Shown here: piece after piece, positions 1 to 64,000 of the stretch
Layout of the letters: each line of letters opens with the position of its first letter
Position numbering within the stretch: the first letter of the stretch is position 1
Source: Eledone cirrhosa
Taxonomy: Eukaryota
Assembly: GCA_964016885.1 (NCBI GenBank)
Contig: OZ024741.1
Span: forward strand, 114,948,001-115,012,000
Direction of reading: 5' to 3'
DNA length: 64,000 bases
Program-made: the position numbers and the translations under genes
The notes under the pieces: generated by a model
What the model saw: the letters and a program-made list of their open reading frames with translations, nothing else
The model's database searches: none
What the model was told of the DNA's origin: nothing

Positions 1-1062
1 GTGCGGACCTCGTGCTTGCGACAGGTTCAGAAAAGAACTCACAGCCTTCTTTAAAGGCTTCAGCCTCTCTATACAGGTTGAGGCCAATCTCTCAGTCGTT
101 AATTACCTCGACGTTACCCACAATTTATTGAATGGGTTGTATTACCCGTATAGAAAGCCGAATGATACGCTTAATTACATAAGTAAGCATTCCAACCATC
201 CTGCCAGCATAACCAAGAACCTGGTAAGAAACGTTTCGTTGAGGCTTTCCCGTCTTCCCACCAACGAGCGCATTTTCAACGACCATTCCACTTATTACAA
301 TGAAGCTCTTGCTCGAAGTGGATTTGTCGATAAGGTAGCATATACAGAGTACGAAAATAGACCTAGAAGAAATAGATCCCGTCGCATTTGTTGGTTTAAC
401 CCACCATATAATATGGAGGTGGCCACACCATTAGCTAAGATCTTTCTTTCCCTTATTACGAAGCATTTCCCCCTACACATAAATATAGTAAAATATTTAA
501 TAGAAATACTATTAAAATTTCTTACTCTACGACTCCTAACCTTGCACATAACATCACAGCTTCAAATTTAGCTAAACTACCTAGCCGTAGGAACACGTGC
601 AACCCTGTAGTTAGTACTAACTGTAATTGTAGGAATCGGGCTGATTACTCCCTATCCGGGAAATGCCTCTCTAGTAACATTGTCTACAAATGTAAGGTTG
701 TAACACCCACGTCCCGTAGGGCCTACATAGGGTTAACCGCCAATAGTTCCAAGCAGCGTCTTTACATGCATACCCATTCTTTTCGATACCCTCTAAGAAG
801 GAATATGACGTCACTTTCAGCTTATATCTGGAGTCTAAAAGACAACCACACCCAATATAAGTTACACTGGGAGATCCTAGATAGGGCTAGATCGTATAAC
901 GGAAATAAAAGACCATGTGACCTCTGCGCCGCTGAGGCCCTGGAAATACTCTACGCCACAGACCACATCTTAAACAAAAAATCTGAGGCAATTTCGGCTT
1001 GTAAACATAAATTGCACAAAACTTTCCTGTATTACAGCCCCACCCTATACCCTAACGGATAG
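1..1062 (+). pseudogene. Penelope-like element ORF, RT thumb + GIY-YIG endonuclease, frameshifted, cut by window start
   Basis: YYPYRKPN..YI..HSNHP, WFNPPY, CNC..IVYKC..YIG and CDLC..E motifs shared with the ORFs at 7233-9404, 27799-29703 and 40702-41655; near-identical inverted copy at 43028-43600. Confidence 0.9.
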
Positions 1063-2040
1063 TACGATCTATACGTGGATATTTTACTTCTTGATGTGGG
1101 AGCTAAGTATATGTTTTGTTTATTCCTTTACTTATTTGCATAGGTAAGTATTATTACCCATATGTTTTGTGAAGGTATGTATTCCTTCTCGTACGTATAT
1201 TTAATTCTTATGGCGTATAATTTTTATATATTCTAGTATTTAGGGTTTGGCTATGTGTATACGGGAGTTTTGCGTCTGCGTGAGTATGCAGGTTCGTACG
1301 TATGGTGGGTGTGTGTATATGTGTACTTCTTGTTTTAGTTGACTTACGTCTCCGAACATTCGTGTATTTATATGTAGGTATGTGTGTGCGCTTGTTATAT
1401 ACGTATTTATTTACTTATATATGTTTATTTATTTATTTGTACACAAGCATACACACACACACATATCTATATGTGCGTGGTTTTGTATACTTATGGTAAG
1501 GTTTTGCGTATGCTTGTGTATGTACGTATTTGTTTGCGTGTATGTATTTATTTACTTCTGTATTGTATTTATTTACTTTGTTCTTAACTCTGTAGCGGAG
1601 ATTCATTTGGTCTCCTAGTTAGAATTTTAGTCTACGACTTCTGCTATACCATTTACGCGGTTTTGTCTTTGCGTGCTATTGCTCTCCACGCTCCACATAT
1701 GACTTATTATCTTCGTTTTTCCGTTCATCGCCAGAGAACGTCTCTATGCACCACCTAAGACAACATTAGTCTACGACCTCTTTTATACCATAAACGTGGT
1801 TCTGTCTTTGCGCGTAATTGTTTTTCACCGCTCCTATTAATGACGTATTCGTTTTTTCCCGTTCTTTGCCAGCGAACGTTTCCACGAACCAAAGTATCGT
1901 CTTCCTGTCTTCCTCCGGTTGCAACGTTTTTTGAAATATCCAGTTCTGCGTTTAGAGATTGACTTTGTTAGTTTCAGAATATCCCGTTAAGGGTGAAAGC
2001 AGCGATTCTTTTCTTAAACTTTAATCTGTTATTTTAATAA
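1063..2040 (+). repeat. 3' UTR / pseudo-LTR of the preceding PLE, with a decayed hammerhead at 1970-2020
   Basis: TG-rich UTR followed by a segment (~1748-2040) that recurs at 22792-23090; ends in (TA)n. Confidence 0.6.
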
Positions 2041-2068
2041 ATATATATATATGTATATATAGATATAG

Positions 2069-2103
<35 letters not shown>

Positions 2104-2108
2104 TATAG

Positions 2109-2177
<69 letters not shown>

Positions 2178-2186
2178 ATATATATA

Positions 2187-2400
2187 GTAAAAACCACAGA
2201 CCCTCCATCTCAACTCTAATTTTGAAAAGCAGAAGAACTGCGAAATCGGTAAAGGAACCAAATAAATATATATATTTAAAAAAAAAATAAGACTCCAGTT
2301 GCATTTTCGATTTTATCTTTTTTTCTTTATACATTCACTCGTGTAGGACACCTCGGTTATTTTTCATTTTGTAAAAAAACCCTCACTTTCCAATATAGTT
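2187..2400 (+). repeat. solo pseudo-LTR fragment of the Neptune-like PLE at 30830-36130
   Basis: reverse complement of ~30830-31040 and ~35440-35645; second copy at 14928-15142. Confidence 0.85.
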
Positions 2401-2691
2401 GTATATATATATATATAGTTATATATCTATAGTTATATATATATATATATATAGTTATATATATACAGTATTTTCCGTTGTGTTGTAATATAAATATTAC
2501 ACACAGTAGATTATCAGCTCACGTAGAGTTTGGTCGACGGTTCCAGTTGTAGTTCCAAAAGTAATCCGGAGAAAAATAGTTATATATATATAGTTATATA
2601 TATATAGTTATATATATAATAGTTATATATATATAGTTATATATATATATATATATATATATGAGTAAATATATATACGGATAAAATTTTC

Positions 2692-2910
2692 AGTCATGTA
2701 TATTTTTATTTGTTTGACCCGAATTACTTGATCGTATTTTTTGGCTGTGCGAATTATTGTTTAAACATCGTGTCCGTGTGTTTGGTATTAAACGTTAGTT
2801 ATAGCTCTGGTTCTTCCGAACCATTGAGCACTTTGTCGCACATTTCGGAGATTGTTTTTCGTTATTTCGTGGGCCAAAGTTCCGTTTCTCGATAATTTTA
2901 TTTGTTTTTA
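2692..2910. repeat. fragment of a non-coding repeat family (also 15551-15770 and inverted at 21768-22646)
   Basis: direct sequence similarity among the copies. Confidence 0.8.
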
Positions 2911-3003
2911 TATATATATATATATAGTTATATATATATATAACTATATATATACATAACTATATATATAGTTATATATATATATATATAACTATATATA
3001 TAG

Positions 3004-3089
<86 letters not shown>

Positions 3090-3137
3090 ATATATATATT
3101 GTTATATATATATAGTTATATATATAGTTAGATATAG

Positions 3138-3180
<43 letters not shown>

Positions 3181-3189
3181 TATATATAT

Positions 3190-4174
3190 GTAGATAAATC
3201 TACCAAGAGTTTACGGTAGTGTCCAATCCGTATGAAGAACTCAATGTATTCCGGATATCATGGAAAGAAGAGATGTAATGAAAAATCACTTTCGGTGAAA
3301 GATAAACGGTATACAGAGTCAAGATAAAATATTAAACAAATAATGAATAAAACAATGAAACAGTTCCTTATATTAAACAAAAAAAGTTCATTATTTAACG
3401 ATCGTTTCTAGGATATATATGTGTTAGAATTGGTATGCATATTCAACAGATCTATGTACAAAATTATACAAAATTATACAAACTATCAAGATTAAATATA
3501 CATACCAACACATATATACGCCGTCTTCAGAAATAATGAAATATATTTATTGATAATAACAACAATTCAAAATTTCAGGTCCGTTTGGGAACAAAATTGA
3601 CCAATGAAAATACAAAAGGTTTTATGCAGTTCGGTGTGTGTATATACATGTAACTACCCTTACACATATTTTACAAAAATGTATGCTCAACATGTATACG
3701 CATACCAAAAGGATGGATGCAAATACAACATTTCAAGGTTAATGTCTCTGTAAGTTTATAATGCACAGATAAGATGCGTATAGACACATAATATGAAATA
3801 AGTGTATACACATATTCTCATACTCACACATATCCGTACAATCACACACACGCGCGCGTATATGCATAAACATACACATAATTACGAACATACAAACACA
3901 CACACACCCCCACTCACATATATATATATGTGGATATCATAAGCACATGGATATTAATTCACTCACATAAACACTGCCACACACATTTAGATCAAGAAAC
4001 AGAAATTAGGTGGGAGGGGGGGGGAGAGGTCAGTATTCAACGGTTTGGGCAGACTGCTTATTATAGATGTATCTATAAACTAAGAAAATAAAAAATAAAA
4101 ATTAAAAAGGAAAGAAAAGAAAAAGAAAAAAGAAAAAAGAAATATATCAAGAAAATATATATATATATATATAT

Positions 4175-4230
<56 letters not shown>

Positions 4231-4327
4231 ACATACATACATATACACACATCCACACTTAGAACATACATACACACACATATATAAACATATACATATA
4301 CACACATACACACATATACACACATAC

Positions 4328-4380
<53 letters not shown>

Positions 4381-4657
4381 TACACATATAATCACACATA
4401 CTATATAGACACACATATATATACACACATACACGCACATATACATACACATACATACTTATATACATACAGATATACACATACATACCTATATATACAC
4501 ACAAATACATACAGACATACATACATACATACACACAAATACTTACGCATCCATATATCGGTATATACATACAAACACCACTACACTCTCACACAACTCA
4601 GACATACAAAGAAAAAGGTATATACCTATACACATATACATATACAAATAGAGATAC

Positions 4658-4718
<61 letters not shown>

Positions 4719-4906
4719 CACATATACACACATATACATACATACACATACATACATGTACACACACATACATATACATACATACACACATACACACATA
4801 CATATATAGTCATACACACACATACACCTACACGAACATACACATACACATATATAAAGATATATATACACACACACATACACACACACACATATATATA
4901 AAATAA

Positions 4907-4949
<43 letters not shown>

Positions 4950-5276
4950 CATATACATACACACATACATAGACATATATGTACATACATACACATACAT
5001 ACATACATACACACACATATATACATATATATACACACATAGACACATACATACACACACAACATACATACACACACATATATACTCATACATAGAATTA
5101 GATATATATTCATACATACATACGCACTTACATATACTCATATATACAAATACATACGCATCCATATATGCGTATATACATACAAACACCACTACACCCT
5201 CACACAACTCAGACATACAAAGAAAAAGGCATATACATATACATATATACACACATTAATAGAGATATATATACAC

Positions 5277-5307
<31 letters not shown>

Positions 5308-5514
5308 CATTTATATATATAGACCCACACACACATACAACCATAAACACACATACAAACACATATACACATATATATACACATACATATATATACACAC
5401 ACACAAAAAACAGACATACACATATATATTTTTTTACACATATATATACACATATATATACATATACACACCCTCACATATACACACATACACATAAGTT
5501 ATATTATAATAATA

Positions 5515-5559
<45 letters not shown>

Positions 5560-5798
5560 CGAATATAGACATATATACACACATAGATATACATATATAT
5601 ATACATATACACACACACACACACACACTCACATATATATGTGCGCACACGTACATATATACACATACACACATATACACGTAAACACATACATGTGCAT
5701 ACATGCACATACACACATATACCCACATAGATACGAAGATAGACATATAAATAGAGAGACATACATATATATACACACACATATATACATACATACAT

Positions 5799-5863
<65 letters not shown>

Positions 5864-6684
5864 CACACATACACGCCCACACACATATACACATATACAT
5901 ATATATATACATACACACATACACATACACATATATATACACATGCATATATACACATATATATATATACATACACACATATATATACACACAATCTTAC
6001 ATTCTTATTTGCATGCGCATATATGTATTTTTATATTCAGATATAAATACCCAAACATATATACACCTACCTACATATATATTCATACATACACGCTTAC
6101 AAACACAGATGATAATAGTATGGGGGAAAGGGGGGGGGTTGGAGAAGGGGATTATAGTAAATATATGTTTCAAGAAACATAGAATATTATCTGTATCTGG
6201 ATCCAATGTATGTTTTTACATAGTTTCAGTGTTAGGAAATACAAGAAATAAGGCAAAATTTATGCATTTCAAAATAAATAAGTATACCATTAATTATATG
6301 TTAACTAAACTAAAGATAGTTAACATATTGATTTCTAAGGTGTAAATTAGTTAGGTTTATAATATTTGAAGCAGAATTTTGAAGTTAAATAGTAGTAGAG
6401 TATTAATTATAGTATAACTAAATTAAAGTTAATAACGTTATGGTATCAATATTAGGAAATGAATTTAGTAATAGGGAAAAAACAAATAAAGTATTACATC
6501 GGTAGTAGAATATAAATTATAGGTTAACTAAATTAAAAATTATATATTAATTTCTATAGTATATGTTAATTAGGTATATAATAAATAAAACAGATATTGT
6601 ATTTTATCAATAGCAGAATATAATTATATGCAAATAGAAATCAAAATTAATACATATACATATACATATACATACACACATATA

Positions 6685-6744
<60 letters not shown>

Positions 6745-9384
6745 TACACATACATATACATACATACATATACATATTTTTTCAAAAATTGCAAAGAATA
6801 TATTAACTAGGTATACATCCAAAACACATCCCATTCTATGATTACATGACACTCTGCAATCCGTCTGTATAAGGATACTAATTTTAAGCCAATTAAATTA
6901 AATTTTTAGGTTGACTAAATTTAAAACCAAATTATAAATATATTTCTAAAATGTATATTAATTAGGTCTATAATACTAAAAATTATTTCTCTGTCATTGG
7001 ATACACGATATTTTGTTATATTTTATCTGTAAAGGAATTTTAATAAAAGGTTTAAATAAATTAAAATTAATCTATAAATTAAATTACTAAGTATATATTA
7101 GTAATATTTAAAGGTTTTTCACAATTTATGATTACACAATATTTTATATTCTCATCTGTAGTAGAATTTTAATTAAATTAAATTTATAGGTTAACTAACA
7201 TTTAAATTAAATTAATTTCTAAAATAATGTTATTAATTAGGTTTATAATATTTAAATGTTTTTTTTAGTTTATGATTACACGATATAATTAATTCCTGTC
7301 GTTTATTTAATAGGATATCCTTAGATTTCATTATTTCAAATAGTTCTTGGGAACATAATCTACATTCATTTCTATTATTTTGATAAGGGGTGGCTCTTTT
7401 GAGCACACTCCAGGTCAAATCATATTCTATATTCTTATTTTTATAACTATTGATTTTTTCTGCTAGAGATGTTGTATTAGCCAGTGCGGCATTTCTAAAA
7501 CTATGCTTGTGGGTATTAAACCTTGTCTTAAAATTGTTAGAGGTAGCTCCTATATATGAGCAAATAGAATCTTTAGTTTTAACATTACATTTATAGACTA
7601 TGTTGTTAACAAGACAATTCCCTTTTAATGGGCAGTTTGCTTTGTTTCTACAGTTACAACCTTTCGTTAATTCTGTATTTGAGGAGATATTATGGTTAAT
7701 TTGATGTACTGGTGGTATACTTATGGTTTTCTTACATTTATATGCATTATAGGCACTTATATTTTGTTTTATGTTATTTGTTGTAGAGTATGAGAATTTA
7801 ACTGTAGACCTATTTAAGATTTGATGGTATTTGTGGTTTGGCGGGAAGTTTTTCTCTAGGATATAAAAAATTTTTTTAGCAATATTATCCTTAATTTGTA
7901 AATTAAATGGAGCATTATACCAAGTAACCCGTCTATTACGGTTTCTATGTTGTTTATTATTTTTATTATTTTTATAGGTTGTATCGTGATGTTTACTAGG
8001 AGGATTAATGTTAATGATCTCACCACAACCATTTTTAGTTATATTTGTAGATTTAGGTGTTTTATCCTTTTTATTAGGAGTTTTATTATTAATATTTATT
8101 AGAGTTGTATGATGAGTAGTTTTTTGAGAGTTACTATATTTTATATTAGAAGATTTGGTATTTTGGGGTATAGTGTGGGTGGCATTTAGGTGTGTACTTT
8201 TCATTTGGTGTTTGTTGGTAATATTAGGTTGTATGCTTTTAGTATTTTTAGTAGAAGGTATATATTCTAATCTATTTTTGTGGCCACTTCTATCTAGAGC
8301 TTCGTTATAGAAGGTCGCATTTTTATCAAATACATCTTGGTTAGAAGAAAGGTTAGAAATTCTAAGTGATATATTATATGCAAGGTTTTTAAGGATAGAT
8401 TTAGGGTGATTAGATTGTGAGTGTATGTAATGTAAGTTTTGGTTTGGTTTATGGTAAGGTTGGTAGATACCCGTAGCTAAATCTAAAGTTATATCTAGGA
8501 AATTTACTACTTTACTTGTTTTTTCAAAAGTAATATGAAGATTATAATAGTCTTTAAGGAAAGTTCTAATATGTTTTTTGTTTTTTTCAATTTCTGAAAG
8601 GCTAAGGTTGTTAGAAAGAAGAAGACAGTCATCACGATATAAACCACCTTTGAGGTGGGGAAAGGAGGCATTTATGTTGAAAAGGAGAAAGAGGCCCACA
8701 AGATCAGTAATTTGGGCGGAATCGCTTGAACCCATAGTAATATCAAATAGATTACTATATGTGTTTCTGGTCCAGTATTCATTCTGAAATTCAATAAGTG
8801 TTAGTCTAGCATGTGTAATAATATTAATGTCATCCAAAGTTAAGTTAGATCTATTTTTAGCAAATATCAATGCTTTGTTCAGGAGTATAGGTGATATAGA
8901 AGAATAGTAATTATCTATATCAAATTGTAGAAATGAAGCAGAAGATTTACATCTAATATTTTTAAACCAGTTAATTACCTGGGAGGTGTTTTCCCAGAGT
9001 GGTAAAATAACGTGTTTTCTTATTTGTGGGATGACTCTATCCAAAATTTTTTTGCTAATTATTCCAATATCTGATTTGGAGGGACATATAAGTCTAATAG
9101 AAGGATTTGAGTTAAAGTTTGATTTATGATCCTTCAGGTTGAAGTGTGGTCTTTTCAATGCAAAAGGTTCAGTTCTATCTTCAATGTTTAGTTTTTTTAC
9201 TATGTTGTGTGTTTTGTTGTTGATGTTGGTGAGTGACGCATTATTAGATTTTTTATAATTTTTTCTGAGTTCTTTATATATGAACTCATTATAATGTTCA
9301 ATATCCATATGATACAAGTTACCAGTTTTGTCCGAGTGGACATGGATTTTTTTAGACTTTTTTAGGTCCAATAGGGTAGAATCA
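3190..9384 (-). mobile_element. 5'-truncated Penelope-like element with ~4 kb 3' UTR and terminal pLTR/HHR
   Basis: ORF 7233-9404, long UTR, HHR at 3387-3540, (TA)n flank. Confidence 0.9.
3387..3540 (-). ncRNA. type I hammerhead ribozyme, long stem II
   Basis: rc: TTCATTATTT-CTGAAGA-[long stem II]-GAAA-CGATCG-TT-AAATAATGAA; 10-bp stem I, palindromic stem III. Confidence 0.8.
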
Positions 9385-9404
9385 AAAGAGCCACCCCTTA
9401 TCAA
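7233..9404 (-). CDS. PLE reverse transcriptase + GIY-YIG endonuclease (5'-truncated, frame uninterrupted; GLYRDD-type RT, tentatively Nematis-like)
   Basis: SDKTGNLY, RLICPSKSDIG, QFDI..YY, DITMGSSDSAQITDLVG, GLYRDD, FLDITL, CNC..CPL..C, IVYKC, YIG, FKTR; first ~7 codons come from the inverted arm. Confidence 0.92.
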   Translation of the reverse strand: MIRGGSFDSTLLDLKKSKKIHVHSDKTGNLYHMDIEHYNEFIYKELRKNYKKSNNASLTNINNKTHNIVKKLNIEDRTEPFALKRPHFNLKDHKSNFNSNPSIRLICPSKSDIGIISKKILDRVIPQIRKHVILPLWENTSQVINWFKNIRCKSSASFLQFDIDNYYSSISPILLNKALIFAKNRSNLTLDDINIITHARLTLIEFQNEYWTRNTYSNLFDITMGSSDSAQITDLVGLFLLFNINASFPHLKGGLYRDDCLLLSNNLSLSEIEKNKKHIRTFLKDYYNLHITFEKTSKVVNFLDITLDLATGIYQPYHKPNQNLHYIHSQSNHPKSILKNLAYNISLRISNLSSNQDVFDKNATFYNEALDRSGHKNRLEYIPSTKNTKSIQPNITNKHQMKSTHLNATHTIPQNTKSSNIKYSNSQKTTHHTTLININNKTPNKKDKTPKSTNITKNGCGEIININPPSKHHDTTYKNNKNNKQHRNRNRRVTWYNAPFNLQIKDNIAKKIFYILEKNFPPNHKYHQILNRSTVKFSYSTTNNIKQNISAYNAYKCKKTISIPPVHQINHNISSNTELTKGCNCRNKANCPLKGNCLVNNIVYKCNVKTKDSICSYIGATSNNFKTRFNTHKHSFRNAALANTTSLAEKINSYKNKNIEYDLTWSVLKRATPYQNNRNECRLCSQELFEIMKSKDILLNKRQELIISCNHKLKKTFKYYKPN

Positions 9405-10039
9405 AATAATAGAAATGAATGTAGATTATGTTCCCAAGAACTATTTGAAATAATGAAATCTAAGGATATCCTATTAAATAAACGACAGGAATTAATTATA
9501 TCGTGTAATCATAAACTAAAAAAAACATTTAAATATTATAAACCTAATTAATAACATTATTTTAGAAATTAATTTAATTTAAATGTTAGTTAACCTATAA
9601 ATTTAATTTAATTAAAATTCTACTACAGATGAGAATATAAAATATTATGTAATCATAAATTGTGAAAAACCTTTAAATATTACTAATATATACTTAGTAA
9701 TTTAATTTATAGATTAATTTTAATTTATTTAAACCTTTTATTAAAATTCCTTTACAGATAAAATATAACAAAATATCGTGTATCCAATGACAGAGAAATA
9801 ATTTTTAGTATTATAGACCTAATTAATATACATTTTAGAAATATATTTATAATTTGGTTTTAAATTTAGTCAACCTAAAAATTTAATTTAATTGGCTTAA
9901 AATTAGTATCCTTATACAGACGGATTGCAGAGTGTCATGTAATCATAGAATGGGATGTGTTTTGGATGTATACCTAGTTAATATATTCTTTGCAATTTTT
10001 GAAAAAATATGTATATGTATGTATGTATATGTATGTGTA

Positions 10040-10110
<71 letters not shown>

Positions 10111-10917
10111 ATGTATATGTATATGTATATGTATTAATTTTGATTTCTATTTGCATATAATTATATTCTGCTATTGATAAAATACAATATCTGTTTTATT
10201 TATTATATACCTAATTAACATATACTATAGAAATTAATATATAATTTTTAATTTAGTTAACCTATAATTTATATTCTACTACCGATGTAATACTTTATTT
10301 GTTTTTTCCCTATTACTAAATTCATTTCCTAATATTGATACCATAACGTTATTAACTTTAATTTAGTTATACTATAATTAATACTCTACTACTATTTAAC
10401 TTCAAAATTCTGCTTCAAATATTATAAACCTAACTAATTTACACCTTAGAAATCAATATGTTAACTATCTTTAGTTTAGTTAACATATAATTAATGGTAT
10501 ACTTATTTATTTTGAAATGCATAAATTTTGCCTTATTTCTTGTATTTCCTAACACTGAAACTATGTAAAAACATACATTGGATCCAGATACAGATAATAT
10601 TCTATGTTTCTTGAAACATATATTTACTATAATCCCCTTCTCCAACCCCCCCCTTTCCCCCATACTATTATCATCTGTGTTTGTAAGCGTGTATGTATGA
10701 ATATATATGTAGGTAGGTGTATATATGTTTGGGTATTTATATCTGAATATAAAAATACATATATGCGCATGCAAATAAGAATGTAAGATTGTGTGTATAT
10801 ATATGTGTGTATGTATATATATATGTGTATATATGCATGTGTATATATATGTGTATGTGTATGTGTGTATGTATATATATATGTATATGTGTATATGTGT
10901 GTGGGCGTGTATGTGTG

Positions 10918-10956
<39 letters not shown>

Positions 10957-11195
10957 ATGTATGTATGTATATATGTGTGTGTATATATATGTATGTCTCT
11001 CTATTTATATGTCTATCTTCGTATCTATGTGGGTATATGTGTGTATGTGCATGTATGCACATGTATGTGTTTACGTGTATATGTGTGTATGTGTATATAT
11101 GTACGTGTGCGCACATATATATGTGAGTGTGTGTGTGGGTGTGTGTATATGTATATATATATGTATATCTATGTGTGTATATATGTCTATATTCG

Positions 11196-11238
<43 letters not shown>

Positions 11239-11445
11239 TATTATTATAATATAACTTATGTGTATGTGTGTATATGTGAGGGTGTGTATATGTATATATA
11301 TGTGTATATATATGTGTAAAAAAATATATATGTGTATGTCTGTTTTTTGTGTGTGTGTATATATATGTATGTGTATATATATGTGTATATGTGTTTGTAT
11401 GTGTGTTTATGGTTGTATGTGTGTGTGGGTCTATATATATAAATG

Positions 11446-11476
<31 letters not shown>

Positions 11477-11807
11477 GTGTATATATATCTCTATTAATGT
11501 GTGTATATATGTATATGTATATGCCTTTTTCTTTGTATGTCTGAGTTGTGTGAGGGTGTAGTGGTGTTTGTATGTATATACGCATATATGGATGCGTATG
11601 TATTTGTATATATGAGTATATGTAAGTGCGTATGTATGTATGAATATATATCTAATTCTATGTATGAGTATATATGTGTGTGTATGTATGTTGTGTGTGT
11701 ATGTATGTATATTTCTATGTGTGTATATATATGTATATATGTGTGTGTATGTATGTATGTATGTGTATGTATGTACATATATGTCTATGTATGTGTGTAT
11801 GTATATG

Positions 11808-11854
<47 letters not shown>

Positions 11855-12364
11855 TTATTTTATATATATGTGTGTGTGTGTATATATATCTTTATATATG
11901 TGTATGTGTATGTTCGTGTAGGTGTATGTGTGTGTATGACTATATATGTATGTGTGTATGTGTGTATGTATGTATATGTATGTGTGTGTACATGTATGTA
12001 TGTGTATGTATGTATATGTGTGTATATGTGTATGTATATATATATATATATATATATGTGTATATATATATATATATATATGTATATGTATCTCTATTTG
12101 TATATGTATATGTGTATAGGTATATACCTTTTTCTTTGTATGTCTGAGTTGTGTGAGAGTGTAGTGGTGTTTGTATGTATATACCGATATATGGATGCGT
12201 AAGTATTTGTGTGTATGTATGTATGTATGTCTGTATGTATTTGTGTGTATATATAGGTATGTATGTGTATATCTGTATGTATATAAGTATGTATGTGTAT
12301 GTATATGTGCGTGTATGTGTGTATATATATGTGTGTCTATATAGTATGTGTGATTATATGTGTA

Positions 12365-12423
<59 letters not shown>

Positions 12424-12520
12424 GTATGTGTGTATATGTGTGTATGTGTGTATATGTATATGTTTATATATGTGTGTGTATGTATGTTCTAAGTGTGGAT
12501 GTGTGTATATGTATGTATGT

Positions 12521-12570
<50 letters not shown>

Positions 12571-13415
12571 ATATATATATATATTTTCTTGATATATTTC
12601 TTTTTTCTTTTTTCTTTTTCTTTTCTTTCCTTTTTAATTTTAATTTTTTATTTTCTTAGTTTATAGATACATCTATAATAAGCAGTCTGCCCAAACCGTT
12701 GAATACTGACCTCTCCCCCCCCTCCCACCTAATTTCTGTATCTTGATCTAAATGTGTGTGGCAGTGTTTATGTGAGTGAATTAATATCCATGTGCTTATG
12801 ATATCCACATATATATATATGTGAGTGGGGGTGTGTGTGTGTTTGTATGTTCGTAATTATGTGTATGTTTATGCATATACGCGCGCGTGTGTGTGATTGT
12901 ACGGATATGTGTGAGTATGAGAATATGTGTATACACTTATTTCATATTTATGTGTCTATACGCATCTTATCTGTGCATTATAAACTTACAGAGACATTAA
13001 CCTTGAAATGTTGTATTTGCATCCATCCTTTTGGTATGCGTATACATGTTGAGCATACATTTTTGTAAAATATGTGTAAGGGTAGTTACATGTATATACA
13101 CACACCGAACTGCATAAAACCTTTTGTATTTTCATTGGTCAATTTTGTTCCCAAACGGACCTGAAATTTTGAATTGTTGTTATTATCAATAAATATATTT
13201 AATTATTTCTGAAGACGGCGTATATATGTGTTGGTATGTATATTTAATCTTGATAGTTTGTATAATTTTGTATAATTTTGTACATAGATCTGTTGAATAT
13301 GCATACCAATTCTAACACATATATATCCTAGAAACGATCGTTAAATAATGAACTTTTTTTGTTTAATATAAGGAACTGTTTCATTGTTTTATTCATTATT
13401 TGTTTAATATTTTAT
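9384..13415 (+). mobile_element. inverted ~4 kb copy of the 3' end of the same PLE
   Basis: reverse complement of ~3324-7400; differs mainly in microsatellite lengths and a few SNPs. Confidence 0.95.
13202..13349 (+). ncRNA. type I hammerhead ribozyme
   Basis: ATTATTT-CTGAAGA(13209)-stem II-GAAA(13331)-CGATCG-TT-AAATAAT. Confidence 0.8.
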
Positions 13416-13464
13416 AGTTATATATATATATATAGTTATATATATATATATATATATATAGTTA

Positions 13465-14592
13465 TCCCACATCTTACGTTAACCATTTTTCCCATTTTGA
13501 CGCTCTAGTCACTTATATATTATGGAATATTGTTGGATTTTAGCTACAATATTTTCTAAGCCTTTCATTTATATATTTATATATAAATCAGTGAGAAATT
13601 TTGGTTATCGAGTTGAGCTCTGTTGAGGATCGAATTCCAACCGTGACCATCTCCACTGAAAGTTTTAGTGAAATAGTCTTCAAGACTATACAGAGCATTT
13701 GTAGTCGTCCCAAATTGAAGGATGAGTATTTTAAACTTTATTTTATCAAGAGTTAAGGCTCTATTGATTTTTCCCTGGATTTCACTAAATTCTGTTGGAT
13801 GAATCTATTTACTGATTCTTTTTGAGTTGCGTTTGAATTATTTTTCCCACATCTTACGTTAACTATTTTTCCCATTTTGACGCTATAGTCACTTATATAT
13901 TATGGAATACTGTTGGCTTTCTGCTACAATATTTCCTATACCTTTCATTTATATATTTATACTCGGATTTCTTTCCTAGAGTGCTTAAATTATTTGTGAC
14001 TAATCCCGGTATTTTTTAATAAAAAAAACGCGATAAAATTGCTTTTTGCTGAACTCCTTATTGTAGAGTCTTTTTTTCGAAATGTTTTTGACTGTTGTTA
14101 TTTGTAAACAAACATTCGTCTCATTCTGACGTCACCAGCCCTGTCTTTCCACATGTGCGTTTTATTTTTATAATCACGCATGATGGTGATCTATTCTGCT
14201 TTTAATTCCCTTTTTGGCATATTAATCAGTGAGAAATTTTGGTTATCGAGTTGAGATCTGCTGAGGATCGGATTCCAACCGTGACCATCTCCACTGAAAG
14301 TTTTCGTGAAATAGTCTTCAAGACTATACAGAGCATTTGTAGTTGTCCCAAATTGAAGGATGAGTATTTTAAACTTTATTTCATCATGAGTTAAGGCTCT
14401 ATTGATTTTTCCCTGGATTTCACTAAATTCTGTTGGATGAATCTATTTACTGATTCTTTTTGAGTTGAGATTGAATTATTTTTCCCACATCTTACGTTAA
14501 CTATTTTTCCCATTTTGACGCTATAGTCACTTATATATTATGGAATACTGTTGGCTTTTTGCTACAATATTTTCTATACCTTTCATTTATAT
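13465..14592 (+). repeat. partial tandem of a ~638 bp non-coding unit with HHRs at 13617-13696 and 14255-14334
   Basis: GCTCTG-(C/T)TGAGGA-...-GAAA-TAGTCT TCA AGACTA-TA-CAGAGC; copy 1 has C3>U, copy 2 has a stem I mismatch. Confidence 0.8.
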
Positions 14593-14594
14593 AG

Positions 14595-14685
<91 letters not shown>

Positions 14686-14686
14686 G

Positions 14687-14731
<45 letters not shown>

Positions 14732-14766
14732 TATATATAGTTATATATATATATATATATATATAG

Positions 14767-14826
<60 letters not shown>

Positions 14827-14927
14827 AATATGGGAAGAAGGATACTGCGTGGTTGCACATGGATTACATATTATAAAATCAGTCCCTCATCAGTGATTTG
14901 CCAACCGTCATATATATATATATATAT

Positions 14928-15142
14928 AGTAAAAACCGCAGACCCTCCATCTCAACTTTACTTTTGAAAAGCAGAAGAACTGCGAAACCGGTAAAGGAAC
15001 CAAATAAATATATATATTTAAAAAAAAAATAAGACTCCAGTTGCATTTTCGATTTCATCTTTTTTTCTTTATACTTTCACTCGTGTAGGACACCTCGGTT
15101 ATTTTTAATTTTGTAAAAAAACCTCACTTTCCAATATAGTTG
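14928..15142 (+). repeat. solo Neptune-like pLTR fragment with U3-A8 HHR (14959-14998)
   Basis: CTT-TTGAAAA-GCAG AAGAA CTGC-GAAA-CCGG-TA-AAG. Confidence 0.8.
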
Positions 15143-15252
15143 TATATATATATATATAGTTATATATATAGTTATATATATATAGTTATATATATATATA
15201 TATTTATATATATTTATATATATAGTTATATATATATATAGTTATATATATA

Positions 15253-15295
<43 letters not shown>

Positions 15296-15326
15296 GTAAA
15301 TATATATACGGATACATTTTTTAATC

Positions 15327-15550
15327 ATACTCTTTTACTCTTTTACCTGTTTCAGCCATCCGGCTGAGGCCATGCCGGGGCACCGCCCTTGTTGCTACAC
15401 ATTTTATCTCCAGCCTGTATAGGTTGGCCACTGGTGTAGGAGGGAGTTTGTTGCTGCTGCCCTTAGGTTTCCCTCGTGTCTTGCTGTGGGCTCATCCGGG
15501 ATACTGGATAACATGGTGTCGAGATGTTTCTTAAAGACATCCACCTCCTC
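15327..15550 (-). mobile_element. 3' end of a CR1/L2-group LINE
   Basis: rc translates to VFKKHLDTMLSSIPDEPT..AATNSLLHQW, similar to the ORF2 C-terminus near 61215-61320; short (TACTCTTT)n tail; absent from the paralogous site near 2690. Confidence 0.75.
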
Positions 15551-15858
15551 GTCATGTATATTTTTATTTGTTTGACCCGAATTACTTGATCGTATTTTGT
15601 GGCTGTGCGAATGATTGTTTAAACATCGTCTCAGTGTGTTTGGTATTAAACGTTAGTTATAGCTCTGGTTCTTCTGAACCATTGAGCACGGTGACGCACA
15701 TTTCGGAGATTGTTTTTCGTTATTTCGTGGACCAAAGTTCCGTTTCTCGTTAATTATATTTGTTTTTATATATATATATATATAGTTATATATATATATA
15801 ATTATATATATATATAACTATATATATATATATAGTTATATATATATATATATATAAC

Positions 15859-15910
<52 letters not shown>

Positions 15911-16032
15911 TATATATAAGTTGTAATAAAATGAAAACGAAATTTCATTTCTCACTCTTAGTACGGCACTTACTTAAATGTAAGTATGTATGTATACGTA
16001 CATACATATATGTATACAGACGTACAGTAGCA

Positions 16033-16097
<65 letters not shown>

Positions 16098-16101
<4 letters not shown>

Positions 16102-16128
16102 GACGTAAAATAAGAAAATATTTTTTTA

Positions 16129-16164
<36 letters not shown>

Positions 16165-16703
16165 TTTTCTTACTTAAATTTTCACTCCAACTAATTAGTT
16201 TCTGCAATGGGATAAAGACAGTTATGTAATCCAACTGTCGAGAATTCATTGCGTCATCAGGAAGTCTATTCTCAGTTAAGTCTCCAGGCAATGCGCGGAC
16301 ACTGGCGGCTCATATAAAAATAATAATAATTCGGTAGATCGAACAGCTTGCGAGGACTGAATTCTATGTACCGAAATTCTCACTGCTTCAAGTCAAATGG
16401 CCGATTCTAAAGAATCAATCACGTGACACAGAGGCTAGTTAGAAGGAATGGGATGGTAAGATGACTGACGCCTACTAACACCCCAAAAAAAAAATTTTTT
16501 TAGAAGTGGTTTTGACAAGTTTGCTCGACAAATCAGTGATTTGGAGATAAATATAGATAATTTAATATATCAACTAACATAAGCGCACATATGCACGCCC
16601 ATGCCAGCAAATACACAGGTTATGTCATAGTACCTAGGTGGTTCAATGCAGGAGAATGCAGAACAATAATATAAAGGACGTAAAATAAGAAAATATTTTT
16701 TTA

Positions 16704-16735
<32 letters not shown>

Positions 16736-18157
16736 TGTTTTTCTTACTTAAATTTTCACTCCAACTAATTAGTTTCTGCAATGGGATAAAGACAGTTATG
16801 TAATCCAACTGTCGAGAATTCATTGCGTCATCAGGAAGTCTATTCTCAGTTAAGTCTCCAGGCAATGCGCGGACACTGGCGGCTCATATAAAAATAATAA
16901 TAATTCGGTAGATCGAACAGCTTGCGAGGACTGAATTCTATGTACCGAAATTCTCACTGCTTCAAGTCAAATGGCCGATTCTAAAGAATCAATCACGTGT
17001 TTTTTTTTTTTTTTTTATTTTTTTTTTTTTTTTTTAAATTTTTTTAAAAAAATATTTTCTTATTTTACGTCCTTTATATTATTGTTCTGCATTCTCCTGC
17101 ATTGAACCACCTAGGTACTATGACATAACCTGTGTATTTGCTGGCATGGGCGTGCATATGTGCGCTTATGTTAGTTGATATATTAAATTATCTATATTTA
17201 TCTCCAAATCACTGATTTGTCGAGCAAACTTGTCAAAACCACTTCTAAAAAAATTTTTTTTTGGGGTGTTAGTAGGCGTCAGTCATCTTACCATCCCATT
17301 CCTTCTAACTAGCCTCTGTGTCACGTGATTGATTCTTTAGAATCGGCCATTTGACTTGAAGCAGTGAGAATTTCGGTACATAGAATTCAGTCCTCGCAAG
17401 CTGTTCGATCTACCGAATTATTATTATTTTTATATGAGCCGCCAGTGTCCGCGCATTGCCTGGAGACTTAACTGAGAATAGACTTCCTGATGACGCAATG
17501 AATTCTCGACAGTTGGATTACATAACTGTCTTTATCCCATTGCAGAAACTAATTAGTTGGAGTGAAAATTTAAGTAAGAAAAACATTTTTTTTTTTTTTT
17601 TTTTTTAAATTTTTTTAAAAAAATATTTTCTTATTTTACGTCCTTTATATTATTGTTCTGCATTCTCCTGCATTGAACCACCTAGGTACTATGACATAAC
17701 CTGTGTATTTGCTGGCATGGGCGTGCATATGTGCGCTTATGTTAGTTGATATATTAAATTATCTATATTTATCTCCAAATCACTGATTTGTCGAGCAAAC
17801 TTGTCAAAACCACTTCTAAAAAAATTTTTTTTTTGGGGTGTTAGTAGGCGTCAGTCATCTTACCATCCCATTCCTTCTAACTAGCCTCTGTGTCACGTGA
17901 TTGATTCTTTAGAATCGGCCATTTGACTTGAAGCAGTGAGAATTTCGGTACATAGAATTCAGTCCTCGCAAGCTGTTCGATCTACCGAATTATTATTATT
18001 TTTATATGAGCCGCCAGTGTCCGCGCATTGCCTGGAGACTTAACTGAGAATAGACTTCCTGATGACGCAATGAATTCTCGACAGTTGGATTACATAACTG
18101 TCTTTATCCCATTGCAGAAACTAATTAGTTGGAGTGAAAATTTAAGTAAGAAAAACA

Positions 18158-18191
<34 letters not shown>

Positions 18192-20049
18192 TAAAAAAAT
18201 ATTTTCTTATTTTACGTCCTTTATATTATTGTTCTGCATTCTCCTGCATTGAACCACCTAGGTACTATGACATAACCTGTGTATTTGCTGGCATGGGCGT
18301 GCATATGTGCGCTTATGTTAGTTGATATATTAAATTATCTATATTTATCTCCAAATCACTGATTTGTCGAGCAAACTTGTCAAAACCACTTCTAAAAAAA
18401 TTTTTTTTTGGGGTGTTAGTAGGCGTCAGTCATCTTACCATCCCATTCCTTCTAACTAGCCTCTGTGTCACGTGATTGATTCTTTAGAATCGGCCATTTG
18501 ACTTGAAGCAGTGAGAATTTCGGTACATAGAATTCAGTCCTCGCAAGCTGTTCGATCTACCGAATTATTATTATTTTTATATGAGCCGCCAGTGTCCGCG
18601 CATTGCCTGGAGACTTAACTGAGAATAGACTTCCTGATGACGCAATGAATTCTCGACAGTTGGATTACATAACTGTCTTTATCCCATTGCAGAAACTAAT
18701 TAGTTGGAGTGAAAATTTAAGTAAGAAAAACATTTTTTTTTTTTTTTTTTTTTAAATTTTTTTAAAAAAATATTTTCTTATTTTACGTCCTTTATATTAT
18801 TGTTCTGCATTCTCCTGCATTGAACCACCTAGGTACTATGACATAACCTGTGTATTTGCTGGCATGGGCGTGCATATGTGCGCTTATGTTAGTTGATATA
18901 TTAAATTATCTATATTTATCTCCAAATCACTGATTTGTCGAGCAAACTTGTCAAAACCACTTCTAAAAAAATTTTTTTTTGGGGTGTTAGTAGGCGTCAG
19001 TCATCTTACCATCCCATTCCTTCTAACTAGCCTCTGTGTCACGTGATTGATTCTTTAGAATCGGCCATTTGACTTGAAGCAGTGAGAATTTCGGTACATA
19101 GAATTCAGTCCTCGCAAGCTGTTCGATCTACCGAATTATTATTATTTTTATATGAGCCGCCAGTGTCCGCGCATTGCCTGGAGACTTAACTGAGAATAGA
19201 CTTCCTGATGACGCAATGAATTCTCGACAGTTGGATTACATAACTGTCTTTATCCCATTGCAGAAACTAATTAGTTGGAGTGAAAATTTAAGTAAGAAAA
19301 ACATTTTTTTTTTTTTTTTTTTTAAATTTTTTTAAAAAAATATTTTCTTATTTTACGTCCTTTATATTATTGTTCTGCATTCTCCTGCATTGAACCACCT
19401 AGGTACTATGACATAACCTGTGTATTTGCTGGCATGGGCGTGCATATGTGCGCTTATGTTAGTTGATATATTAAATTATCTATATTTATCTCCAAATCAC
19501 TGATTTGTCGAGCAAACTTGTCAAAACCACTTCTAAAAAAATTTTTTTTTTGGGGTGTTAGTAGGCGTCAGTCATCTTACCATCCCATTCCTTCTAACTA
19601 GCCTCTGTGTCACGTGATTGATTCTTTAGAATCGGCCATTTGACTTGAAGCAGTGAGAATTTCGGTACATAGAATTCAGTCCTCGCAAGCTGTTCGATCT
19701 ACCGAATTATTATTATTTTTATATGAGCCGCCAGTGTCCGCGCATTGCCTGGAGACTTAACTGAGAATAGACTTCCTGATGACGCAATGAATTCTCGACA
19801 GTTGGATTACATAACTGTCTTTATCCCATTGCAGAAACTAATTAGTTGGAGTGAAAATTTAAGTAAGAAAAACATTTTTTTTTTTTTTTTTTTTAAATTT
19901 TTTTAAAAAAATATTTTCTTATTTTACGTCCTTTATATTATTGTTCTGCATTCTCCTGCATTGAACCACCTAGGTACTATGACATAACCTGTGTATTTGC
20001 TGGCATGGGCGTGCATATGTGCGCTTATGTTAGTTGATATATTAAATTA

Positions 20050-20056
<7 letters not shown>
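16098..20056. repeat. inverted tandem array of ~571-575 bp units, one HHR per unit (retrozyme-like)
   Basis: left arm 16098-16998 (HHR on - at 16184-16265, 16758-16839); right arm ~17000-20056 (HHR on + starting 17482, 18054, 18629, 19200, 19771); copies appear to differ only in homopolymer length. Confidence 0.93.
17482..17563 (+). ncRNA. type I hammerhead ribozyme (representative of 7 copies)
   Basis: ACTTC-CTGATGA-cGCAATG..GACAGTT/AACTGTC..CATTGCa-GAAA-CTAATTAG-TT-GGAGT. Confidence 0.88.
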
Positions 20057-20093
<37 letters not shown>

Positions 20094-20501
20094 CAGGTAC
20101 ACATACATATATGTACGTATCAGTTTAGCGGACGCTTATTATAGCGCCCGCTTTGTTCGTTTGTAAACAAACTGAACAGCCTGAATTTATGCCGTACGGT
20201 GTTAAGGCAACCACGTCACCTTTTTGTTCAACACTGACACAGGAACGATGTACTAGTTTAAAGCTTGTTAGCTATCATCAGCACCGTATACCCTTCTGCC
20301 AGTATATACTTTTCTCATGAAAATTAACGGCTGAGCAGCCTAATTTGCATATGGAGTGAGTTCGGCCAGGCGTACCGAGAACGATAAGTTGTAATAAAAT
20401 GAAAACGAAATTTCATTTCTCACCTCTTAGTACGGCACTTACTTAAATGTAAGTATCTATGTATACGTACATACATATATGTATACAGACGTACAGTAGC
20501 A

Positions 20502-20644
<143 letters not shown>

Positions 20645-20819
20645 CAGGTACACATACATATATGTACGTATCAGTTTAGCGGGCGCTTATTATAGCGCCC
20701 GCTTTGTTCGTTTGTAAACAAACTGAACAGCCTGAATTCATGCCGTACGGTGTTAAGGCAACCACGCTATAATAAGCGTCCGCTAAACTGATACGTACAT
20801 ATATGTATGTGTACCTGTA

Positions 20820-20869
<50 letters not shown>

Positions 20870-20919
20870 TGCTACTGTACGTCTGTATACATATATGTAT
20901 GTACGTATACATACATACT

Positions 20920-20970
<51 letters not shown>

Positions 20971-20974
<4 letters not shown>

Positions 20975-21420
20975 ACTAGAAATTGATTAACATATATATA
21001 AACATGAATAATCACAGGAGATAATTTTTACAAGTGTGTAACCACACATAGCTAGGTAGGTAACTAAATAAAGTTGACCAGAACTTCAATAATAGATACC
21101 TTATATACCATCCGATTAATTGGTGAAATATATATCTTTAATGGAATATATACAGGGAAGATTAATCATATTATAAGGTATCTATTTTTGAAGTTCTGGT
21201 CAACTTTATTTAGTTACCTACCTAGCTATGTGTGGTTACACACTTGTAAAAATTATCTCCTGTGATTATTCATCTTTATTTATATGTTAATCAATTTCTA
21301 GGTATTATAAAATGCTCGGACTTACTCGTTAGAATCTTAGAGCTTATTTTCCGGGTGATATGGCGCATGTCTTTCTGGCATGACACCCATAATTTTGATT
21401 TAGATTAAATTCATTTAATT
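20971..21420. repeat. non-coding repeat with internal inversion; same family as 36410-37056
   Basis: 20971-21098 is the reverse complement of ~21177-21307. Confidence 0.75.
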
Positions 21421-21434
21421 TATCTTAATTTTGG

Positions 21435-21685
<251 letters not shown>

Positions 21686-21704
21686 TATATATATATATAT
21701 ATAG

Positions 21705-21767
<63 letters not shown>

Positions 21768-21770
<3 letters not shown>

Positions 21771-22646
21771 AAACATAAATTATCGAGGTTCGCATTTCGG
21801 CCCACGAAATAACGAAAAACAACCTCTGAGATGTGCGGCAAGTGCTCAATGATTCAGATGAACCAGAGCTATAACAAACGTTAAAGGCCAAAGACACTGA
21901 GACGATGGTTAAACAATCATTCGCATAGCCAAAAAAATAAACGATCAAGTAATTCGGGTATTGAAAATTTACCCGGACCCCTGGAATGTTGGTCAAATCC
22001 AGTATGTGGGTTTCTGCAGCTCCTAAATCAAGTACCGTCCGCTTACATAAATAATGTCAGGCTTCTGGTAAGATGATTGAACAAGGAAGCCACTTTCTCA
22101 ACAGGTTTTAGTTCAATGTTAATACAAGGACTGACTATTGCTGACCCCACGTGGGGATCGGCAAGGGAGGCAACCCCTATATCAGGCGAATGAATTCAGT
22201 TGTGTATATTTTTGCAAGAATGCAAAAACATCACAAATCGAATAGAGTTCTCAACAGAAGGGTTAAAATTAACATAAGCTATTCATCAGTCAATAGAATC
22301 AACTAAAAAATCAAGAAAATTAACTAGAGTCTGCAGAATAATACAAACATAAATTATCGAGATTCGCATTTCGGCCCACGAAATAACGAAAAACAACCTC
22401 CGAGATGTGCAGCAAGTGCTCAATGATTCAGATGAACCAGAGCTAAAACAAACGTTAAAGGCCAAACACACTGAGACGATGGTTAAACAATCATTCGCAT
22501 AGCCATAAAAAAAAACGATCAAGTAATCCGGGTATTGAAAATTTACCCGGACCCCTGGAAGGTTGGTAAAATCCAGTATATGGGTTTCTGCGGCTCCTAC
22601 ATCAAGTACCGTCTGCTTACATAAATAATATCAGACTTCCGGTAAT
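21768..22646. repeat. ~1.5 copies of a ~574 bp non-coding unit
   Basis: 21771 repeats at 22345; flanked by (TA)n. Confidence 0.85.
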
Positions 22647-22662
22647 AGTTATATATATATAG

Positions 22663-22727
<65 letters not shown>

Positions 22728-22729
<2 letters not shown>

Positions 22730-23180
22730 TATTTATTAAAATAACAGATTAAAGTTTAAGCAAAGAATCGCTGCTTTCACCCTTAACGGGATGCACCACC
22801 TAAGAGAACATTAGTCTACGACCTCTTTTATACCATAAACGAGGTTCTGTCTTTGCGCGTAATTGTTTTTCACCGCTCCTATTAATGACGTATTATTCGT
22901 TTTTTCCCGTTCTTTGCCAGCGACCGTTACCACGAACCTAAGTATCGTCTTCCTGTCTTCCTCCGTTTGCAACGTTTTTTGAAATATCCAGTTCTGCGTT
23001 TACAGATTGACTTTGTTAGTTTCAGAAGATCCCGTTAAGGGTGAAAGCAGCGATTCTTTGCTTAAACTTTAATCTGTTATTTTAATAAATATTTGCTCTA
23101 CGGTTCTTATATATTTGATATATATTTTCCTTATCGAGCCCTCTTTGGATTTTAGCCTTCAATTTTATTATTATTATTAC
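22728..23180 (+). repeat. solo pLTR with short 5' inverted copy and variant HHR (23018-23068)
   Basis: 22730-22792 is the rc of 23029-23091; AGTTT-CAGAAGA-tCCC GTTAA GGGt-GAAA-GCAG..TTGC-TT-AAACT. Confidence 0.7.
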
Positions 23181-23182
23181 TA

Positions 23183-23240
<58 letters not shown>

Positions 23241-23246
23241 GTTATG

Positions 23247-23278
<32 letters not shown>

Positions 23279-23321
23279 TATAGTTATATATATATATATA
23301 TAGTTATATATATGTATATAT

Positions 23322-26300
23322 ATGTATACATATATGTATGTACGTATACATGCATACTTACATTTAAGTAAGTGCCATACTAAGAGTGAGAAATGAAATT
23401 TCGTTTTCATTTTGTTTCAATTTATCGTTTTCGGTATGCCTGACCGATTTAACTCACTCAATATGCAAATTAGGCTGCTCAGCCTTAATTTTCATAAGGA
23501 AAGTATATACTTTCGAACGTTCAACTATCTGGCAGATGGGTAAACGGTGCTGATGATAGCTAACAAGCTTGAAACTAGTACATCGTTCCTGTGTCAGTGT
23601 TGAACAAAAAGGTGACGTGGTTGCCTTAACACCGTATGGCATAAATTCAGGCTGTTCAGTTTGTTTACAAACGAACAAAGCGACGTTATAATAAGCGCCG
23701 CTAAACTGATACGTGCATATATGTATGTGTACCTGTATGCATATGTATGTATATATATATATATATATATGTGCATGCTACTGTACGTCTGTATACATAT
23801 ATGTATGTACGTATACATGCATACTTACATTTAAGTAAGTGCCATACTAAGAGTGAGAAATGAAATTTCGTTTTCATTTTGTTTCAATTTATCGTTTTCG
23901 GTATGCCTGACCGATTTAACTCACTCAATATGCAAATTAGGCTGCTCAGCCTTAATTTTCATAAGGAAAGTATATACTTTCGAACGTTCAACTATCTGGC
24001 AGATGGGTAAACGGTGCTGATGATAGCTAACAAGCTTGAAACTAGTACATCGTTCCTGTGTCAGTGTTGAACAAAAAGGTGACGTGGTTGCCTTAACACC
24101 GTATGGCATAAATTCAGGCTGTTCAGTTTGTTTACAAACGAACAAAGCGACGTTATAATAAGCGCCGCTAAACTGATACGTGCATATATGTATGTGTACC
24201 TGTATGCATATGTATGTATATATGTATATATATATATATATGTGCATGCTACTGTACGTCTGTATACATATATGTATGTACGTATCCATGCATACTTACA
24301 TTTAAGTAAGTGCCATACTAAGAGTGAGAAATGAAATTTCGTTTTCATTTTGTTTCAATTTATCGTTTTCGGTATGCCTGACCGATTTAACTCACTCAAT
24401 ATGCAAATTAGGCTGCTCAGCCTTAATTTTCATAAGGAAAGTATATACTTTCGAACGTTCAACTATCTGGCAGATGGGTAAACGGTGCTGATGATAGCTA
24501 ACAAGCTTGAAACTAGTACATCGTTCCTGTGTCAGTGTTGAATAAAAAGGTGACGTGGTTGCCTTAACACCGTATGGCATAAATTCAGGCTGTTCAGTTT
24601 GTTTACAAACGAACAAAGCGACGTTATAATAAGCGCCGCTAAACTGATACGTGCATATATGTATGTGTACCTGTATGCATATATATGTATATATGTATAT
24701 ATATATATATATGTGCATGCTACTGTACGTCTGTATACATATATGTATGTACGTATACATGCATACTTACTTTTAAGTAAGTGCCATACTAAGAGTGAGA
24801 AATGAAATTTCGTTTTCATTTTGTTTCAATTTATCGTTTTCGGTATGCCTGACCGATTTAACTCACTCAATATGCAAATTAGGCTGCTCAGCCTTAATTT
24901 TCATAAGGAAAGTATATACTTTCGAACGTTCAACTATCTGGCAGATGGGTAAACGGTGCTGATGATAACTAACAAGCTTGAAACTAGTACATCGTTCCTG
25001 TGTCAGTGTTGAACAAAAAAGTGACGTGGTTGCCTTAACACCGTATGGCATAAATTCAGGCTGTTCAGTTTGTTTACAAACGAACAAAGCGACGTTATAA
25101 TAAGCGCCACTAAACTGATACGTGCATATATGTATGTGTACCTGTATGCATATGTATGTATATATATATATATATATATGTGCATGCTACTGTACGTCTG
25201 TATACATATATGTATGTACGTATACATGCATACTTACATTTAAGTAAGTGCCATACTAAGAGTGAGAAATGAAATTTCGTTTTCATTTTGTTTCAATTTA
25301 TCGTTTTCGGTATGCCTGACCGATTTAACTCACTCAATATGCAAATTAGGCTGCTCAGCCTTAATTTTCATAAGGAAAGTATATACTTTCGAACGTTCAA
25401 CTATCTGGCAGATGGGTAAACGGTGCTGATGATAACTAACAAGCTTGAAACTAGTACATCGTTCCTGTGTCAGTGTTGAACAAAAAAGTGACGTGGTTGC
25501 CTTAACACCGTATGGCATAAATTCAGGCTGTTCAGTTTGTTTACAAACGAACAAAGCGACGTTATAATAAGCGCCACTAAACTGATACGTGCATATATGT
25601 ATGTGTACCTGTATGCATATGTATGTATATATATATATATATATATGTGCATGCTACTGTACGTCTGTATACATATATGTATGTACGTATACATGCATAC
25701 TTACATTTAAGTAAGTGCCATACTAAGAGTGAGAAATGAAATTTCGTTTTCATTTTGTTTCAATTTATCGTTTTCGGTATGCCTGACCGATTTAACTCAC
25801 TCAATATGCAAATTAGGCTGCTCAGCCTTAATTTTCATAAGGAAAGTATATACTTTCGAACGTTCAACTATCTGGCAGATGGGTAAACGGTGCTGATGAT
25901 AGCTAACAAGCTTGAAACTAGTACATCGTTCCTGTGTCAGTGTTGAACAAAAAGGTGACGTGGTTGCCTTAACACCGTATGGCATAAATTCAGGCTGTTC
26001 AGTTTGTTTACAAACGAACAAAGCGACGTTATAATAAGCGCCGCTAAACTGATACGTGCATATATGTATGTGTACCTGTATGCATATGTATGTATATATA
26101 TATATATATATATGTGCATGCTACTGTACGTCTGTATACATATATGTATGTACGTATACATGCATACTTACATTTAAGTAAGTGCCATACTAAGAGTGAG
26201 AAATGAAATTTCGTTTTCATTTTGTTTCAATTTATCGTTTTCGGTATGCCTGACCGATTTAACTCACTCAATATGCAAATTAGGCTGCTCAGCCTTAATT

Positions 26301-27181
26301 TTCATAAGGAAAGTATATACTTTCGAACGTTCAACTATCTGGCAGATGGGTAAACGGTGCTGATGATAGCTAACAAGCTTGAAACTAGTACATCGTTCCT
26401 GTGTCAGTGTTGAACAAAAAGGTGACGTGGTTGCCTTAACACCGTATGGCATAAATTCAGGCTGTTCAGTTTGTTTACAAACGAACAAAGCGACGTTATA
26501 ATAAGCGCCGCTAAACTGATACGTGCATATATGTATGTGTACCTGTATGCATATGTATGTATATATGTATATATATATATATATATGTGCATGCTACTGT
26601 ACGTCTGTATACATATATGTATGTACGTATCCATGCATACTTACATTTAAGTAAGTGCCATACTAAGAGTGAGAAATGAAATTTCGTTTTCATTTTGTTT
26701 CAATTTATCGTTTTCGGTATGCCTGACCGATTTAACTCACTCAATATGCAAATTAGGCTGCTCAGCCTTAATTTTCATAAGGAAAGTATATACTTTCGAA
26801 CGTTCAACTATCTGGCAGATGGGTAAACGGTGCTGATGATAGCTAACAAGCTTGAAACTAGTACATCGTTCCTGTGTCAGTGTTGAATAAAAAGGTGACG
26901 TGGTTGCCTTAACACCGTATGGCATAAATTCAGGCTGTTCAGTTTGTTTACAAACGAACAAAGCGACGTTATAATAAGCGCCGCTAAACTGATACGTGCA
27001 TATATGTATGTGTACCTGTATGCATATGTATGTATATATGTATATATATATATATATATGTGCATGCTACTGTACGTCTGTATACATATATGTATGTACG
27101 TATACATGCATACTTACATTTAAGTAAGTGCCATACTAAGAGTGAGAAATGAAATTTCGTTTTCATTTTGTTTCAATTTAT
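23322..27181 (+). repeat. tandem array of ~8.2 units of 467-473 bp, one minimal HHR per unit (retrozyme-like)
   Basis: HHRs start at 23543, 24010, 24481, 24952, 25419, 25886, 26353, 26826. Confidence 0.95.
23543..23587 (+). ncRNA. minimal type I hammerhead ribozyme (representative of 8 copies)
   Basis: AACGGTG-CTGATGA-tAGCT AACA AGCTt-GAAA-CTAG-TA-CATCGTT. Confidence 0.9.
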
Positions 27182-27229
27182 ATATATATACTTTTATATA
27201 TATATATATATATAGTTGTATATATATAG

Positions 27230-27264
<35 letters not shown>

Positions 27265-27275
27265 TATATATATAG

Positions 27276-27410
<135 letters not shown>

Positions 27411-27438
27411 TATATATATGTATATATATATATATATA

Positions 27439-27502
<64 letters not shown>

Positions 27503-27693
27503 TATATATATATATATAGTTATATATATATATATATATAGTTATATATATATATATATATATATATATGTAGGAGGTGAGTTTTATTGTAGTACAATAA
27601 AGCAATGCAGATATCGGATAAGAAGCACTCTACAGTTTGTGGGACTGGAGTATGCATAATATAAGATCTAAAGATGGTTAAAGGAGTTCCATA

Positions 27694-27763
27694 TATTTTA
27701 TTATGCGCATTTCAAAACAAACATCATCAAGCAATAATATTTGTGTTTTCATCAGATAAAACA
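27694..27763 (-). ncRNA. type I hammerhead ribozyme (inverted pLTR copy)
   Basis: rc of 30695-30765. Confidence 0.85.
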
Positions 27764-27798
27764 GGAGAACATGATATGAAGGCTAAAAAAATGAGATT

Positions 27799-29703
27799 AT
27801 GTCAAAACTTGGCATTGAAAAAAAGACCGAACCATTCCTCCCAAGAACTCCGAGGATAAATCTCAAGGATCACAAAAGCAATTTTCGCACTGAACTACCT
27901 GTTAGATTAATCGCCCCCTCTAAATCTGATCTAGGGGTTGTTAGTAAAGCCATCTTGGATAGGATTATCCCACAGGTTAGTTCTAATTGCTCTTATTTAA
28001 ACCTAAATTTATGGTTTGGTACTTCTGAAGTGATTGGCTGGTTCAACAAATTGGATAATAAAAACAAACTAAAATTTATTCAATTCGATATTGCCAGCTA
28101 CTATTCCTCCATTTCGCCTTCACTTCTCAATAATGCTCTATCTTTCGCACTTAAATATTCTGACATCACCACAGATGAACTTCACATCATCCTCACCGCA
28201 CGTAAAACCATCCTAGAGTTCAACAACGAATATTGGACCAGAGCCGATACCTCTAACAACTTCGACATCACAATGGGAGCATCCGATTCATCCCAAATGA
28301 CTGATTTAATTGGTATCTTCATTTTGAACTCTTTGAGTCGGAAAATTCCTCAACTTCGCGGTGGAATTTATCGTGACGATGGACTCTTTACTATCCTAAA
28401 TTGCAATATAGTTAAACTTAATATTATTAAGAACAATATACGTAATCTCTTTAACCAACATAACCTAAAAATTGAATTTGATAATAGTATCAAACTAGCT
28501 AATTTCTTGGATGTATCTCTTAATCTTGACACTGGCCTATATTACCCTTACCATAAAAACAATGAGAATCTTAATTATGTTAACTTTAAATCTAACCATC
28601 CTACCAATATCAAGAATGCTATAGTTAATAATATTGGAAATAGAATATCTAACATATCTTCTAATAAAAACATCTTTGATGCTAACGCCAATTACTATAA
28701 TAACGCACTTTCTAAAGCCGGCTATCCAGATAAAATCAAATATAATAAAGAAACAAATTCTAGGAAAACTTACAGTAGAATAATTAATCTTGACCATTCC
28801 AATAATTTTAATAAAAGACCTAGATACAAAAACATAATCTGGTATAATGCTCCTTTCTCCATCTCTATTAATAACAATATTCCTAAATTATTTTTTAATG
28901 CCTTAAATAAATGCTTCCCTCCCTCACATATCTATAGTAAAATATTTAACAAACACACCATCAAATTTTCGTATTCTACATCCTCCAATATTTCCAACAT
29001 CATCTCTAAACACAACAACAAAATATTAAATACTAAATCTCTTCCTTCCAATATTGAATTTCATAATAACAGTAATAGTACTCCCGACGTCATTGTAAAC
29101 CCTAGGCTAACTTCTGTAAACCCAAATACAACGTCAAACACAACTTCGCTAAATGTTCATAATCCAACTCTAAATCAAGAAACTATTATTCCTATTATTC
29201 CTATCGCAAACAACTTCTCCAATCCAATTCCTTCTATAGATAACACTAGATCACTCATTAATAATCTCTCTAATTGCAACTGCCGCATTAAAAATAAATG
29301 TCCTCTCAACAACCATTGCCTCGATAAAAACTTAATTTATGAATGTAAAATTATAACTAGCACCAATTCCTTCACCTATTTTGGCTCCACTTCCACCTGT
29401 TTTAAAGCTCGTCTCTATAATCATCATTCATCTTTCAAATACAAACTTAAAAGAACTAACACTGCTCTCTCAGAACTCACATGGTCCTTAAAAGACAAAA
29501 ACATTAAATATAACATCTTTTGGAAAAAGATTTCTTCTGCATCCTCATACTTGAACAGCTCTCTATCTAAAATCTGTAATCTCTGCCTAAATGAAAAATT
29601 TACCATTATCTCTAACCTAGAATCTATAATAAATAGACGCTCAGATTTGTTTTCTATCTGCCTGCATACATTCCATAGAACTTTTCACAAAGTATACAGT
29701 TAA
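27799..29703 (+). CDS. PLE RT + GIY-YIG endonuclease (5'-truncated, frame uninterrupted)
   Basis: RLIAPSKSDLG, QFDIASYY, DITMGASDSSQMTDLIG, GIYRDDGL, SNHP, CNC..CPL..C, LIYEC, YFG, FKARL. Confidence 0.92.
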   Translation: MSKLGIEKKTEPFLPRTPRINLKDHKSNFRTELPVRLIAPSKSDLGVVSKAILDRIIPQVSSNCSYLNLNLWFGTSEVIGWFNKLDNKNKLKFIQFDIASYYSSISPSLLNNALSFALKYSDITTDELHIILTARKTILEFNNEYWTRADTSNNFDITMGASDSSQMTDLIGIFILNSLSRKIPQLRGGIYRDDGLFTILNCNIVKLNIIKNNIRNLFNQHNLKIEFDNSIKLANFLDVSLNLDTGLYYPYHKNNENLNYVNFKSNHPTNIKNAIVNNIGNRISNISSNKNIFDANANYYNNALSKAGYPDKIKYNKETNSRKTYSRIINLDHSNNFNKRPRYKNIIWYNAPFSISINNNIPKLFFNALNKCFPPSHIYSKIFNKHTIKFSYSTSSNISNIISKHNNKILNTKSLPSNIEFHNNSNSTPDVIVNPRLTSVNPNTTSNTTSLNVHNPTLNQETIIPIIPIANNFSNPIPSIDNTRSLINNLSNCNCRIKNKCPLNNHCLDKNLIYECKIITSTNSFTYFGSTSTCFKARLYNHHSSFKYKLKRTNTALSELTWSLKDKNIKYNIFWKKISSASSYLNSSLSKICNLCLNEKFTIISNLESIINRRSDLFSICLHTFHRTFHKVYS

Positions 29704-30694
29704 TATTCAATTCTTTATCAATTTAGAATCTTTTCTCAAAGGCACATATACATACACCTCTTTAAAATATACCCATCTACCTTACTTTAAAGGGCATTAT
29801 ACACTCTATAATACTTGTTTACTCATTACCCTCATTCTATCTTCTCGTAAAATAATAACATTTGTTTTTGACATTTTGAATATTCATCCGCAATCATTAT
29901 TATTTTTTCTCTCTATCATAAATCTTTTTAATCTCAATTTCATCCTTAATTTATTATTATTTTTTCTCCCCATCAACGAACTCATTATTAATACATACCA
30001 ATTCAATATACAAACTTTAACTTCACATTATTTTTCTCAAATCCTTCTACACTTCTCAAATCCTTCTACCTTAACAATTTTTCTCTTCGCTAATTTTGAA
30101 ATTGCCACAATACATACATTTCTTCTTTTGACGTTAGAATATTCACCCACAATTATTATTTTTTTCTCTCTATCTTCATACATAATTTCCCTTCGTTAAT
30201 TTTCAAATTCCTTTAATTTATACATTATCTTCCAACGGTTCCCAACCTCTCTATATTAAAACAATATATCTTTTTCTCAGTTATAAAAACTATCTCTTTC
30301 TCTCTATCACCCATCTCTCCCTCTCCACCTTCACTCTCATCTCCTCCCCCCTTTTTTTATCCTTTCCACCCCACCCTCCCTAAATAAAATATTTTTTCCT
30401 CGCACATATCCTCCCTTCGTTAATTTTCAAAATTTTTAATTTATACAGTATCTTCCAACGGTTTTCAACCCCTCTATGTAAAAAATATATCTCCTCTCAG
30501 TTATAAAAACTATCTCTTTCTCTCTATCACCCATCTCTCCCTCTCATCTCCTTCCCTTTTCATCCTTCTCCCCCCCCCTCTCTAAATAAAATATTTTTCC
30601 CAATATCACACATCAATCTAAAACCACTTTTCATATGTTGATTTAAAACTGCACTATCAACAAGTGTTTTTTTAGCCTTCATATCATGTTCTCC

Positions 30695-30765
30695 TGTTTT
30701 ATCTGATGAAAACACAAATATTATTGCTTGATGATGTTTGTTTTTGAAATGCGCATAATAAAATA
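30695..30765 (+). ncRNA. type I hammerhead ribozyme
   Basis: TGTTTTAT-CTGATGA(30703)-stem II-GAAA(30746)-TGCGCA-TA-ATAAAATA. Confidence 0.88.
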
Positions 30766-31714
30766 TATGGAACTCCTTTAACCATCTTTTGATCTTATAT
30801 TATATATATATATATATATAGTTATATATATTAGAAAGTGAGGTTTTTTTTACAAAATGAAAAATAACCGAGGTGTCCTACACGAGTGAAAGTATAAAGA
30901 AAAAAAGATGAAATCGAAAATGCAACTGGAGTCTTATTTAAAAAAAAATATATATTTTTTTATTTGGTTCCTTTACCGGTTTCGCAGTTCTTCTGATTTT
31001 CAAAAGTAGAGTTGAGATGGAGGGTCTGTGGTTTTTCTCACGTCTGGTTGGTCTCTGAATGTTACTTGTTTTATATGGAAAAAGTGGCTCGAAATGCCAG
31101 GTTTTTCGAGAAGTAATTTGATTGGTTGGTCAATAATTATAATAATTTTTTTCATATATGAGTGTTTGAATTTCTTTTTACTTAAAAATGTGGTCCACGA
31201 AGGCTTTTTTTAAATAAACGCAATTTGATTGGTTATAAATGAAATTATGGCTGTCACGTGAACAAGTTTTCATTAAATTTTCGCGCTCTTATTTGGAAAT
31301 ACATTCTGTAGCCTTTTTAGAGAATTTTATGATAAGTAAAAGATAATGGTCAAGAGAAATGGTATGGGAATTGTTCTGGTTCAGTGAATATGGTTAGTTC
31401 GCTGGGATGTCAGAATTCAGATTTTCTATTGAATAAAGAAAGTAAAGATATGTATGTTTATTTGTGTGATTGTGTGTGTGTGTGTATTGGAAGAGATTCT
31501 ATTAGTAGAAATGGGGGAGGGGGTTGTGTGTATATGGGTGTTATGTGTGTGGGAGTATGTTAAGATGAGAGAATATATATTTTGTGTGTGTGTATATGTG
31601 TGTAGGAAAGTGATTCTATTAGTAGAAATGGGGGAGGGGAGTTGTGTGTATGGGTGTTATGTGTGTGGGAGTATGGTTAGCATGTTAAGATGAAGAGAAT
31701 ATATATATATATAT

Positions 31715-31787
<73 letters not shown>

Positions 31788-31984
31788 GAAAATGATTCCT
31801 TTAGTAGGATTATTTTTGAATGAACATATTTTCCTTACTTATTCGTATTTGTTCTGTTGTATTGTCAGTGCAAACGTATGTTAAGGTTTATTTAGTTCGG
31901 GTTTTTATTTTCTAAAGTAGGTGTTATGTGTATGTGTATGTGTGTTTGGATGGTTAGCATGTTATGGTGTTGACATAATGTATA

Positions 31985-34900
31985 TTAAACCATATTTAAT
32001 GCTGGTCTATATTTTTGAATAAACATATTTTCCTTATTTATTCGTATTTGTTCTGTTGTATTGTTAGCGCAAAGCTAAAATGGGAAGACTTGGAATTTGG
32101 GTGTCTTATTACTTGCGCATATGTGTAGATATGCGCTTAGTGGTATCTGTCTCGTGGTTGGATCTCGTAATTGTTGGCGATGAACTGTCATTCTGTTTCA
32201 AATTGTGAGTTTAGTTTGTCCTATATAATCTTCATTGCATCCTTTACATTTAAAGTAGATTTTTTGATGAGCAAGTGAAGTGATTTTTTACAGTAAAATT
32301 TTGTCCTGATTTAAATGTATACGTGTTGCCTTCAATGAGGTGAGTGCAGGTTCCACAATTAGAGCGACCATATTTTTTGACACTTGGTTGTGGGTTTGTG
32401 GTAGGTAATTTGGCATTGGTGAGTAATGTTTTCAGTGATTTCGGTTGTCTTTTGCTTTTGATTATTTTGTGCGTTTCAAGGGCTTTTTTCATTCTTGGGT
32501 TTTGTTTTAGTAGTGGGATGTTCTTGTGAATAGTATTGTAAGCTTCCGGATTTCTTGGGTTGTGTGTTGAGATATATGATAGAATATTGGACGTACCTTG
32601 AATTTGTTTCTGTTTTCGTAATTCATCAATGCCTATTGCTTTAGCCCTTTCTATTCCATTATTTATTAGTAATAGTGGGTACTCTCTTCCGAGTAGAATT
32701 TCCTTTAATTCTTGAAGTCTTTTATTTCGCGTTTCATAATTGGAGACAATTGTGCAAATTCTTCTTGCTAGGTTAAAAGGAATGTTCGTCTTCGTGTGCT
32801 TTGGGTGGTTGGAGGTGAATACCAGGTATTGTTTGGAATCTGTTGGTTTGTAGTGTATGTCAGTTTCAATATGTGTGTCTTTTTTTAAGATTAAGATGTC
32901 CAGAAATGGGAGTTGATCTTGGCTGTATTCCATTGGGAATTGGATGTGGTTATTGATGCCGTTTATTAAGTTTTTGAAATCCTTCAGTTGGTCGAGTGTG
33001 TGGGACCAAAGAATGAGACAATCATCCAAGTAGCGTTTCCAATTCTCTGATAAATATTTGTGGAAGTTCAATCCGTATTTTGATTTGGACTTTTCATATA
33101 TCTGGACTTCTAAGTATGCCATGACTAAGTTGGCATAAGTTGGAGCGGCTTTTGTACCCATCGCAGTCCCGGATATTAATTAGTTTGTAAGTACTGCCAT
33201 CGAAATCAAAAAAGTTGTTCTGTAAGATGAATTTTAATCCCTCGGTGATGAAGCTTTTTTCTATTCTTTCAGGTATCTCATTGGGATATATCTCTAGCTA
33301 GAATCCTATTGCTTCTAGTCCGTATTGGTGTGGGATCGTTGTGTAGAGATTCACTACATCGAAAGACACAATAATAGTGTCGTTGTTGACATGTTTGGGG
33401 AGGTGGTTTAAGAGGTCCAGATCGTCTCTTACAAGGCTTGGTATGTGTTTGAGAATTGGTTTTAGTAGTATGTCTATAAAGTTGCTCAGTCTGTGTGTTT
33501 TACATTGTGGGCCCGCTACAATTGGTCTTAATTTAAGGTCTGTGGGGTATTGTGTGTTTACGCAGGTTGAGGTGGATTGTTTACAGGCATCGTTAATCAT
33601 TTTACACTTGTGGATCTTCGGAAGTCCGTAAAGGTTGCTGGTTTTGTATTCAAAATGTGTTAGATAATCGCGTTCCTTTTTAGTTAGGTCTTCCTGGTAT
33701 CGATAAATCAGTGTGTTTAATCTGGTCATTGTTTTTGATTGCTGGTAGTTTTTTACTCTTTCATAGTAATTAGTATTTTGTAAGAGAGAGAACATAGAAT
33801 TTTTATATTTTTCAGCCTCCATAATGACAACAGTACTTCCCTTGTCCGCTTCCTTAATTATAATGTCCGTATTGTTTTTCAGTTCATGGATAATCTCCCA
33901 TTCCCTTCGACTCGTGTTGGGTTTGGGTTTAGGTTGCGGTAGTTCATGGTATGGGAAGGTAGCTATGTGGTCACACAATTTGTCCAGAACTCTGTTTCTA
34001 CCTTTTGTTGGGTTGTAGCTGCTTTTATTCCGTACAATTGATTCGTCGTTATTCTCCTTGTCAAAGAATTCCTCCGTGAGACGTAATTTTCTACGAGAAG
34101 TGTGAGATATCGTCATTTATCTCATTGGGGTTAGAGTATTGTGGTGTTGGCGTGAATTTCAGTCCTTTGGGGATAATTTTTACTTGTTGGGCTGAGAGGT
34201 TTGTATTTGAAAGGTTGATTATTTTCGGTTTTTCAAAATCGGTTTGTGCCACCGGGTGTCGTGGGTCCTGTAGCCTTGGTCTAAAAAAGGATTTTTCTGG
34301 AATGTTTTTTCAATGGTATATCTAATGGTATTTCCCCTGTTGTTGTGTGGTATTAATAGAAGTTTCGGACGTAATGAGCTTCGGTTTGTTGATAGTCCGG
34401 GTTGTAGATTTTGTTCCTTTGTGTGGGTTGGGATCTACGGTTTTGGAACAGGCTCTGTGTGGGCAGGGGTCTACGGTTTTGGAATAGGTTTTGTGTGGGT
34501 TGTGATCTGCGGATCGGGTCCTGCCTTGTGTTCGGGGATCTTCGGTTTTTGTTAGTAGGGTTATAGTTTTGTCTATGGTTTCTGGGATTATCGTTATAGT
34601 TTTGCTGGGGGTATGTTGGACGTTTTGTTACTTTTTTTGTTATTTGTTGTGCATGTGGTGTGTGAGTTTTAGTTTGTTTTAAAAATGGGTTACCTGTATG
34701 TTGTTCATTTTTGAAGTCCATTTCGTAGTTGTTGAACCAGGTGACATTTTTTTCCCATCGCTGGAGGGATATTAGTTCTTCATCCTCACAGTTTTCTTTC
34801 CAAAGTTTTAAGGTTTTTTCGTAGAGTAGGCCTTCAGAGTGCTTTGACATTTCTGTGTCCATCTGTTGGTCGAGTGACTTGAATTTTTCTTCGTTGGAGT

Positions 34901-35413
34901 TGGCTCTTAATCGCAACAGTTGTATTTCTATTTTAAATTTTTCTAACGCCATTTTTTCCCTAAGTTTTTGTTGGTTTTATGGTTCATTCGGGATGGGTTT
35001 TATTTGAAGTTTTTTGGGGAGGATGATTGGGGTAGAGTTTAGCCACTTTTCATATATGTCTGCCTTGCCATTATTTTTTAGGAGATTCCAAAGGGCGAAT
35101 TTGCGGGCTCTGAGCTTTTGAGTCCATAGTTGATTAGGGTGTTTTTCACTGAGTGGACATCTCGTAGATTGGGTTCTAACGGTTGTTCCAGCGTTTGGAG
35201 CATTGTTGTTTCAATGGTTTCGATTAGCTTAGTTAATGCTGGAGTAATATTCGTCTCTTGGGTATTTTCTGTTTCTTCGTGGGGTCCTGTTTTATAGATG
35301 TGTATTTGGTCCACTTTATTGTTCAAAATTGAGAGTTTAGAGGAAATCTTTTTGAGTTCATTTAAGATGTCCTGGTTCAGTGAGTTGTTGTTTTGTTGAG
35401 ACTTTGGTGTCAT
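31985..35413 (-). pseudogene. Neptune-like PLE ORF (long N-terminal extension, RT, Cys linker, GIY-YIG), several frameshifts/stops
   Basis: IKEADKG, YGLPKIHK, LRPIVAG, SFDVVNLYTTIPH, MGTKAAPTYANL, RYLDD, YKPTD..QYL..SNHP, CKGCNEDYIGQT. Confidence 0.88.
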
Positions 35414-35579
35414 TTTCGGTCTTCGTGTGGTGTGTATATATTAGAAAGTGAGGTTTTTTTTTACAAAATGAAAAATAACCGAGGTGTCCTACACGAGTGA
35501 AAGTATAAAGATAAAAAGATGAAATCGAAAATGCAACTGGAGTCTTATTTAAAAAAATATATATATTTCTTTACTTGGT

Positions 35580-35619
35580 TACTTTACCGGTTTCGCAGTT
35601 CTTCTGCTTTTCAAAAGTA
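35580..35619 (-). ncRNA. minimal hammerhead ribozyme, U3-A8 core
   Basis: rc: TACTT-TTGAAAA-GCAG AAGAA CTGC-GAAA-CCGG-TA-AAGTA; the copy at ~30970-31009 has a stem II mutation. Confidence 0.8.
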
Positions 35620-36150
35620 GAGTTGAGATGGAGGGTCTGTGGTTTTTCTCACATCTGGTTGGTCTCTGAATGATACTTGTTTTATATGGAAAAAGTGGCT
35701 CGAAATGCCAAGTTTTTCGAGAAGTAATTTGATTGGTTGGTCAATAATTATAATAAATTTCGCGCCAGTTCGCGTTACAAAGTTCTTCAAACAAGTGTGT
35801 GTGTGTTTTTTCATATATGAGTGTTTGAATTTCTTTTTACTTAAAAAGGGGGCCCACGAAGGCTTTTTTTAAATAAACGTAATTTGATTGGTTATAAATG
35901 AAATTATGGCTGTCACGTGAACAAGTTTTCATTAAATTTTCGCGCCCTTATTTGGAAATCCATTCTGTATCCTTTTTAGAGAATTTTATGATAAGTAAAA
36001 GATAATGGTCAAGAGAAATGGGATGGGAGAATTGTTCTGGTTCAGTGAATATGGTTAGTTCGCTGGGGTGTCAGAATTCAGATTTTCTATTGAATAAAGA
36101 AAACAAAGATATGTATGTTTATTTGTGTGCTTGTGCGTGTGTGCGCGCGC

Positions 36151-36233
<83 letters not shown>

Positions 36234-36360
36234 GTGTGTGTGTGTTTGAATTTCTTTTTACTTAAAAAAAGGGGCTCACGAAGGCTTTTTCAGTTATATA
36301 TATATATAGTTATATATATATATAGTTATATATATATATAACTATATATATATATATATA

Positions 36361-36405
<45 letters not shown>

Positions 36406-36409
36406 CTAT

Positions 36410-37056
36410 ATAATAACTAGAAATTGATTAACATATATAAACATGAATAATCACAGGAGATAATTTTCACAAGCGTGTAACCACGCATAGCAAGTTAGGT
36501 AACAAATAAATAGATACCTTTTAATATATGATTAACCTTCCCTGTATATATTCCATTAAAGAAATATATTTCACCAATTAATCAGATGGTAAGTCACGGA
36601 AAGTGGATATTAATGGATTATCAACAAGGAAGAAGAAGAATTTTCACCTATCCATGCTTACACCGCGAGTTTAAATCTTCAACTGGCTGATGCCACGTGT
36701 TGCTCTTACACATGACAGCAGTCTCGTCTCAGTGGCGTGAATAGGTATTCGACAACTAGAAACATCAGTCAAATTCCTTTCAACAGAATTAACTCTACAA
36801 TTAAGGAGCCGTATTTATATATCTATATCAAACATTAAGATAAATTAAATGAATTTAATCCAAATCGAAATTGTGGGTGTCATGCCATAACGGCGTGCGC
36901 CATATCGCCCGGAAATAAGCTCAAACATAAGTCCAAGCATTTTATAATAACTAGAAATTGATTAACATATATAAACATGGATAATCACAGGAGATAATTT
37001 TCACAAGCGTGTAACCATGCATAGCAAGTTAGGTAACAAATAAATAGATACCTTAT
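36410..37056. repeat. ~1.2 copies of a ~535 bp non-coding unit in (TA)n
   Basis: TAATAACTAGAAATTG recurs near 36411 and 36946. Confidence 0.8.
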
Positions 37057-37108
37057 ATAGTTATATATATATATAATTATATATATATATATATATATAG
37101 TTATATAT

Positions 37109-37202
<94 letters not shown>

Positions 37203-37391
37203 ATATATAGTTATATATATATATATATATATATTGTTGTCTCTATATATATATTGTTATATATATATATATATATATATTGTCATATTTATATATATAT
37301 ATATATATATTGTTATATATATATATTGTTATATATATATATATAGTTATATATATATATATATTGTTATATATATATATATATTGTTATA

Positions 37392-38560
37392 CTTTGGGAG
37401 GGTCATACTTTGGGAGTTGCCAATAAGAAACACACGCACAAGCTGCTTTCACTTCAATTTATTATAATAAATTTATAAATTTAGGAATTTATAAATTTCT
37501 GGTTGGTTGGTTCCACAACCAAATGACTGTTTATATATTGTCAAAGTTCTTTCGTCACACATTCTGTGACCTCTTCAGTGACCGGGGATTCTTTTCTTTG
37601 TTTTTGTGCCTCTCCTTTTTTCTGTCCTACGCCATCTTCTTTTTGTGTGTGAGTTGTGTTCTTAGTTTGCGCATGTGTTACATCCGGGTGTCTGTGTGTG
37701 TTTATATTCGTTTATTTATTTGTTTATTTACATGTTACTGGTTGGTTGTTTCTTATATGTGCGTGTGTGTTTTCATTTTGTCCTTAATTGTAAGTTGTGA
37801 TGTTGCTGTTCCACTCATGTTTTCTATTTAATTTTGGTTGGAGTTCATTTATGTTTATTGCCTCTGTGATTTGTCTAAACATTGCATCTTTCTGTGTGTA
37901 GATTCTATTTTTATTTCTATGTTCTCTAATTTAGCCTTATGTTCTATTTTAGCTTGTTGGTAGAGTACAGATGATTCTTTACTATCTTGAAGGTCTCGCC
38001 AGTGTTCATTTATCCGTTCCCCTATACTACGAGCTGTCTCGCATATGTACACTATATTTTTATCTCTACATTGTCCTTCAGTACATCTTATGCAATATAC
38101 TACGTTTCTAGTTTTACAGTTAATATGGGGGCTTAATTTACAGATTATACATTTCTTATCTATACAGGGGGGTCTTTGAAAAGGGTATGTATTGCTAATA
38201 AGTGTTTTTATGGAGGTACCTGGTCTTTCTACTATCTTAATATTGAGTTTATGTTTATCTAGGGCCCTTCTAAATTTGTAAGCTAATTCACCTCTAGGGT
38301 TTGCATCGATGAACATTACACTCTGGTATTTATTGCTATCATACCATGAGATTATTCTATTAGCCTTATTCCTAGTTATTTCTATTCTATTCCAAAATCT
38401 GCTCCTATACAAGGGACAGGTCCCATTTGTGTCGTTATTTCCCATTTGTTACCATTTGGTTCCTCTATATACTCTGATTTTATCTCTCTGATTGTAACCA
38501 GAGAACTGCATACGGTGAATGAAGTGTTGTATGTGTCTCTCTAGTTCTTCGGAGTTGCAC
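37392..38560 (-). mobile_element. 3' fragment of a third PLE type (thumb + GIY-YIG, ORF 37855-38445) with HHR in the 3' UTR
   Basis: RMQFSGY, PLYR, P.GELA, KIVERPG, C...C..C, NVVYCI.C, YI.ETARS..ERI.EH. Confidence 0.8.
37540..37582 (-). ncRNA. minimal hammerhead ribozyme
   Basis: rc: GTCA-CTGAAGA-gGTCACA GAATG TGTGAC-GAAA-GAAC-TT-TGAC. Confidence 0.7.
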
Positions 38561-39209
38561 AGGCTATAACACCCCACTTGCCTATTTTGTAAGGGGTAAC
38601 CCCTGCTTGCCAATGGAGACGTAAGATCTTCTTTTACATTCTTTTATCGTTTCCTCTATATTTCCTCCTTCCCCCCATCCCTCCCTAGTCCTTCTACCCC
38701 AGTTCCCTTTCTTTGTCGTCGTCTTTTTCTCGCCCACCCGAGGTAGCCCATCGGTCCCTTGTAGCTTCAGCACCCCGACCCCCTCCTCTATTCTATGATA
38801 GATTTGGCTGACTCCGCTTTTTATAGCAGAGGTGTTAGACTTCGGATACTCGCCCCCTTCTCCGACCGCTGTCCTTTTTTTCCGTGCCTTCTATATTTCT
38901 TAGTGGCATCTTTGCTTTAATTTCTCGTTTATCCAGTATTTCTTTCTTCTTTTTCCCTTTTTTTTTGGGGGGGGGGGATGTTCCTGTATTAATTTTCCGT
39001 TCTTTACTTTTACTTCGTACGATCTTGACCTCACACCCAGCTGTAGCTGGCACTACCAACGCATGAATGGGTCTACTCCACCCCCCTCCCTTTTTCTCCT
39101 ACCGGCAGGTTTAGCTACCCCTTCCTCCACCAACGTGCCATCACAGATTTACTACTAACTTGTGATGTGACCAATCCTGGTGATTATCTCTTTGACCATA
39201 TATCGAATT

Positions 39210-39303
39210 ACCCCTTGATAAGTTCGGCTATTTAAATACCAGAATAAATTTTCATTCAGTACAGAATTAGCCGTCGAAACGGCTTGAGCTCAGCCGTTGG
39301 GGT
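39210..39303 (+). ncRNA. hammerhead ribozyme, U3-A8 core (5' pLTR, GUU site)
   Basis: ACCCC-TTGATAA-G..CGGCTA..TAGCCG.C-GAAA-CGGCT..AGCCG-TT-GGGGT. Confidence 0.8.
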
Positions 39304-39488
39304 CTTACTTGTTCCTATTACCCACTCTACTACCCTAAGTATTGAGTACTTTGGTGCGTTATGGTCCACCTGGTTCCTTACCACATTTCCTTCGTTATCT
39401 AGCTCCTATCCCCGTAGTAGAGCACTTTCCGACCCTACCACGCCGTAGCCAGACTTTTCCGCTAAGCTCAATTTCTTTCACCCGCACC

Positions 39489-41655
39489 ATGCGAAAACAC
39501 AATATCGACTTCTCTACCAAGAACATCCCAATCCCACCGAAAAAACTTTACCTTCGGATGCTCTCGCAAAAAATCGATCTATTTGCGAAAAGACTTAGAT
39601 GGAGAACTTTTTTCTACGACAGATTCTGCGACAATCAGGACTTCGGTACCAAGGAGAGATTCGGATTTATTACCTACAAATCTCCCCCCCCCCCCGAACC
39701 CTTTGCTCTCACCCTTCGAGAATGACCTCTTCCAACTGGTCAAGAACCTTAAATTCAAACCCAGACACAACCGATTCCTACAAAAACTCCGTAGCAACTT
39801 AACAGAGTATGATAACACCAATGACATCATGGTGCATTCGGATAAAACTGGGAACCTATACTTTGTCAACCACGACAGATACCACACACTGATCAGGAGC
39901 AGCCTAAACTCCACCTATGAAAAGGCTAACCACTCATGCATCGAGGACATTAATCGAGATGGACAACAAATTAACTCCAGCCTCGGGCTCGCCGACCGCA
40001 CCGAACCCCTAGACCCACGGACCCCCTACTTCACACCGAAGGACTACAAATCCGATTTCGACCGTAAACCATCTATCAGGCTTATAAACCCAACGAAGTC
40101 CGACATAGGGAGAATCAGCAAAAAAATCCTAGACCGCGTGATACCAAAAGTCAAGCAACACGCCCGACTTAGCCTATGGATCAACACCCAGGAAGTTATC
40201 TCATGGTTCAGCAATTTGGAGGATAAACGAGACACTAAATTTATCCAGTTCGACATAGAGAGCTACTACGCTTCAATCACCTTACCGCTACTTACTGCCA
40301 CCTTGGACTTCGCCGAAGCACTTGTGCCCATCACCGACCAGGAAAGAAAAATCCTCCTCCACGCCAGGAAGACAGTCTTACTCTTTGACAACTCCAAATG
40401 GATAAAAAGAGCTCCTGTCTCACCCTTCGACGTCAACATGGGCGCTACGGATTCGGCGGAGGTCACAGATCTTATAGGATTATTCCTTATAGCCAAACTC
40501 ACCGATATGTTTCCTGCTTTCGGTGGTGGATTGTACCGTGATGATGGGCTCCTTACCCTTAAAGGGTACAACCCCAGTAGTACAGATCGGGTCCGAAAAC
40601 AATTAATCAGCTTCTTCCGCGACTGAGGATTTAAAATAACCTTACAAACGTCCCTGACCCGAGTTAATTTCCTGGACGTTACCCTCGATCTCAATAATGA
40701 CTTGTACTACCCATACAGGAAACCCAATGACAACCTGCACTACATCCACCGCCGATCTAACCATCCTAGGAACATCACCAACAACCTGGTCAAAAACATC
40801 TCCCTCCGTATATCCCGTTTGTCAGCTAATGAGAAGATATTCGATGAACATGCGCCTTACTACAACCAGGCCCTTAAGCGGAGTGGTTTCTGGGAGGAAA
40901 TATCCTACTGTCCAGCTCCCATTAGCGGAACCAGCAGGCGACACCACCGCTCACGCAATGTAACATGGTTCAATCCTCCCCACAACGCCGAGGTGACAAC
41001 TCCCATCGGGAAAATTTTCTTTAGGCTCATTGAAAAACACTTCCCACCACAACACCGCTACCACAACATAATTAACAAAAATACCATCAAACTCTCTTAC
41101 AGCACTACACCTAACTTCGCACAAAACATCGTCTCCTCCAACAACAAAAAACTCAACCCCGATGGAAGTAACAACCTAAATAGCAGTGGAGAGCCGACCA
41201 GGAGGTGCAACTGTCCTGATAGATCCAGTTGCCCCCTCGACAACAGATGCAGAGACCGTAATGTGATCTATCAGTGCAACGTGAGCACGGACACCTTCAA
41301 CAAAGCCTATATAGGATTAACCGCATGCGACTTCAAGACCCGGCTATACAAACACAGACATACCTTCCGAAACCCGGCCCGGCGTCACGCCACTACACTT
41401 TCGGGCCACATATGGGACCTCAAGGACAACAACATCAAATATGATCTCACTTGGAAATTACTGTCCAGAGCCAACTCTTACACGGGGGGACGCCGTCCGT
41501 GCAATTTATGCTCGGAGGAAACTTTACAAATGCTCTTTTCGACGGACCAACTCCTAAACAAGAAAGATGAACTGGTTACTGCATGTAAACATAGATTACG
41601 TATGACTTACCTCGCCCTCAAACCCCATAATGACCCGGGGGGGGGGTTAGACTAG
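39489..41655 (+). pseudogene. complete PLE RT + GIY-YIG ORF with one poly-C frameshift (~39690) and one in-frame TGA (40624-40626)
   Basis: ATG 39489 MRKHNIDFSTKNIP..KRLRW; DVNMGATDSAEVTDLIG; GLYRDDGL; frame continues past the TGA (GFKITL..NFLDVTLDL) into ORF 40702-41655. Confidence 0.9.
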
Positions 41656-42838
41656 GGCTATAACACCCCACTTGCCTATTTTGTAATGGGTAACCCCTGC
41701 TTGCCAATGGAGACGTAAGATCTTCTTTTACATTCTTTTATCGCTTCCTCTATATTTCCTCCTTCCCCCATCCCTCCCTAGTCCTTCTACCCCAGTTCCC
41801 TTTCTTTGTCGTCGTCTTTTTCTCGCCCACCCGAGGTAGCCCATCGGTCCCTTGTAGCTTCAGCACCCCCACCCCTCCCCTATTCTATGATAGATTTGGC
41901 TGACTCCGCTTTTTATAGCAGAGGTGTTAGACTTCGGATACTCGCCCCCTTCTCCGACCGCTGTCCTTTTTTTCCGTGCCTTCTATATTTCTTAGTGGCA
42001 TCTTTGCTTTAATTTCTCGTTTATCCAGTATTTCTTTCTTCTTTTTCCCTTTTTTTTTGGGGGGGGGGGGTGTTCCTGTATTAATTTTCCGTTCTTTACT
42101 TTTACTTCGTACGATCTTTCATGTAGCTTGTATAAGACTTTTTGTTTCGTGGCCGTACCCTTAGAGTTAGCACTAGTATTTTTTTGCGGGACCCTGAATT
42201 ATATTCTCGTACTAGTTTACTTTCTTGCACTGGGTGGTTGCTGGCCCTGTGATTGGGGTAGAAACCTTTATTATTTTCGGGGTAGTCTCTTTAGTATTCT
42301 GGCCCCCCCTTTGTTGACCCGTCACCGTACCATACACGCACTTATACCTCGTGTAAGGGTCCCTTTATTTCCGTCCCACTTAGTTTATTTCTATTATTAT
42401 TATTTATTTTTTTATTCTACATTATATATATATATATATTCTTTTTTTAATTTATTTATTTATTCTTTTATTCACTTATTTGTTTATTTATTTATTTATG
42501 TATTTCTTTAGCCTAGCAATAGCGAGAGACTTATGTCTTAGTAAGCAGATTTTGCTTTTTTTATTTTCTCTCTCAGTACCTTTTATAGTTTTACCTTCCA
42601 TTGTTCTACTTACCGTTTCGACCTCCTCCCCCTCCCGCTCCCCAGTATCCTCTTTGACCTCACACCCAGCTGTAGCGGGCACTACCAACGCATGAATGGG
42701 TCTACTCCACCCCTCTCCCTTTTTCTCCTACCGGCAGGTTTAGCTACCCCTTCCCCCACCAACTTGCCATCACAGATTTACTACTAACTTGTGATGTGAC
42801 CAATCCTGGTGATTATCTCTTTGACCATATATCGAATT

Positions 42839-42932
42839 ACCCCTTGATAAGTTCGGCTATTTAAATACCAGAATAAATTTTCATTCAGTACATAATTAGC
42901 CGTCGAAACGGCTTGAGATCAGCCGTCGGGGT
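42839..42932 (+). ncRNA. hammerhead ribozyme, U3-A8 core (3' pLTR, GUC site)
   Basis: as 39210-39303 but with a GTC cleavage triplet at 42925-42927. Confidence 0.82.
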
Positions 42933-43027
42933 TTTACTTGTTCCTATAGTTATATATATATAGTTATATATAGTTATATATATATTTATATGTATATAGT
43001 TAGATATATATATATATAGTTAGATAT

Positions 43028-43712
43028 ATATATATATAGTTATATATAAGGAAAAGAAAGATCTTAGCTAATGGTGTGGCCACCTCCATATTATATGGTG
43101 GGTTAAACCAACAAATGCGACGGGATCTATTTCTTCTAGGTCTATTTTCGTACTCTGTATATGCTACCTTATCGACAAATCCACTTCGAGCAAGAGCTTC
43201 ATTGTAATAAGTGGAATGGTCGTTGAAAATGCGCTCGTTGGTGGAAAGACGAGAAAGTCTCAACGAAACGTTTTTTACCAGGTTCTTGGTTATGCTGGCA
43301 GGATGGTTGGAATGCTTACTTATGTAATTAAGCGTATCATTCGGCTTTCTATACGGGTAATACAACCCATTCAATAAATTGAGGGTAACGTCGAGGTAAT
43401 TAACGACCGAGAGATTGTCCTCAACCTGTATAGAGAGGTTGAAGCCTTTAAAGAAGGCTGTGAGTTCTTTTCTGAACCTGTCGCAAGCACGAGGTCCGCA
43501 CTTAGTCATGGTCAAAAGACCATCGTCACGGTACAAACCACCGCCCGCGTTGGGGAATTCGTCCTTGATAGAGAAAAGAAGGAAAAGGCCAATAAGATCA
43601 GTAGTCGCATTTGTTGGTTTAACCCACCATATAATATGGAGGTGGCCACACCATTAGCTAAGATCTTTCTTTCCCTTATTACGAAGCATTTTCCCCCTAC
43701 ACATAAATATAG
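43028..43712 (-). pseudogene. internal PLE fragment (same family as 1-1062) with ~105 bp inverted right arm
   Basis: GLYRDDGL..WFNPPY; 43604-43712 repeats part of the fragment in opposite orientation. Confidence 0.88.
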
Positions 43713-43787
43713 TTATATATATATATATAGTTATATATATATATATAGTTATATATATATATAGTTATATATATATATATATATATA

Positions 43788-44525
43788 TAAACGGAAAAAA
43801 TGAAACGAAATTTCATTTCCCTTCTTAGTACGGCTGTTACTTAAATATAAGTATGTACACGTACATATATATATGTATACAGACGCACAGAAGTATGTAT
43901 ATATATATACATACATGCACACATATATATATGTACGTATGGATTCACCGAACATCCATTACAATGTTCGGTGTGTTTGTAACCCGTAGTGTCTAGCAAC
44001 CATCGTTGCTCGTTTGTTCAACACTGACAAAGGAACGCTGTACTAGTTTCAAACTCATTAGCTATCGTCAGCAACGTATACCTTCCTGCCAGATTGTTGA
44101 ACATATATACTTACCTTATGCATATTAACGACTGAGTAGCCCAATTTGCATATCGAGTGGATTAATCGGCCGGGTGCACCAAAAACGATAAACGGAAAAA
44201 ATGAAACGAAATTTCATTTCCCACTCTTAGTATGGCTGTTACTTAAATATAAGTATGTACACGTACATACATATATGTATATAGACGCACATGCAAGCAT
44301 AAGGTAAGTATATACGTTCAACAATCTGGCAGGAAGTTATACGTTGCTGACGATAACTAATAAGCTTGAAACTAGTACAGCGTTCCTCTGTCACTGTTGA
44401 ACAAACGAGCAACGATGGTTGCTAGACACTACGGTTTAATACGGGATGTTTGTTTACAAACACACCGAGCATTGTAATAGATGTTTGGTGAATCCATACG
44501 TACATATATATATGTGTGGATGTAT
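43788..44525. repeat. diverged relative of the 470-bp family, inverted arrangement, HHRs at ~44035-44077 (-) and ~44341-44384 (+)
   Basis: ACGTTG-CTGACGA-..-GAAA-CTAG-TA-CAGCGT. Confidence 0.8.
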
Positions 44526-45874
44526 GTATATATATATACATACTACATTTTATATTTCGTTTCATTTAAACAAGATTTATTTTAAAAGATCGACACAGCT
44601 TCCATCACTTGTTGACCCCACATCATTTAGACAACAAATGTTATTACGAAAGAGGAATGGATTCTACATATGCCCTTAGCCTTTCATAAAAATATAGCAG
44701 GTCTTTACATATGGTTAACGCACCAGCAAGCGTTTTATGACCATTTCTCCTGCTAAAGTAAAAGTTAACAGCGCGGGACTCATGAAAGGTTTCATACTTA
44801 TCATTGAATCATTTTTGAGGCTATATTTTACGGCCAGATACCCTTTCTGTCTCTAACCCTTTTATGACACGCATAGAAACTGTATAGATATTCTTAAAAG
44901 GACACACAGAGCATATTTTAGATAGACACTATATGTTAATATAAGGGTGGTGGATTGGAACGAATGCTGCAAAGCATTCTATCCAACGTTCTAACGAATC
45001 TGCCAATTCACTGCGCCCACTCTTTACTATTAATATACTATAAGACTGGAGAGGCCAACCTTTTAGAAAGCATGTGTCCCCATTGGGTATAGTGTAGAAA
45101 GATTTCATTGCATGCCCGTTATCAATTTCGAGCCGCAGATTATCATTTTTATTATAATTGCAAATAAAGAAATCATTATAATTGCAACTTAATGGCTGTG
45201 GATTGACAGAGTCATTAGAACGTCGGAAAAACACTTCCGATGTCGATAAAATAAAGTAGCAGTGAAATACTGAGATCATTTAATCGACTTTCTTCTCCCA
45301 CCAAAATAACTGGCCTTGTGCCTAAATTAAAAATCCCTATACGTTAATACATATTTACCATCATCACGTGTTGAATCGAACAAACTACATTTTAATGTGT
45401 ACATTAACTACTGATTACCTTTATTAAACTCAAGCTTTTCCTCTCCTTTATAACTCAAATTCTGTAACGAAATATTCAAGGAAATGTTTAATGACTAGAT
45501 AATTACCGCCAGAATCATTCGTTTAAAATAAATAAAAAACCTAACTGTTACACGCTTGTTTTGATGTTTTATTCCAACGCAAGCAAATAAAATAACAAAT
45601 GAAAATAAATCGGTTAATGTAAACACGGAGACCGAAAGAATTAACAAGAGGCATCTACGCTAATTCAAATATAATTATCCAGTGTTTCAAATTTCCCGTT
45701 TCCCAAATGGTTCTTGACTCAACCGGATGTTTGCACTCACTTGCTACAGGCTTAACATCTTCCAAACTAGAGTAATGAACGGTCAGTGATTATTTATCAA
45801 TGATGGACAATGCACACACCCAGCATCAGATTCTTCGTAGGTACCTTTGCCCATTTTTGTCCGTTTCCAGTGGG

Positions 45875-46065
45875 AGACCTGCCAACCTCTAAAAACCCAA
45901 AACGGGGAGTACCATTAAAAAAGTGCCCCCAAACCGGGAGAAATGAGGCAAAATGGGGAGATGTTACTCAATGAAAGCTATACCCGAGAGAAGACATCCC
46001 TCGCCTACCACAAAAGGGGTGGTAGATCTCCGCCACCCGTTGGACGGGGCGAGTTGACAGGTCTG
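45875..46065. mobile_element. small MITE
   Basis: TIRs AGACCTGCCAAC / GTTGACAGGTCT; CAGTGG on both flanks. Confidence 0.55.
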
Positions 46066-47107
46066 CAGTGGTGCATTACCCAATTTGTTCAGCTATTGTC
46101 TATACGATAGACTCTATCGTGATGGACACACACATATACACACGTACATACACACACACACACACACACATATGCATATCATATATGATACATATCATCC
46201 ACATCATCAAAATTATCATCGTTATTTAATACCCACACATACTCATCAAGCACATGCCCATATGTGTACACGTAAATATTCACATTCACAGGCATTCGTG
46301 TAGGCATATACATATGGTGAGTTTCTATATCTGTCGATCTTTCAATATATATCAATTTGTCTGTCTATTTATCTAATACACACACACAAGCACACAGGAA
46401 CGCACACGGATAGATAGATATAGTCATCACACACATATACACACGATCAGGAATAAATAAGCGTCGGGCTTTTACTAGTCGTAATAATAAAGAGCAGGAT
46501 CGCAGTATCAATATAACATCATTATGTTTATTCACACAAGACGTGCGTTTCGCGATCAATCAGTTCAAGGAACAATCTGTAGAGATCCCGCTCGACTCTG
46601 GAATCGATAGTTCATCAAACTTGTGGATTCTTGAATGAATGTAGTTATCTCTGTCCTATCGTTATATATACAAAAGGCATTGCCAATTCCTAGTCAGTTG
46701 TGGTGCCATAGCAACCTTTGGCTTTCATTGGTAGTGGGTGTGTAGTATAGTGAAATACCAAAGATAAAATCCCACATCGGCAGCCGGAACCATCAGCATT
46801 GAGTGTTCAAACTGGTGAACAAATAATAACTAAACGTTAGACAATAATACACTATGTATATATAGTTATACACAGACAGACAGACACACACACACACATA
46901 TACAGTGGCGGACTGGGTCTAAAAATATTGGTTGCCAGGAGAAAAAGGAGGAGAATAATAACATTTTCAAAAAATACATAAGTGGAAACAAAACATTGTA
47001 ATCAAATTTTTGCGGAAAAATATCTTACCTTCTCCAATAAAAAATATGTATTTTTCGAAATCCAGAGACTTTCAATAATGACCTTTGGTCTTTTACAGTC
47101 ACTCACT

Positions 47108-47156
<49 letters not shown>

Positions 47157-47158
<2 letters not shown>

Positions 47159-48394
47159 GGATGCCGACGGTATTTGAGGACACATGTATTTTTAGTCATT
47201 ATTTTATTTGACTAATTTTTATTGAACAGAAAATAACAATGAAAATAACTATGCTTACTAATGAAATGAAAAGGCATGCTGTGATTGTGGCTTTGAAGGC
47301 TAAGCAGGGAGATTTAGAAATTTCTCGTTTTTTGAAAGTTGCAAGATCTTTTGTCCACAAGATTCGGTGTGAGTTAGAGAAAGAAGATGGAAGCGTATTA
47401 CCTGTATCAAAACGTAAAAAAACATTCCAAACGCTCTGGTTATAACAGGACACCTGAATTTATTCAGGAAGTTAAGCAAAATATTGATGACAATCCAGGA
47501 AAATCAATGAGGTCAATTGAAAAAATGTTGGTGTGTCAGAAAAAACAATCAGAAATGTTGTGCATGAAGACATCAGATACAAATCTTACGTGATGAGGAG
47601 AGGTCGATTCCTGCCAGAAAAAAAACAAAAGAAAAGCGTTTAAAAACAAAGGAAAAGCATTTAAGACCCAAAAGACTTTTAAACAAACTTAAAAATCCAT
47701 CAGAAGATGGTGTGATTTGGTTTTTCTCGGATGAGAAAAACTTTGACCAGGACCACAAAACAAACAGAAGAAATGACAGGTGGCTATGTGCAGACCCTTC
47801 TGAGGTTCCAAGAGTAATGCACACAACATTTCCTGCAAGTGTCATGGTTTTGGGTGTTGTTAGCAATGAAGGGCATGTGATGCCTCCTCCCTTTTTTCCA
47901 CAAGGCCTTAGGGTGAATGCTGCTGCATATATTGAGTTTCTCGTTAAAGTTGTTAAGCCTAGGATCAACCATGTATGTAATGGACGGCCTTATGTCTTTC
48001 AACAAGATTCTGCACAAGGCTCAAATCACACGACAATTTGCATGATCACATCACCCCAAACATTTGGCCTCCTAATCCTCCAGATCTCAATCCACTGGAC
48101 TACTATGAATGGAGCATCGTTGAGAAAAATGTCGATGAAGACCCCCATTGCACCAAAGATTCTTTGAAAGCCGCCATAATTCTAGTCATGTCCGATAAGA
48201 ACCAGGACCACTTAATCCGAGCTTGCAAACGATTTCAACCACACGTAGAGGCAGTTATTGATGCTTATGGTAGTTTTATTGAATGAAATTATTAAATTGA
48301 TAATTTAGCTTTATGTTTATAAGAATACAGTCTTTTTTCTGTTATATAAGCATCTTAAAAAACCATAAATCTGTCCTCAGATATCATCTGCAAC

Positions 48395-48397
<3 letters not shown>
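47157..48397 (+). mobile_element. Tc1/mariner-superfamily transposon (DDD, maT-like), frameshifted transposase 47239-48286
   Basis: degenerate TIRs CAGGATGCCGACGGTATTTGAGGACA / rc CAGGTTGCAGATGATATCTGAGGACA; FSDEK, FQQDSA, WPPN.PDLNPLDY motifs. Confidence 0.9.
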
Positions 48398-48446
<49 letters not shown>

Positions 48447-48557
48447 GAGTGCGCGTATATGTGTGCATGTACATGTGAATATATATATTTATATATATAT
48501 GTATACATAACATGTTTTCAAGTTGTACAAAATTCCCTAGGGATCTAATTGACATTG

Positions 48558-48654
<97 letters not shown>

Positions 48655-49169
48655 TTGTGTGTGTTTGTGTGTCTATATATGTATGTTTTCATGCATGAAT
48701 GAATACACTAAGCTTTAGATTTAGTAGAATGTACAACCATTTATTCCAGCTATTACGTTTGTATACATATATGTATGTACGTATACATACTTATATTTAA
48801 GTATCAGCCGTACTAAGAGTGAGAAATGAAATTTCATTTTTTCCATATATATATATATGTGTATATATAAATACAAAGTGTTAAAACGATCAAATTTTAG
48901 TTTAGAACATTTATTAGCTGACAATTGTTTCTTCCAGAGGGAAGTCTGGAATCATCGGAGCATAAGGAATGTCGAAAACGTGTAACTAGAATCCTAGCCA
49001 TTTAGAACATTTAGGGTACATAGTTGTTAATAGCGTCAAAGGCATCATGTGGAGATTCAGGAGTTAAAAAGATATATATATATATATATATATATATCTA
49101 TAGCACTGACGGAGACCATCACTAATTATTAACATCGATGTAGTTTTTTATATCGATATTGCATGGGCA

Positions 49170-49292
49170 TCCACTGATGAGTTATACGGGCCCGCTTGTG
49201 TGTATATCTATGGATTATATACAAGTTTCTACATAACCTGGACGCTATTTATCCCAACTTGTAGAAATCTCATAACGAAACGATCGTATGGA
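49170..49292 (+). ncRNA. solo type I hammerhead ribozyme with branched stem II
   Basis: TCCA-CTGATGA-GTTAT...ATAAC-GAAA-CGATCG-TA-TGGA. Confidence 0.85.
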
Positions 49293-49482
49293 AGGAAAGA
49301 GAGATTTATTTAATTATGTCTCATATAAAATAATACAACCAGCTATCCACAGAATACTGTATAGTTAGCACCCCAAACGCTAAATTGGGATTATACTTAG
49401 GTATATCCTAATGTTTGTTGAGTGAGATGGAGTTAGTCAGATTATCGCTTAAAGCTTTCTATGTTAATGTATTAAATATATA

Positions 49483-49628
49483 TCTCCTTATAATATATAA
49501 CCAGCAATTTCTCTGTCTGTCCGACAGTGGAAACACGTGCGCGCGTGCGAATGTTTTTTGCGCACGCGTAGAGAGAGAGTGAGAGTGAAAGAAAGAGACA
49601 GACTACGAGAGGGGGATAGCGGGAGAGA

Positions 49629-49663
<35 letters not shown>

Positions 49664-50007
49664 TAGACGCTAAAACACGTGCGCGCGTGCGAATGTTTTT
49701 TGCGCATGCGTAGAGAGAGAGTGAGAGTGAAAGAAAGAGACAGACTACAAGAGGGGGATAGCGGGAGGGAGAGAGGGGGAATTGAGGAGTGCTACAGAAA
49801 CATATATACATTTTTGTGTGTGTGTAATATATATATATATATACACACACAGAAATATATATATATACACACAGAAATATATATACATTTCTGTGTGTGT
49901 AATATATATATATATACACACACACACAGAAATATATATACATTTCTGTGTGTGTAATATATATATATATACTAGCAGAAAACCGCACGCGATCGGTTTT
50001 CTGCTAG
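49483..50007 (+). mobile_element. putative non-autonomous Helitron
   Basis: 5' TC, internal tandem repeats, terminal hairpin CTAGCAGAAAACCG..CGGTTTTCTGCTAG. Confidence 0.55.
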
Positions 50008-50914
50008 TCTATATCTATATAAAACTGAGGATGTCTGTCTGTGTGTGTGTGTGAGTTTGAATCCCTAAAACTCAAGACTAACCCAACCGACTCTTTTCAA
50101 ACTTTACACATGTAATACTTATGTTTCAGGGAGTGTTCTGAGCAAAAACAATTTAAAATTTTCAATGCCCTAGGGACCGCATCAGGCGATTTAGCGATCT
50201 CTCTCTATAATTCTTAGTCTTTCTCTTTTTAGATAGATACATACATATAACGTCGCGCCCTTATAATATCTGTCTGTATGTCTGGCTGTCTGCATTACGT
50301 CACTTCCCTGAGGATGTCTGTGTGTGTGTGTGTGTGAGTTTGAAAACTTGAGAAGTACCCAACCGATTTTTTTCAAACTTTACATGTGTATTACTCATAT
50401 TTCAGGGAGTGTCATGCACATAAAAAATTCAACTTTTTGATCTCCTAGGTGAAAAACTGCGTTTTTTAAGCTTTTTAGGGGTCCTTTGAGGCGTTACGTC
50501 AGACCGATTTCTTTGAAATTGTAACTATGTATTAGTCAGTCTCTTCTTCATACCGTGAGCAAAGAAAATCCAACTTTGTTATGGGGTAGGGCCTGCATTA
50601 GGTGAAAAACTTCATTTTTTCAGCTTTTTAGGGCTTTTTCGAGGCGTTACGTCTCGCCGATTTTACCGAAATTCCAAGGCATATTATGCACATAAAAACA
50701 AATTCATTTTCTTGATCCCCTAGGGCCCGCATTACGTGAAAACCTGCATTTTTCCTAATTCATCGAGGAAAATCTTAAAGATTATCCAGCCACCAGAGTA
50801 TTCGTTTTATTTTCTTTACATATTGTCCAGGCATGCAGTTTTTCCACGATTAGGTCTGTTGGTGGCCCACCTTCCAAAATACCTTATCCCGTGCAACGCC
50901 GGGTACACTGCGAG
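50008..50914 (+). mobile_element. non-autonomous Helitron (copy 1)
   Basis: 5' TCTATAT.., 3' CCCG..CGGG hairpin + C(G)AG; paralog at 53845-54804. Confidence 0.75.
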
Positions 50915-51129
50915 TATGTAATAAAATGAAGAATTGCGAAGAAATAACTATGATGGCTAGTAGACAACTGATGATGGATAGTCCTGGCTTCTATTTCTAA
51001 TTCTTCATTTTATTATATATATCATATTGCAACAACACAGCTCGCCATTTTTCATTTATATATGGTGGCTGCCAACTCGTTTTCGAGTACGGCCACTACT
51101 TTATATCCATGTAGGAGAACCCCTACCGA

Positions 51130-51665
51130 TGCGCTGAACGAGTGTGACTTTTTAGTCCAGCCAGCGACTTGAAAACTCTGGTACAAACATTACACATGTG
51201 ACAATTATTGACACAGTGCTAGGCCCATGGTACCATGTGACGACAAGTGCAGAGAGATCTCCAGATACAAAGCAATGCCTGTGCCGTGAAGCTTTTATAG
51301 TGAGCAAAGGCACTGCACAAAGCCAGTCCCACTCTCTTAACCAAGATGATATTTACCAAAAAGAAGAACAAGTCAACATCATTGGATACCATCAGGGTTG
51401 CAGGTGTTACATTAGAGTTTTCCTTCTCCTAGAATACTGCCTTGACAAAGGCTAAGGGGTCATCTCTCCCAGTGATTTTGGATGGCCATTGACTCTTAAG
51501 AGCTCCTTTGCCCTTTGACAGGTTTTGTTTTTAGTCCTGCAGGATGTCCAAAGTCACCCTCCTCACCAAGAAACCTTGGTGGGGTTGCCAGTTTAGTCGC
51601 CAACGACCCGACCATGAGACAGGTTGTACTGGGATACATGTTACCAGTAGCACCAAGTGGTGACA
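51130..51665 (-). mobile_element. probable RTE-type LINE 5' UTR fragment
   Basis: rc contains GGAGAAGGAAAACTCT, recalled from RTE 5' UTRs; HDV-like motif at the 5' end. Confidence 0.4.
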
Positions 51666-52554
51666 GTATACATACATACATACATATACATACTGATTGG
51701 ACAGATGTCTTTAATCCATTGATACCAAACATTATTTGGTCAGTATTCGTGTGTATGTCTAAGTATATATATATACACCTGTGTGTCTGTGTCTATATAT
51801 GTATGTTTGCATGCATGAATGAATACACATTACTTTAGATTTAATAGAATGTACAACCAATGATTCCAGCCATTCGCACTTTTATATATTTTGGTTTCTA
51901 TTAATTTCCCGGGGAATTGGTTGACCAAATGCTTTGTTTAATTGTTTTATTTATTTTCAAAAAAATGTTATTCTTTCTCTTAGCAAGGCATTGGCCCCTA
52001 AAATACTACAGTGTGCCCACTGCAATGCTACTGTGGGCTCCTGCAATGTTAGCGTGGATCTCCTGGTGTCCACTTGGGCAACCTGGCAACCTGGCCAGTC
52101 CGCCACTGCTCATATATTTATATAATTCAAGTAAAAAATGAAATTGTAGTGGAGAACCATATATTACAATAATAGTATATTAGTTTAACGATCAAAAGAT
52201 GTAACAAAAGAGTCGTCACGTTCTTGCCACGTAAGAGACAAAACGCGCTGCATAAAGAATAAATAAAAAAAAAACAGCTTGCAGGTTTTTAGACGTGGCT
52301 TTAATATCTATCTTATTAAAGAAAATATCATTTGCTTACATTATATTTTGTGATGGTGACAAATTTACGGCATGGATGCCGGAGAAATATAACCTAAATA
52401 CCTGTTCAAATGTCTCTCAAGTGTCAGGGATTTAATGTATGGACATATAACTTCTATTGGAAATGTAGGATTGCCATCTTGGGCTCTTTAACCATGGCGG
52501 ACCACATACAATTTCTTTCAGAAAAGGAGAGAGAGAGAGAGAGAGGCTGAGAAA

Positions 52555-52925
52555 GTACAATCCTTGTACTGGATTAGTACATTGTTTATCGATCTCGAAA
52601 GGATGAAAGGCAAAGTTGACCTCGGCAGGATTTGAACCAACAGAGCCGGAACCATGCTGTCTGACGTTCTAATTACTCTGCCAATTCGCTGTCCACTACT
52701 GATATGATATGATATAATATGAACCCCTTAAGAGTGACATCAATACACTTAGCGTGTCTTGGGAATTTAAATCTAGTGGAGCCCATGGCTCTCACAGCTG
52801 ATTTCTTTCAGAGAGGGAAAGAGAGAGAGAGAGAGAATCAGCGGCAAAGTTGACCTCGGTGGGATTTGAACAAATACTGCAAAACATTCTATCCGATATT
52901 CTAACGACTGCCAATTCGCCATCTT
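52555..52925 (-). mobile_element. two degenerate tRNA-derived SINE fragments (Octopus-like)
   Basis: AAAGGATGAAAGGCAAAGTTGACCTCGGCAGGATTTGAAC; rc B-box GTTCAAATCC. Confidence 0.65.
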
Positions 52926-53442
52926 AACAGTGATTAATGTAATAGGATAATTCAGCTGCGTACAAATCTATGTGTATGTTTCAGTAAACAATATAATGTA
53001 ACCAGTAACAGCGGGTTTCTTTTCAAATGGGGACTACATGAAAATTTGCTACGGTTGAATGAATTCTATAGTTGCATCTCTGTGGTTTATATTAATTTCT
53101 CACCGATTCATGTAAACCCTTGAATGTATTTCTGTGAAAGCTATATTCACAAAACGTACATTACATTCCCTCTTCCTCTCACTGTCTCCCCTTTCTCTAT
53201 TTTTATACACATACATACGCCCGCACACAAACATGTTGATATTATTACTGAGGTGTAGATTTATAGGTATATAAATAACAACAAATATTTACTTATGGGA
53301 TGACTCTATACATGCAGAGTCGTGTTCGTAATATGTGTCTCGGTCAAACGATATCATATAACAGGAACAACAACAACAACAATAATAATGAAATAATGTA
53401 TGCATGTATGCATGTATATATAATATATGCCTTCATATACAC

Positions 53443-53479
<37 letters not shown>

Positions 53480-53589
53480 AGGAGAGTAACGTGAAGTTAC
53501 TGTAGGTTCACCCAGGTGAAGACTCGATGTTTAGGTTCAAGTCAGTGGCGAGGGGTAGAGCAAGACAAAGTGTAATATAATAATATAAT

Positions 53590-53838
53590 AATACAAGGAC
53601 GATTTGTTAAGCTTTCATTACGTTTATTGATTGGTGGCGCGCGTTTCGCTATTGTTTAGCTCAAGGTTCGATCGGACCTCTGCTGTAGTAATGTTATTAC
53701 TACAGCAGAGGTCCAACGAGCTTTTGATTCAAGAGTCGGGCCAGATCGATACAGATCGAACCTTGAGCTGCTCAATAGTGAAACGCGCGTCGCCAATCAA
53801 TAAACGTAATGAAGGCTTAATAAATCGTTATTGTATTA
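53590..53838. repeat. ~250 bp foldback; arms carry the 3' half of an HHR
   Basis: arms are imperfect reverse complements; 19-bp perfect apex; GAAA-CGCGCG-TC motif. Confidence 0.8.
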
Positions 53839-53844
53839 TATATA

Positions 53845-54140
53845 TCTATATATATAAAACTGAGGATGTCTGTCTGTGTGAGTTTGAATCACTAAAACTA
53901 GAGAAGCACCCAACCGACTCTTTTCAAACTTTACACATGTAATACTTATGTTTCAGGGAGTGTTCTGAGCAAAAACAATTTCAAATTTTCAATGCACTAG
54001 GGCCCGCATTAGGCGATTTAGCGATCTCTCTCTATAATTCTTAGTCTTTCTCTTTTTAGATAGATACATACATATAACGTCGCGCCCTTATAATATCTGT
54101 TGGTATGTTTGGCTGTCTGCATTACGTCACTTCCCTGAGG

Positions 54141-54225
<85 letters not shown>

Positions 54226-54804
54226 AATCCCTAAAACTCGATAATTACCCCAACCGAATTCTTTCAAACTTTACATGTGTATTACTTATGTTTCTGGGAG
54301 TGTTATGCATATAAAAAGTTCAACTCTTTGATCTCCTAGTGCCCGCATTAGTTGAAAAACTGCCTTTTTTCAGTTTTAGGGTTTTTTTTGAGGCGTTACG
54401 TCAGACCCATTTCCTTGAAATTGTAACTATATATTAATCAGTCTCTTCTTCATACCGTGAGCAAAGAAAATCTAACTATTTTATGGCCTAGGGCCTGCAT
54501 TAAGTGAAAAACTTCATTTTTTCAGCTTTTTAGGGCTTTTTCGAGACATTACGTCTAGTCGATTTTCCCGAAATTTCAAGGCATATTATGCACCTAAAAA
54601 AAATAATTTTCTTGATCCACTGGGGCCCGCATTAGGTGAAAACCTGCATATTTCCTGCTTTATCGAGGAAAATCTTAAAGATTAGAGTATTCGGTTTATT
54701 TTCTTTACATATTGACAATCCATGCAGTTATTCCACGATTAGGTCTGTTGGCGGCCCGCGTTTCAAAATACCTTATCCCGTGCAACGCCGGGTACCACTG
54801 CTAG
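53845..54804 (+). mobile_element. non-autonomous Helitron (copy 2)
   Basis: A|TC 5' end, 3' hairpin and CTAG|T. Confidence 0.8.
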
Positions 54805-54834
54805 TATATATAAAAGAGGTGTATATGAAAGCAC

Positions 54835-55037
54835 ATATATGGCTTCTGATTTTAGGCACAAGGCCAGCAATTTTAAGGGGAGGGGAAATTTGATTAAATC
54901 GACCCCAATACTTCCAGTTGCTTTATTTTATCGACCCCGCAGGGATGAAAGGCAAAGCTAACCTCGACAGGACTTGAACTCTATGCCGTGAAGCATATTG
55001 TCTGATGCTCTACCGATACTCCCAATCCACAGCCCTT
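54835..55037 (-). mobile_element. SINE (Octopus-like)
   Basis: TTTATCGACCCCGCAGGGATGAAAGGCAAAG..GGACTTGAACTC, same family as 52555-52925. Confidence 0.7.
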
Positions 55038-55158
55038 AATTATAATAATAATAATAATAAAAATAAAAATAATAATAATAAAATATTGTATGTATGTATG
55101 TATATATGTATGCATACATATATAGTATATGCCTTCATATACACCTCTCATATCTATA

Positions 55159-55201
<43 letters not shown>

Positions 55202-55370
55202 ATATACGTATATATATGTATATATATATATATATATGTATATATATGTATATATGTATATATATATGTATATGTATATATATGTATATATATATATGTA
55301 TATATATATATGTATATATATATATGTATATATATATGTATATATATATATATGTATATATACATATATG

Positions 55371-55589
<219 letters not shown>

Positions 55590-55594
55590 GTATA

Positions 55595-56118
55595 CCCCAA
55601 AGGTCAATTACAAAAAAGATAGTTGGCATGACAGGCCTTGACTATTGGTGTCGATTAGAAAAGCACAAACTTTATTCTCTCCAACGTTGCCGTGAGCGCT
55701 ACATTATCTGCATGATGTGGAAAATATTCCATCAGCTTTGCCCAAATGATGTTGGCATAATCTTTAGTGTACACCCAAGGCTTGGACCCGGTGCTATCCG
55801 CCCACGACAAAAATCTCACTCGCATCACATAACAACAATACGGCACAATTATTTCACCTCAATTGGCCCTGCACTCTTTAACATTACACCAAAACACATC
55901 AAAGCAGAGACAGAACCCATCAAGTTCAAGAAGTCTTTGGACAAATTCCTTAAAGAAATCCCGGATAAGCCTCCTACACCCGGATATGTATCCGTAAACA
56001 ATAACTCTCTGCTTGAGTGGGCCATGGTGCCCAAACACTGATATGTAAGACTTCGCCAGGTGGTGCTATTAAGTTAGACATGGCCTGGGCCAATACTGGC
56101 CGAAACCTATCAAAGTTA
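55595..56118 (+). mobile_element. 5'-truncated copy of a LINE related to 56782-61398, inserted in (TA)n
   Basis: [33 protein letters not shown]; conserved 3' UTR ending CAAAGTTA(TA)n. Confidence 0.92.
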
Positions 56119-56394
56119 TATATATATATATATGTATGTATATATATGTATATATATATATGTATATATATATATGTATATATATGTATATATATATATC
56201 TATATATATATGTATATATATATGTATATGTATATATATGTATATATATATATGTATATATATATGTATATGTATATATATATATGTATATACATATATA
56301 TATATATGTATATGTATATATACATATGTATATATATGTATATATATATATATGTATATATATATGTATATGTATATATATATGTATATATATG

Positions 56395-56470
<76 letters not shown>

Positions 56471-56514
56471 CATATGTATATATATTTATATATATGTGTA
56501 TATATATATGTATG

Positions 56515-56549
<35 letters not shown>

Positions 56550-56588
56550 GTATATATATGTATATATATATATGTATATATATGTATA

Positions 56589-56687
<99 letters not shown>

Positions 56688-56717
56688 GTATATGTATATA
56701 TATATATGTATATATAT

Positions 56718-56783
<66 letters not shown>

Positions 56784-57188
56784 CAGTTGAGCAGTTGAAG
56801 TATAAGGACGTGTTTTTACTTCTCTCCCCGAGTAAGCAGCAAGTCACACAGCCACAAAACAAAACAAAACCAAACAAACAAAAATTGACCGGTTAATACA
56901 TTTACATACATCTATATTATTATATATTTGAAACCACGTGTTTTCGAACTTGTGAGTACATTTTCCTTTAACTACAAATTATTATTATATACTTTCGTCT
57001 TTTCATTAACTTAATTAATTTCAAATAACCAGAATATACATATATATATATATATACTCATATTTATATATATACTCTTCTCACTCACACACAAGAAAAA
57101 CAAAAAACAAAAATAAATCAAAAATAAATTCAAAAAAAATATATATATATTGAAATACTTAACTAAAACACACACACTCAAAACTAGA

Positions 57189-58322
57189 ATGGCTAACCAG
57201 CAAAAATCCAAACAGAACTGGTCTGATAATGAAATCGACATTCTAATAAACACATGGCATTGCCTTACCCAAACAGAAGACATAGATGCTTCATCTCTGA
57301 ACGACATTGCTAAACGTACAGTTCAATTTTTGAAAACTCGATCTGAACAACAGATTCAAAATAAATTAAAGCAAATCGAAATTGCTTTTAAATTAATCAA
57401 TAAACATTTGGATAAACTACGGTGTGTTTTTTCTTCGAATGCTGTCCAGCAGCAGCAACAACAACAACAGCAGCTACAACGGCAACAACAACAACAGCAA
57501 CAACAACAACAACGACAACAACAGTGTGAACCACTCCTTGATTCATCAACAATGGCCGATCTACTAAATGAAACTATTGACCCCCCAGTAGCCTCTGTCT
57601 CACAGTATGAAACGCCACATCCTTTCTCTGGCCCAGCAGTCCAATCATCACCACTGCCAACATCTCTGCCTACTACTACTACTACTACTACAACATTTTT
57701 GTCTACTGCTATGTCAAGGAATTTAACTTCTAATACCAGAACAAGAACTCTCCCTCCCACAGTCCACAAAGGTCGTCAAATCCTACCCAAACCATCATCT
57801 ACACCTCTCACAACACACACACCCACATACCCACCCACTCGAAACCCCATCATTTTCCGCTACTCTCTACGCTATAGAATATGTACGGATAGTGGCTGCA
57901 AATTCACCCATTTACCTAGGATAAAACGATCTATCCCCACAAACAGCCACCACCATAATACATACTCTAATTTAACACCAACACAACCACCAATAACTCA
58001 AACAAGGAATCCACTAATCTGCCGCTTTTCCCTGCGAGACAGATTGTGTTTAGACCGGGATTGTCCCTTTACCCATCTCCCGGGGACTCGTCGGACAAAT
58101 GAAAATAAAAATAAAATTAAAAATAAAAGCAAAAACAAAAACCATAACCTACATAAAAATAACCACTACCACAGTCACCAACAGTCTTCTAAACAGGAAA
58201 CTTCTTCCTCTTTTTTAGCCATAATGAATCTGGCAAAAGAACTGAAAAAAAACATTCGAGCTATCACCCAGCACCACCCTCCACTATCACCCCACTGCAC
58301 AAACTCCCATTGCTGCCATTAA
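57189..58322 (+). CDS. LINE ORF1: N-terminal Myb/SANT-like motif, polyQ, polyT, two CCCH-like fingers
   Basis: NWSDNEIDILINTW..RSEQQIQNK; CRFSLRDRLCLDRDCPFTH plus a degenerate first copy. Confidence 0.8.
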   Translation: MANQQKSKQNWSDNEIDILINTWHCLTQTEDIDASSLNDIAKRTVQFLKTRSEQQIQNKLKQIEIAFKLINKHLDKLRCVFSSNAVQQQQQQQQQLQRQQQQQQQQQQRQQQCEPLLDSSTMADLLNETIDPPVASVSQYETPHPFSGPAVQSSPLPTSLPTTTTTTTTFLSTAMSRNLTSNTRTRTLPPTVHKGRQILPKPSSTPLTTHTPTYPPTRNPIIFRYSLRYRICTDSGCKFTHLPRIKRSIPTNSHHHNTYSNLTPTQPPITQTRNPLICRFSLRDRLCLDRDCPFTHLPGTRRTNENKNKIKNKSKNKNHNLHKNNHYHSHQQSSKQETSSSFLAIMNLAKELKKNIRAITQHHPPLSPHCTNSHCCH

Positions 58323-61300
58323 CAAACAAACAAATTAACAACACACCAAAACAATTAAAACCATCCACTCTCGCCTCTACATTTTTGCTTAACGCCCAAG
58401 GCATCAGCCCTTCCACCAATACTCAAAAATGGAAGATCAAATTCCTGGAGGACTGGATTGATGTCCATCCAAACCACATCCCTTTCTTCGTCCTCACTGA
58501 AACCCATCTCAGTAACCTCCACTTGGAAGCCGAGGTGAAAGTTAAAAATGTCAAAGCCATCCGTGCTGATCGCGCTGGCAGAAGAAAGGGCGGAACTGCC
58601 ATTTATGTCCATAATTCTTTCTCAACAGAGGCTATGAACATATTCACTAATGGATACTGTGAAGCAGTCACTGTATTCAGTCAAACCAACAACCTATTAG
58701 TAGTTGGGCTCTATAGGCCACCCCAAACGCCTGTACCATGCTTCAAGGAATGCCTCAACAGCATAAAGTGTTTCATCCAAGAGTGTCACCCTGACAACAT
58801 CTTAATGATGGGGGACTTCAACCTCCCCGGAGTTGACTGGTCCACAAACAGCCTGCCACCAGGTTCTTCTGCCTCAACCTCTGACAGGGAAGCTGTGGAA
58901 TCGCTTCTTGACTTCATGGATGATTTCTTCCTATCCCAACTGGTGCTTGAACCAACAAGGTGCCACAAAAACGTCCTAGACTTAATTTTCAGCAATCACA
59001 CTGACAATATCCACAATATTGCAGTGGAGAAAACTCTACTCTCTGATCATGACATGGTTCTCTGTGATCTGAGATTCCACCGTCCAATATACAAACCCAA
59101 TGTCATCTCTCCTGTCCATCCGTTTGACGCTATGGATTTCCACAATGCAAACTGGGAAGCGATCAGTCATGATCTTGCACATGTCGACTGGTCCTTCACG
59201 CACACTCATACACCCACTAACATCAAAAAGTCCTGGCAGACATTTGTGGACACTGTTACAAACATATGTGCTAAACACACCCCATTAAGAACTATAAACA
59301 AATCTAAGAGCAGAATCCCTAGAAATAGAAAAACGCTCATCAGAAAAATTAAGAGAACGAACAAAAAAATCAACAAGCTGAAATACTGTCAGCAGCAACA
59401 CATCAACTTGACTGCCATTTCATCACTAGAGATTAAAAAACATAACCTCCAAAACAACATAATGTCCCTCCTCAACAATCAGAGAAGAGCTGAAGAGGCC
59501 TGGGCCATTGAGAAGATCAAACTCAATCCCCAAGTGTTCTTTTCATTTGCAAAAAAAACACAAAATCACTGGCTCTACTGTTGGCCCTCTAATTGATGAA
59601 AATGGCACTCTTCAAGACAATGCTAAAACCATGGGTGAGATACTGCAGAAACAATACTGCTCTGTTTTCAGCAATCCTGATATGGCCGATCTGGGCTGTA
59701 TCGGCGATGTTACTCCCCATTACACCTTATCGGACATAACGTTTGGCGCCCCTGATGTCTTGGCGGCAATAAAGGAAATCAAGCATAATTCAGCAGTAGG
59801 TCCCGATAGGTTCCCTGCTTGTGTCTTGAAGGCGTGTCAACACCAACTTGCATCTCCTCTTGCCAATCTGTGGCGGAACTCACTGGATGCTGGATATGTG
59901 CCAGAAAACCTTCTATCCCAGTCTGTTGTCCCAGTTTTCAAAAAGGGAAACAAATCCCTTGCCGTGAATTACCGTCCAATCTCACTCACCTCTCATATCA
60001 TTAAGGTATTTGAGAGAGTGGTGAGATCGCGAATGACCCACTTCCTTGAGAGTAACAATATGCTGAACTCCAACCAGCATGGATTCCGTAATGGAAGGGA
60101 TTGCCTGACGCAGCTACTGCATCACTTTGATGACATTTTGAGAGCCTTGGGAGAGGGTTCCAACACTGATGTTATCTACCTTGATTTCAGCAAGGCCTTT
60201 GACAGGGTTGATCATAACATTCTACTGAGAAAGCTGTCCAATATTGGTGTCACTGGAAAGCTGCTGCAGTGGATCAAGAGCTTCCTGTCAAACAGAACCC
60301 AACATGTTGTAGTTGAGGGAGTCAAATCAAGCCCAGCCAAAGTCAGTAGTGGGGTCCCACAAGGCACTGTGTTGGGCCCACTTCTCTTCATCATCTATAT
60401 TAATGACATCACTGACATCATCAAACTAAGCAACATTAAAATTTTCGCTGATGATTCCAAGCTCCAAAAGGTCATCAATGGCGTGGATGACCGGATAAGC
60501 CTTCAGTCAGACCTACTGGCTGTTACCCAATGGGCAGAAAAGAACAACATGTTACTGAACGAAGACAAATTCGAACTGATCCACTTTGGAAAAGAGGATG
60601 CTCTGAAACTCCCGTACTCCCTTCCCTCCGGGGAAACTCTCGTAGCATCTAACAACATCAGAGACTTGGGAGTAACCGTGGACAGCAACATAAGCTGGAC
60701 CACGCATATAAGCAGCAAAGTTGACATGGCCCGCAGAATGTGTTCCTGGATCCTCAGAACCTTCCAGTCGAGAGATTCCCGCACCATTATCCTTCTCTTC
60801 TCTACTTTTGCCCGACCACACCTTGAATACTGTTGTCCACTGTGGTCTCCCCACACGAAACAAAGTATCATGAAACTTGAAGCTCCTCAAAGGGCAATCA
60901 CGAAAAAGATAGATGGCATGTCAGACCTTGACTACTGGGGTCGATTAGAAAACCTGAAACTTTACTCACTCCAACGTCGCCGTGAGCGTTATATTATCTG
61001 CATGATGTGGAAAATGTTCCATCATCACTGCCCAAATGATGTTAGCATCACCTTCAAGATACACCCAAGGCTTGGGCCCCGTGCTATACGTCCCATTCAA
61101 AAATCTAAATCGCAACTCATAACAACAATACGGCACAATTATTTCACCTCAATCGGCCCTGCTCTCTTCAACATCACACCAGGACACGTCAAAACAGAAA
61201 CTGACCACACAAAATTCAAGAAGTCTTTGGACAAATTCCTCCAAGTAATCCCGGACAAACCACCCACACCCGGATATGTCTGCGCAAACAGTAATTCTCT

Positions 61301-61331
61301 TCTCGAATGGGCCATGGTACCCAAATCCTGA
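58310..61331 (+). pseudogene. LINE ORF2: APE endonuclease + reverse transcriptase, single +1 A frameshift in the A-run at 59551-59558
   Basis: LLNAQG, LTETHL, GGTAIYV, YRPP, MGDFN, VLDL, SDH; NYRPISLTS, QHGFR, LDFSKAFD, GVPQG.VLGP, FADD. Confidence 0.93.
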
Positions 61332-61415
61332 ATTGAAAGACTTCGCCAGGTGGTGCTATTAAGTTAGACATGGCCTGGGCCATTACTGGCCAAAACATTT
61401 CAAAGTTATTCAAAG

Positions 61416-61588
<173 letters not shown>

Positions 61589-61599
61589 CATATATATAC

Positions 61600-61652
<53 letters not shown>

Positions 61653-61673
61653 CATATATATACATATATATAC

Positions 61674-61704
<31 letters not shown>

Positions 61705-61739
61705 CATATATATACATATATATACATATATATATATAC

Positions 61740-61774
<35 letters not shown>

Positions 61775-61864
61775 CATACATTATATATACATTCATATAT
61801 ATATATTGCTATTTCAGAGCTCCAATTCTAATTTTTATATATATATATACATATATACATATAT

Positions 61865-61968
<104 letters not shown>

Positions 61969-62131
61969 TAGAATTGGAGCTCTGAAATAGCAATATATAT
62001 ATATGAATGTATATATAATGTATTTTGCAATACACTTTATGCTTAATTAAAAGCATTTTGAAGACCGTATGCTATCGTTTTAGAGTAGTGACAAACTCAC
62101 TTACTTTAATCTCAGCAAACAAGGGGAGATA

Positions 62132-62176
62132 AGCTGACAAGGCCTTGTTTCGCATTTTTTGATGCTTATCAAGACT
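62132..62176 (-). ncRNA. minimal hammerhead ribozyme, U3-A8 core, weak stem I
   Basis: rc: AGTC-TTGATAA-GCAT..ATGC-GAAA-CAAGGCCTTG-TC-AGCT. Confidence 0.65.
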
Positions 62177-62298
62177 AACTACTCCCTCCTGCCTACTGAG
62201 ATCACTGATGTTATATTCTTATAGAATTCTAGTAAATAATTTACTAGAATTACATTATACATACATTATATATACATTTATATATATATATATAACTA

Positions 62299-62379
<81 letters not shown>

Positions 62380-62380
62380 T

Positions 62381-64000
<1,620 letters not shown>

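Follow-up and report, generated by a model that had tools for sequence, protein, structure and literature searches.

The window analysed here, a stretch of 64,000 nucleotides from Eledone cirrhosa (contig OZ024741.1), harbours a tandem array that is organized in two arms of opposite orientation and that landed in the internal (TA)n of one copy of a 467-bp hammerhead family (Table 1). Positions within the repeat are given as phases, phase 1 being the base that follows the predicted hammerhead cleavage site in the 572-nt reference unit (17559-18130). The full units of the array measure 571-575 nt, with two poly-T runs (T20-25 and T9-10) as their sole differences, and the arms comprise 1.58 and 5.31 units; the original prediction of about 1.6 minus-strand and 5.3 plus-strand units, near-identical except for homopolymer length, is thus borne out. 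The longest ATG frame on the circularised unit spans only 36 aa, so that the repeat is non-coding, and the absence from the unit of an ORF for a reverse transcriptase (RT) with a C-terminal GIY-YIG domain makes it non-autonomous. The GC content of the unit is 0.33-0.34 and no long terminal repeats (LTRs) are found at the ends.

Table 1. Coordinates of the array, its parts and its surroundings (positions in the window)
Feature	Position	Strand	Description
Whole array	16094..20056	minus then plus arm, head to head	Both arms and the insert that joins them
Left arm	16094..16999	-	1.58 units, cut short on the 5' side at phase 336; at the 'short' site (phase 92) the 3' end runs into (TA)n
Head-to-head junction	17000..17017	.	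18-nt T17A insert; duplicates the poly-T run at the start of the plus arm
Right arm	17018..20056	+	5.31 units; 5'-truncated in poly-T (phase ~31); 3' end at the 'long' site, phase 210
Reference unit	17559..18130	+	572 nt, non-coding
Type I hammerhead motif	17482..17563	+	Helix I of 5 bp, then CUGAUGA, a long helix II in two parts, GAAA and a palindromic helix III; triplet GUU, cleavage predicted to follow 17558
Further plus-strand hammerhead copies	18054-18135, 18629-18710, 19200-19281, 19771-19852	+	
Left-arm hammerhead motifs	16758..16839 and 16184-16265	-	
'Tail', 118 nt	19939..20056	+	Between the two fixed 3' end positions; right-arm end only
Predicted 23-bp hairpin	17703..17754	+	Phases 145-196, between the two fixed end sites; structure prediction
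(TA)n tract, left end	16036..16098	.	
(TA)n tract, right end	20057..20093	.	
Host element, left part	15916..16067	-	Copy of the 467-bp hammerhead family
Host element, right part	20055..20536	-	Shares 90% identity with the 467-bp units of 23323-27181; hammerhead core degenerate
Autonomous Hydra-clade Penelope-like ORF, 5'-truncated	27787..29703	+	Hammerhead core at 30703; comparison family

The unit is widely dispersed, with at least 245 matches in its own genome (the best 40 of 629 candidates being scored), located on at least 16 contigs among the matches listed. The window array and 38 other loci from the listed matches form the set of 39 loci considered below; these were chosen by their best match to a near-full unit, for which reason short insertions are under-sampled. 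Unit size across the family is 558-575 nt. Outside homopolymer tracts, 135 units differ on average by 1.64 substitutions between loci and by 0.33 within a locus, and the low divergence between loci indicates that the family, as dated from its sequences, is very young. The earlier description of a recent, retrotransposed hammerhead repeat is supported. Older subfamilies, 88-96% identical, are also present, two of which form arrays that fill at least 40 kb of the fetched DNA; these satellite arrays of at least 40 kb (L149-L152 and L153-L155, 88-93% identical) include one with a higher-order repeat of ~7 kb. Sequence related to the unit (query 17650-18130) was found in contigs of four public sequencing runs from four organisms, which has no bearing on expression, and none of the public sequencing runs listed with matching sequence is an RNA run.

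Comparison of the 39 loci revealed a strict organization of the ends. Every arm, read in the hammerhead sense, points outwards, and the 63 outer (3') ends are without exception confined to two unit positions, either at phase 86-92 (34 ends: 32 at 92, one at 86 and one at 91) or at phase 206-210 (29 ends: 27 at 210 and two at 206). Twenty-four of the loci are two-armed, all of them minus-then-plus and all with one end at each site (24/24; p 6e-8 if the arms chose freely), while the 15 one-armed loci end at 92 in ten cases and at 210 in five. The two arms of a locus consequently differ in their ends and are not mirror images, the 118-nt tail being found at one end only in all 24. Both end sites finish in TATAT, but no end falls at the equally long TATAT/TA runs of phases 196 and 449, and homology to the target is thus insufficient for end choice. 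The predicted hairpin at phases 145-196 is inferred to be a candidate binding site for a helper protein. Nearly all exact ends (54 of 59) are followed by (TA)n of at least 10 nt, and in an empty-site comparison for L046 and L066 the two flanks belonged to different repeats.

The inner (5') ends, on the other hand, are scattered over the unit (n = 63; chi-square p 0.37), with a cluster of borderline significance at phases 502-507, in the hammerhead core (7/63, p 0.04). Arm lengths range from 0.2 to 11 units, neither arm being consistently longer (p 0.19), and the arms are joined through overlaps of 1-5 nt, blunt joins or short inserts. The proposal that the arms start and stop at different phases therefore describes the inner ends, which vary among loci, and not the outer ones, which are fixed. 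Random priming on a circle, with the randomly permuted ends originally predicted, would account for the spread of the inner ends, but is refuted for the outer ends by their confinement to two values and by the one-of-each arrangement, and is almost certainly wrong as an account of these insertions.

The same rule is obeyed by two further families. A sister non-coding family, first seen in L064, has a unit of ~533 nt that is 71% identical to that of the main family; it was found at 28 loci, both ends were typed in 17 and each of these 17 has one end of each kind. The second is the coding family of the truncated Penelope-like ORF of the window, with at least 150 matches (150/150 scored candidates), many with open frames of 821 aa. 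Twenty minus/plus pairs of this family were fetched before their ends were seen: both ends were found in 18 pairs, all 18 having one short and one long end, ~87 nt apart and located 3' of a hammerhead, and the remaining two pairs gave one end only. The coding ORFs carry DKT, CxCx5C, CxxC and CxH motifs around the endonuclease, and DKT, CxCx5C and CxxC/CxH define the Hydra clade, which inserts into (TA)n (PMC8557442, section 11, in part). None of six Penelope-type frames scanned was named by Pfam, which recognized only an unrelated LINE-type RT, and the clade assignment therefore rests on these motifs. In tandem autonomous copies at L147 and L148 the tail continues into the start of the 821-aa frame, which identifies the coding element itself as a permuted unit of ~3.9 kb.

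Sharing a two-site end rule with a coding Penelope-like family, the retrozyme bears the insertion scar of Penelope-like machinery, and it is likely, judging from these ends, that the main retrozyme is copied by an enzyme of the Penelope-like kind. The hammerhead and the tail of the Hydra-clade coding family examined differ from those of the retrozyme. A hammerhead census and an upstream-ORF test of 0.83 Mb of fetched DNA found no autonomous element sharing the unit sequence, and a search with the tail only, extended to 20 more stretches (top candidates scored), returned older retrozyme subfamilies and no helper. An array located 3' of a Hydra-type ORF at L156 was discarded as a link to a helper, as unrelated and simple-repeat sequence separates the two.

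Fixed ends had been expected to mark a simple satellite, an expectation that does not hold here: fixed 3' ends are a Penelope-like signature, present also in the coding family. A simple satellite, a DNA fold-back or an assembly expansion at a single locus could be envisaged from the homopolymer-only differences between units, which could be sequencing noise, and from the arrays of more than 40 kb formed by related older subfamilies. Such an origin is nevertheless very improbable: the arrays are short and scattered, their 3' ends are fixed for the family and their 5' ends variable, haplotypes are private to the locus, the two arms have different ends and are not mirror images, and four public runs, from four organisms, have contigs with sequence related to the unit. 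We classify the array as a non-LTR retrozyme with Penelope-type ends, one member of a young, non-coding and dispersed family.

A motif scan located seven hammerhead motifs in the array, with the palindromic ACTAATTAGT as helix III, while the same scan on 20 block-shuffled windows gave no match in any of them. Rfam returned no match in the window at the gathering threshold and, at E<=10, four chance-level matches in the window, none of them a ribozyme; the Rfam hammerhead models fail to score the motif because of its 51-nt helix II arm. The type I core is complete (CUGAUGA, GAAA, A15.1-U16.1 and a NUH triplet, GUU), and the core stretch is identical in 181 of 183 copies. However, the first G-C pair of helix II is set off from the core by a C.A mismatch, and 20/20 aligned sequences of both the main and the sister family have an extra A between the helix II C and GAAA. 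In the canonical arrangement the G10.1-C11.1 pair directly adjoins G12, and for Penelope hammerheads an additional base between 9 and 10.1 is nothing unusual (PMC4209133, in part); in the array hammerhead the extra A separates that pair from G12. On account of the mismatch and extra A beside helix II, together with the GUU triplet, catalysis is not implied by the sequence of the array hammerhead. The hammerhead predicted as intact is thus so in its letters, all of which are present in the core, but departs from the canonical form beside helix II.

Computed pair probabilities are 0.8-1.0 for helix I (five pairs) and for helix II (six pairs and a distal seven-pair hairpin), and ~0.2 for the 10-nt palindrome of helix III, for which computation gives +1.5 kcal/mol as a hairpin versus -9.0 kcal/mol as a homoduplex. 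A palindromic helix III that is weak as a monomer corresponds to the dimer-type arrangement of hammerheads (PMC4209133, in part), and the modelled array hammerhead fits this arrangement, its helix III being short and weak as a monomer, in agreement with the palindromic, dimer-type stem III proposed for each unit. Across the main and sister families (20 distinct sequences), five of 21 pairs are altered on both sides and 97% of cells are paired, a covariation that essentially reflects one divergence event between the two families. More than 12 distinct families of type I hammerheads with a palindromic helix III were observed in the 0.83 Mb of fetched DNA, many of which have a U.U, C.A or G.U mismatch, rather than G-C, at the base of helix II.

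The distribution of variants provides information on the RNA template. The two arms are concordant at both common polymorphisms of the family, in 14/14 and 19/19 informative loci (permutation p 0.001 and <5e-5, respectively), and copying of both arms of a locus from one RNA template is the reading favoured by these sequences. In the window array a private 171A is present in 7/7 copies, in both arms, and a private A>C change in the first A-run is also common to both arms; at L054 a private 408A is found in 11/11 full units. Altogether, in four of the 28 multi-unit loci, the window array included, all full units carry one and the same private substitution, and in none of the 28 is a substitution outside homopolymer tracts present in some but not all units, as expected from a bottleneck of one unit, i.e. 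a monomer. No indel occurs at the cleavage site in 195 unit junctions that cross it, and all 63 5' ends are more than 5 nt away from the site; the latter is weak evidence taken alone, since 1.2 ends would be expected by chance. Together, the clean crossings and the missing ends speak against end-to-end jumping on cleaved linear monomers.

These observations make a circular monomer the probable template. An uncleaved linear multimeric transcript, copied from the same Penelope-like twin start with no circle and with the hammerhead being dispensable or acting later, would likewise leave the junctions clean and the cleavage site free of 5' ends, and the large arrays of older subfamilies (L149-L155) could have served as its source. 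In addition, L034 has an A>C variant of a homopolymer tract in two of six units, and homopolymer-tract patterns of roughly period 3 are seen in L033 and L054; such mosaics are more readily explained by multimeric templates, or by duplication at a later time, than by a pure monomer. A strict dimer-circle periodicity, hinted at by alternating match scores, was not confirmed in the unit comparison. On the other hand, a linear multimer would need a one-unit bottleneck or fast homogenisation to explain private substitutions in all units of both arms (171A, 7/7; 408A of L054, 11/11), as well as an extra constraint to yield strictly one end of each kind from several copies of each start site, and the maintenance of helix II and its distal hairpin by compensatory changes also counts against it. 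On balance, the linear multimer appears unlikely. Two published results weigh against a role for the hammerhead in insertion: its mutation was without effect on insertion in vitro, where the end of none of the reads coincided with the cleavage site (PMC11167929), and eight of nine predicted retrozymes did not cleave (bioRxiv 10.64898/2026.07.22.740005, in part).

With a circular monomer as the preferred template, there is reasonable support for a model in which one insertion is made by a Hydra-clade Penelope-like RT-endonuclease that copies one RNA from two fixed internal starts. Tandem copies would be transcribed, cut by their hammerheads as dimers and ligated to circles of ~560-575 nt. A helper protein, probably a dimer, would nick both strands of (TA)n, as suggested by the flanks and by the protein of PMC11167929; the two DNA ends would then prime on the same RNA, one at phase 210 and one at phase 92, with the long hairpin in between, which would generate the observed ends. 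Each RT would travel around the template for the 0.2-11 units observed and stop at a variable place, and the two cDNAs would be joined head to head by microhomology of 1-5 nt or short templated inserts, as seen in the junctions. One-armed loci may arise when only one start site yields a product, and a few loci of older subfamilies would later have expanded to satellite arrays of more than 40 kb.

The sister family (L099-L128) displays an additional feature at its long site, where CTCT precedes TATAT. A variable (CT)n of 8-84 nt, usually continued by (TA)n, follows 17 of 21 long ends and none of 24 short ends, while 33/33 internal copies keep exactly 4 nt at CTCT; the main family, without CTCT at the long site, has a CT run at 0/59 ends. 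Landing in a pre-existing (CT)n was rejected, given that (AG)n never occurs on the opposite flank (0/24 short ends). The simplest reading is one of reiterative copying at initiation, a telomerase-like stuttering suggested by these sequences, although the runs may instead have expanded after insertion, seeded by the adjoining (TA)n. More tentatively, and with some doubt, Hydra-clade enzymes may perform an obligate twin priming, in which a dimer with two RTs uses two fixed sites on one (circular) RNA, combined with a telomerase-like stutter on a template of 2-4 nt that writes a microsatellite at each insertion; the (CT)n runs at the long ends of the sister family would then be its trace. If true, stuttering on UAUAU would lengthen (TA)n and thereby supply fresh targets, and such a feedback might contribute to the build-up of microsatellite-rich genomes.

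The array shares with metazoan non-LTR retrozymes, for which a circRNA template and a Penelope-like helper have been proposed (PMC7229834 and bioRxiv 10.64898/2026.07.22.740005, both in part), a non-coding, low-GC tandem organization with a type I hammerhead in each unit, but differs in its 51-nt helix II arm and in its unit of 558-575 nt. The unit had been considered larger than that of typical animal retrozymes, which is correct relative to ~300 bp (PMC7229834, in part), but it falls inside the range of 51-972 bp (bioRxiv 10.64898/2026.07.22.740005, in part). In the portions of these two sources used here, the link to Penelope is argued from co-occurrence and pLTR similarity, and neither the text of PMC7229834, in the part used, where 'inverted' occurs 0 times, nor the main text of the preprint describes inverted arms or fixed paired 3' ends.

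Hydra-clade Penelope-like elements (PMC8557442, in part) resemble the array in being 5'-truncated and partially tandem, in having an inverted, 5'-truncated copy and a tail at one end only, in their (TA)n targets and in the hammerhead near the 3' end. The retrozyme differs from them by the lack of an ORF and by a tail of 118 nt (~87 nt in the coding family here), as opposed to 30-40 nt, and its strict one-of-each ends compare with an arrangement found 'often' in that account. The Penelope-like protein of PMC11167929 cuts and extends both target strands, and RT starts at two internal sites bounding the tail; in this element, Anolis Poseidon PAc, the two start sites lie 3' of the hammerhead, as here. 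For PAc, however, start sites were not reported to differ between strands or to follow a pairing rule, in contrast to the strict pairing found here, and its start site is without target homology, while both sites of the retrozyme end in TATAT, which matches the target repeat. Non-autonomous Chlamys elements, MRC1 for instance, differ from the array in that they mostly lack canonical hammerheads and that a known autonomous family has 3' sequence in common with them (PMC8557442, in part), a partner not found here, and an active pair of autonomous and non-autonomous Chlamys elements has been described (PMC9977147, in part). For inverted Penelope ends, self-priming on an antisense template has been proposed (PMC3846280, in part), whereas the joined inner ends here are mostly non-palindromic and at unrelated phases. 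Recent Penelope copies in shrimp have been tied to long (AT)n as carriers, not writers, of the repeat (PMC7878876, in part).

Both sites are fixed in the retrozyme and both arms traverse the whole unit several times, which sets it apart from the twin priming of L1. There, two target ends prime on one RNA and the inverted 5' part is joined by microhomology, the second site being variable and the arms having no sequence overlap.

The tail and the inverted copy are already known, and a link between retrozymes and Penelope has already been proposed. No earlier statement of the strict one-of-each rule or of such retrozyme ends, nor of repeat addition by a Penelope-like RT, was found in the literature covered, mostly the text of openly available papers. 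The movement of retrozymes and the origin of inverted, tailed Penelope-like insertions are stated open questions (PMC11167929; PMC8557442 and bioRxiv 10.64898/2026.07.22.740005, both in part). Since one strict end rule is obeyed by three young families, of which two are non-coding and the third has intact ORFs, the link between retrozymes and Penelope now rests on an insertion scar and not on co-occurrence. With an RNA of 572 nt, start sites mapped at two positions and a candidate enzyme of 821 aa, twin priming, the use of a circle and stuttering can be tested directly in vitro.

The window contains several other elements. A second retrozyme family is represented at 23323-27181 by 8.2 tandem copies of the 467-bp unit, which has an internal (TA)n and a compact type I hammerhead with a palindromic ACTAGT helix III, and relatives of which lie at 43797-44422. 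At 62550-64000, a 483-bp hammerhead repeat comprises two minus units and an inverted arm from 63503, in the two-armed layout of the main array. A 10-kb palindrome (3324-13415) is formed by 4-kb inverted arms about a Hydra-type ORF (7233-9425, minus) and has a long 3' region rich in simple repeats, and more Hydra-type Penelope-like elements with repeated termini are found at 38562-42947 and 43046-43501, a stop at ~40626 splitting the ORF. From their motifs, we take the broken ORF at 32250-35440 (minus) to be Penelope-like and of another clade, and 47568-48167 to be a fragment of a mariner-like transposase; 58193-61331 is presumably a LINE-type element, with an endonuclease assigned by its motifs and an RT recognized by Pfam.

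What the first reader, a model, noticed from the sequence alone, without database searches (positions are those of the whole stretch)
23322..27181. Eight-copy 470-bp minimal-hammerhead array that carries its own (TA)n target
Each unit has a 45-nt HHR plus an internal TA/TG microsatellite. Relatives lie at 15918-20922, 43788-44525 and ~48760-48845. Stem I covaries between subfamilies (ACGGTG/CATCGT vs ACGTTG/CAGCGT, G-U to U-G) and N7 varies (CTGATGA vs CTGACGA), which argues for selection on the fold.
Basis: partly seen in the sequence, partly recalled or inferred. Interest (0 to 1): 0.75.

Follow-up and report, generated by a model that had tools for sequence, protein, structure and literature searches.

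The report
Hammerhead retrozyme array with Penelope footprints
This 467-base repeat, with a hammerhead self-cutting RNA motif in every copy, is one ordinary insertion of a very abundant non-coding mobile element that was likely written into TA-repeat DNA by Penelope-type retrotransposon enzymes; it is a new member of a known class and not a new kind of system.

Summary
Window 23323-27181 is an 8.2-copy, 467-bp tandem array (99% matches), and every unit carries a 43-nt minimal type I hammerhead (HHR) and an internal TA/TG microsatellite.

It is not a local oddity. The same HHR occurs 10,974 times in this 3.0-Gb animal genome. A sister type with stem I U-G occurs 7,452 times.

In 61 sampled loci, 99 of 113 copy arms end at only two sites, 59 nt apart (R471 and about R412). 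All 29 resolved head-to-head double arrays pair one end of each kind, and 28 of 42 outer flanks are (TA)n. These are the published marks of Penelope-like element (PLE) insertion: partial tandems, an inverted 5'-truncated copy, a one-sided tail, and a microsatellite target. Intact PLEs with the same (TA)n/tail architecture exist in this genome.

I therefore read it as an animal non-LTR retrozyme, likely PLE-mobilised.

- Stem I covariation is real but amounts to about two or three events.
- The "own (TA)n target" idea is partly right. The internal microsatellite is hit by other elements in 5 cases, and that is not how the array grew.
- RNA, cleavage and circles remain untested, because no RNA run was available.

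The scan had already found this family elsewhere in the same genome.

The parts
23323..27181 (+). Tandem array, 8 full units plus a terminal partial unit. It starts 5'-truncated at unit position R369 and ends at the fixed 3' terminus R471 (..CAATTTAT).
   Evidence: TRF. blastn map in unit coordinates. Unit starts (R1) at 23426, 23893, 24364, 24835, 25302, 25769, 26236 and 26709.
23544..23586 (+). Hammerhead 1 (43 nt). Predicted cleavage after A23580 (GUA|C).
   Evidence: Core aligned by the Rfam HH9 model.
24011..24053 (+). Hammerhead 2
24482..24524 (+). Hammerhead 3
24953..24995 (+). Hammerhead 4, with a stem II G>A change (one A-C mismatch)
25420..25462 (+). Hammerhead 5, same stem II G>A change
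25887..25929 (+). Hammerhead 6
26354..26396 (+). Hammerhead 7
26827..26869 (+). Hammerhead 8
23518..23612 (+). Extended stem I domain of unit 1. About 23 pairs (GTTCAAC..ACGGTG with CATCGT..GTTGAAC) close the hammerhead. The same stretch recurs in every unit.
   Evidence: MFE fold. Pair counts on 36 sequences.
23750..23769 (.). Pure (TA)10 core of the unit-internal TA/TG microsatellite (unit positions about R301-352). Further cores start at 24225, 24696, 25159, 25626, 26093, 26568 and 27041.
   Evidence: Spacer lengths 48, 52, 52, 48, 48, 48, 54, 54 read.
27123..27181 (+). 59-nt tail (R413-471) at the array's 3' end. It holds the hairpin AAATGAAA/TTTCATTT and ends in CAATTTAT.
23181..23322 (.). 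Left (TA)n flank (target tract)
27182..27569 (.). Right (TA)n flank (target tract)
15916..16034 (-). Terminal segment A (R353-471) of a related two-armed insertion, with its R471 terminus abutting (TA)n. It is cut off from the rest of its arm by a 3.9-kb insert in its microsatellite.
16099..20036 (.). Foreign 3.9-kb element: repeats spaced about 573 bp in two opposed orientations, with inverted ends. It sits inside the retrozyme's internal (TA)n.
20104..20766 (-). Rest of the minus arm of that insertion (B, A, an expanded (AT)70, then B R191-300). Its hammerhead is dead (GAAA>TAAA).
20767..20927 (+). Opposed plus arm, ending at the no-tail terminus (R412, ..CTTACAT) next to (TA)n
43787..44291 (-). 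Minus arm of a diverged (75-85%) two-armed copy, with its R471-type terminus at 43787. Its hammerhead at 44009-44103 has N7=C and stem I ACGTTG/CAGCGT.
44298..44545 (+). Opposed plus arm of that copy, carrying a hammerhead with N7=C. The right limit is approximate.
48754..48840 (+). Solo segment A fragment (R363-453) ending next to (TA)n

Best explanation
The array is one insertion of a non-coding, hammerhead-bearing retroelement family (an animal 'non-LTR retrozyme') that was likely copied into a (TA)n tract by the reverse transcriptase and GIY-YIG endonuclease of Penelope-like elements.

Shown directly:
- the 467-bp units
- the 43-nt hammerhead core in each unit
- the genome-wide dispersal
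- the two fixed 3' termini 59 nt apart
- the strict pairing of one terminus of each kind in head-to-head double arrays
- the (TA)n flanks
- the presence of intact PLEs with the same target and a one-sided tail

Inferred model:
1. Arrays are transcribed.
2. The hammerhead, whose helix III is a single A-U pair capped by the palindrome CUAG, would cleave after GUA, mainly when two motifs pair through ACUAGU (the double-hammerhead model).
3. Monomers would be ligated into highly structured circles of about 470 nt.
4. A PLE enzyme would nick (TA)n and start cDNA synthesis at two AUUUA sites: sharply at R470/471, more loosely at R409-416. One start occurs from each side of the break.
5. The enzyme would run round the template several times, which gives tandem units.

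The window's own array shows only one arm and a higher-order unit pattern (1=6, 2~7, 3~8, 4=5). It was therefore either reshaped after insertion or copied from a mixed multimer.
For: Family size: 10,974 exact copies of this HHR with its stem I (reversed-pattern control 0), 15,827 of the N7=C type (control 1), and 7,452 with stem I U-G. A whole-unit search gave at least 250 matches on many chromosomes.

Ends: in 61 loci (20 + 40 genomic loci plus the window) I mapped 113 arms. The 3' ends fall at R460-471 in 52, at R404-417 in 47, and elsewhere in 14. Of 40 head-to-head pairs, 29 combine one end of each kind, none combine two of the same kind, and 11 are unresolved. 5' ends are scattered.

Target: 28 of 42 outer flanks are at least 50% (TA)n, against 91 of 1001 background tiles in the window.

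One template per event: all 12 of 12 (L010) and 16 of 16 (L014) units are identical over segment B, with the same microsatellite length. In 5 of 7 testable double arrays the commonest unit is the same in both arms.

PLE hallmarks as published (passages of PMC8557442): partial tandems, an inverted 5'-truncated copy, a tail at only one end, (TA)n bias, and HHRs in pLTRs.

PLEs in this genome: the GIY-YIG search gave 10,595 first-look candidates, and 150 of 150 scored ones pass the cut-off. L034 holds an open 938-aa RT + CX5CxxC + GIY-YIG frame. Its family ends in a 62-nt tail abutting (TA)n in 3 copies (L034, L044 left arm, L106) and ends without the tail at the L044 right end.

HHR: all core positions are present. 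The Rfam HH9 model aligns stems I and II, CUGAUGA, GAAAC and the GUA site. On 36 sequences 97.0% of cells are paired, and 3 pairs show changes on both sides.

RNA fold: circular monomer MFE -158.9 kcal/mol, against -105.2 +/- 5.3 for 60 shuffles, z about -10.

Class match: tandem units of 150-450 bp with a type I HHR, low GC (unit 36%), and no LTR/PBS/PPT, as described for metazoan retrozymes (PMC7229834 passages). The link between retrozymes and PLE pLTRs is made in the abstract and section 14 of preprint 10.64898/2026.07.22.740005.
Against: - No RNA evidence of any kind. Transcription, cleavage and circles are all inferred.
- The Rfam score is 18.5 bits against a gathering score of 52, and no family reaches its gathering score anywhere in the window.
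- The HHR has a U-U at the base of stem II and a one-pair helix III, so monomer cleavage is predicted to be poor. Two of the 8 motifs here also carry a stem II mismatch.
- No autonomous partner is identified by sequence. The 3' end of the one PLE family examined is not significantly like the retrozyme's 3' end (score 24; 8 of 300 shuffles reach it). None of 26 PLE loci shares segment A or the tail beyond TA-rich matches.
- 5' ends do not clearly cluster at the cleavage site. About 5-6 of roughly 85 arms lie within about 9 nt of R155|156, so there is no firm genomic footprint of cleavage.
- The window's array is single-armed and internally heterogeneous, unlike what one monomeric circle would give.
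- Covariation rests on few independent events.
- The HHR flanks are no better conserved than other parts of the unit.
- A LINE family in this genome also ends at (TA)n.
Confidence: 0.75

Rival explanations
1. LINE-mobilised, SINE-like element. A LINE with an APE endonuclease and RT that ends at (TA)n would prime on the RNA from a nicked TA tract, and twin priming would give the inverted arms.
For: A LINE (Exo_endo_phos_2 + RVT_1) at window 57150-61331 ends 86 nt before a (TA)n tract, and the same family in L072 also abuts (TA)n. LINE RT frames lie within 700 nt of retrozyme arms in 3 of the 40 loci (L072, L093, L094).
Against: Priming by (TA)n on the RNA would be expected in the internal (UA)n, yet 99 of 113 arms end 60 or 119 nt downstream of it. 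There is no poly(A) and no shared LINE 3' tail. The strict unlike-end rule (29 of 29 resolved pairs) and the one-sided tail are described for PLEs, not for twin priming. The adjacency is explained by the shared (TA)n target.
Confidence: 0.08
2. Ordinary satellite DNA that spreads by unequal crossing-over and segmental duplication. The hammerhead would be a non-functional relic.
For: The window's array has a higher-order pattern (1=6, 2~7, 3~8, 4=5) typical of unequal exchange. No RNA evidence exists. Two of the 8 motifs are weakened.
Against: There are thousands of dispersed insertions on all large contigs, with fixed 3' termini, variable 5' truncation, opposed arms with unlike ends, and (TA)n flanks. 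The paired stem I states number at least 18,426 copies, against 299 mismatched recombinants.
Confidence: 0.05
3. Helitron-like rolling-circle DNA transposon that carries or generates tandem units and inserts at A-T dinucleotides.
For: TA target, a hairpin about 15 nt before the 3' end, and tandem units.
Against: There is no fixed 5' end (5' ends are scattered) and no 5'-TC or CTRR-3' terminus (the ends are ..CAATTTAT and ..CTTACAT; the Helitron features are recalled). Two alternative 3' termini and opposed arms are not Helitron features. No Rep/helicase was sought or seen.
Confidence: 0.03
4. One reading: the unit carries its own (TA)n as a target or homing site, so that the family inserts into itself and builds arrays that way.
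For: The unit has (TA)8-10, and family insertions lie in (TA)n. The internal tract is hit by foreign elements in 5 cases, about 28 times denser per base than the rest of the unit by my rough count.
Against: Array units join R471 to R1 seamlessly, and array ends are not in the microsatellite. Of 238 internal microsatellites, 212 are 80 nt or less, 24 are TA-rich expansions, 2 hold foreign DNA, and none holds a recognisable copy of the family. My chaining would miss some nested cases.
Confidence: 0.07

Closest known systems
Metazoan non-LTR retrozymes (Cervera and de la Pena 2020, PMC7229834; abstract and passages seen)
   Same: [quoted passage not shown] Low GC. No LTR, PBS or PPT. Thousands of copies. 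Predicted highly self-paired monomer RNA.
   Different: The unit (467 bp) is above the 150-450 bp range given for the repeats and above the circRNA range of about 170-400 nt. Each unit holds a TA/TG microsatellite, and that word occurs 0 times in the paper. Expression and circularity are shown there but are untested here.
Amphibian hammerheads: newt satellite 2 type and axolotl HHR_Amex1/Amex2 (described in PMC7229834)
   Same: Helix III is reduced to a single pair capped by a palindromic tetraloop (here A-U with CUAG), as in Amex1. There is a U-U mismatch at the base of helix II, as in Amex2. A dimeric action is expected.
   Different: The sequence is unrelated, the host group is different (I did not establish the taxon), and no cleavage data exist here.
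Penelope-like elements and their pLTR hammerheads (Craig et al. 2021, PMC8557442, passages seen; Cervera and de la Pena 2014 as cited there)
   Same: Partial tandems, an inverted 5'-truncated copy, a tail at only one end, a (TA)n insertion bias, and a minimal type I hammerhead.
   Different: No ORF. The tail is 59 nt here, against the 30-40 bp given in the paper. Arms hold up to 16 whole units. No sequence link to a coding PLE was found.
Vertebrate non-LTR retrozymes as non-autonomous PLE derivatives (Li, Clavereau and Pollet 2026, bioRxiv 10.64898/2026.07.22.740005; abstract and section 14 seen)
   Same: The same proposal: the retrozyme is a PLE passenger. PLEs and retrozymes co-occur.
   Different: Their link is homology to pLTRs in Xenopus. 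Here the link is insertion architecture only.
Plant LTR retrozymes (Cervera et al. 2016, PMC4918200; search listing only)
   Same: A non-autonomous retroelement with hammerheads, proposed to spread through circular RNA.
   Different: According to the description in PMC7229834, plants have type III hammerheads inside LTRs, a PBS, a PPT and 4-bp duplications. None of these is present here.

Membership tests
Hammerhead ribozyme, type I (Rfam clan CL00010) | Conserved core CUGANGA ... GAAA with a non-G at position 17 after U16.1 | tested here: met
   CUGAUGA, GAAA, A15.1 and GUA|C are present in 8 of 8 units. The HH9 model aligns them.
Hammerhead ribozyme, type I (Rfam clan CL00010) | Three helices around the core. 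Helix I is open, and II and III are closed. | tested here: inconclusive
   Helix I has 6 pairs, extendable to about 23. Helix II has 4 pairs plus a U-U. Helix III has only one A-U pair with a CUAG loop, or 6 pairs if two motifs pair through ACUAGU.
Hammerhead ribozyme, type I (Rfam clan CL00010) | Score at or above the Rfam gathering threshold | tested here: not met
   There are 0 matches at gathering score in the window. The best match is Hammerhead_HH9 at 18.5 bits against 52.
Hammerhead ribozyme, type I (Rfam clan CL00010) | Covariation that keeps the helices | tested here: inconclusive
   On 36 sequences, 3 of 27 pairs change on both sides. The covariation score is 0.118 against 0.074 in shuffles (0 of 500 reach it), and slid controls give 0.009-0.030. 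Few events are independent, and 20 of the 36 rows came from pattern-picked loci. Genome counts: G-U at least 10,974, U-G 7,452, G-G 66, U-U 233.
Hammerhead ribozyme, type I (Rfam clan CL00010) | Self-cleavage | not testable with these tools
   This needs transcription assays of monomer and dimer constructs.
Metazoan non-LTR retrozyme | Type I hammerhead in every unit of a short tandem repeat, in multiple dispersed copies, with low GC | tested here: met
   Unit GC is 36%.
Metazoan non-LTR retrozyme | No LTR, PBS, PPT or coding capacity | tested here: met
   No ORF of 80 aa or more at 15900-21000. A stop-free antisense frame of 124-141 aa per unit has no conservation in the sister family. The unit is a plain repeat. 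PBS and PPT were not searched for by model.
Metazoan non-LTR retrozyme | Expressed as linear and circular monomer RNA | not testable with these tools
   No RNA holder was listed.
PLE-type insertion (non-autonomous PLE derivative) | 5' truncation, partial tandems, and an adjacent inverted 5'-truncated copy | tested here: met
   40 head-to-head pairs in 61 loci, with scattered 5' ends. The window's own array shows one arm only.
PLE-type insertion (non-autonomous PLE derivative) | Extension (tail) present at only one end of the insertion | tested here: met
   29 of 29 resolved pairs have one R471 end (with the 59-nt tail) and one R412 end.
PLE-type insertion (non-autonomous PLE derivative) | Microsatellite target | tested here: met
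   28 of 42 flanks are (TA)n-rich, against 9% of background tiles.
PLE-type insertion (non-autonomous PLE derivative) | Sequence homology to the pLTR or 3' end of a coding PLE | tested here: not met
   26 PLE loci gave only TA-rich matches. The PLE family of L034/L044 compared with R353-471 is not significant. Only a small sample of the genome's PLE families was examined.
PLE-type insertion (non-autonomous PLE derivative) | Coding PLEs present in the same genome | tested here: met
Helitron | Fixed 5'-TC and CTRR-3' ends with a subterminal hairpin, inserted at A-T (features recalled) | tested here: not met
   A hairpin and a TA target are present. The 5' ends are variable and the 3' ends are CAATTTAT or CTTACAT.

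The most novel reading that the evidence does not exclude
Two Penelope-type reverse transcriptases, one on each side of a staggered break in (TA)n, start at two AUUUA sites 59 nt apart on one small circular hammerhead RNA and run round it up to 16 times. The strict unlike-end rule (29 of 29) and the unit-perfect arrays would then be a genome-scale footprint of both the unknown PLE integration mechanism and rolling-circle reverse transcription of a ribozyme circle in an animal. The Neptune-like 938-aa PLE of L034 is the candidate driver.
Probability: 0.3. Interest if true: 0.7.

Novelty: new member of a known kind. Interest (0 to 1): 0.42.

Why it matters
How animal retrozymes are copied back into DNA is an open question, and so is how Penelope-like elements integrate at all. 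The passages I read in PMC8557442 call for an in vitro system to explain the tandem/inverted structures and the microsatellite bias.

This family is young, very abundant and non-coding, and its two start sites are precisely mappable. The rule that double arrays always pair unlike ends makes concrete predictions for such an assay.

For the window itself the result is mostly annotation. The array is a normal member of that family and not a new system.

Tried and rejected
- RNA evidence: no RNA holder was listed for the unit. The four runs laid were contigs of unrecorded kind. They show many sequence variants of the family (6332, 0, 28 and 106 contigs laid) and nothing about expression, strand or ends.
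- Rfam at gathering score: no match. At the E-value threshold the microsatellite gives many sub-threshold miRNA-like hairpin matches, which I discard as low-complexity palindromes.
- Autonomous partner: I looked for a coding PLE inside 15900-21000 and found no ORF of 80 aa or more. I looked in 26 PLE loci for the retrozyme's 3' end and found only TA-rich matches; L043 and L044 merely have retrozyme copies nearby. The PLE tail compared with the retrozyme tail shares a 12-mer, which is not significant. Of 15 flanking frames of at least 223 aa scanned from 80 retrozyme loci, 3 are LINE RT, 1 is an APE-type endonuclease, and none is a PLE.
- Footprint of cleavage in 5' ends: L003 (R153), L012 (R154), L004/L013 (R159), L090 (R152) and L047 (R147), out of roughly 85 arms. 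This is too few to claim.
- Stronger conservation of the HHR domain than of the rest of the unit: not seen. Identities to the main family are 0.79 and 0.88 for the stem I flanks, 0.82 for R1-92, 0.83 for segment A and 0.64 for R188-300. The tail figure in that table is an artefact of fixed-length extraction.
- Coding potential of the antisense stop-free frame: not conserved.
- Cofold of two 46-nt HHR segments gives -21.9 kcal/mol, against 2 x -9.6 for monomers. This is a small gain and I do not lean on it.
- Literature: a six-term search was swamped by cephalopod papers. 'hammerhead ribozyme' with 'octopus' gave 5 papers (4 listed), and none of the listed titles or abstracts concerns such a family. 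I did not establish the taxon of the genome.
Full report
**1. The observation**

Tandem Repeats Finder reports 23323-27181 as 8.2 copies of a 467-bp unit with 99% matches and score 7462. The sequence shows the same.

A hammerhead core pattern (CTGANGA, 6-30 nt, GAAA) matches 13 times in the window against 1.46 expected, and 0 of 100 shuffles reach 13. Eight of the 13 matches lie in the array, one per unit.

The whole motif is 43 nt: ACGGTG, CTGATGA, TAGCTAACAAGCTT, GAAAC, TAGTA, CATCGT. Units 4 and 5 carry a G>A change that breaks one of the four stem II pairs.

Each unit also has a TA/TG-rich tract with a pure (TA)8-10 core.

**2. The hammerhead**

All core positions are present. Helix I has six pairs including a G-U. 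Helix II has four pairs above a U-U. After GAAA the sequence is C-UA-G-U-A|C.

Helix III is therefore a single A-U pair capped by the palindrome CUAG. Alternatively it is a six-pair helix if two motifs pair through ACUAGU.

This matches the features described for amphibian retrozyme hammerheads that cleave well only as dimers: a one-pair helix III with a palindromic tetraloop in HHR_Amex1, and a U-U at the base of helix II in HHR_Amex2 (PMC7229834, passages). The double-hammerhead model itself is recalled, not read here.

Rfam does not call the motif. No family reaches its gathering score in the window. The best match is Hammerhead_HH9 at 18.5 bits against 52. Its alignment places stems I and II, the core and the GUA site correctly and deletes helix III.

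The monomer RNA is predicted to be very structured. The circular MFE is -158.9 kcal/mol, against -105.2 +/- 5.3 for 60 dinucleotide shuffles. In that fold helix I extends to about 23 pairs and the TA/TG tract forms a long hairpin.

**3. It is a dispersed family, not a local satellite**

The window lies in a 3.0-Gb genome of 1796 contigs. A whole-unit search returned at least 250 matches on many contigs.

| Pattern | Exact matches | Reversed-pattern control |
|---|---|---|
| This HHR with its stem I (N7=T) | 10,974 | 0 |
| N7=C type | 15,827 | 1 |
| Stem I variant ACGTTG/CAGCGT | 7,452 | 0 |

**4. Anatomy of insertions**

I rotated the unit so that R1 follows ..CAATTTAT (R = window 23893-24363). 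In that frame:
- the hammerhead is at R119-161, with the cleavage site at R155|156
- the microsatellite is at about R301-352
- segment A is R353-471

I mapped segment B (R1-300) and segment A on 20 arrays taken, on 40 loci taken in order from the list, and on the window.

Results:
- Of 113 arms, 52 end at R460-471, 47 end at R404-417, and 14 end elsewhere. Most of the 14 are cases where an expanded or interrupted microsatellite broke my chaining.
- 5' ends are scattered.
- 40 insertions are head-to-head double arrays with the 3' ends outward. Of these, 29 pair one R471 end with one R412 end, none pairs like ends, and 11 are unresolved.
- The R471 junction is sharp (..CAATTTAT|(AT)n). The R412 junction wanders between R408 and R416.
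- Both sites sit at an AUUUA (ACAUUUA|AG and CAAUUUAU|CG).
- 28 of 42 outer flanks are at least half (TA)n. The same holds for only 91 of 1001 background tiles of the window.
- Young arrays are unit-perfect. All 12 of 12 (L010) and 16 of 16 (L014) segment B copies are identical, with one microsatellite length. In 5 of 7 testable double arrays the commonest unit is the same in both arms.

**5. What this matches**

Craig et al. 2021 (PMC8557442, passages read) describe PLE insertions as 5'-truncated and often in partial tandem. They often have an inverted 5'-truncated copy next to them and a 30-40-bp tail at only one end. They also show a microsatellite bias: (TA)n for Naiads, with the CX2-5CxxC linker suggested to mediate such a bias in Neptune.

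The retrozyme's 59-nt stretch R413-471 behaves as such a tail.

PLEs are abundant in this genome. The GIY-YIG search gave 10,595 first-look candidates, and 150 of 150 scored ones pass the Pfam cut-off.

[quoted passage not shown] Its family ends with a 62-nt tail against (TA)n in L034, in the left arm of L044 and in L106. It ends without the tail at the right end of the L044 double structure. The same target and the same one-sided tail are thus seen on a coding PLE in this genome.

Cervera and de la Pena 2020 define metazoan non-LTR retrozymes by features that fit here: tandem units of 150-450 bp, a type I HHR, low GC, and no LTR/PBS/PPT. Li et al. 2026 argue that they are non-autonomous PLE derivatives.

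**6. What is not shown**

- No RNA run was available. The laid contigs say nothing on expression. Transcription, cleavage, ligation and a circular template are all inference.
- I found no sequence link between the retrozyme's 3' end and any of the 26 PLE loci fetched, so the driver is a candidate only.
- 5' ends near the cleavage site are too few to count as a footprint of cut RNA (L003, L012, L004/L013, L090, L047).
- The unit-perfect arrays favour repeated copying of one monomer. A homogeneous multimeric transcript or later homogenisation is not excluded.

**7. The window's own array**

It has one recognisable arm. The 5' end is at R369, inside the TA-rich start of segment A. The 3' end is at R471 with the tail. 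It lies between (TA)n tracts.

Its units fall in a higher-order pattern: 1=6, 2~7, 3~8 and 4=5, with microsatellite spacers of 48, 52, 52, 48, 48, 48, 54 and 54. It was therefore reshaped by unequal exchange after insertion, or copied from a mixed multimer.

**8.

On 36 distinct sequences of the 95-nt hammerhead domain, 97.0% of cells are paired. Five 5'-truncated rows of the 41 found were left out, and 20 of the 36 rows came from loci picked by an exact HHR pattern.

| Pair (alignment columns) | Pair types observed |
|---|---|
| 30-66 | GU 21, UG 9, AU 2, CG 1, UA 1, unpaired 2 |
| 20-74 | AU 15, UG 15, unpaired 6 |
| 8-82 | CG 26, UG 9, UA 1 |

The covariation score is 0.118 against 0.074 in shuffles (0 of 500 reach it). 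With slid partners it is 0.009-0.030.

The two mismatched combinations number 66 and 233, mostly scattered single copies.

This fits selection for pairing in the lineages that amplify. It amounts to only two or three events, and related copies inflate the counts. The stem I flanks are no better conserved between the two main families than R1-92 or segment A.

**9.

The array did not grow through its internal tract, because units join R471 to R1 seamlessly. Of 238 internal microsatellites bracketed by consecutive B and A matches, 212 are 80 nt or less, 24 are TA-rich expansions (84-268 nt), and 2 hold foreign DNA (L068, L100).

Three further interrupted cases are:
- L067, a palindromic insert
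- L106, which holds the tail end of the L034/L044 PLE family
- the window's 16099-20036

The last is a 3.9-kb element with repeats spaced about 573 bp in two opposed orientations and with inverted ends. It splits the terminal unit of the related insertion 15916-20927. That insertion is itself a double array, with an R471 end at 15916 and an R412 end at 20927.

The tract is therefore a real landing site for (TA)n-seeking elements, but for other families.

**10. Rivals**

- A LINE family that also ends at (TA)n exists. It explains neither the two discrete start sites nor the unlike-end rule.
- A plain satellite does not explain dispersal with fixed ends.
- A Helitron does not fit the variable 5' ends and the termini.

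**11. Verdict**

This is a new member of a known kind, an animal non-LTR retrozyme with Penelope-type insertion marks. The scan had already reported the family, and its two ends 59 nt apart, on other pieces of the same genome. I reached the same reading from my own calls before that look-up.

Noticed in passing
window 16099-20036: A 3.9-kb non-coding element with repeats spaced about 573 bp in two opposed orientations and with inverted ends (AAGGACGTAAAATAAG.. / ..CTTATTTTACGTCCTT), plus about 105 nt extra on the right. Related pieces occur in L053 and L041. It holds a CTGATGA..ACAGTT stretch that resembles the minimal PLE hammerheads seen in L033, L038 and L042 but lacks GAAA.
   Followed up: partly
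window 57150-61331 (+) and L072:5602-7401 (-): A LINE with three open frames (390, 428 and 607 aa; Exo_endo_phos_2 and RVT_1). Its 3' end (..CAAAGTTAT) runs straight into a long (TA)n tract in both copies seen, so this may be a (TA)n-tailed or (TA)n-targeting LINE family.
   Followed up: partly
L034 (G000:C1:145867500-145877400), minus strand 4809-7622: An open 938-aa Neptune-like PLE frame (RVT_1, CGRSNCGTC linker, GIY-YIG) with direct repeats of about 1.06 kb on both sides (pLTRs). Its 3' end carries a 62-nt tail against (TA)n. My regular expression found no canonical hammerhead on its sense strand.
   Followed up: partly
L068:2329-2514: A 185-nt insert inside a retrozyme microsatellite. It consists of a perfect inverted repeat of about 52 nt per arm plus a one-sided extension, and looks like a very short two-armed PLE-type insertion.
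   Followed up: no
window 27799-29703 (+) and 7233-9404 (-): Open frames of 634 aa (230 nt beyond the array's right (TA)n flank) and 723 aa with no Pfam match. The second lies between mirror-image microsatellite-rich arms (4082-5991 and 10790-12654).
   Followed up: no
window 62550-63502: Two copies of a 483-bp tandem unit (98% matches), directly after a 1.1-kb (TA)n tract. It is unrelated to the retrozyme by my blastn.
   Followed up: no
every unit of the family, antisense strand (e.g. L014:8373-8795): A stop-free frame of 124-141 aa per unit on the strand opposite the hammerhead. It is partly made of the microsatellite and is not kept in the sister family (longest frames 58-130 aa, on either strand).
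   Followed up: yes
L093:1750-2830 and L094:2880-2930: Retrozyme insertions bordered by the (GAT)n-tailed 3' ends (..GGACGTAAAATGAT(GAT)n) of another RT-bearing element (RVT_1 + PHD). In L093 two such ends face each other across the retrozyme.
   Followed up: no
L004 and L013: Two double arrays on different contigs share the same inner junction (R159 joined to R448) but differ by one unit in one arm. This is either a segmental duplicate or a re-copied double structure.
   Followed up: no

Follow-up and report, generated by a model that had tools for sequence, protein, structure and literature searches.

Only for a few elements is it settled how a LINE RNA with two genes yields its scarce ORF2 protein, and one copy in the window (the whole 64,000-nucleotide stretch that was analysed) raises the question in a particular form, as its ORF2 begins inside ORF1, in another frame and without a start codon. 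The parts of the element are as follows.

56781-61419, + strand: full-length copy of a CR1-like LINE of young age, located within a (TA)n array.
57189-58322, + strand: ORF1, 377 aa (ATG 57189, TAA 58322).
58376-59059, + strand: APE endonuclease domain of ORF2 (PF14529, E 3.9e-14, and alignment), first conserved Asn at 58391.
59463-61331, + strand: reverse transcriptase (RT) and C-terminal part of ORF2 (PF00078, E 2e-31).
61332-61419, + strand: 3' UTR; it contains, besides the tandem tail, a G-rich motif (61349-61357) and a hairpin at its end (read by eye).

The APE and RT domains in ORF2, the 5'-truncated copies and the tandem 3' tail, TTCAAAGTTA, identify an APE-type non-LTR retrotransposon. 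Its 5' end is the same as in copies L014, L025 and L028. Searching the 3.0-Gb genome with the element gave 1470 first-look candidates, the best 40 of which are 98-100% identical, and 37 of the 45 best genomic matches contain a 1045-aa stop-to-stop ORF2, which indicates a young family. In the window copy itself a one-base indel near 59550 breaks ORF2 and offsets the RT part. The nearest named relatives are stork hypothetical proteins (40-42% over the RT), which we take to be CR1-type, and like avian CR1 the element has an APE-RT ORF2. In an RT tree whose references were bird sequences only, with none named for L2, Crack, Daphne, Rex1 or Proto2, the element and its relatives split from the bird sequences as a separate branch (100/98, subject to a long-branch warning). 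The group likely belongs to the CR1 clade. The available parts of PMC4120745 and PMC10294476 contain no name for the clade, and those of PMC5006619 and PMC7175516 add nothing further on a clade name.

Read by eye, L031, L041, L043, L051, L054, L055 and L087 similarly finish at the 3' end with a short hairpin and, after it, a family-specific tandem tail of 7-10 nt, and in several of them a G-rich motif lies about 50 nt 5' of the tail. This arrangement is likely the RT recognition signal. Elsewhere in the window, 55596-56110 is the 3' part of an element from a sister LINE subfamily that has lost its 5' portion and likewise lies within (TA)n; there are 2858 first-look genome candidates for it, the best others being 94-96% identical. 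At 62550-64000 a unit is found in direct repeat at 483-nt spacing (98%) and then inverted; the inverted arms (62643-63140 and 63503-64000) are 98% alike and represent either a fold-back duplication or an assembly artefact. Short unique sequence at 61780-62030 has inverted copies flanking a TA array.

The ORF1 protein begins with a weak Myb/SANT-like region (PF13837, E 0.003, below the cut-off) and continues with poly-Q, two CCCH-like fingers and a basic linker before a Phe-Leu pair that, from its sequence, likely heads an amphipathic helix. The fingers were read from the sequence, and relatives give weak PHD and CCCH matches; the second is placed by its translation and a motif seen by eye.

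58020-58076, + strand: second CCCH-like finger of ORF1.

No homologue was found at E ≤ 1 with the C-terminal part of ORF1 as the query. The Myb/SANT-like start (57189-57410) seems to be present in both families from this genome, whereas metagenome relatives L040-L056 have a PHD-like start, a difference that could possibly reflect a domain swap. In L054 (3-3080) and L055 (3-2753) the ORF1 frames exceed 900 aa and contain two PHD-like repeats. The CR1_2 subgroup is described as having a PHD-only, unclassified ORF1 (PMC4120745, in the part available), to which the weak PHD match in relatives of the window element is a likeness. However, ORF1 here has CCCH fingers, a term absent from the available text of PMC4120745, and in the window family it starts Myb/SANT-like instead of PHD.

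The junction between the two frames contains the following features.

58193-58322, + strand: dual-coded overlap of 130 nt, without an ORF2-frame ATG.
58211-58217, + strand: T_TTT_TTA, a slippery heptamer at which the -1 shift is predicted.
58218-58375, + strand: S/T/P/N-rich linker in the ORF2 frame, 55 codons, from the shift site to the endonuclease.
58247-58253, + strand: second phased heptamer, A_AAA_AAC, family-specific and kept within the family, probably incidental.

The sequence-only reading of this DNA had proposed that ORF2 may be expressed by programmed -1 frameshifting, and its description of the junction is confirmed: the ORF2 frame is -1 relative to ORF1, opens at 58193 and stays open into the APE domain, both heptamers are in the correct phase, and the first in-frame ATG (58634) lies inside the APE, after Asn 58391. 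An ATG at 58224 belongs to the ORF1 frame, none occurs in any frame from 58227 to 58428, and the window copy has none near the ORF1 stop. Elsewhere, 12 such elements together have phased heptamers at only 51 of 12,661 codons, so that those of the window are more than chance would give.

Within the family the arrangement is constant. The -1 overlap is kept in 28 of 29 other copies and a single fused ORF is not the norm; the sole exception, L027, is a natural in-frame ORF1-ORF2 fusion created by one extra base in the A-run. An assembly error in the window as the source of the overlap was rejected, the overlap being common to other copies. Among the 650 genomic copies that contain the 21-mer downstream of the heptamer, TTTTTTAG stands directly before that 21-mer in 619, all with T_TTT_TTA intact, a count that excludes an assembly artefact and says little on selection, the copies being 98-99% alike. 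Contigs from a related organism (X8) have no substitution at a share of at least 10% in 58189-58225, where the only change is a 3-nt deletion at 58201; at many neighbouring sites they differ, including loss of the ORF1-frame ATG, and the heptamer is unchanged. Three further runs (X6, X7, X9) cover parts of the stretch only.

The two heptamers, both put forward as candidates by the earlier reading, fare differently outside the family. In the sister subfamily (APE ~70% identical) T_TTT_TTA is present in both junction-reaching copies among 20 fetched stretches, whereas A_AAA_AAC has become G AAA AAC/AAT in the same subfamily (L057, L062) and is absent in 11 other families. The second heptamer was rejected as the shift site on these grounds. 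The codon just 5' of it is AAA in the window copy and GAA in 29 of 29 other copies.

The same copies bear on whether CTTCTTCCTCTTTTTTAG (58201-58218) is a 3' splice site, with ORF2 read from spliced RNA. The site in the window is a pyrimidine tract ending in TAG, and 5 of 13 families, as well as the sister subfamily, have an AG immediately behind the heptamer; the remaining 8 of 13 have none there, and families with the heptamer G_GAT_TTT (described below) have no long pyrimidine tract. Spliced RNA should also enter the genome, yet 619 of 650 copies are unspliced, and seven of the 31 exceptions were examined without one proving to be spliced. A non-T occurs four bases before the supposed junction in only one of the 650 copies, and no X8 joint among those listed ends at 58219. 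Splicing is thus highly improbable as the source of ORF2.

The comparison was extended to diverged families. A metagenome scan that used endonuclease patterns only gave 20 loci, of which L038 was dropped as it does not reach ORF1. All 19 evaluable loci have the ORF1/ORF2 -1 overlap (202-325 nt), and with the window family they make up 12 families of 38-75% APE identity. In each of the 12, the first phased heptamer of the overlap falls at the same ORF1 Phe, which heads the helix-like motif 3' of the CCCH fingers: T_TTT_TTA in six families, G_GAT_TTT in five and G_TTT_TTA in one. Following G_GAT_TTT the next codon varies freely (CTG, CTC, CTA, CGG), as expected if the site had moved back by one codon.

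Part of the endonuclease of another branch, used as a query against the same genome, led to a second family, whose junction was unseen until it was fetched. Its APE is ~33% identical and its ORF2 is 1076 aa stop-to-stop, and all six intact copies have a 271-nt -1 overlap with T_TTT_TTA and no ATG. Ten further top matches comprise four with the site in phase, one with it out of phase, three without it (L080, L083 and L086, all broken) and two that are truncated. This family (L087-L092, for example G000:C1:169328000-169334200) is abundant and also lies in (TA)n; it has a (CT)n-rich leader, one CCCH finger and a Myb/SANT-like-looking ORF1 start.

The count is 13 families with the second family and 14 with the sister subfamily, at 33-75% APE identity. 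All 14 families whose DNA could be read have the -1 overlap, together with a phased site at the homologous position: T_TTT_TTA in eight, G_GAT_TTT, an umbravirus shift site, in five, and G_TTT_TTA in one, the last admitted through a 'variant' heptamer class that was set after the data were seen. The available text of PMC5009743 does not give G_UUU_UUA as a shift site. In the RT tree the site is found on all main branches of the group apart from the bird sequences (100/98, long-branch warning), and three of the G_GAT_TTT families, represented by two rows, group together.

These switches also bear on slippage of RNA polymerase on the T-run, by which an added base would fuse the two frames in some mRNAs. 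A T6 run does lie at the site and homopolymer indels occur in copies L027 and L126-L128. However, five families have only T4 behind an invariant GGA, as would suit re-pairing of tRNAs but not stutter by the polymerase. RNAs with an added base would also return to the genome as fused copies, whereas 619 of the 650 copies show the T6AG pattern and a C precedes the six T in most copies listed. Polymerase slippage is accordingly the least probable of the explanations considered, and extremely so.

The codons of the site may be compared with those used elsewhere in the same 13 elements. TTT TTA encodes none of the 55 other Phe-Leu pairs, and G GAT TTT is found at 2 of 39 other Asp-Phe pairs. Conserved Phe columns of the APE use TTT in 4, 4 and 8 of 12, none of 48 Leu codons in conserved columns is TTA, and third positions in conserved APE columns are scrambled, as are synonymous sites between families. 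The absence of TTT TTA and TTA from these control pairs and columns indicates conservation of the site beyond the need of the protein. Given the four amino acids and the codon use of each element, a slippery reading would arise by chance with a probability of 0.02-0.33 per family; the joint chance is ~10^-14.6, which assumes independent families and a variant class chosen post hoc. As the families are related, such joint probabilities overstate the case and 10^-14.6 is an upper bound on its strength.

As the open frame was followed backwards from the APE, what is observed is that in all families it opens ahead of the homologous Phe. Between the last stop in the -1 frame and the site there are 0-37 codons (mean 9.7), roughly the distance expected of a frame without constraint, and in L056 the stop directly abuts the heptamer. 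Past the site the ORF2 frame is open for 55-114 codons in 13 families, a pattern with a joint chance of ~10^-16.2 (again for related families). In 11 of 12 testable families no stretch of equal length nearer the start of ORF1 is open; in the window family 44 of 316 are.

It might be argued that Phe-Leu is kept only as the start of a helix that ORF1p needs; inheritance or base composition would then account for its codons and for the open -1 frame, and ORF2 would start in some other way. An FLxxLxQMKAD-type helix following the CCCH fingers is indeed conserved across families at the protein level, and stops are less dense on this C/A-rich strand. Set against this are the scrambled synonymous sites and the Phe-Leu control described above, and the family of L039-L041 has Phe-Arg in place of Phe-Leu and still has G_GAT_TTT. 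This explanation is very unlikely.

A different start for ORF2 would be reached if, in the manner proposed for mammalian L1, ribosomes terminated on ORF1 and reinitiated near its stop without an AUG; heptamer and overlap would then be by-products. In all 13 families the ORF1 stop is 2-71 nt ahead of the first conserved Asn, and the tail of ORF1 seems to be maintained as well (10^-6.8, for related families). CTG/TTG codons in poor context lie 7-25 nt before the stop in the window family, and no frameshift stimulator was found (see below). In Bombyx SART1 termination and reinitiation are coupled through UAAUG; a SART1-type in-frame AUG at or near the ORF1 stop is absent from the window element and from 11 of 13 families. 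Similarly, 11 of 13 families have no ATG upstream of the first conserved Asn, the exceptions being L052, with one 47 nt after the ORF1 stop, and L054, with two in the linker. L045 has no ATG, CTG, GTG, TTG or ACG there, and no near-cognate start is common to the families. Moreover, reinitiation leaves unexplained both the codon-exact heptamers and a -1 frame that is open 35-95 codons before the ORF1 stop, and in the second family that stop overlaps the first conserved Asn codon of the APE, which leaves no room for forward reinitiation. The place of the stop may also reflect the hydrophilic linker, which would delay ORF1-frame stops until the APE begins. Mammalian L1 has a bicistronic RNA from which ORF2 is rarely made, and its ORF2 is thought to initiate independently of AUG (PMC5009743, available text). 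Unlike L1 and SART1, the window element has a long dual-coded overlap, with neither a spacer nor a stop-start AUG. Reinitiation is, on balance, unlikely.

Programmed -1 frameshifting at T_TTT_TTA, giving an ORF1-ORF2 fusion of ~1,390 aa, is by contrast probable on comparative evidence, as re-pairing of tRNAs at a -1 shift site would be expected to leave such a pattern of overlap, phase and codon choice. Of the observations that the earlier reading named as refuting it, none was made: there is no general fused ORF, no ATG at the ORF1 stop of the window copy and no loss of the T_TTT_TTA position in any of the 14 families. Ribosomes translating ORF1 would slip back by one base at U_UUU_UUA (58211-58217) part of the time and go on in the ORF2 frame, producing a fusion of ORF1, linker, endonuclease and reverse transcriptase. 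For the intact copy L031 this protein would have 354 + 1037 = 1391 aa, with the junction ...ETSSSFL/SHNESGK. The majority of ribosomes would read ORF1 to its end, C-terminal helix included (388 aa in L031), and the slip rate would set the ratio of ORF1p to ORF2p. The fusion would stay whole unless cut by a host protease, since no protease domain is among the Pfam matches of the window element.

Relatives seen only as proteins were also considered. An FF-, VF-, IF- or GF-type trace of the site is present in 8 of 23 usable N-terminal extensions of at least 60 aa, a weak count in that codons are unseen, many extensions start after the site and five rows were dropped as mis-parsed or within ORF1. 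P0112 and P0092, with extensions of 194 and 145 aa that exceed any DNA-checked linker and have no expected FF/GF trace, may lack the site. Protein P0042 has CCCH fingers, Phe-Phe and the ORF2 linker, as the product of a -1 shift would read; this fusion and that of L027 may be errors or dead copies. P0039, P0093 and P0118 are relatives named as Mnemiopsis leidyi gene models, the first of which has an ORF1-type DFL helix joined to a truncated endonuclease and looks like a predicted intron replacing the frame change. The single-protein metagenome scan, viral-contig scans and prokaryote-genome scan gave no matches.

The arrangement resembles that of retroviral gag-pol, in which a structural nucleic-acid-binding ORF overlaps the RT ORF in -1 and the shift swaps the C-terminal tail of the first protein. 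The window element likewise has a -1 overlap between a nucleic-acid-binding-type ORF1 and an RT ORF, and its heptamer is the U_UUU_UUA of HIV-1 gag-pol (PMC5009743, in the part available). In contrast to retroviruses it is a non-LTR element with an APE, and no 3' stem-loop was found. G_GAU_UUU of an umbravirus (pea enation mosaic virus) is identical to the heptamer of 5 of 13 families, although these have no stop codon 3 nt after it, and the switch is hard to explain otherwise because it leads to a known viral site (PMC5009743, same portion). Among APE-type non-LTR elements, a -1 frameshift is stated to be required for ORF2 of Dictyostelium TRE5-A and TRE3-A (PMC5911963). These are a stated precedent, but they are amoebozoan and target tRNA genes, and the legend available from PMC5911963 gives no slippery site, conservation analysis or assay. 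Drosophila R1B has a -1 overlap of 14-59 bp between its ORFs (PMC2718515), a frameshift is required for HeT-A gag (PMC5009743), and +1 frameshifting or reinitiation has been suggested for Paramecium LINE groups 1-2 (PMC5405496). In the available portions of these sources no heptamer is named, and the HeT-A shift lies within gag and that of Paramecium is +1.

The earlier reading could identify no stimulatory structure, and this too stands: folding z values at the window junction are -0.14 to -0.82 over five windows. No local fold downstream of the site was enriched relative to shuffles at 14 loci (z +1.4 to -2.2), the usual 3' hairpin or pseudoknot 5-9 nt downstream was not found, and upstream folds gave z of -1.8 to +2.1. 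A crude pseudoknot scan gave 3 of 13 at ≤0.05 (0.16 for the window family), with no common geometry. In plant viruses of the umbravirus kind the frameshift region pairs over a long distance with the 3' UTR, and one segment of the overlap could pair in this way.

58270-58278, + strand: AGCACCACC, 9-bp complement of the 3' UTR at 61349-61357, an unsupported lead for a long-range stimulator.

An equally good helix is formed in 2 of 38 control windows, and across eight families long-range pairing with the 3' end of the same family is no better than with those of others (p=0.17), so that pairing of the umbravirus kind is unsupported in these LINE families. The likeliest form of the proposed shift would be a low-rate event driven by the heptamer alone, or one aided by a protein or by distant pairing.

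A broader proposal may be ventured, although in full it is doubtful: that an old animal LINE clade with a CCCH-finger ORF1 makes its RT only as an uncleaved ORF1p-ORF2p fusion, through -1 frameshifting that has swapped HIV-type and umbravirus-type heptamers without local RNA structure, the rate being set by the heptamer or by a protein in trans, possibly ORF1p itself via its CCCH fingers. In a search that left most subscription papers, Repbase reports and supplements outside, no paper was found to describe slippery heptamers conserved across a clade of animal LINEs, and an earlier mention may exist.

A seven-base site that persists in deeply diverged families, and is swapped for another known site in one branch, makes a gag-pol-like route to ORF2 directly testable. 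If frameshifting does occur, the group would represent a large natural set of -1 sites without an obvious stimulator, and its ORF2 gene models, which begin at an internal ATG or behind a predicted intron, would be wrong at the start. The reverse transcriptase would then arrive tethered to ORF1p, with a bearing on particle assembly and cis-preference.
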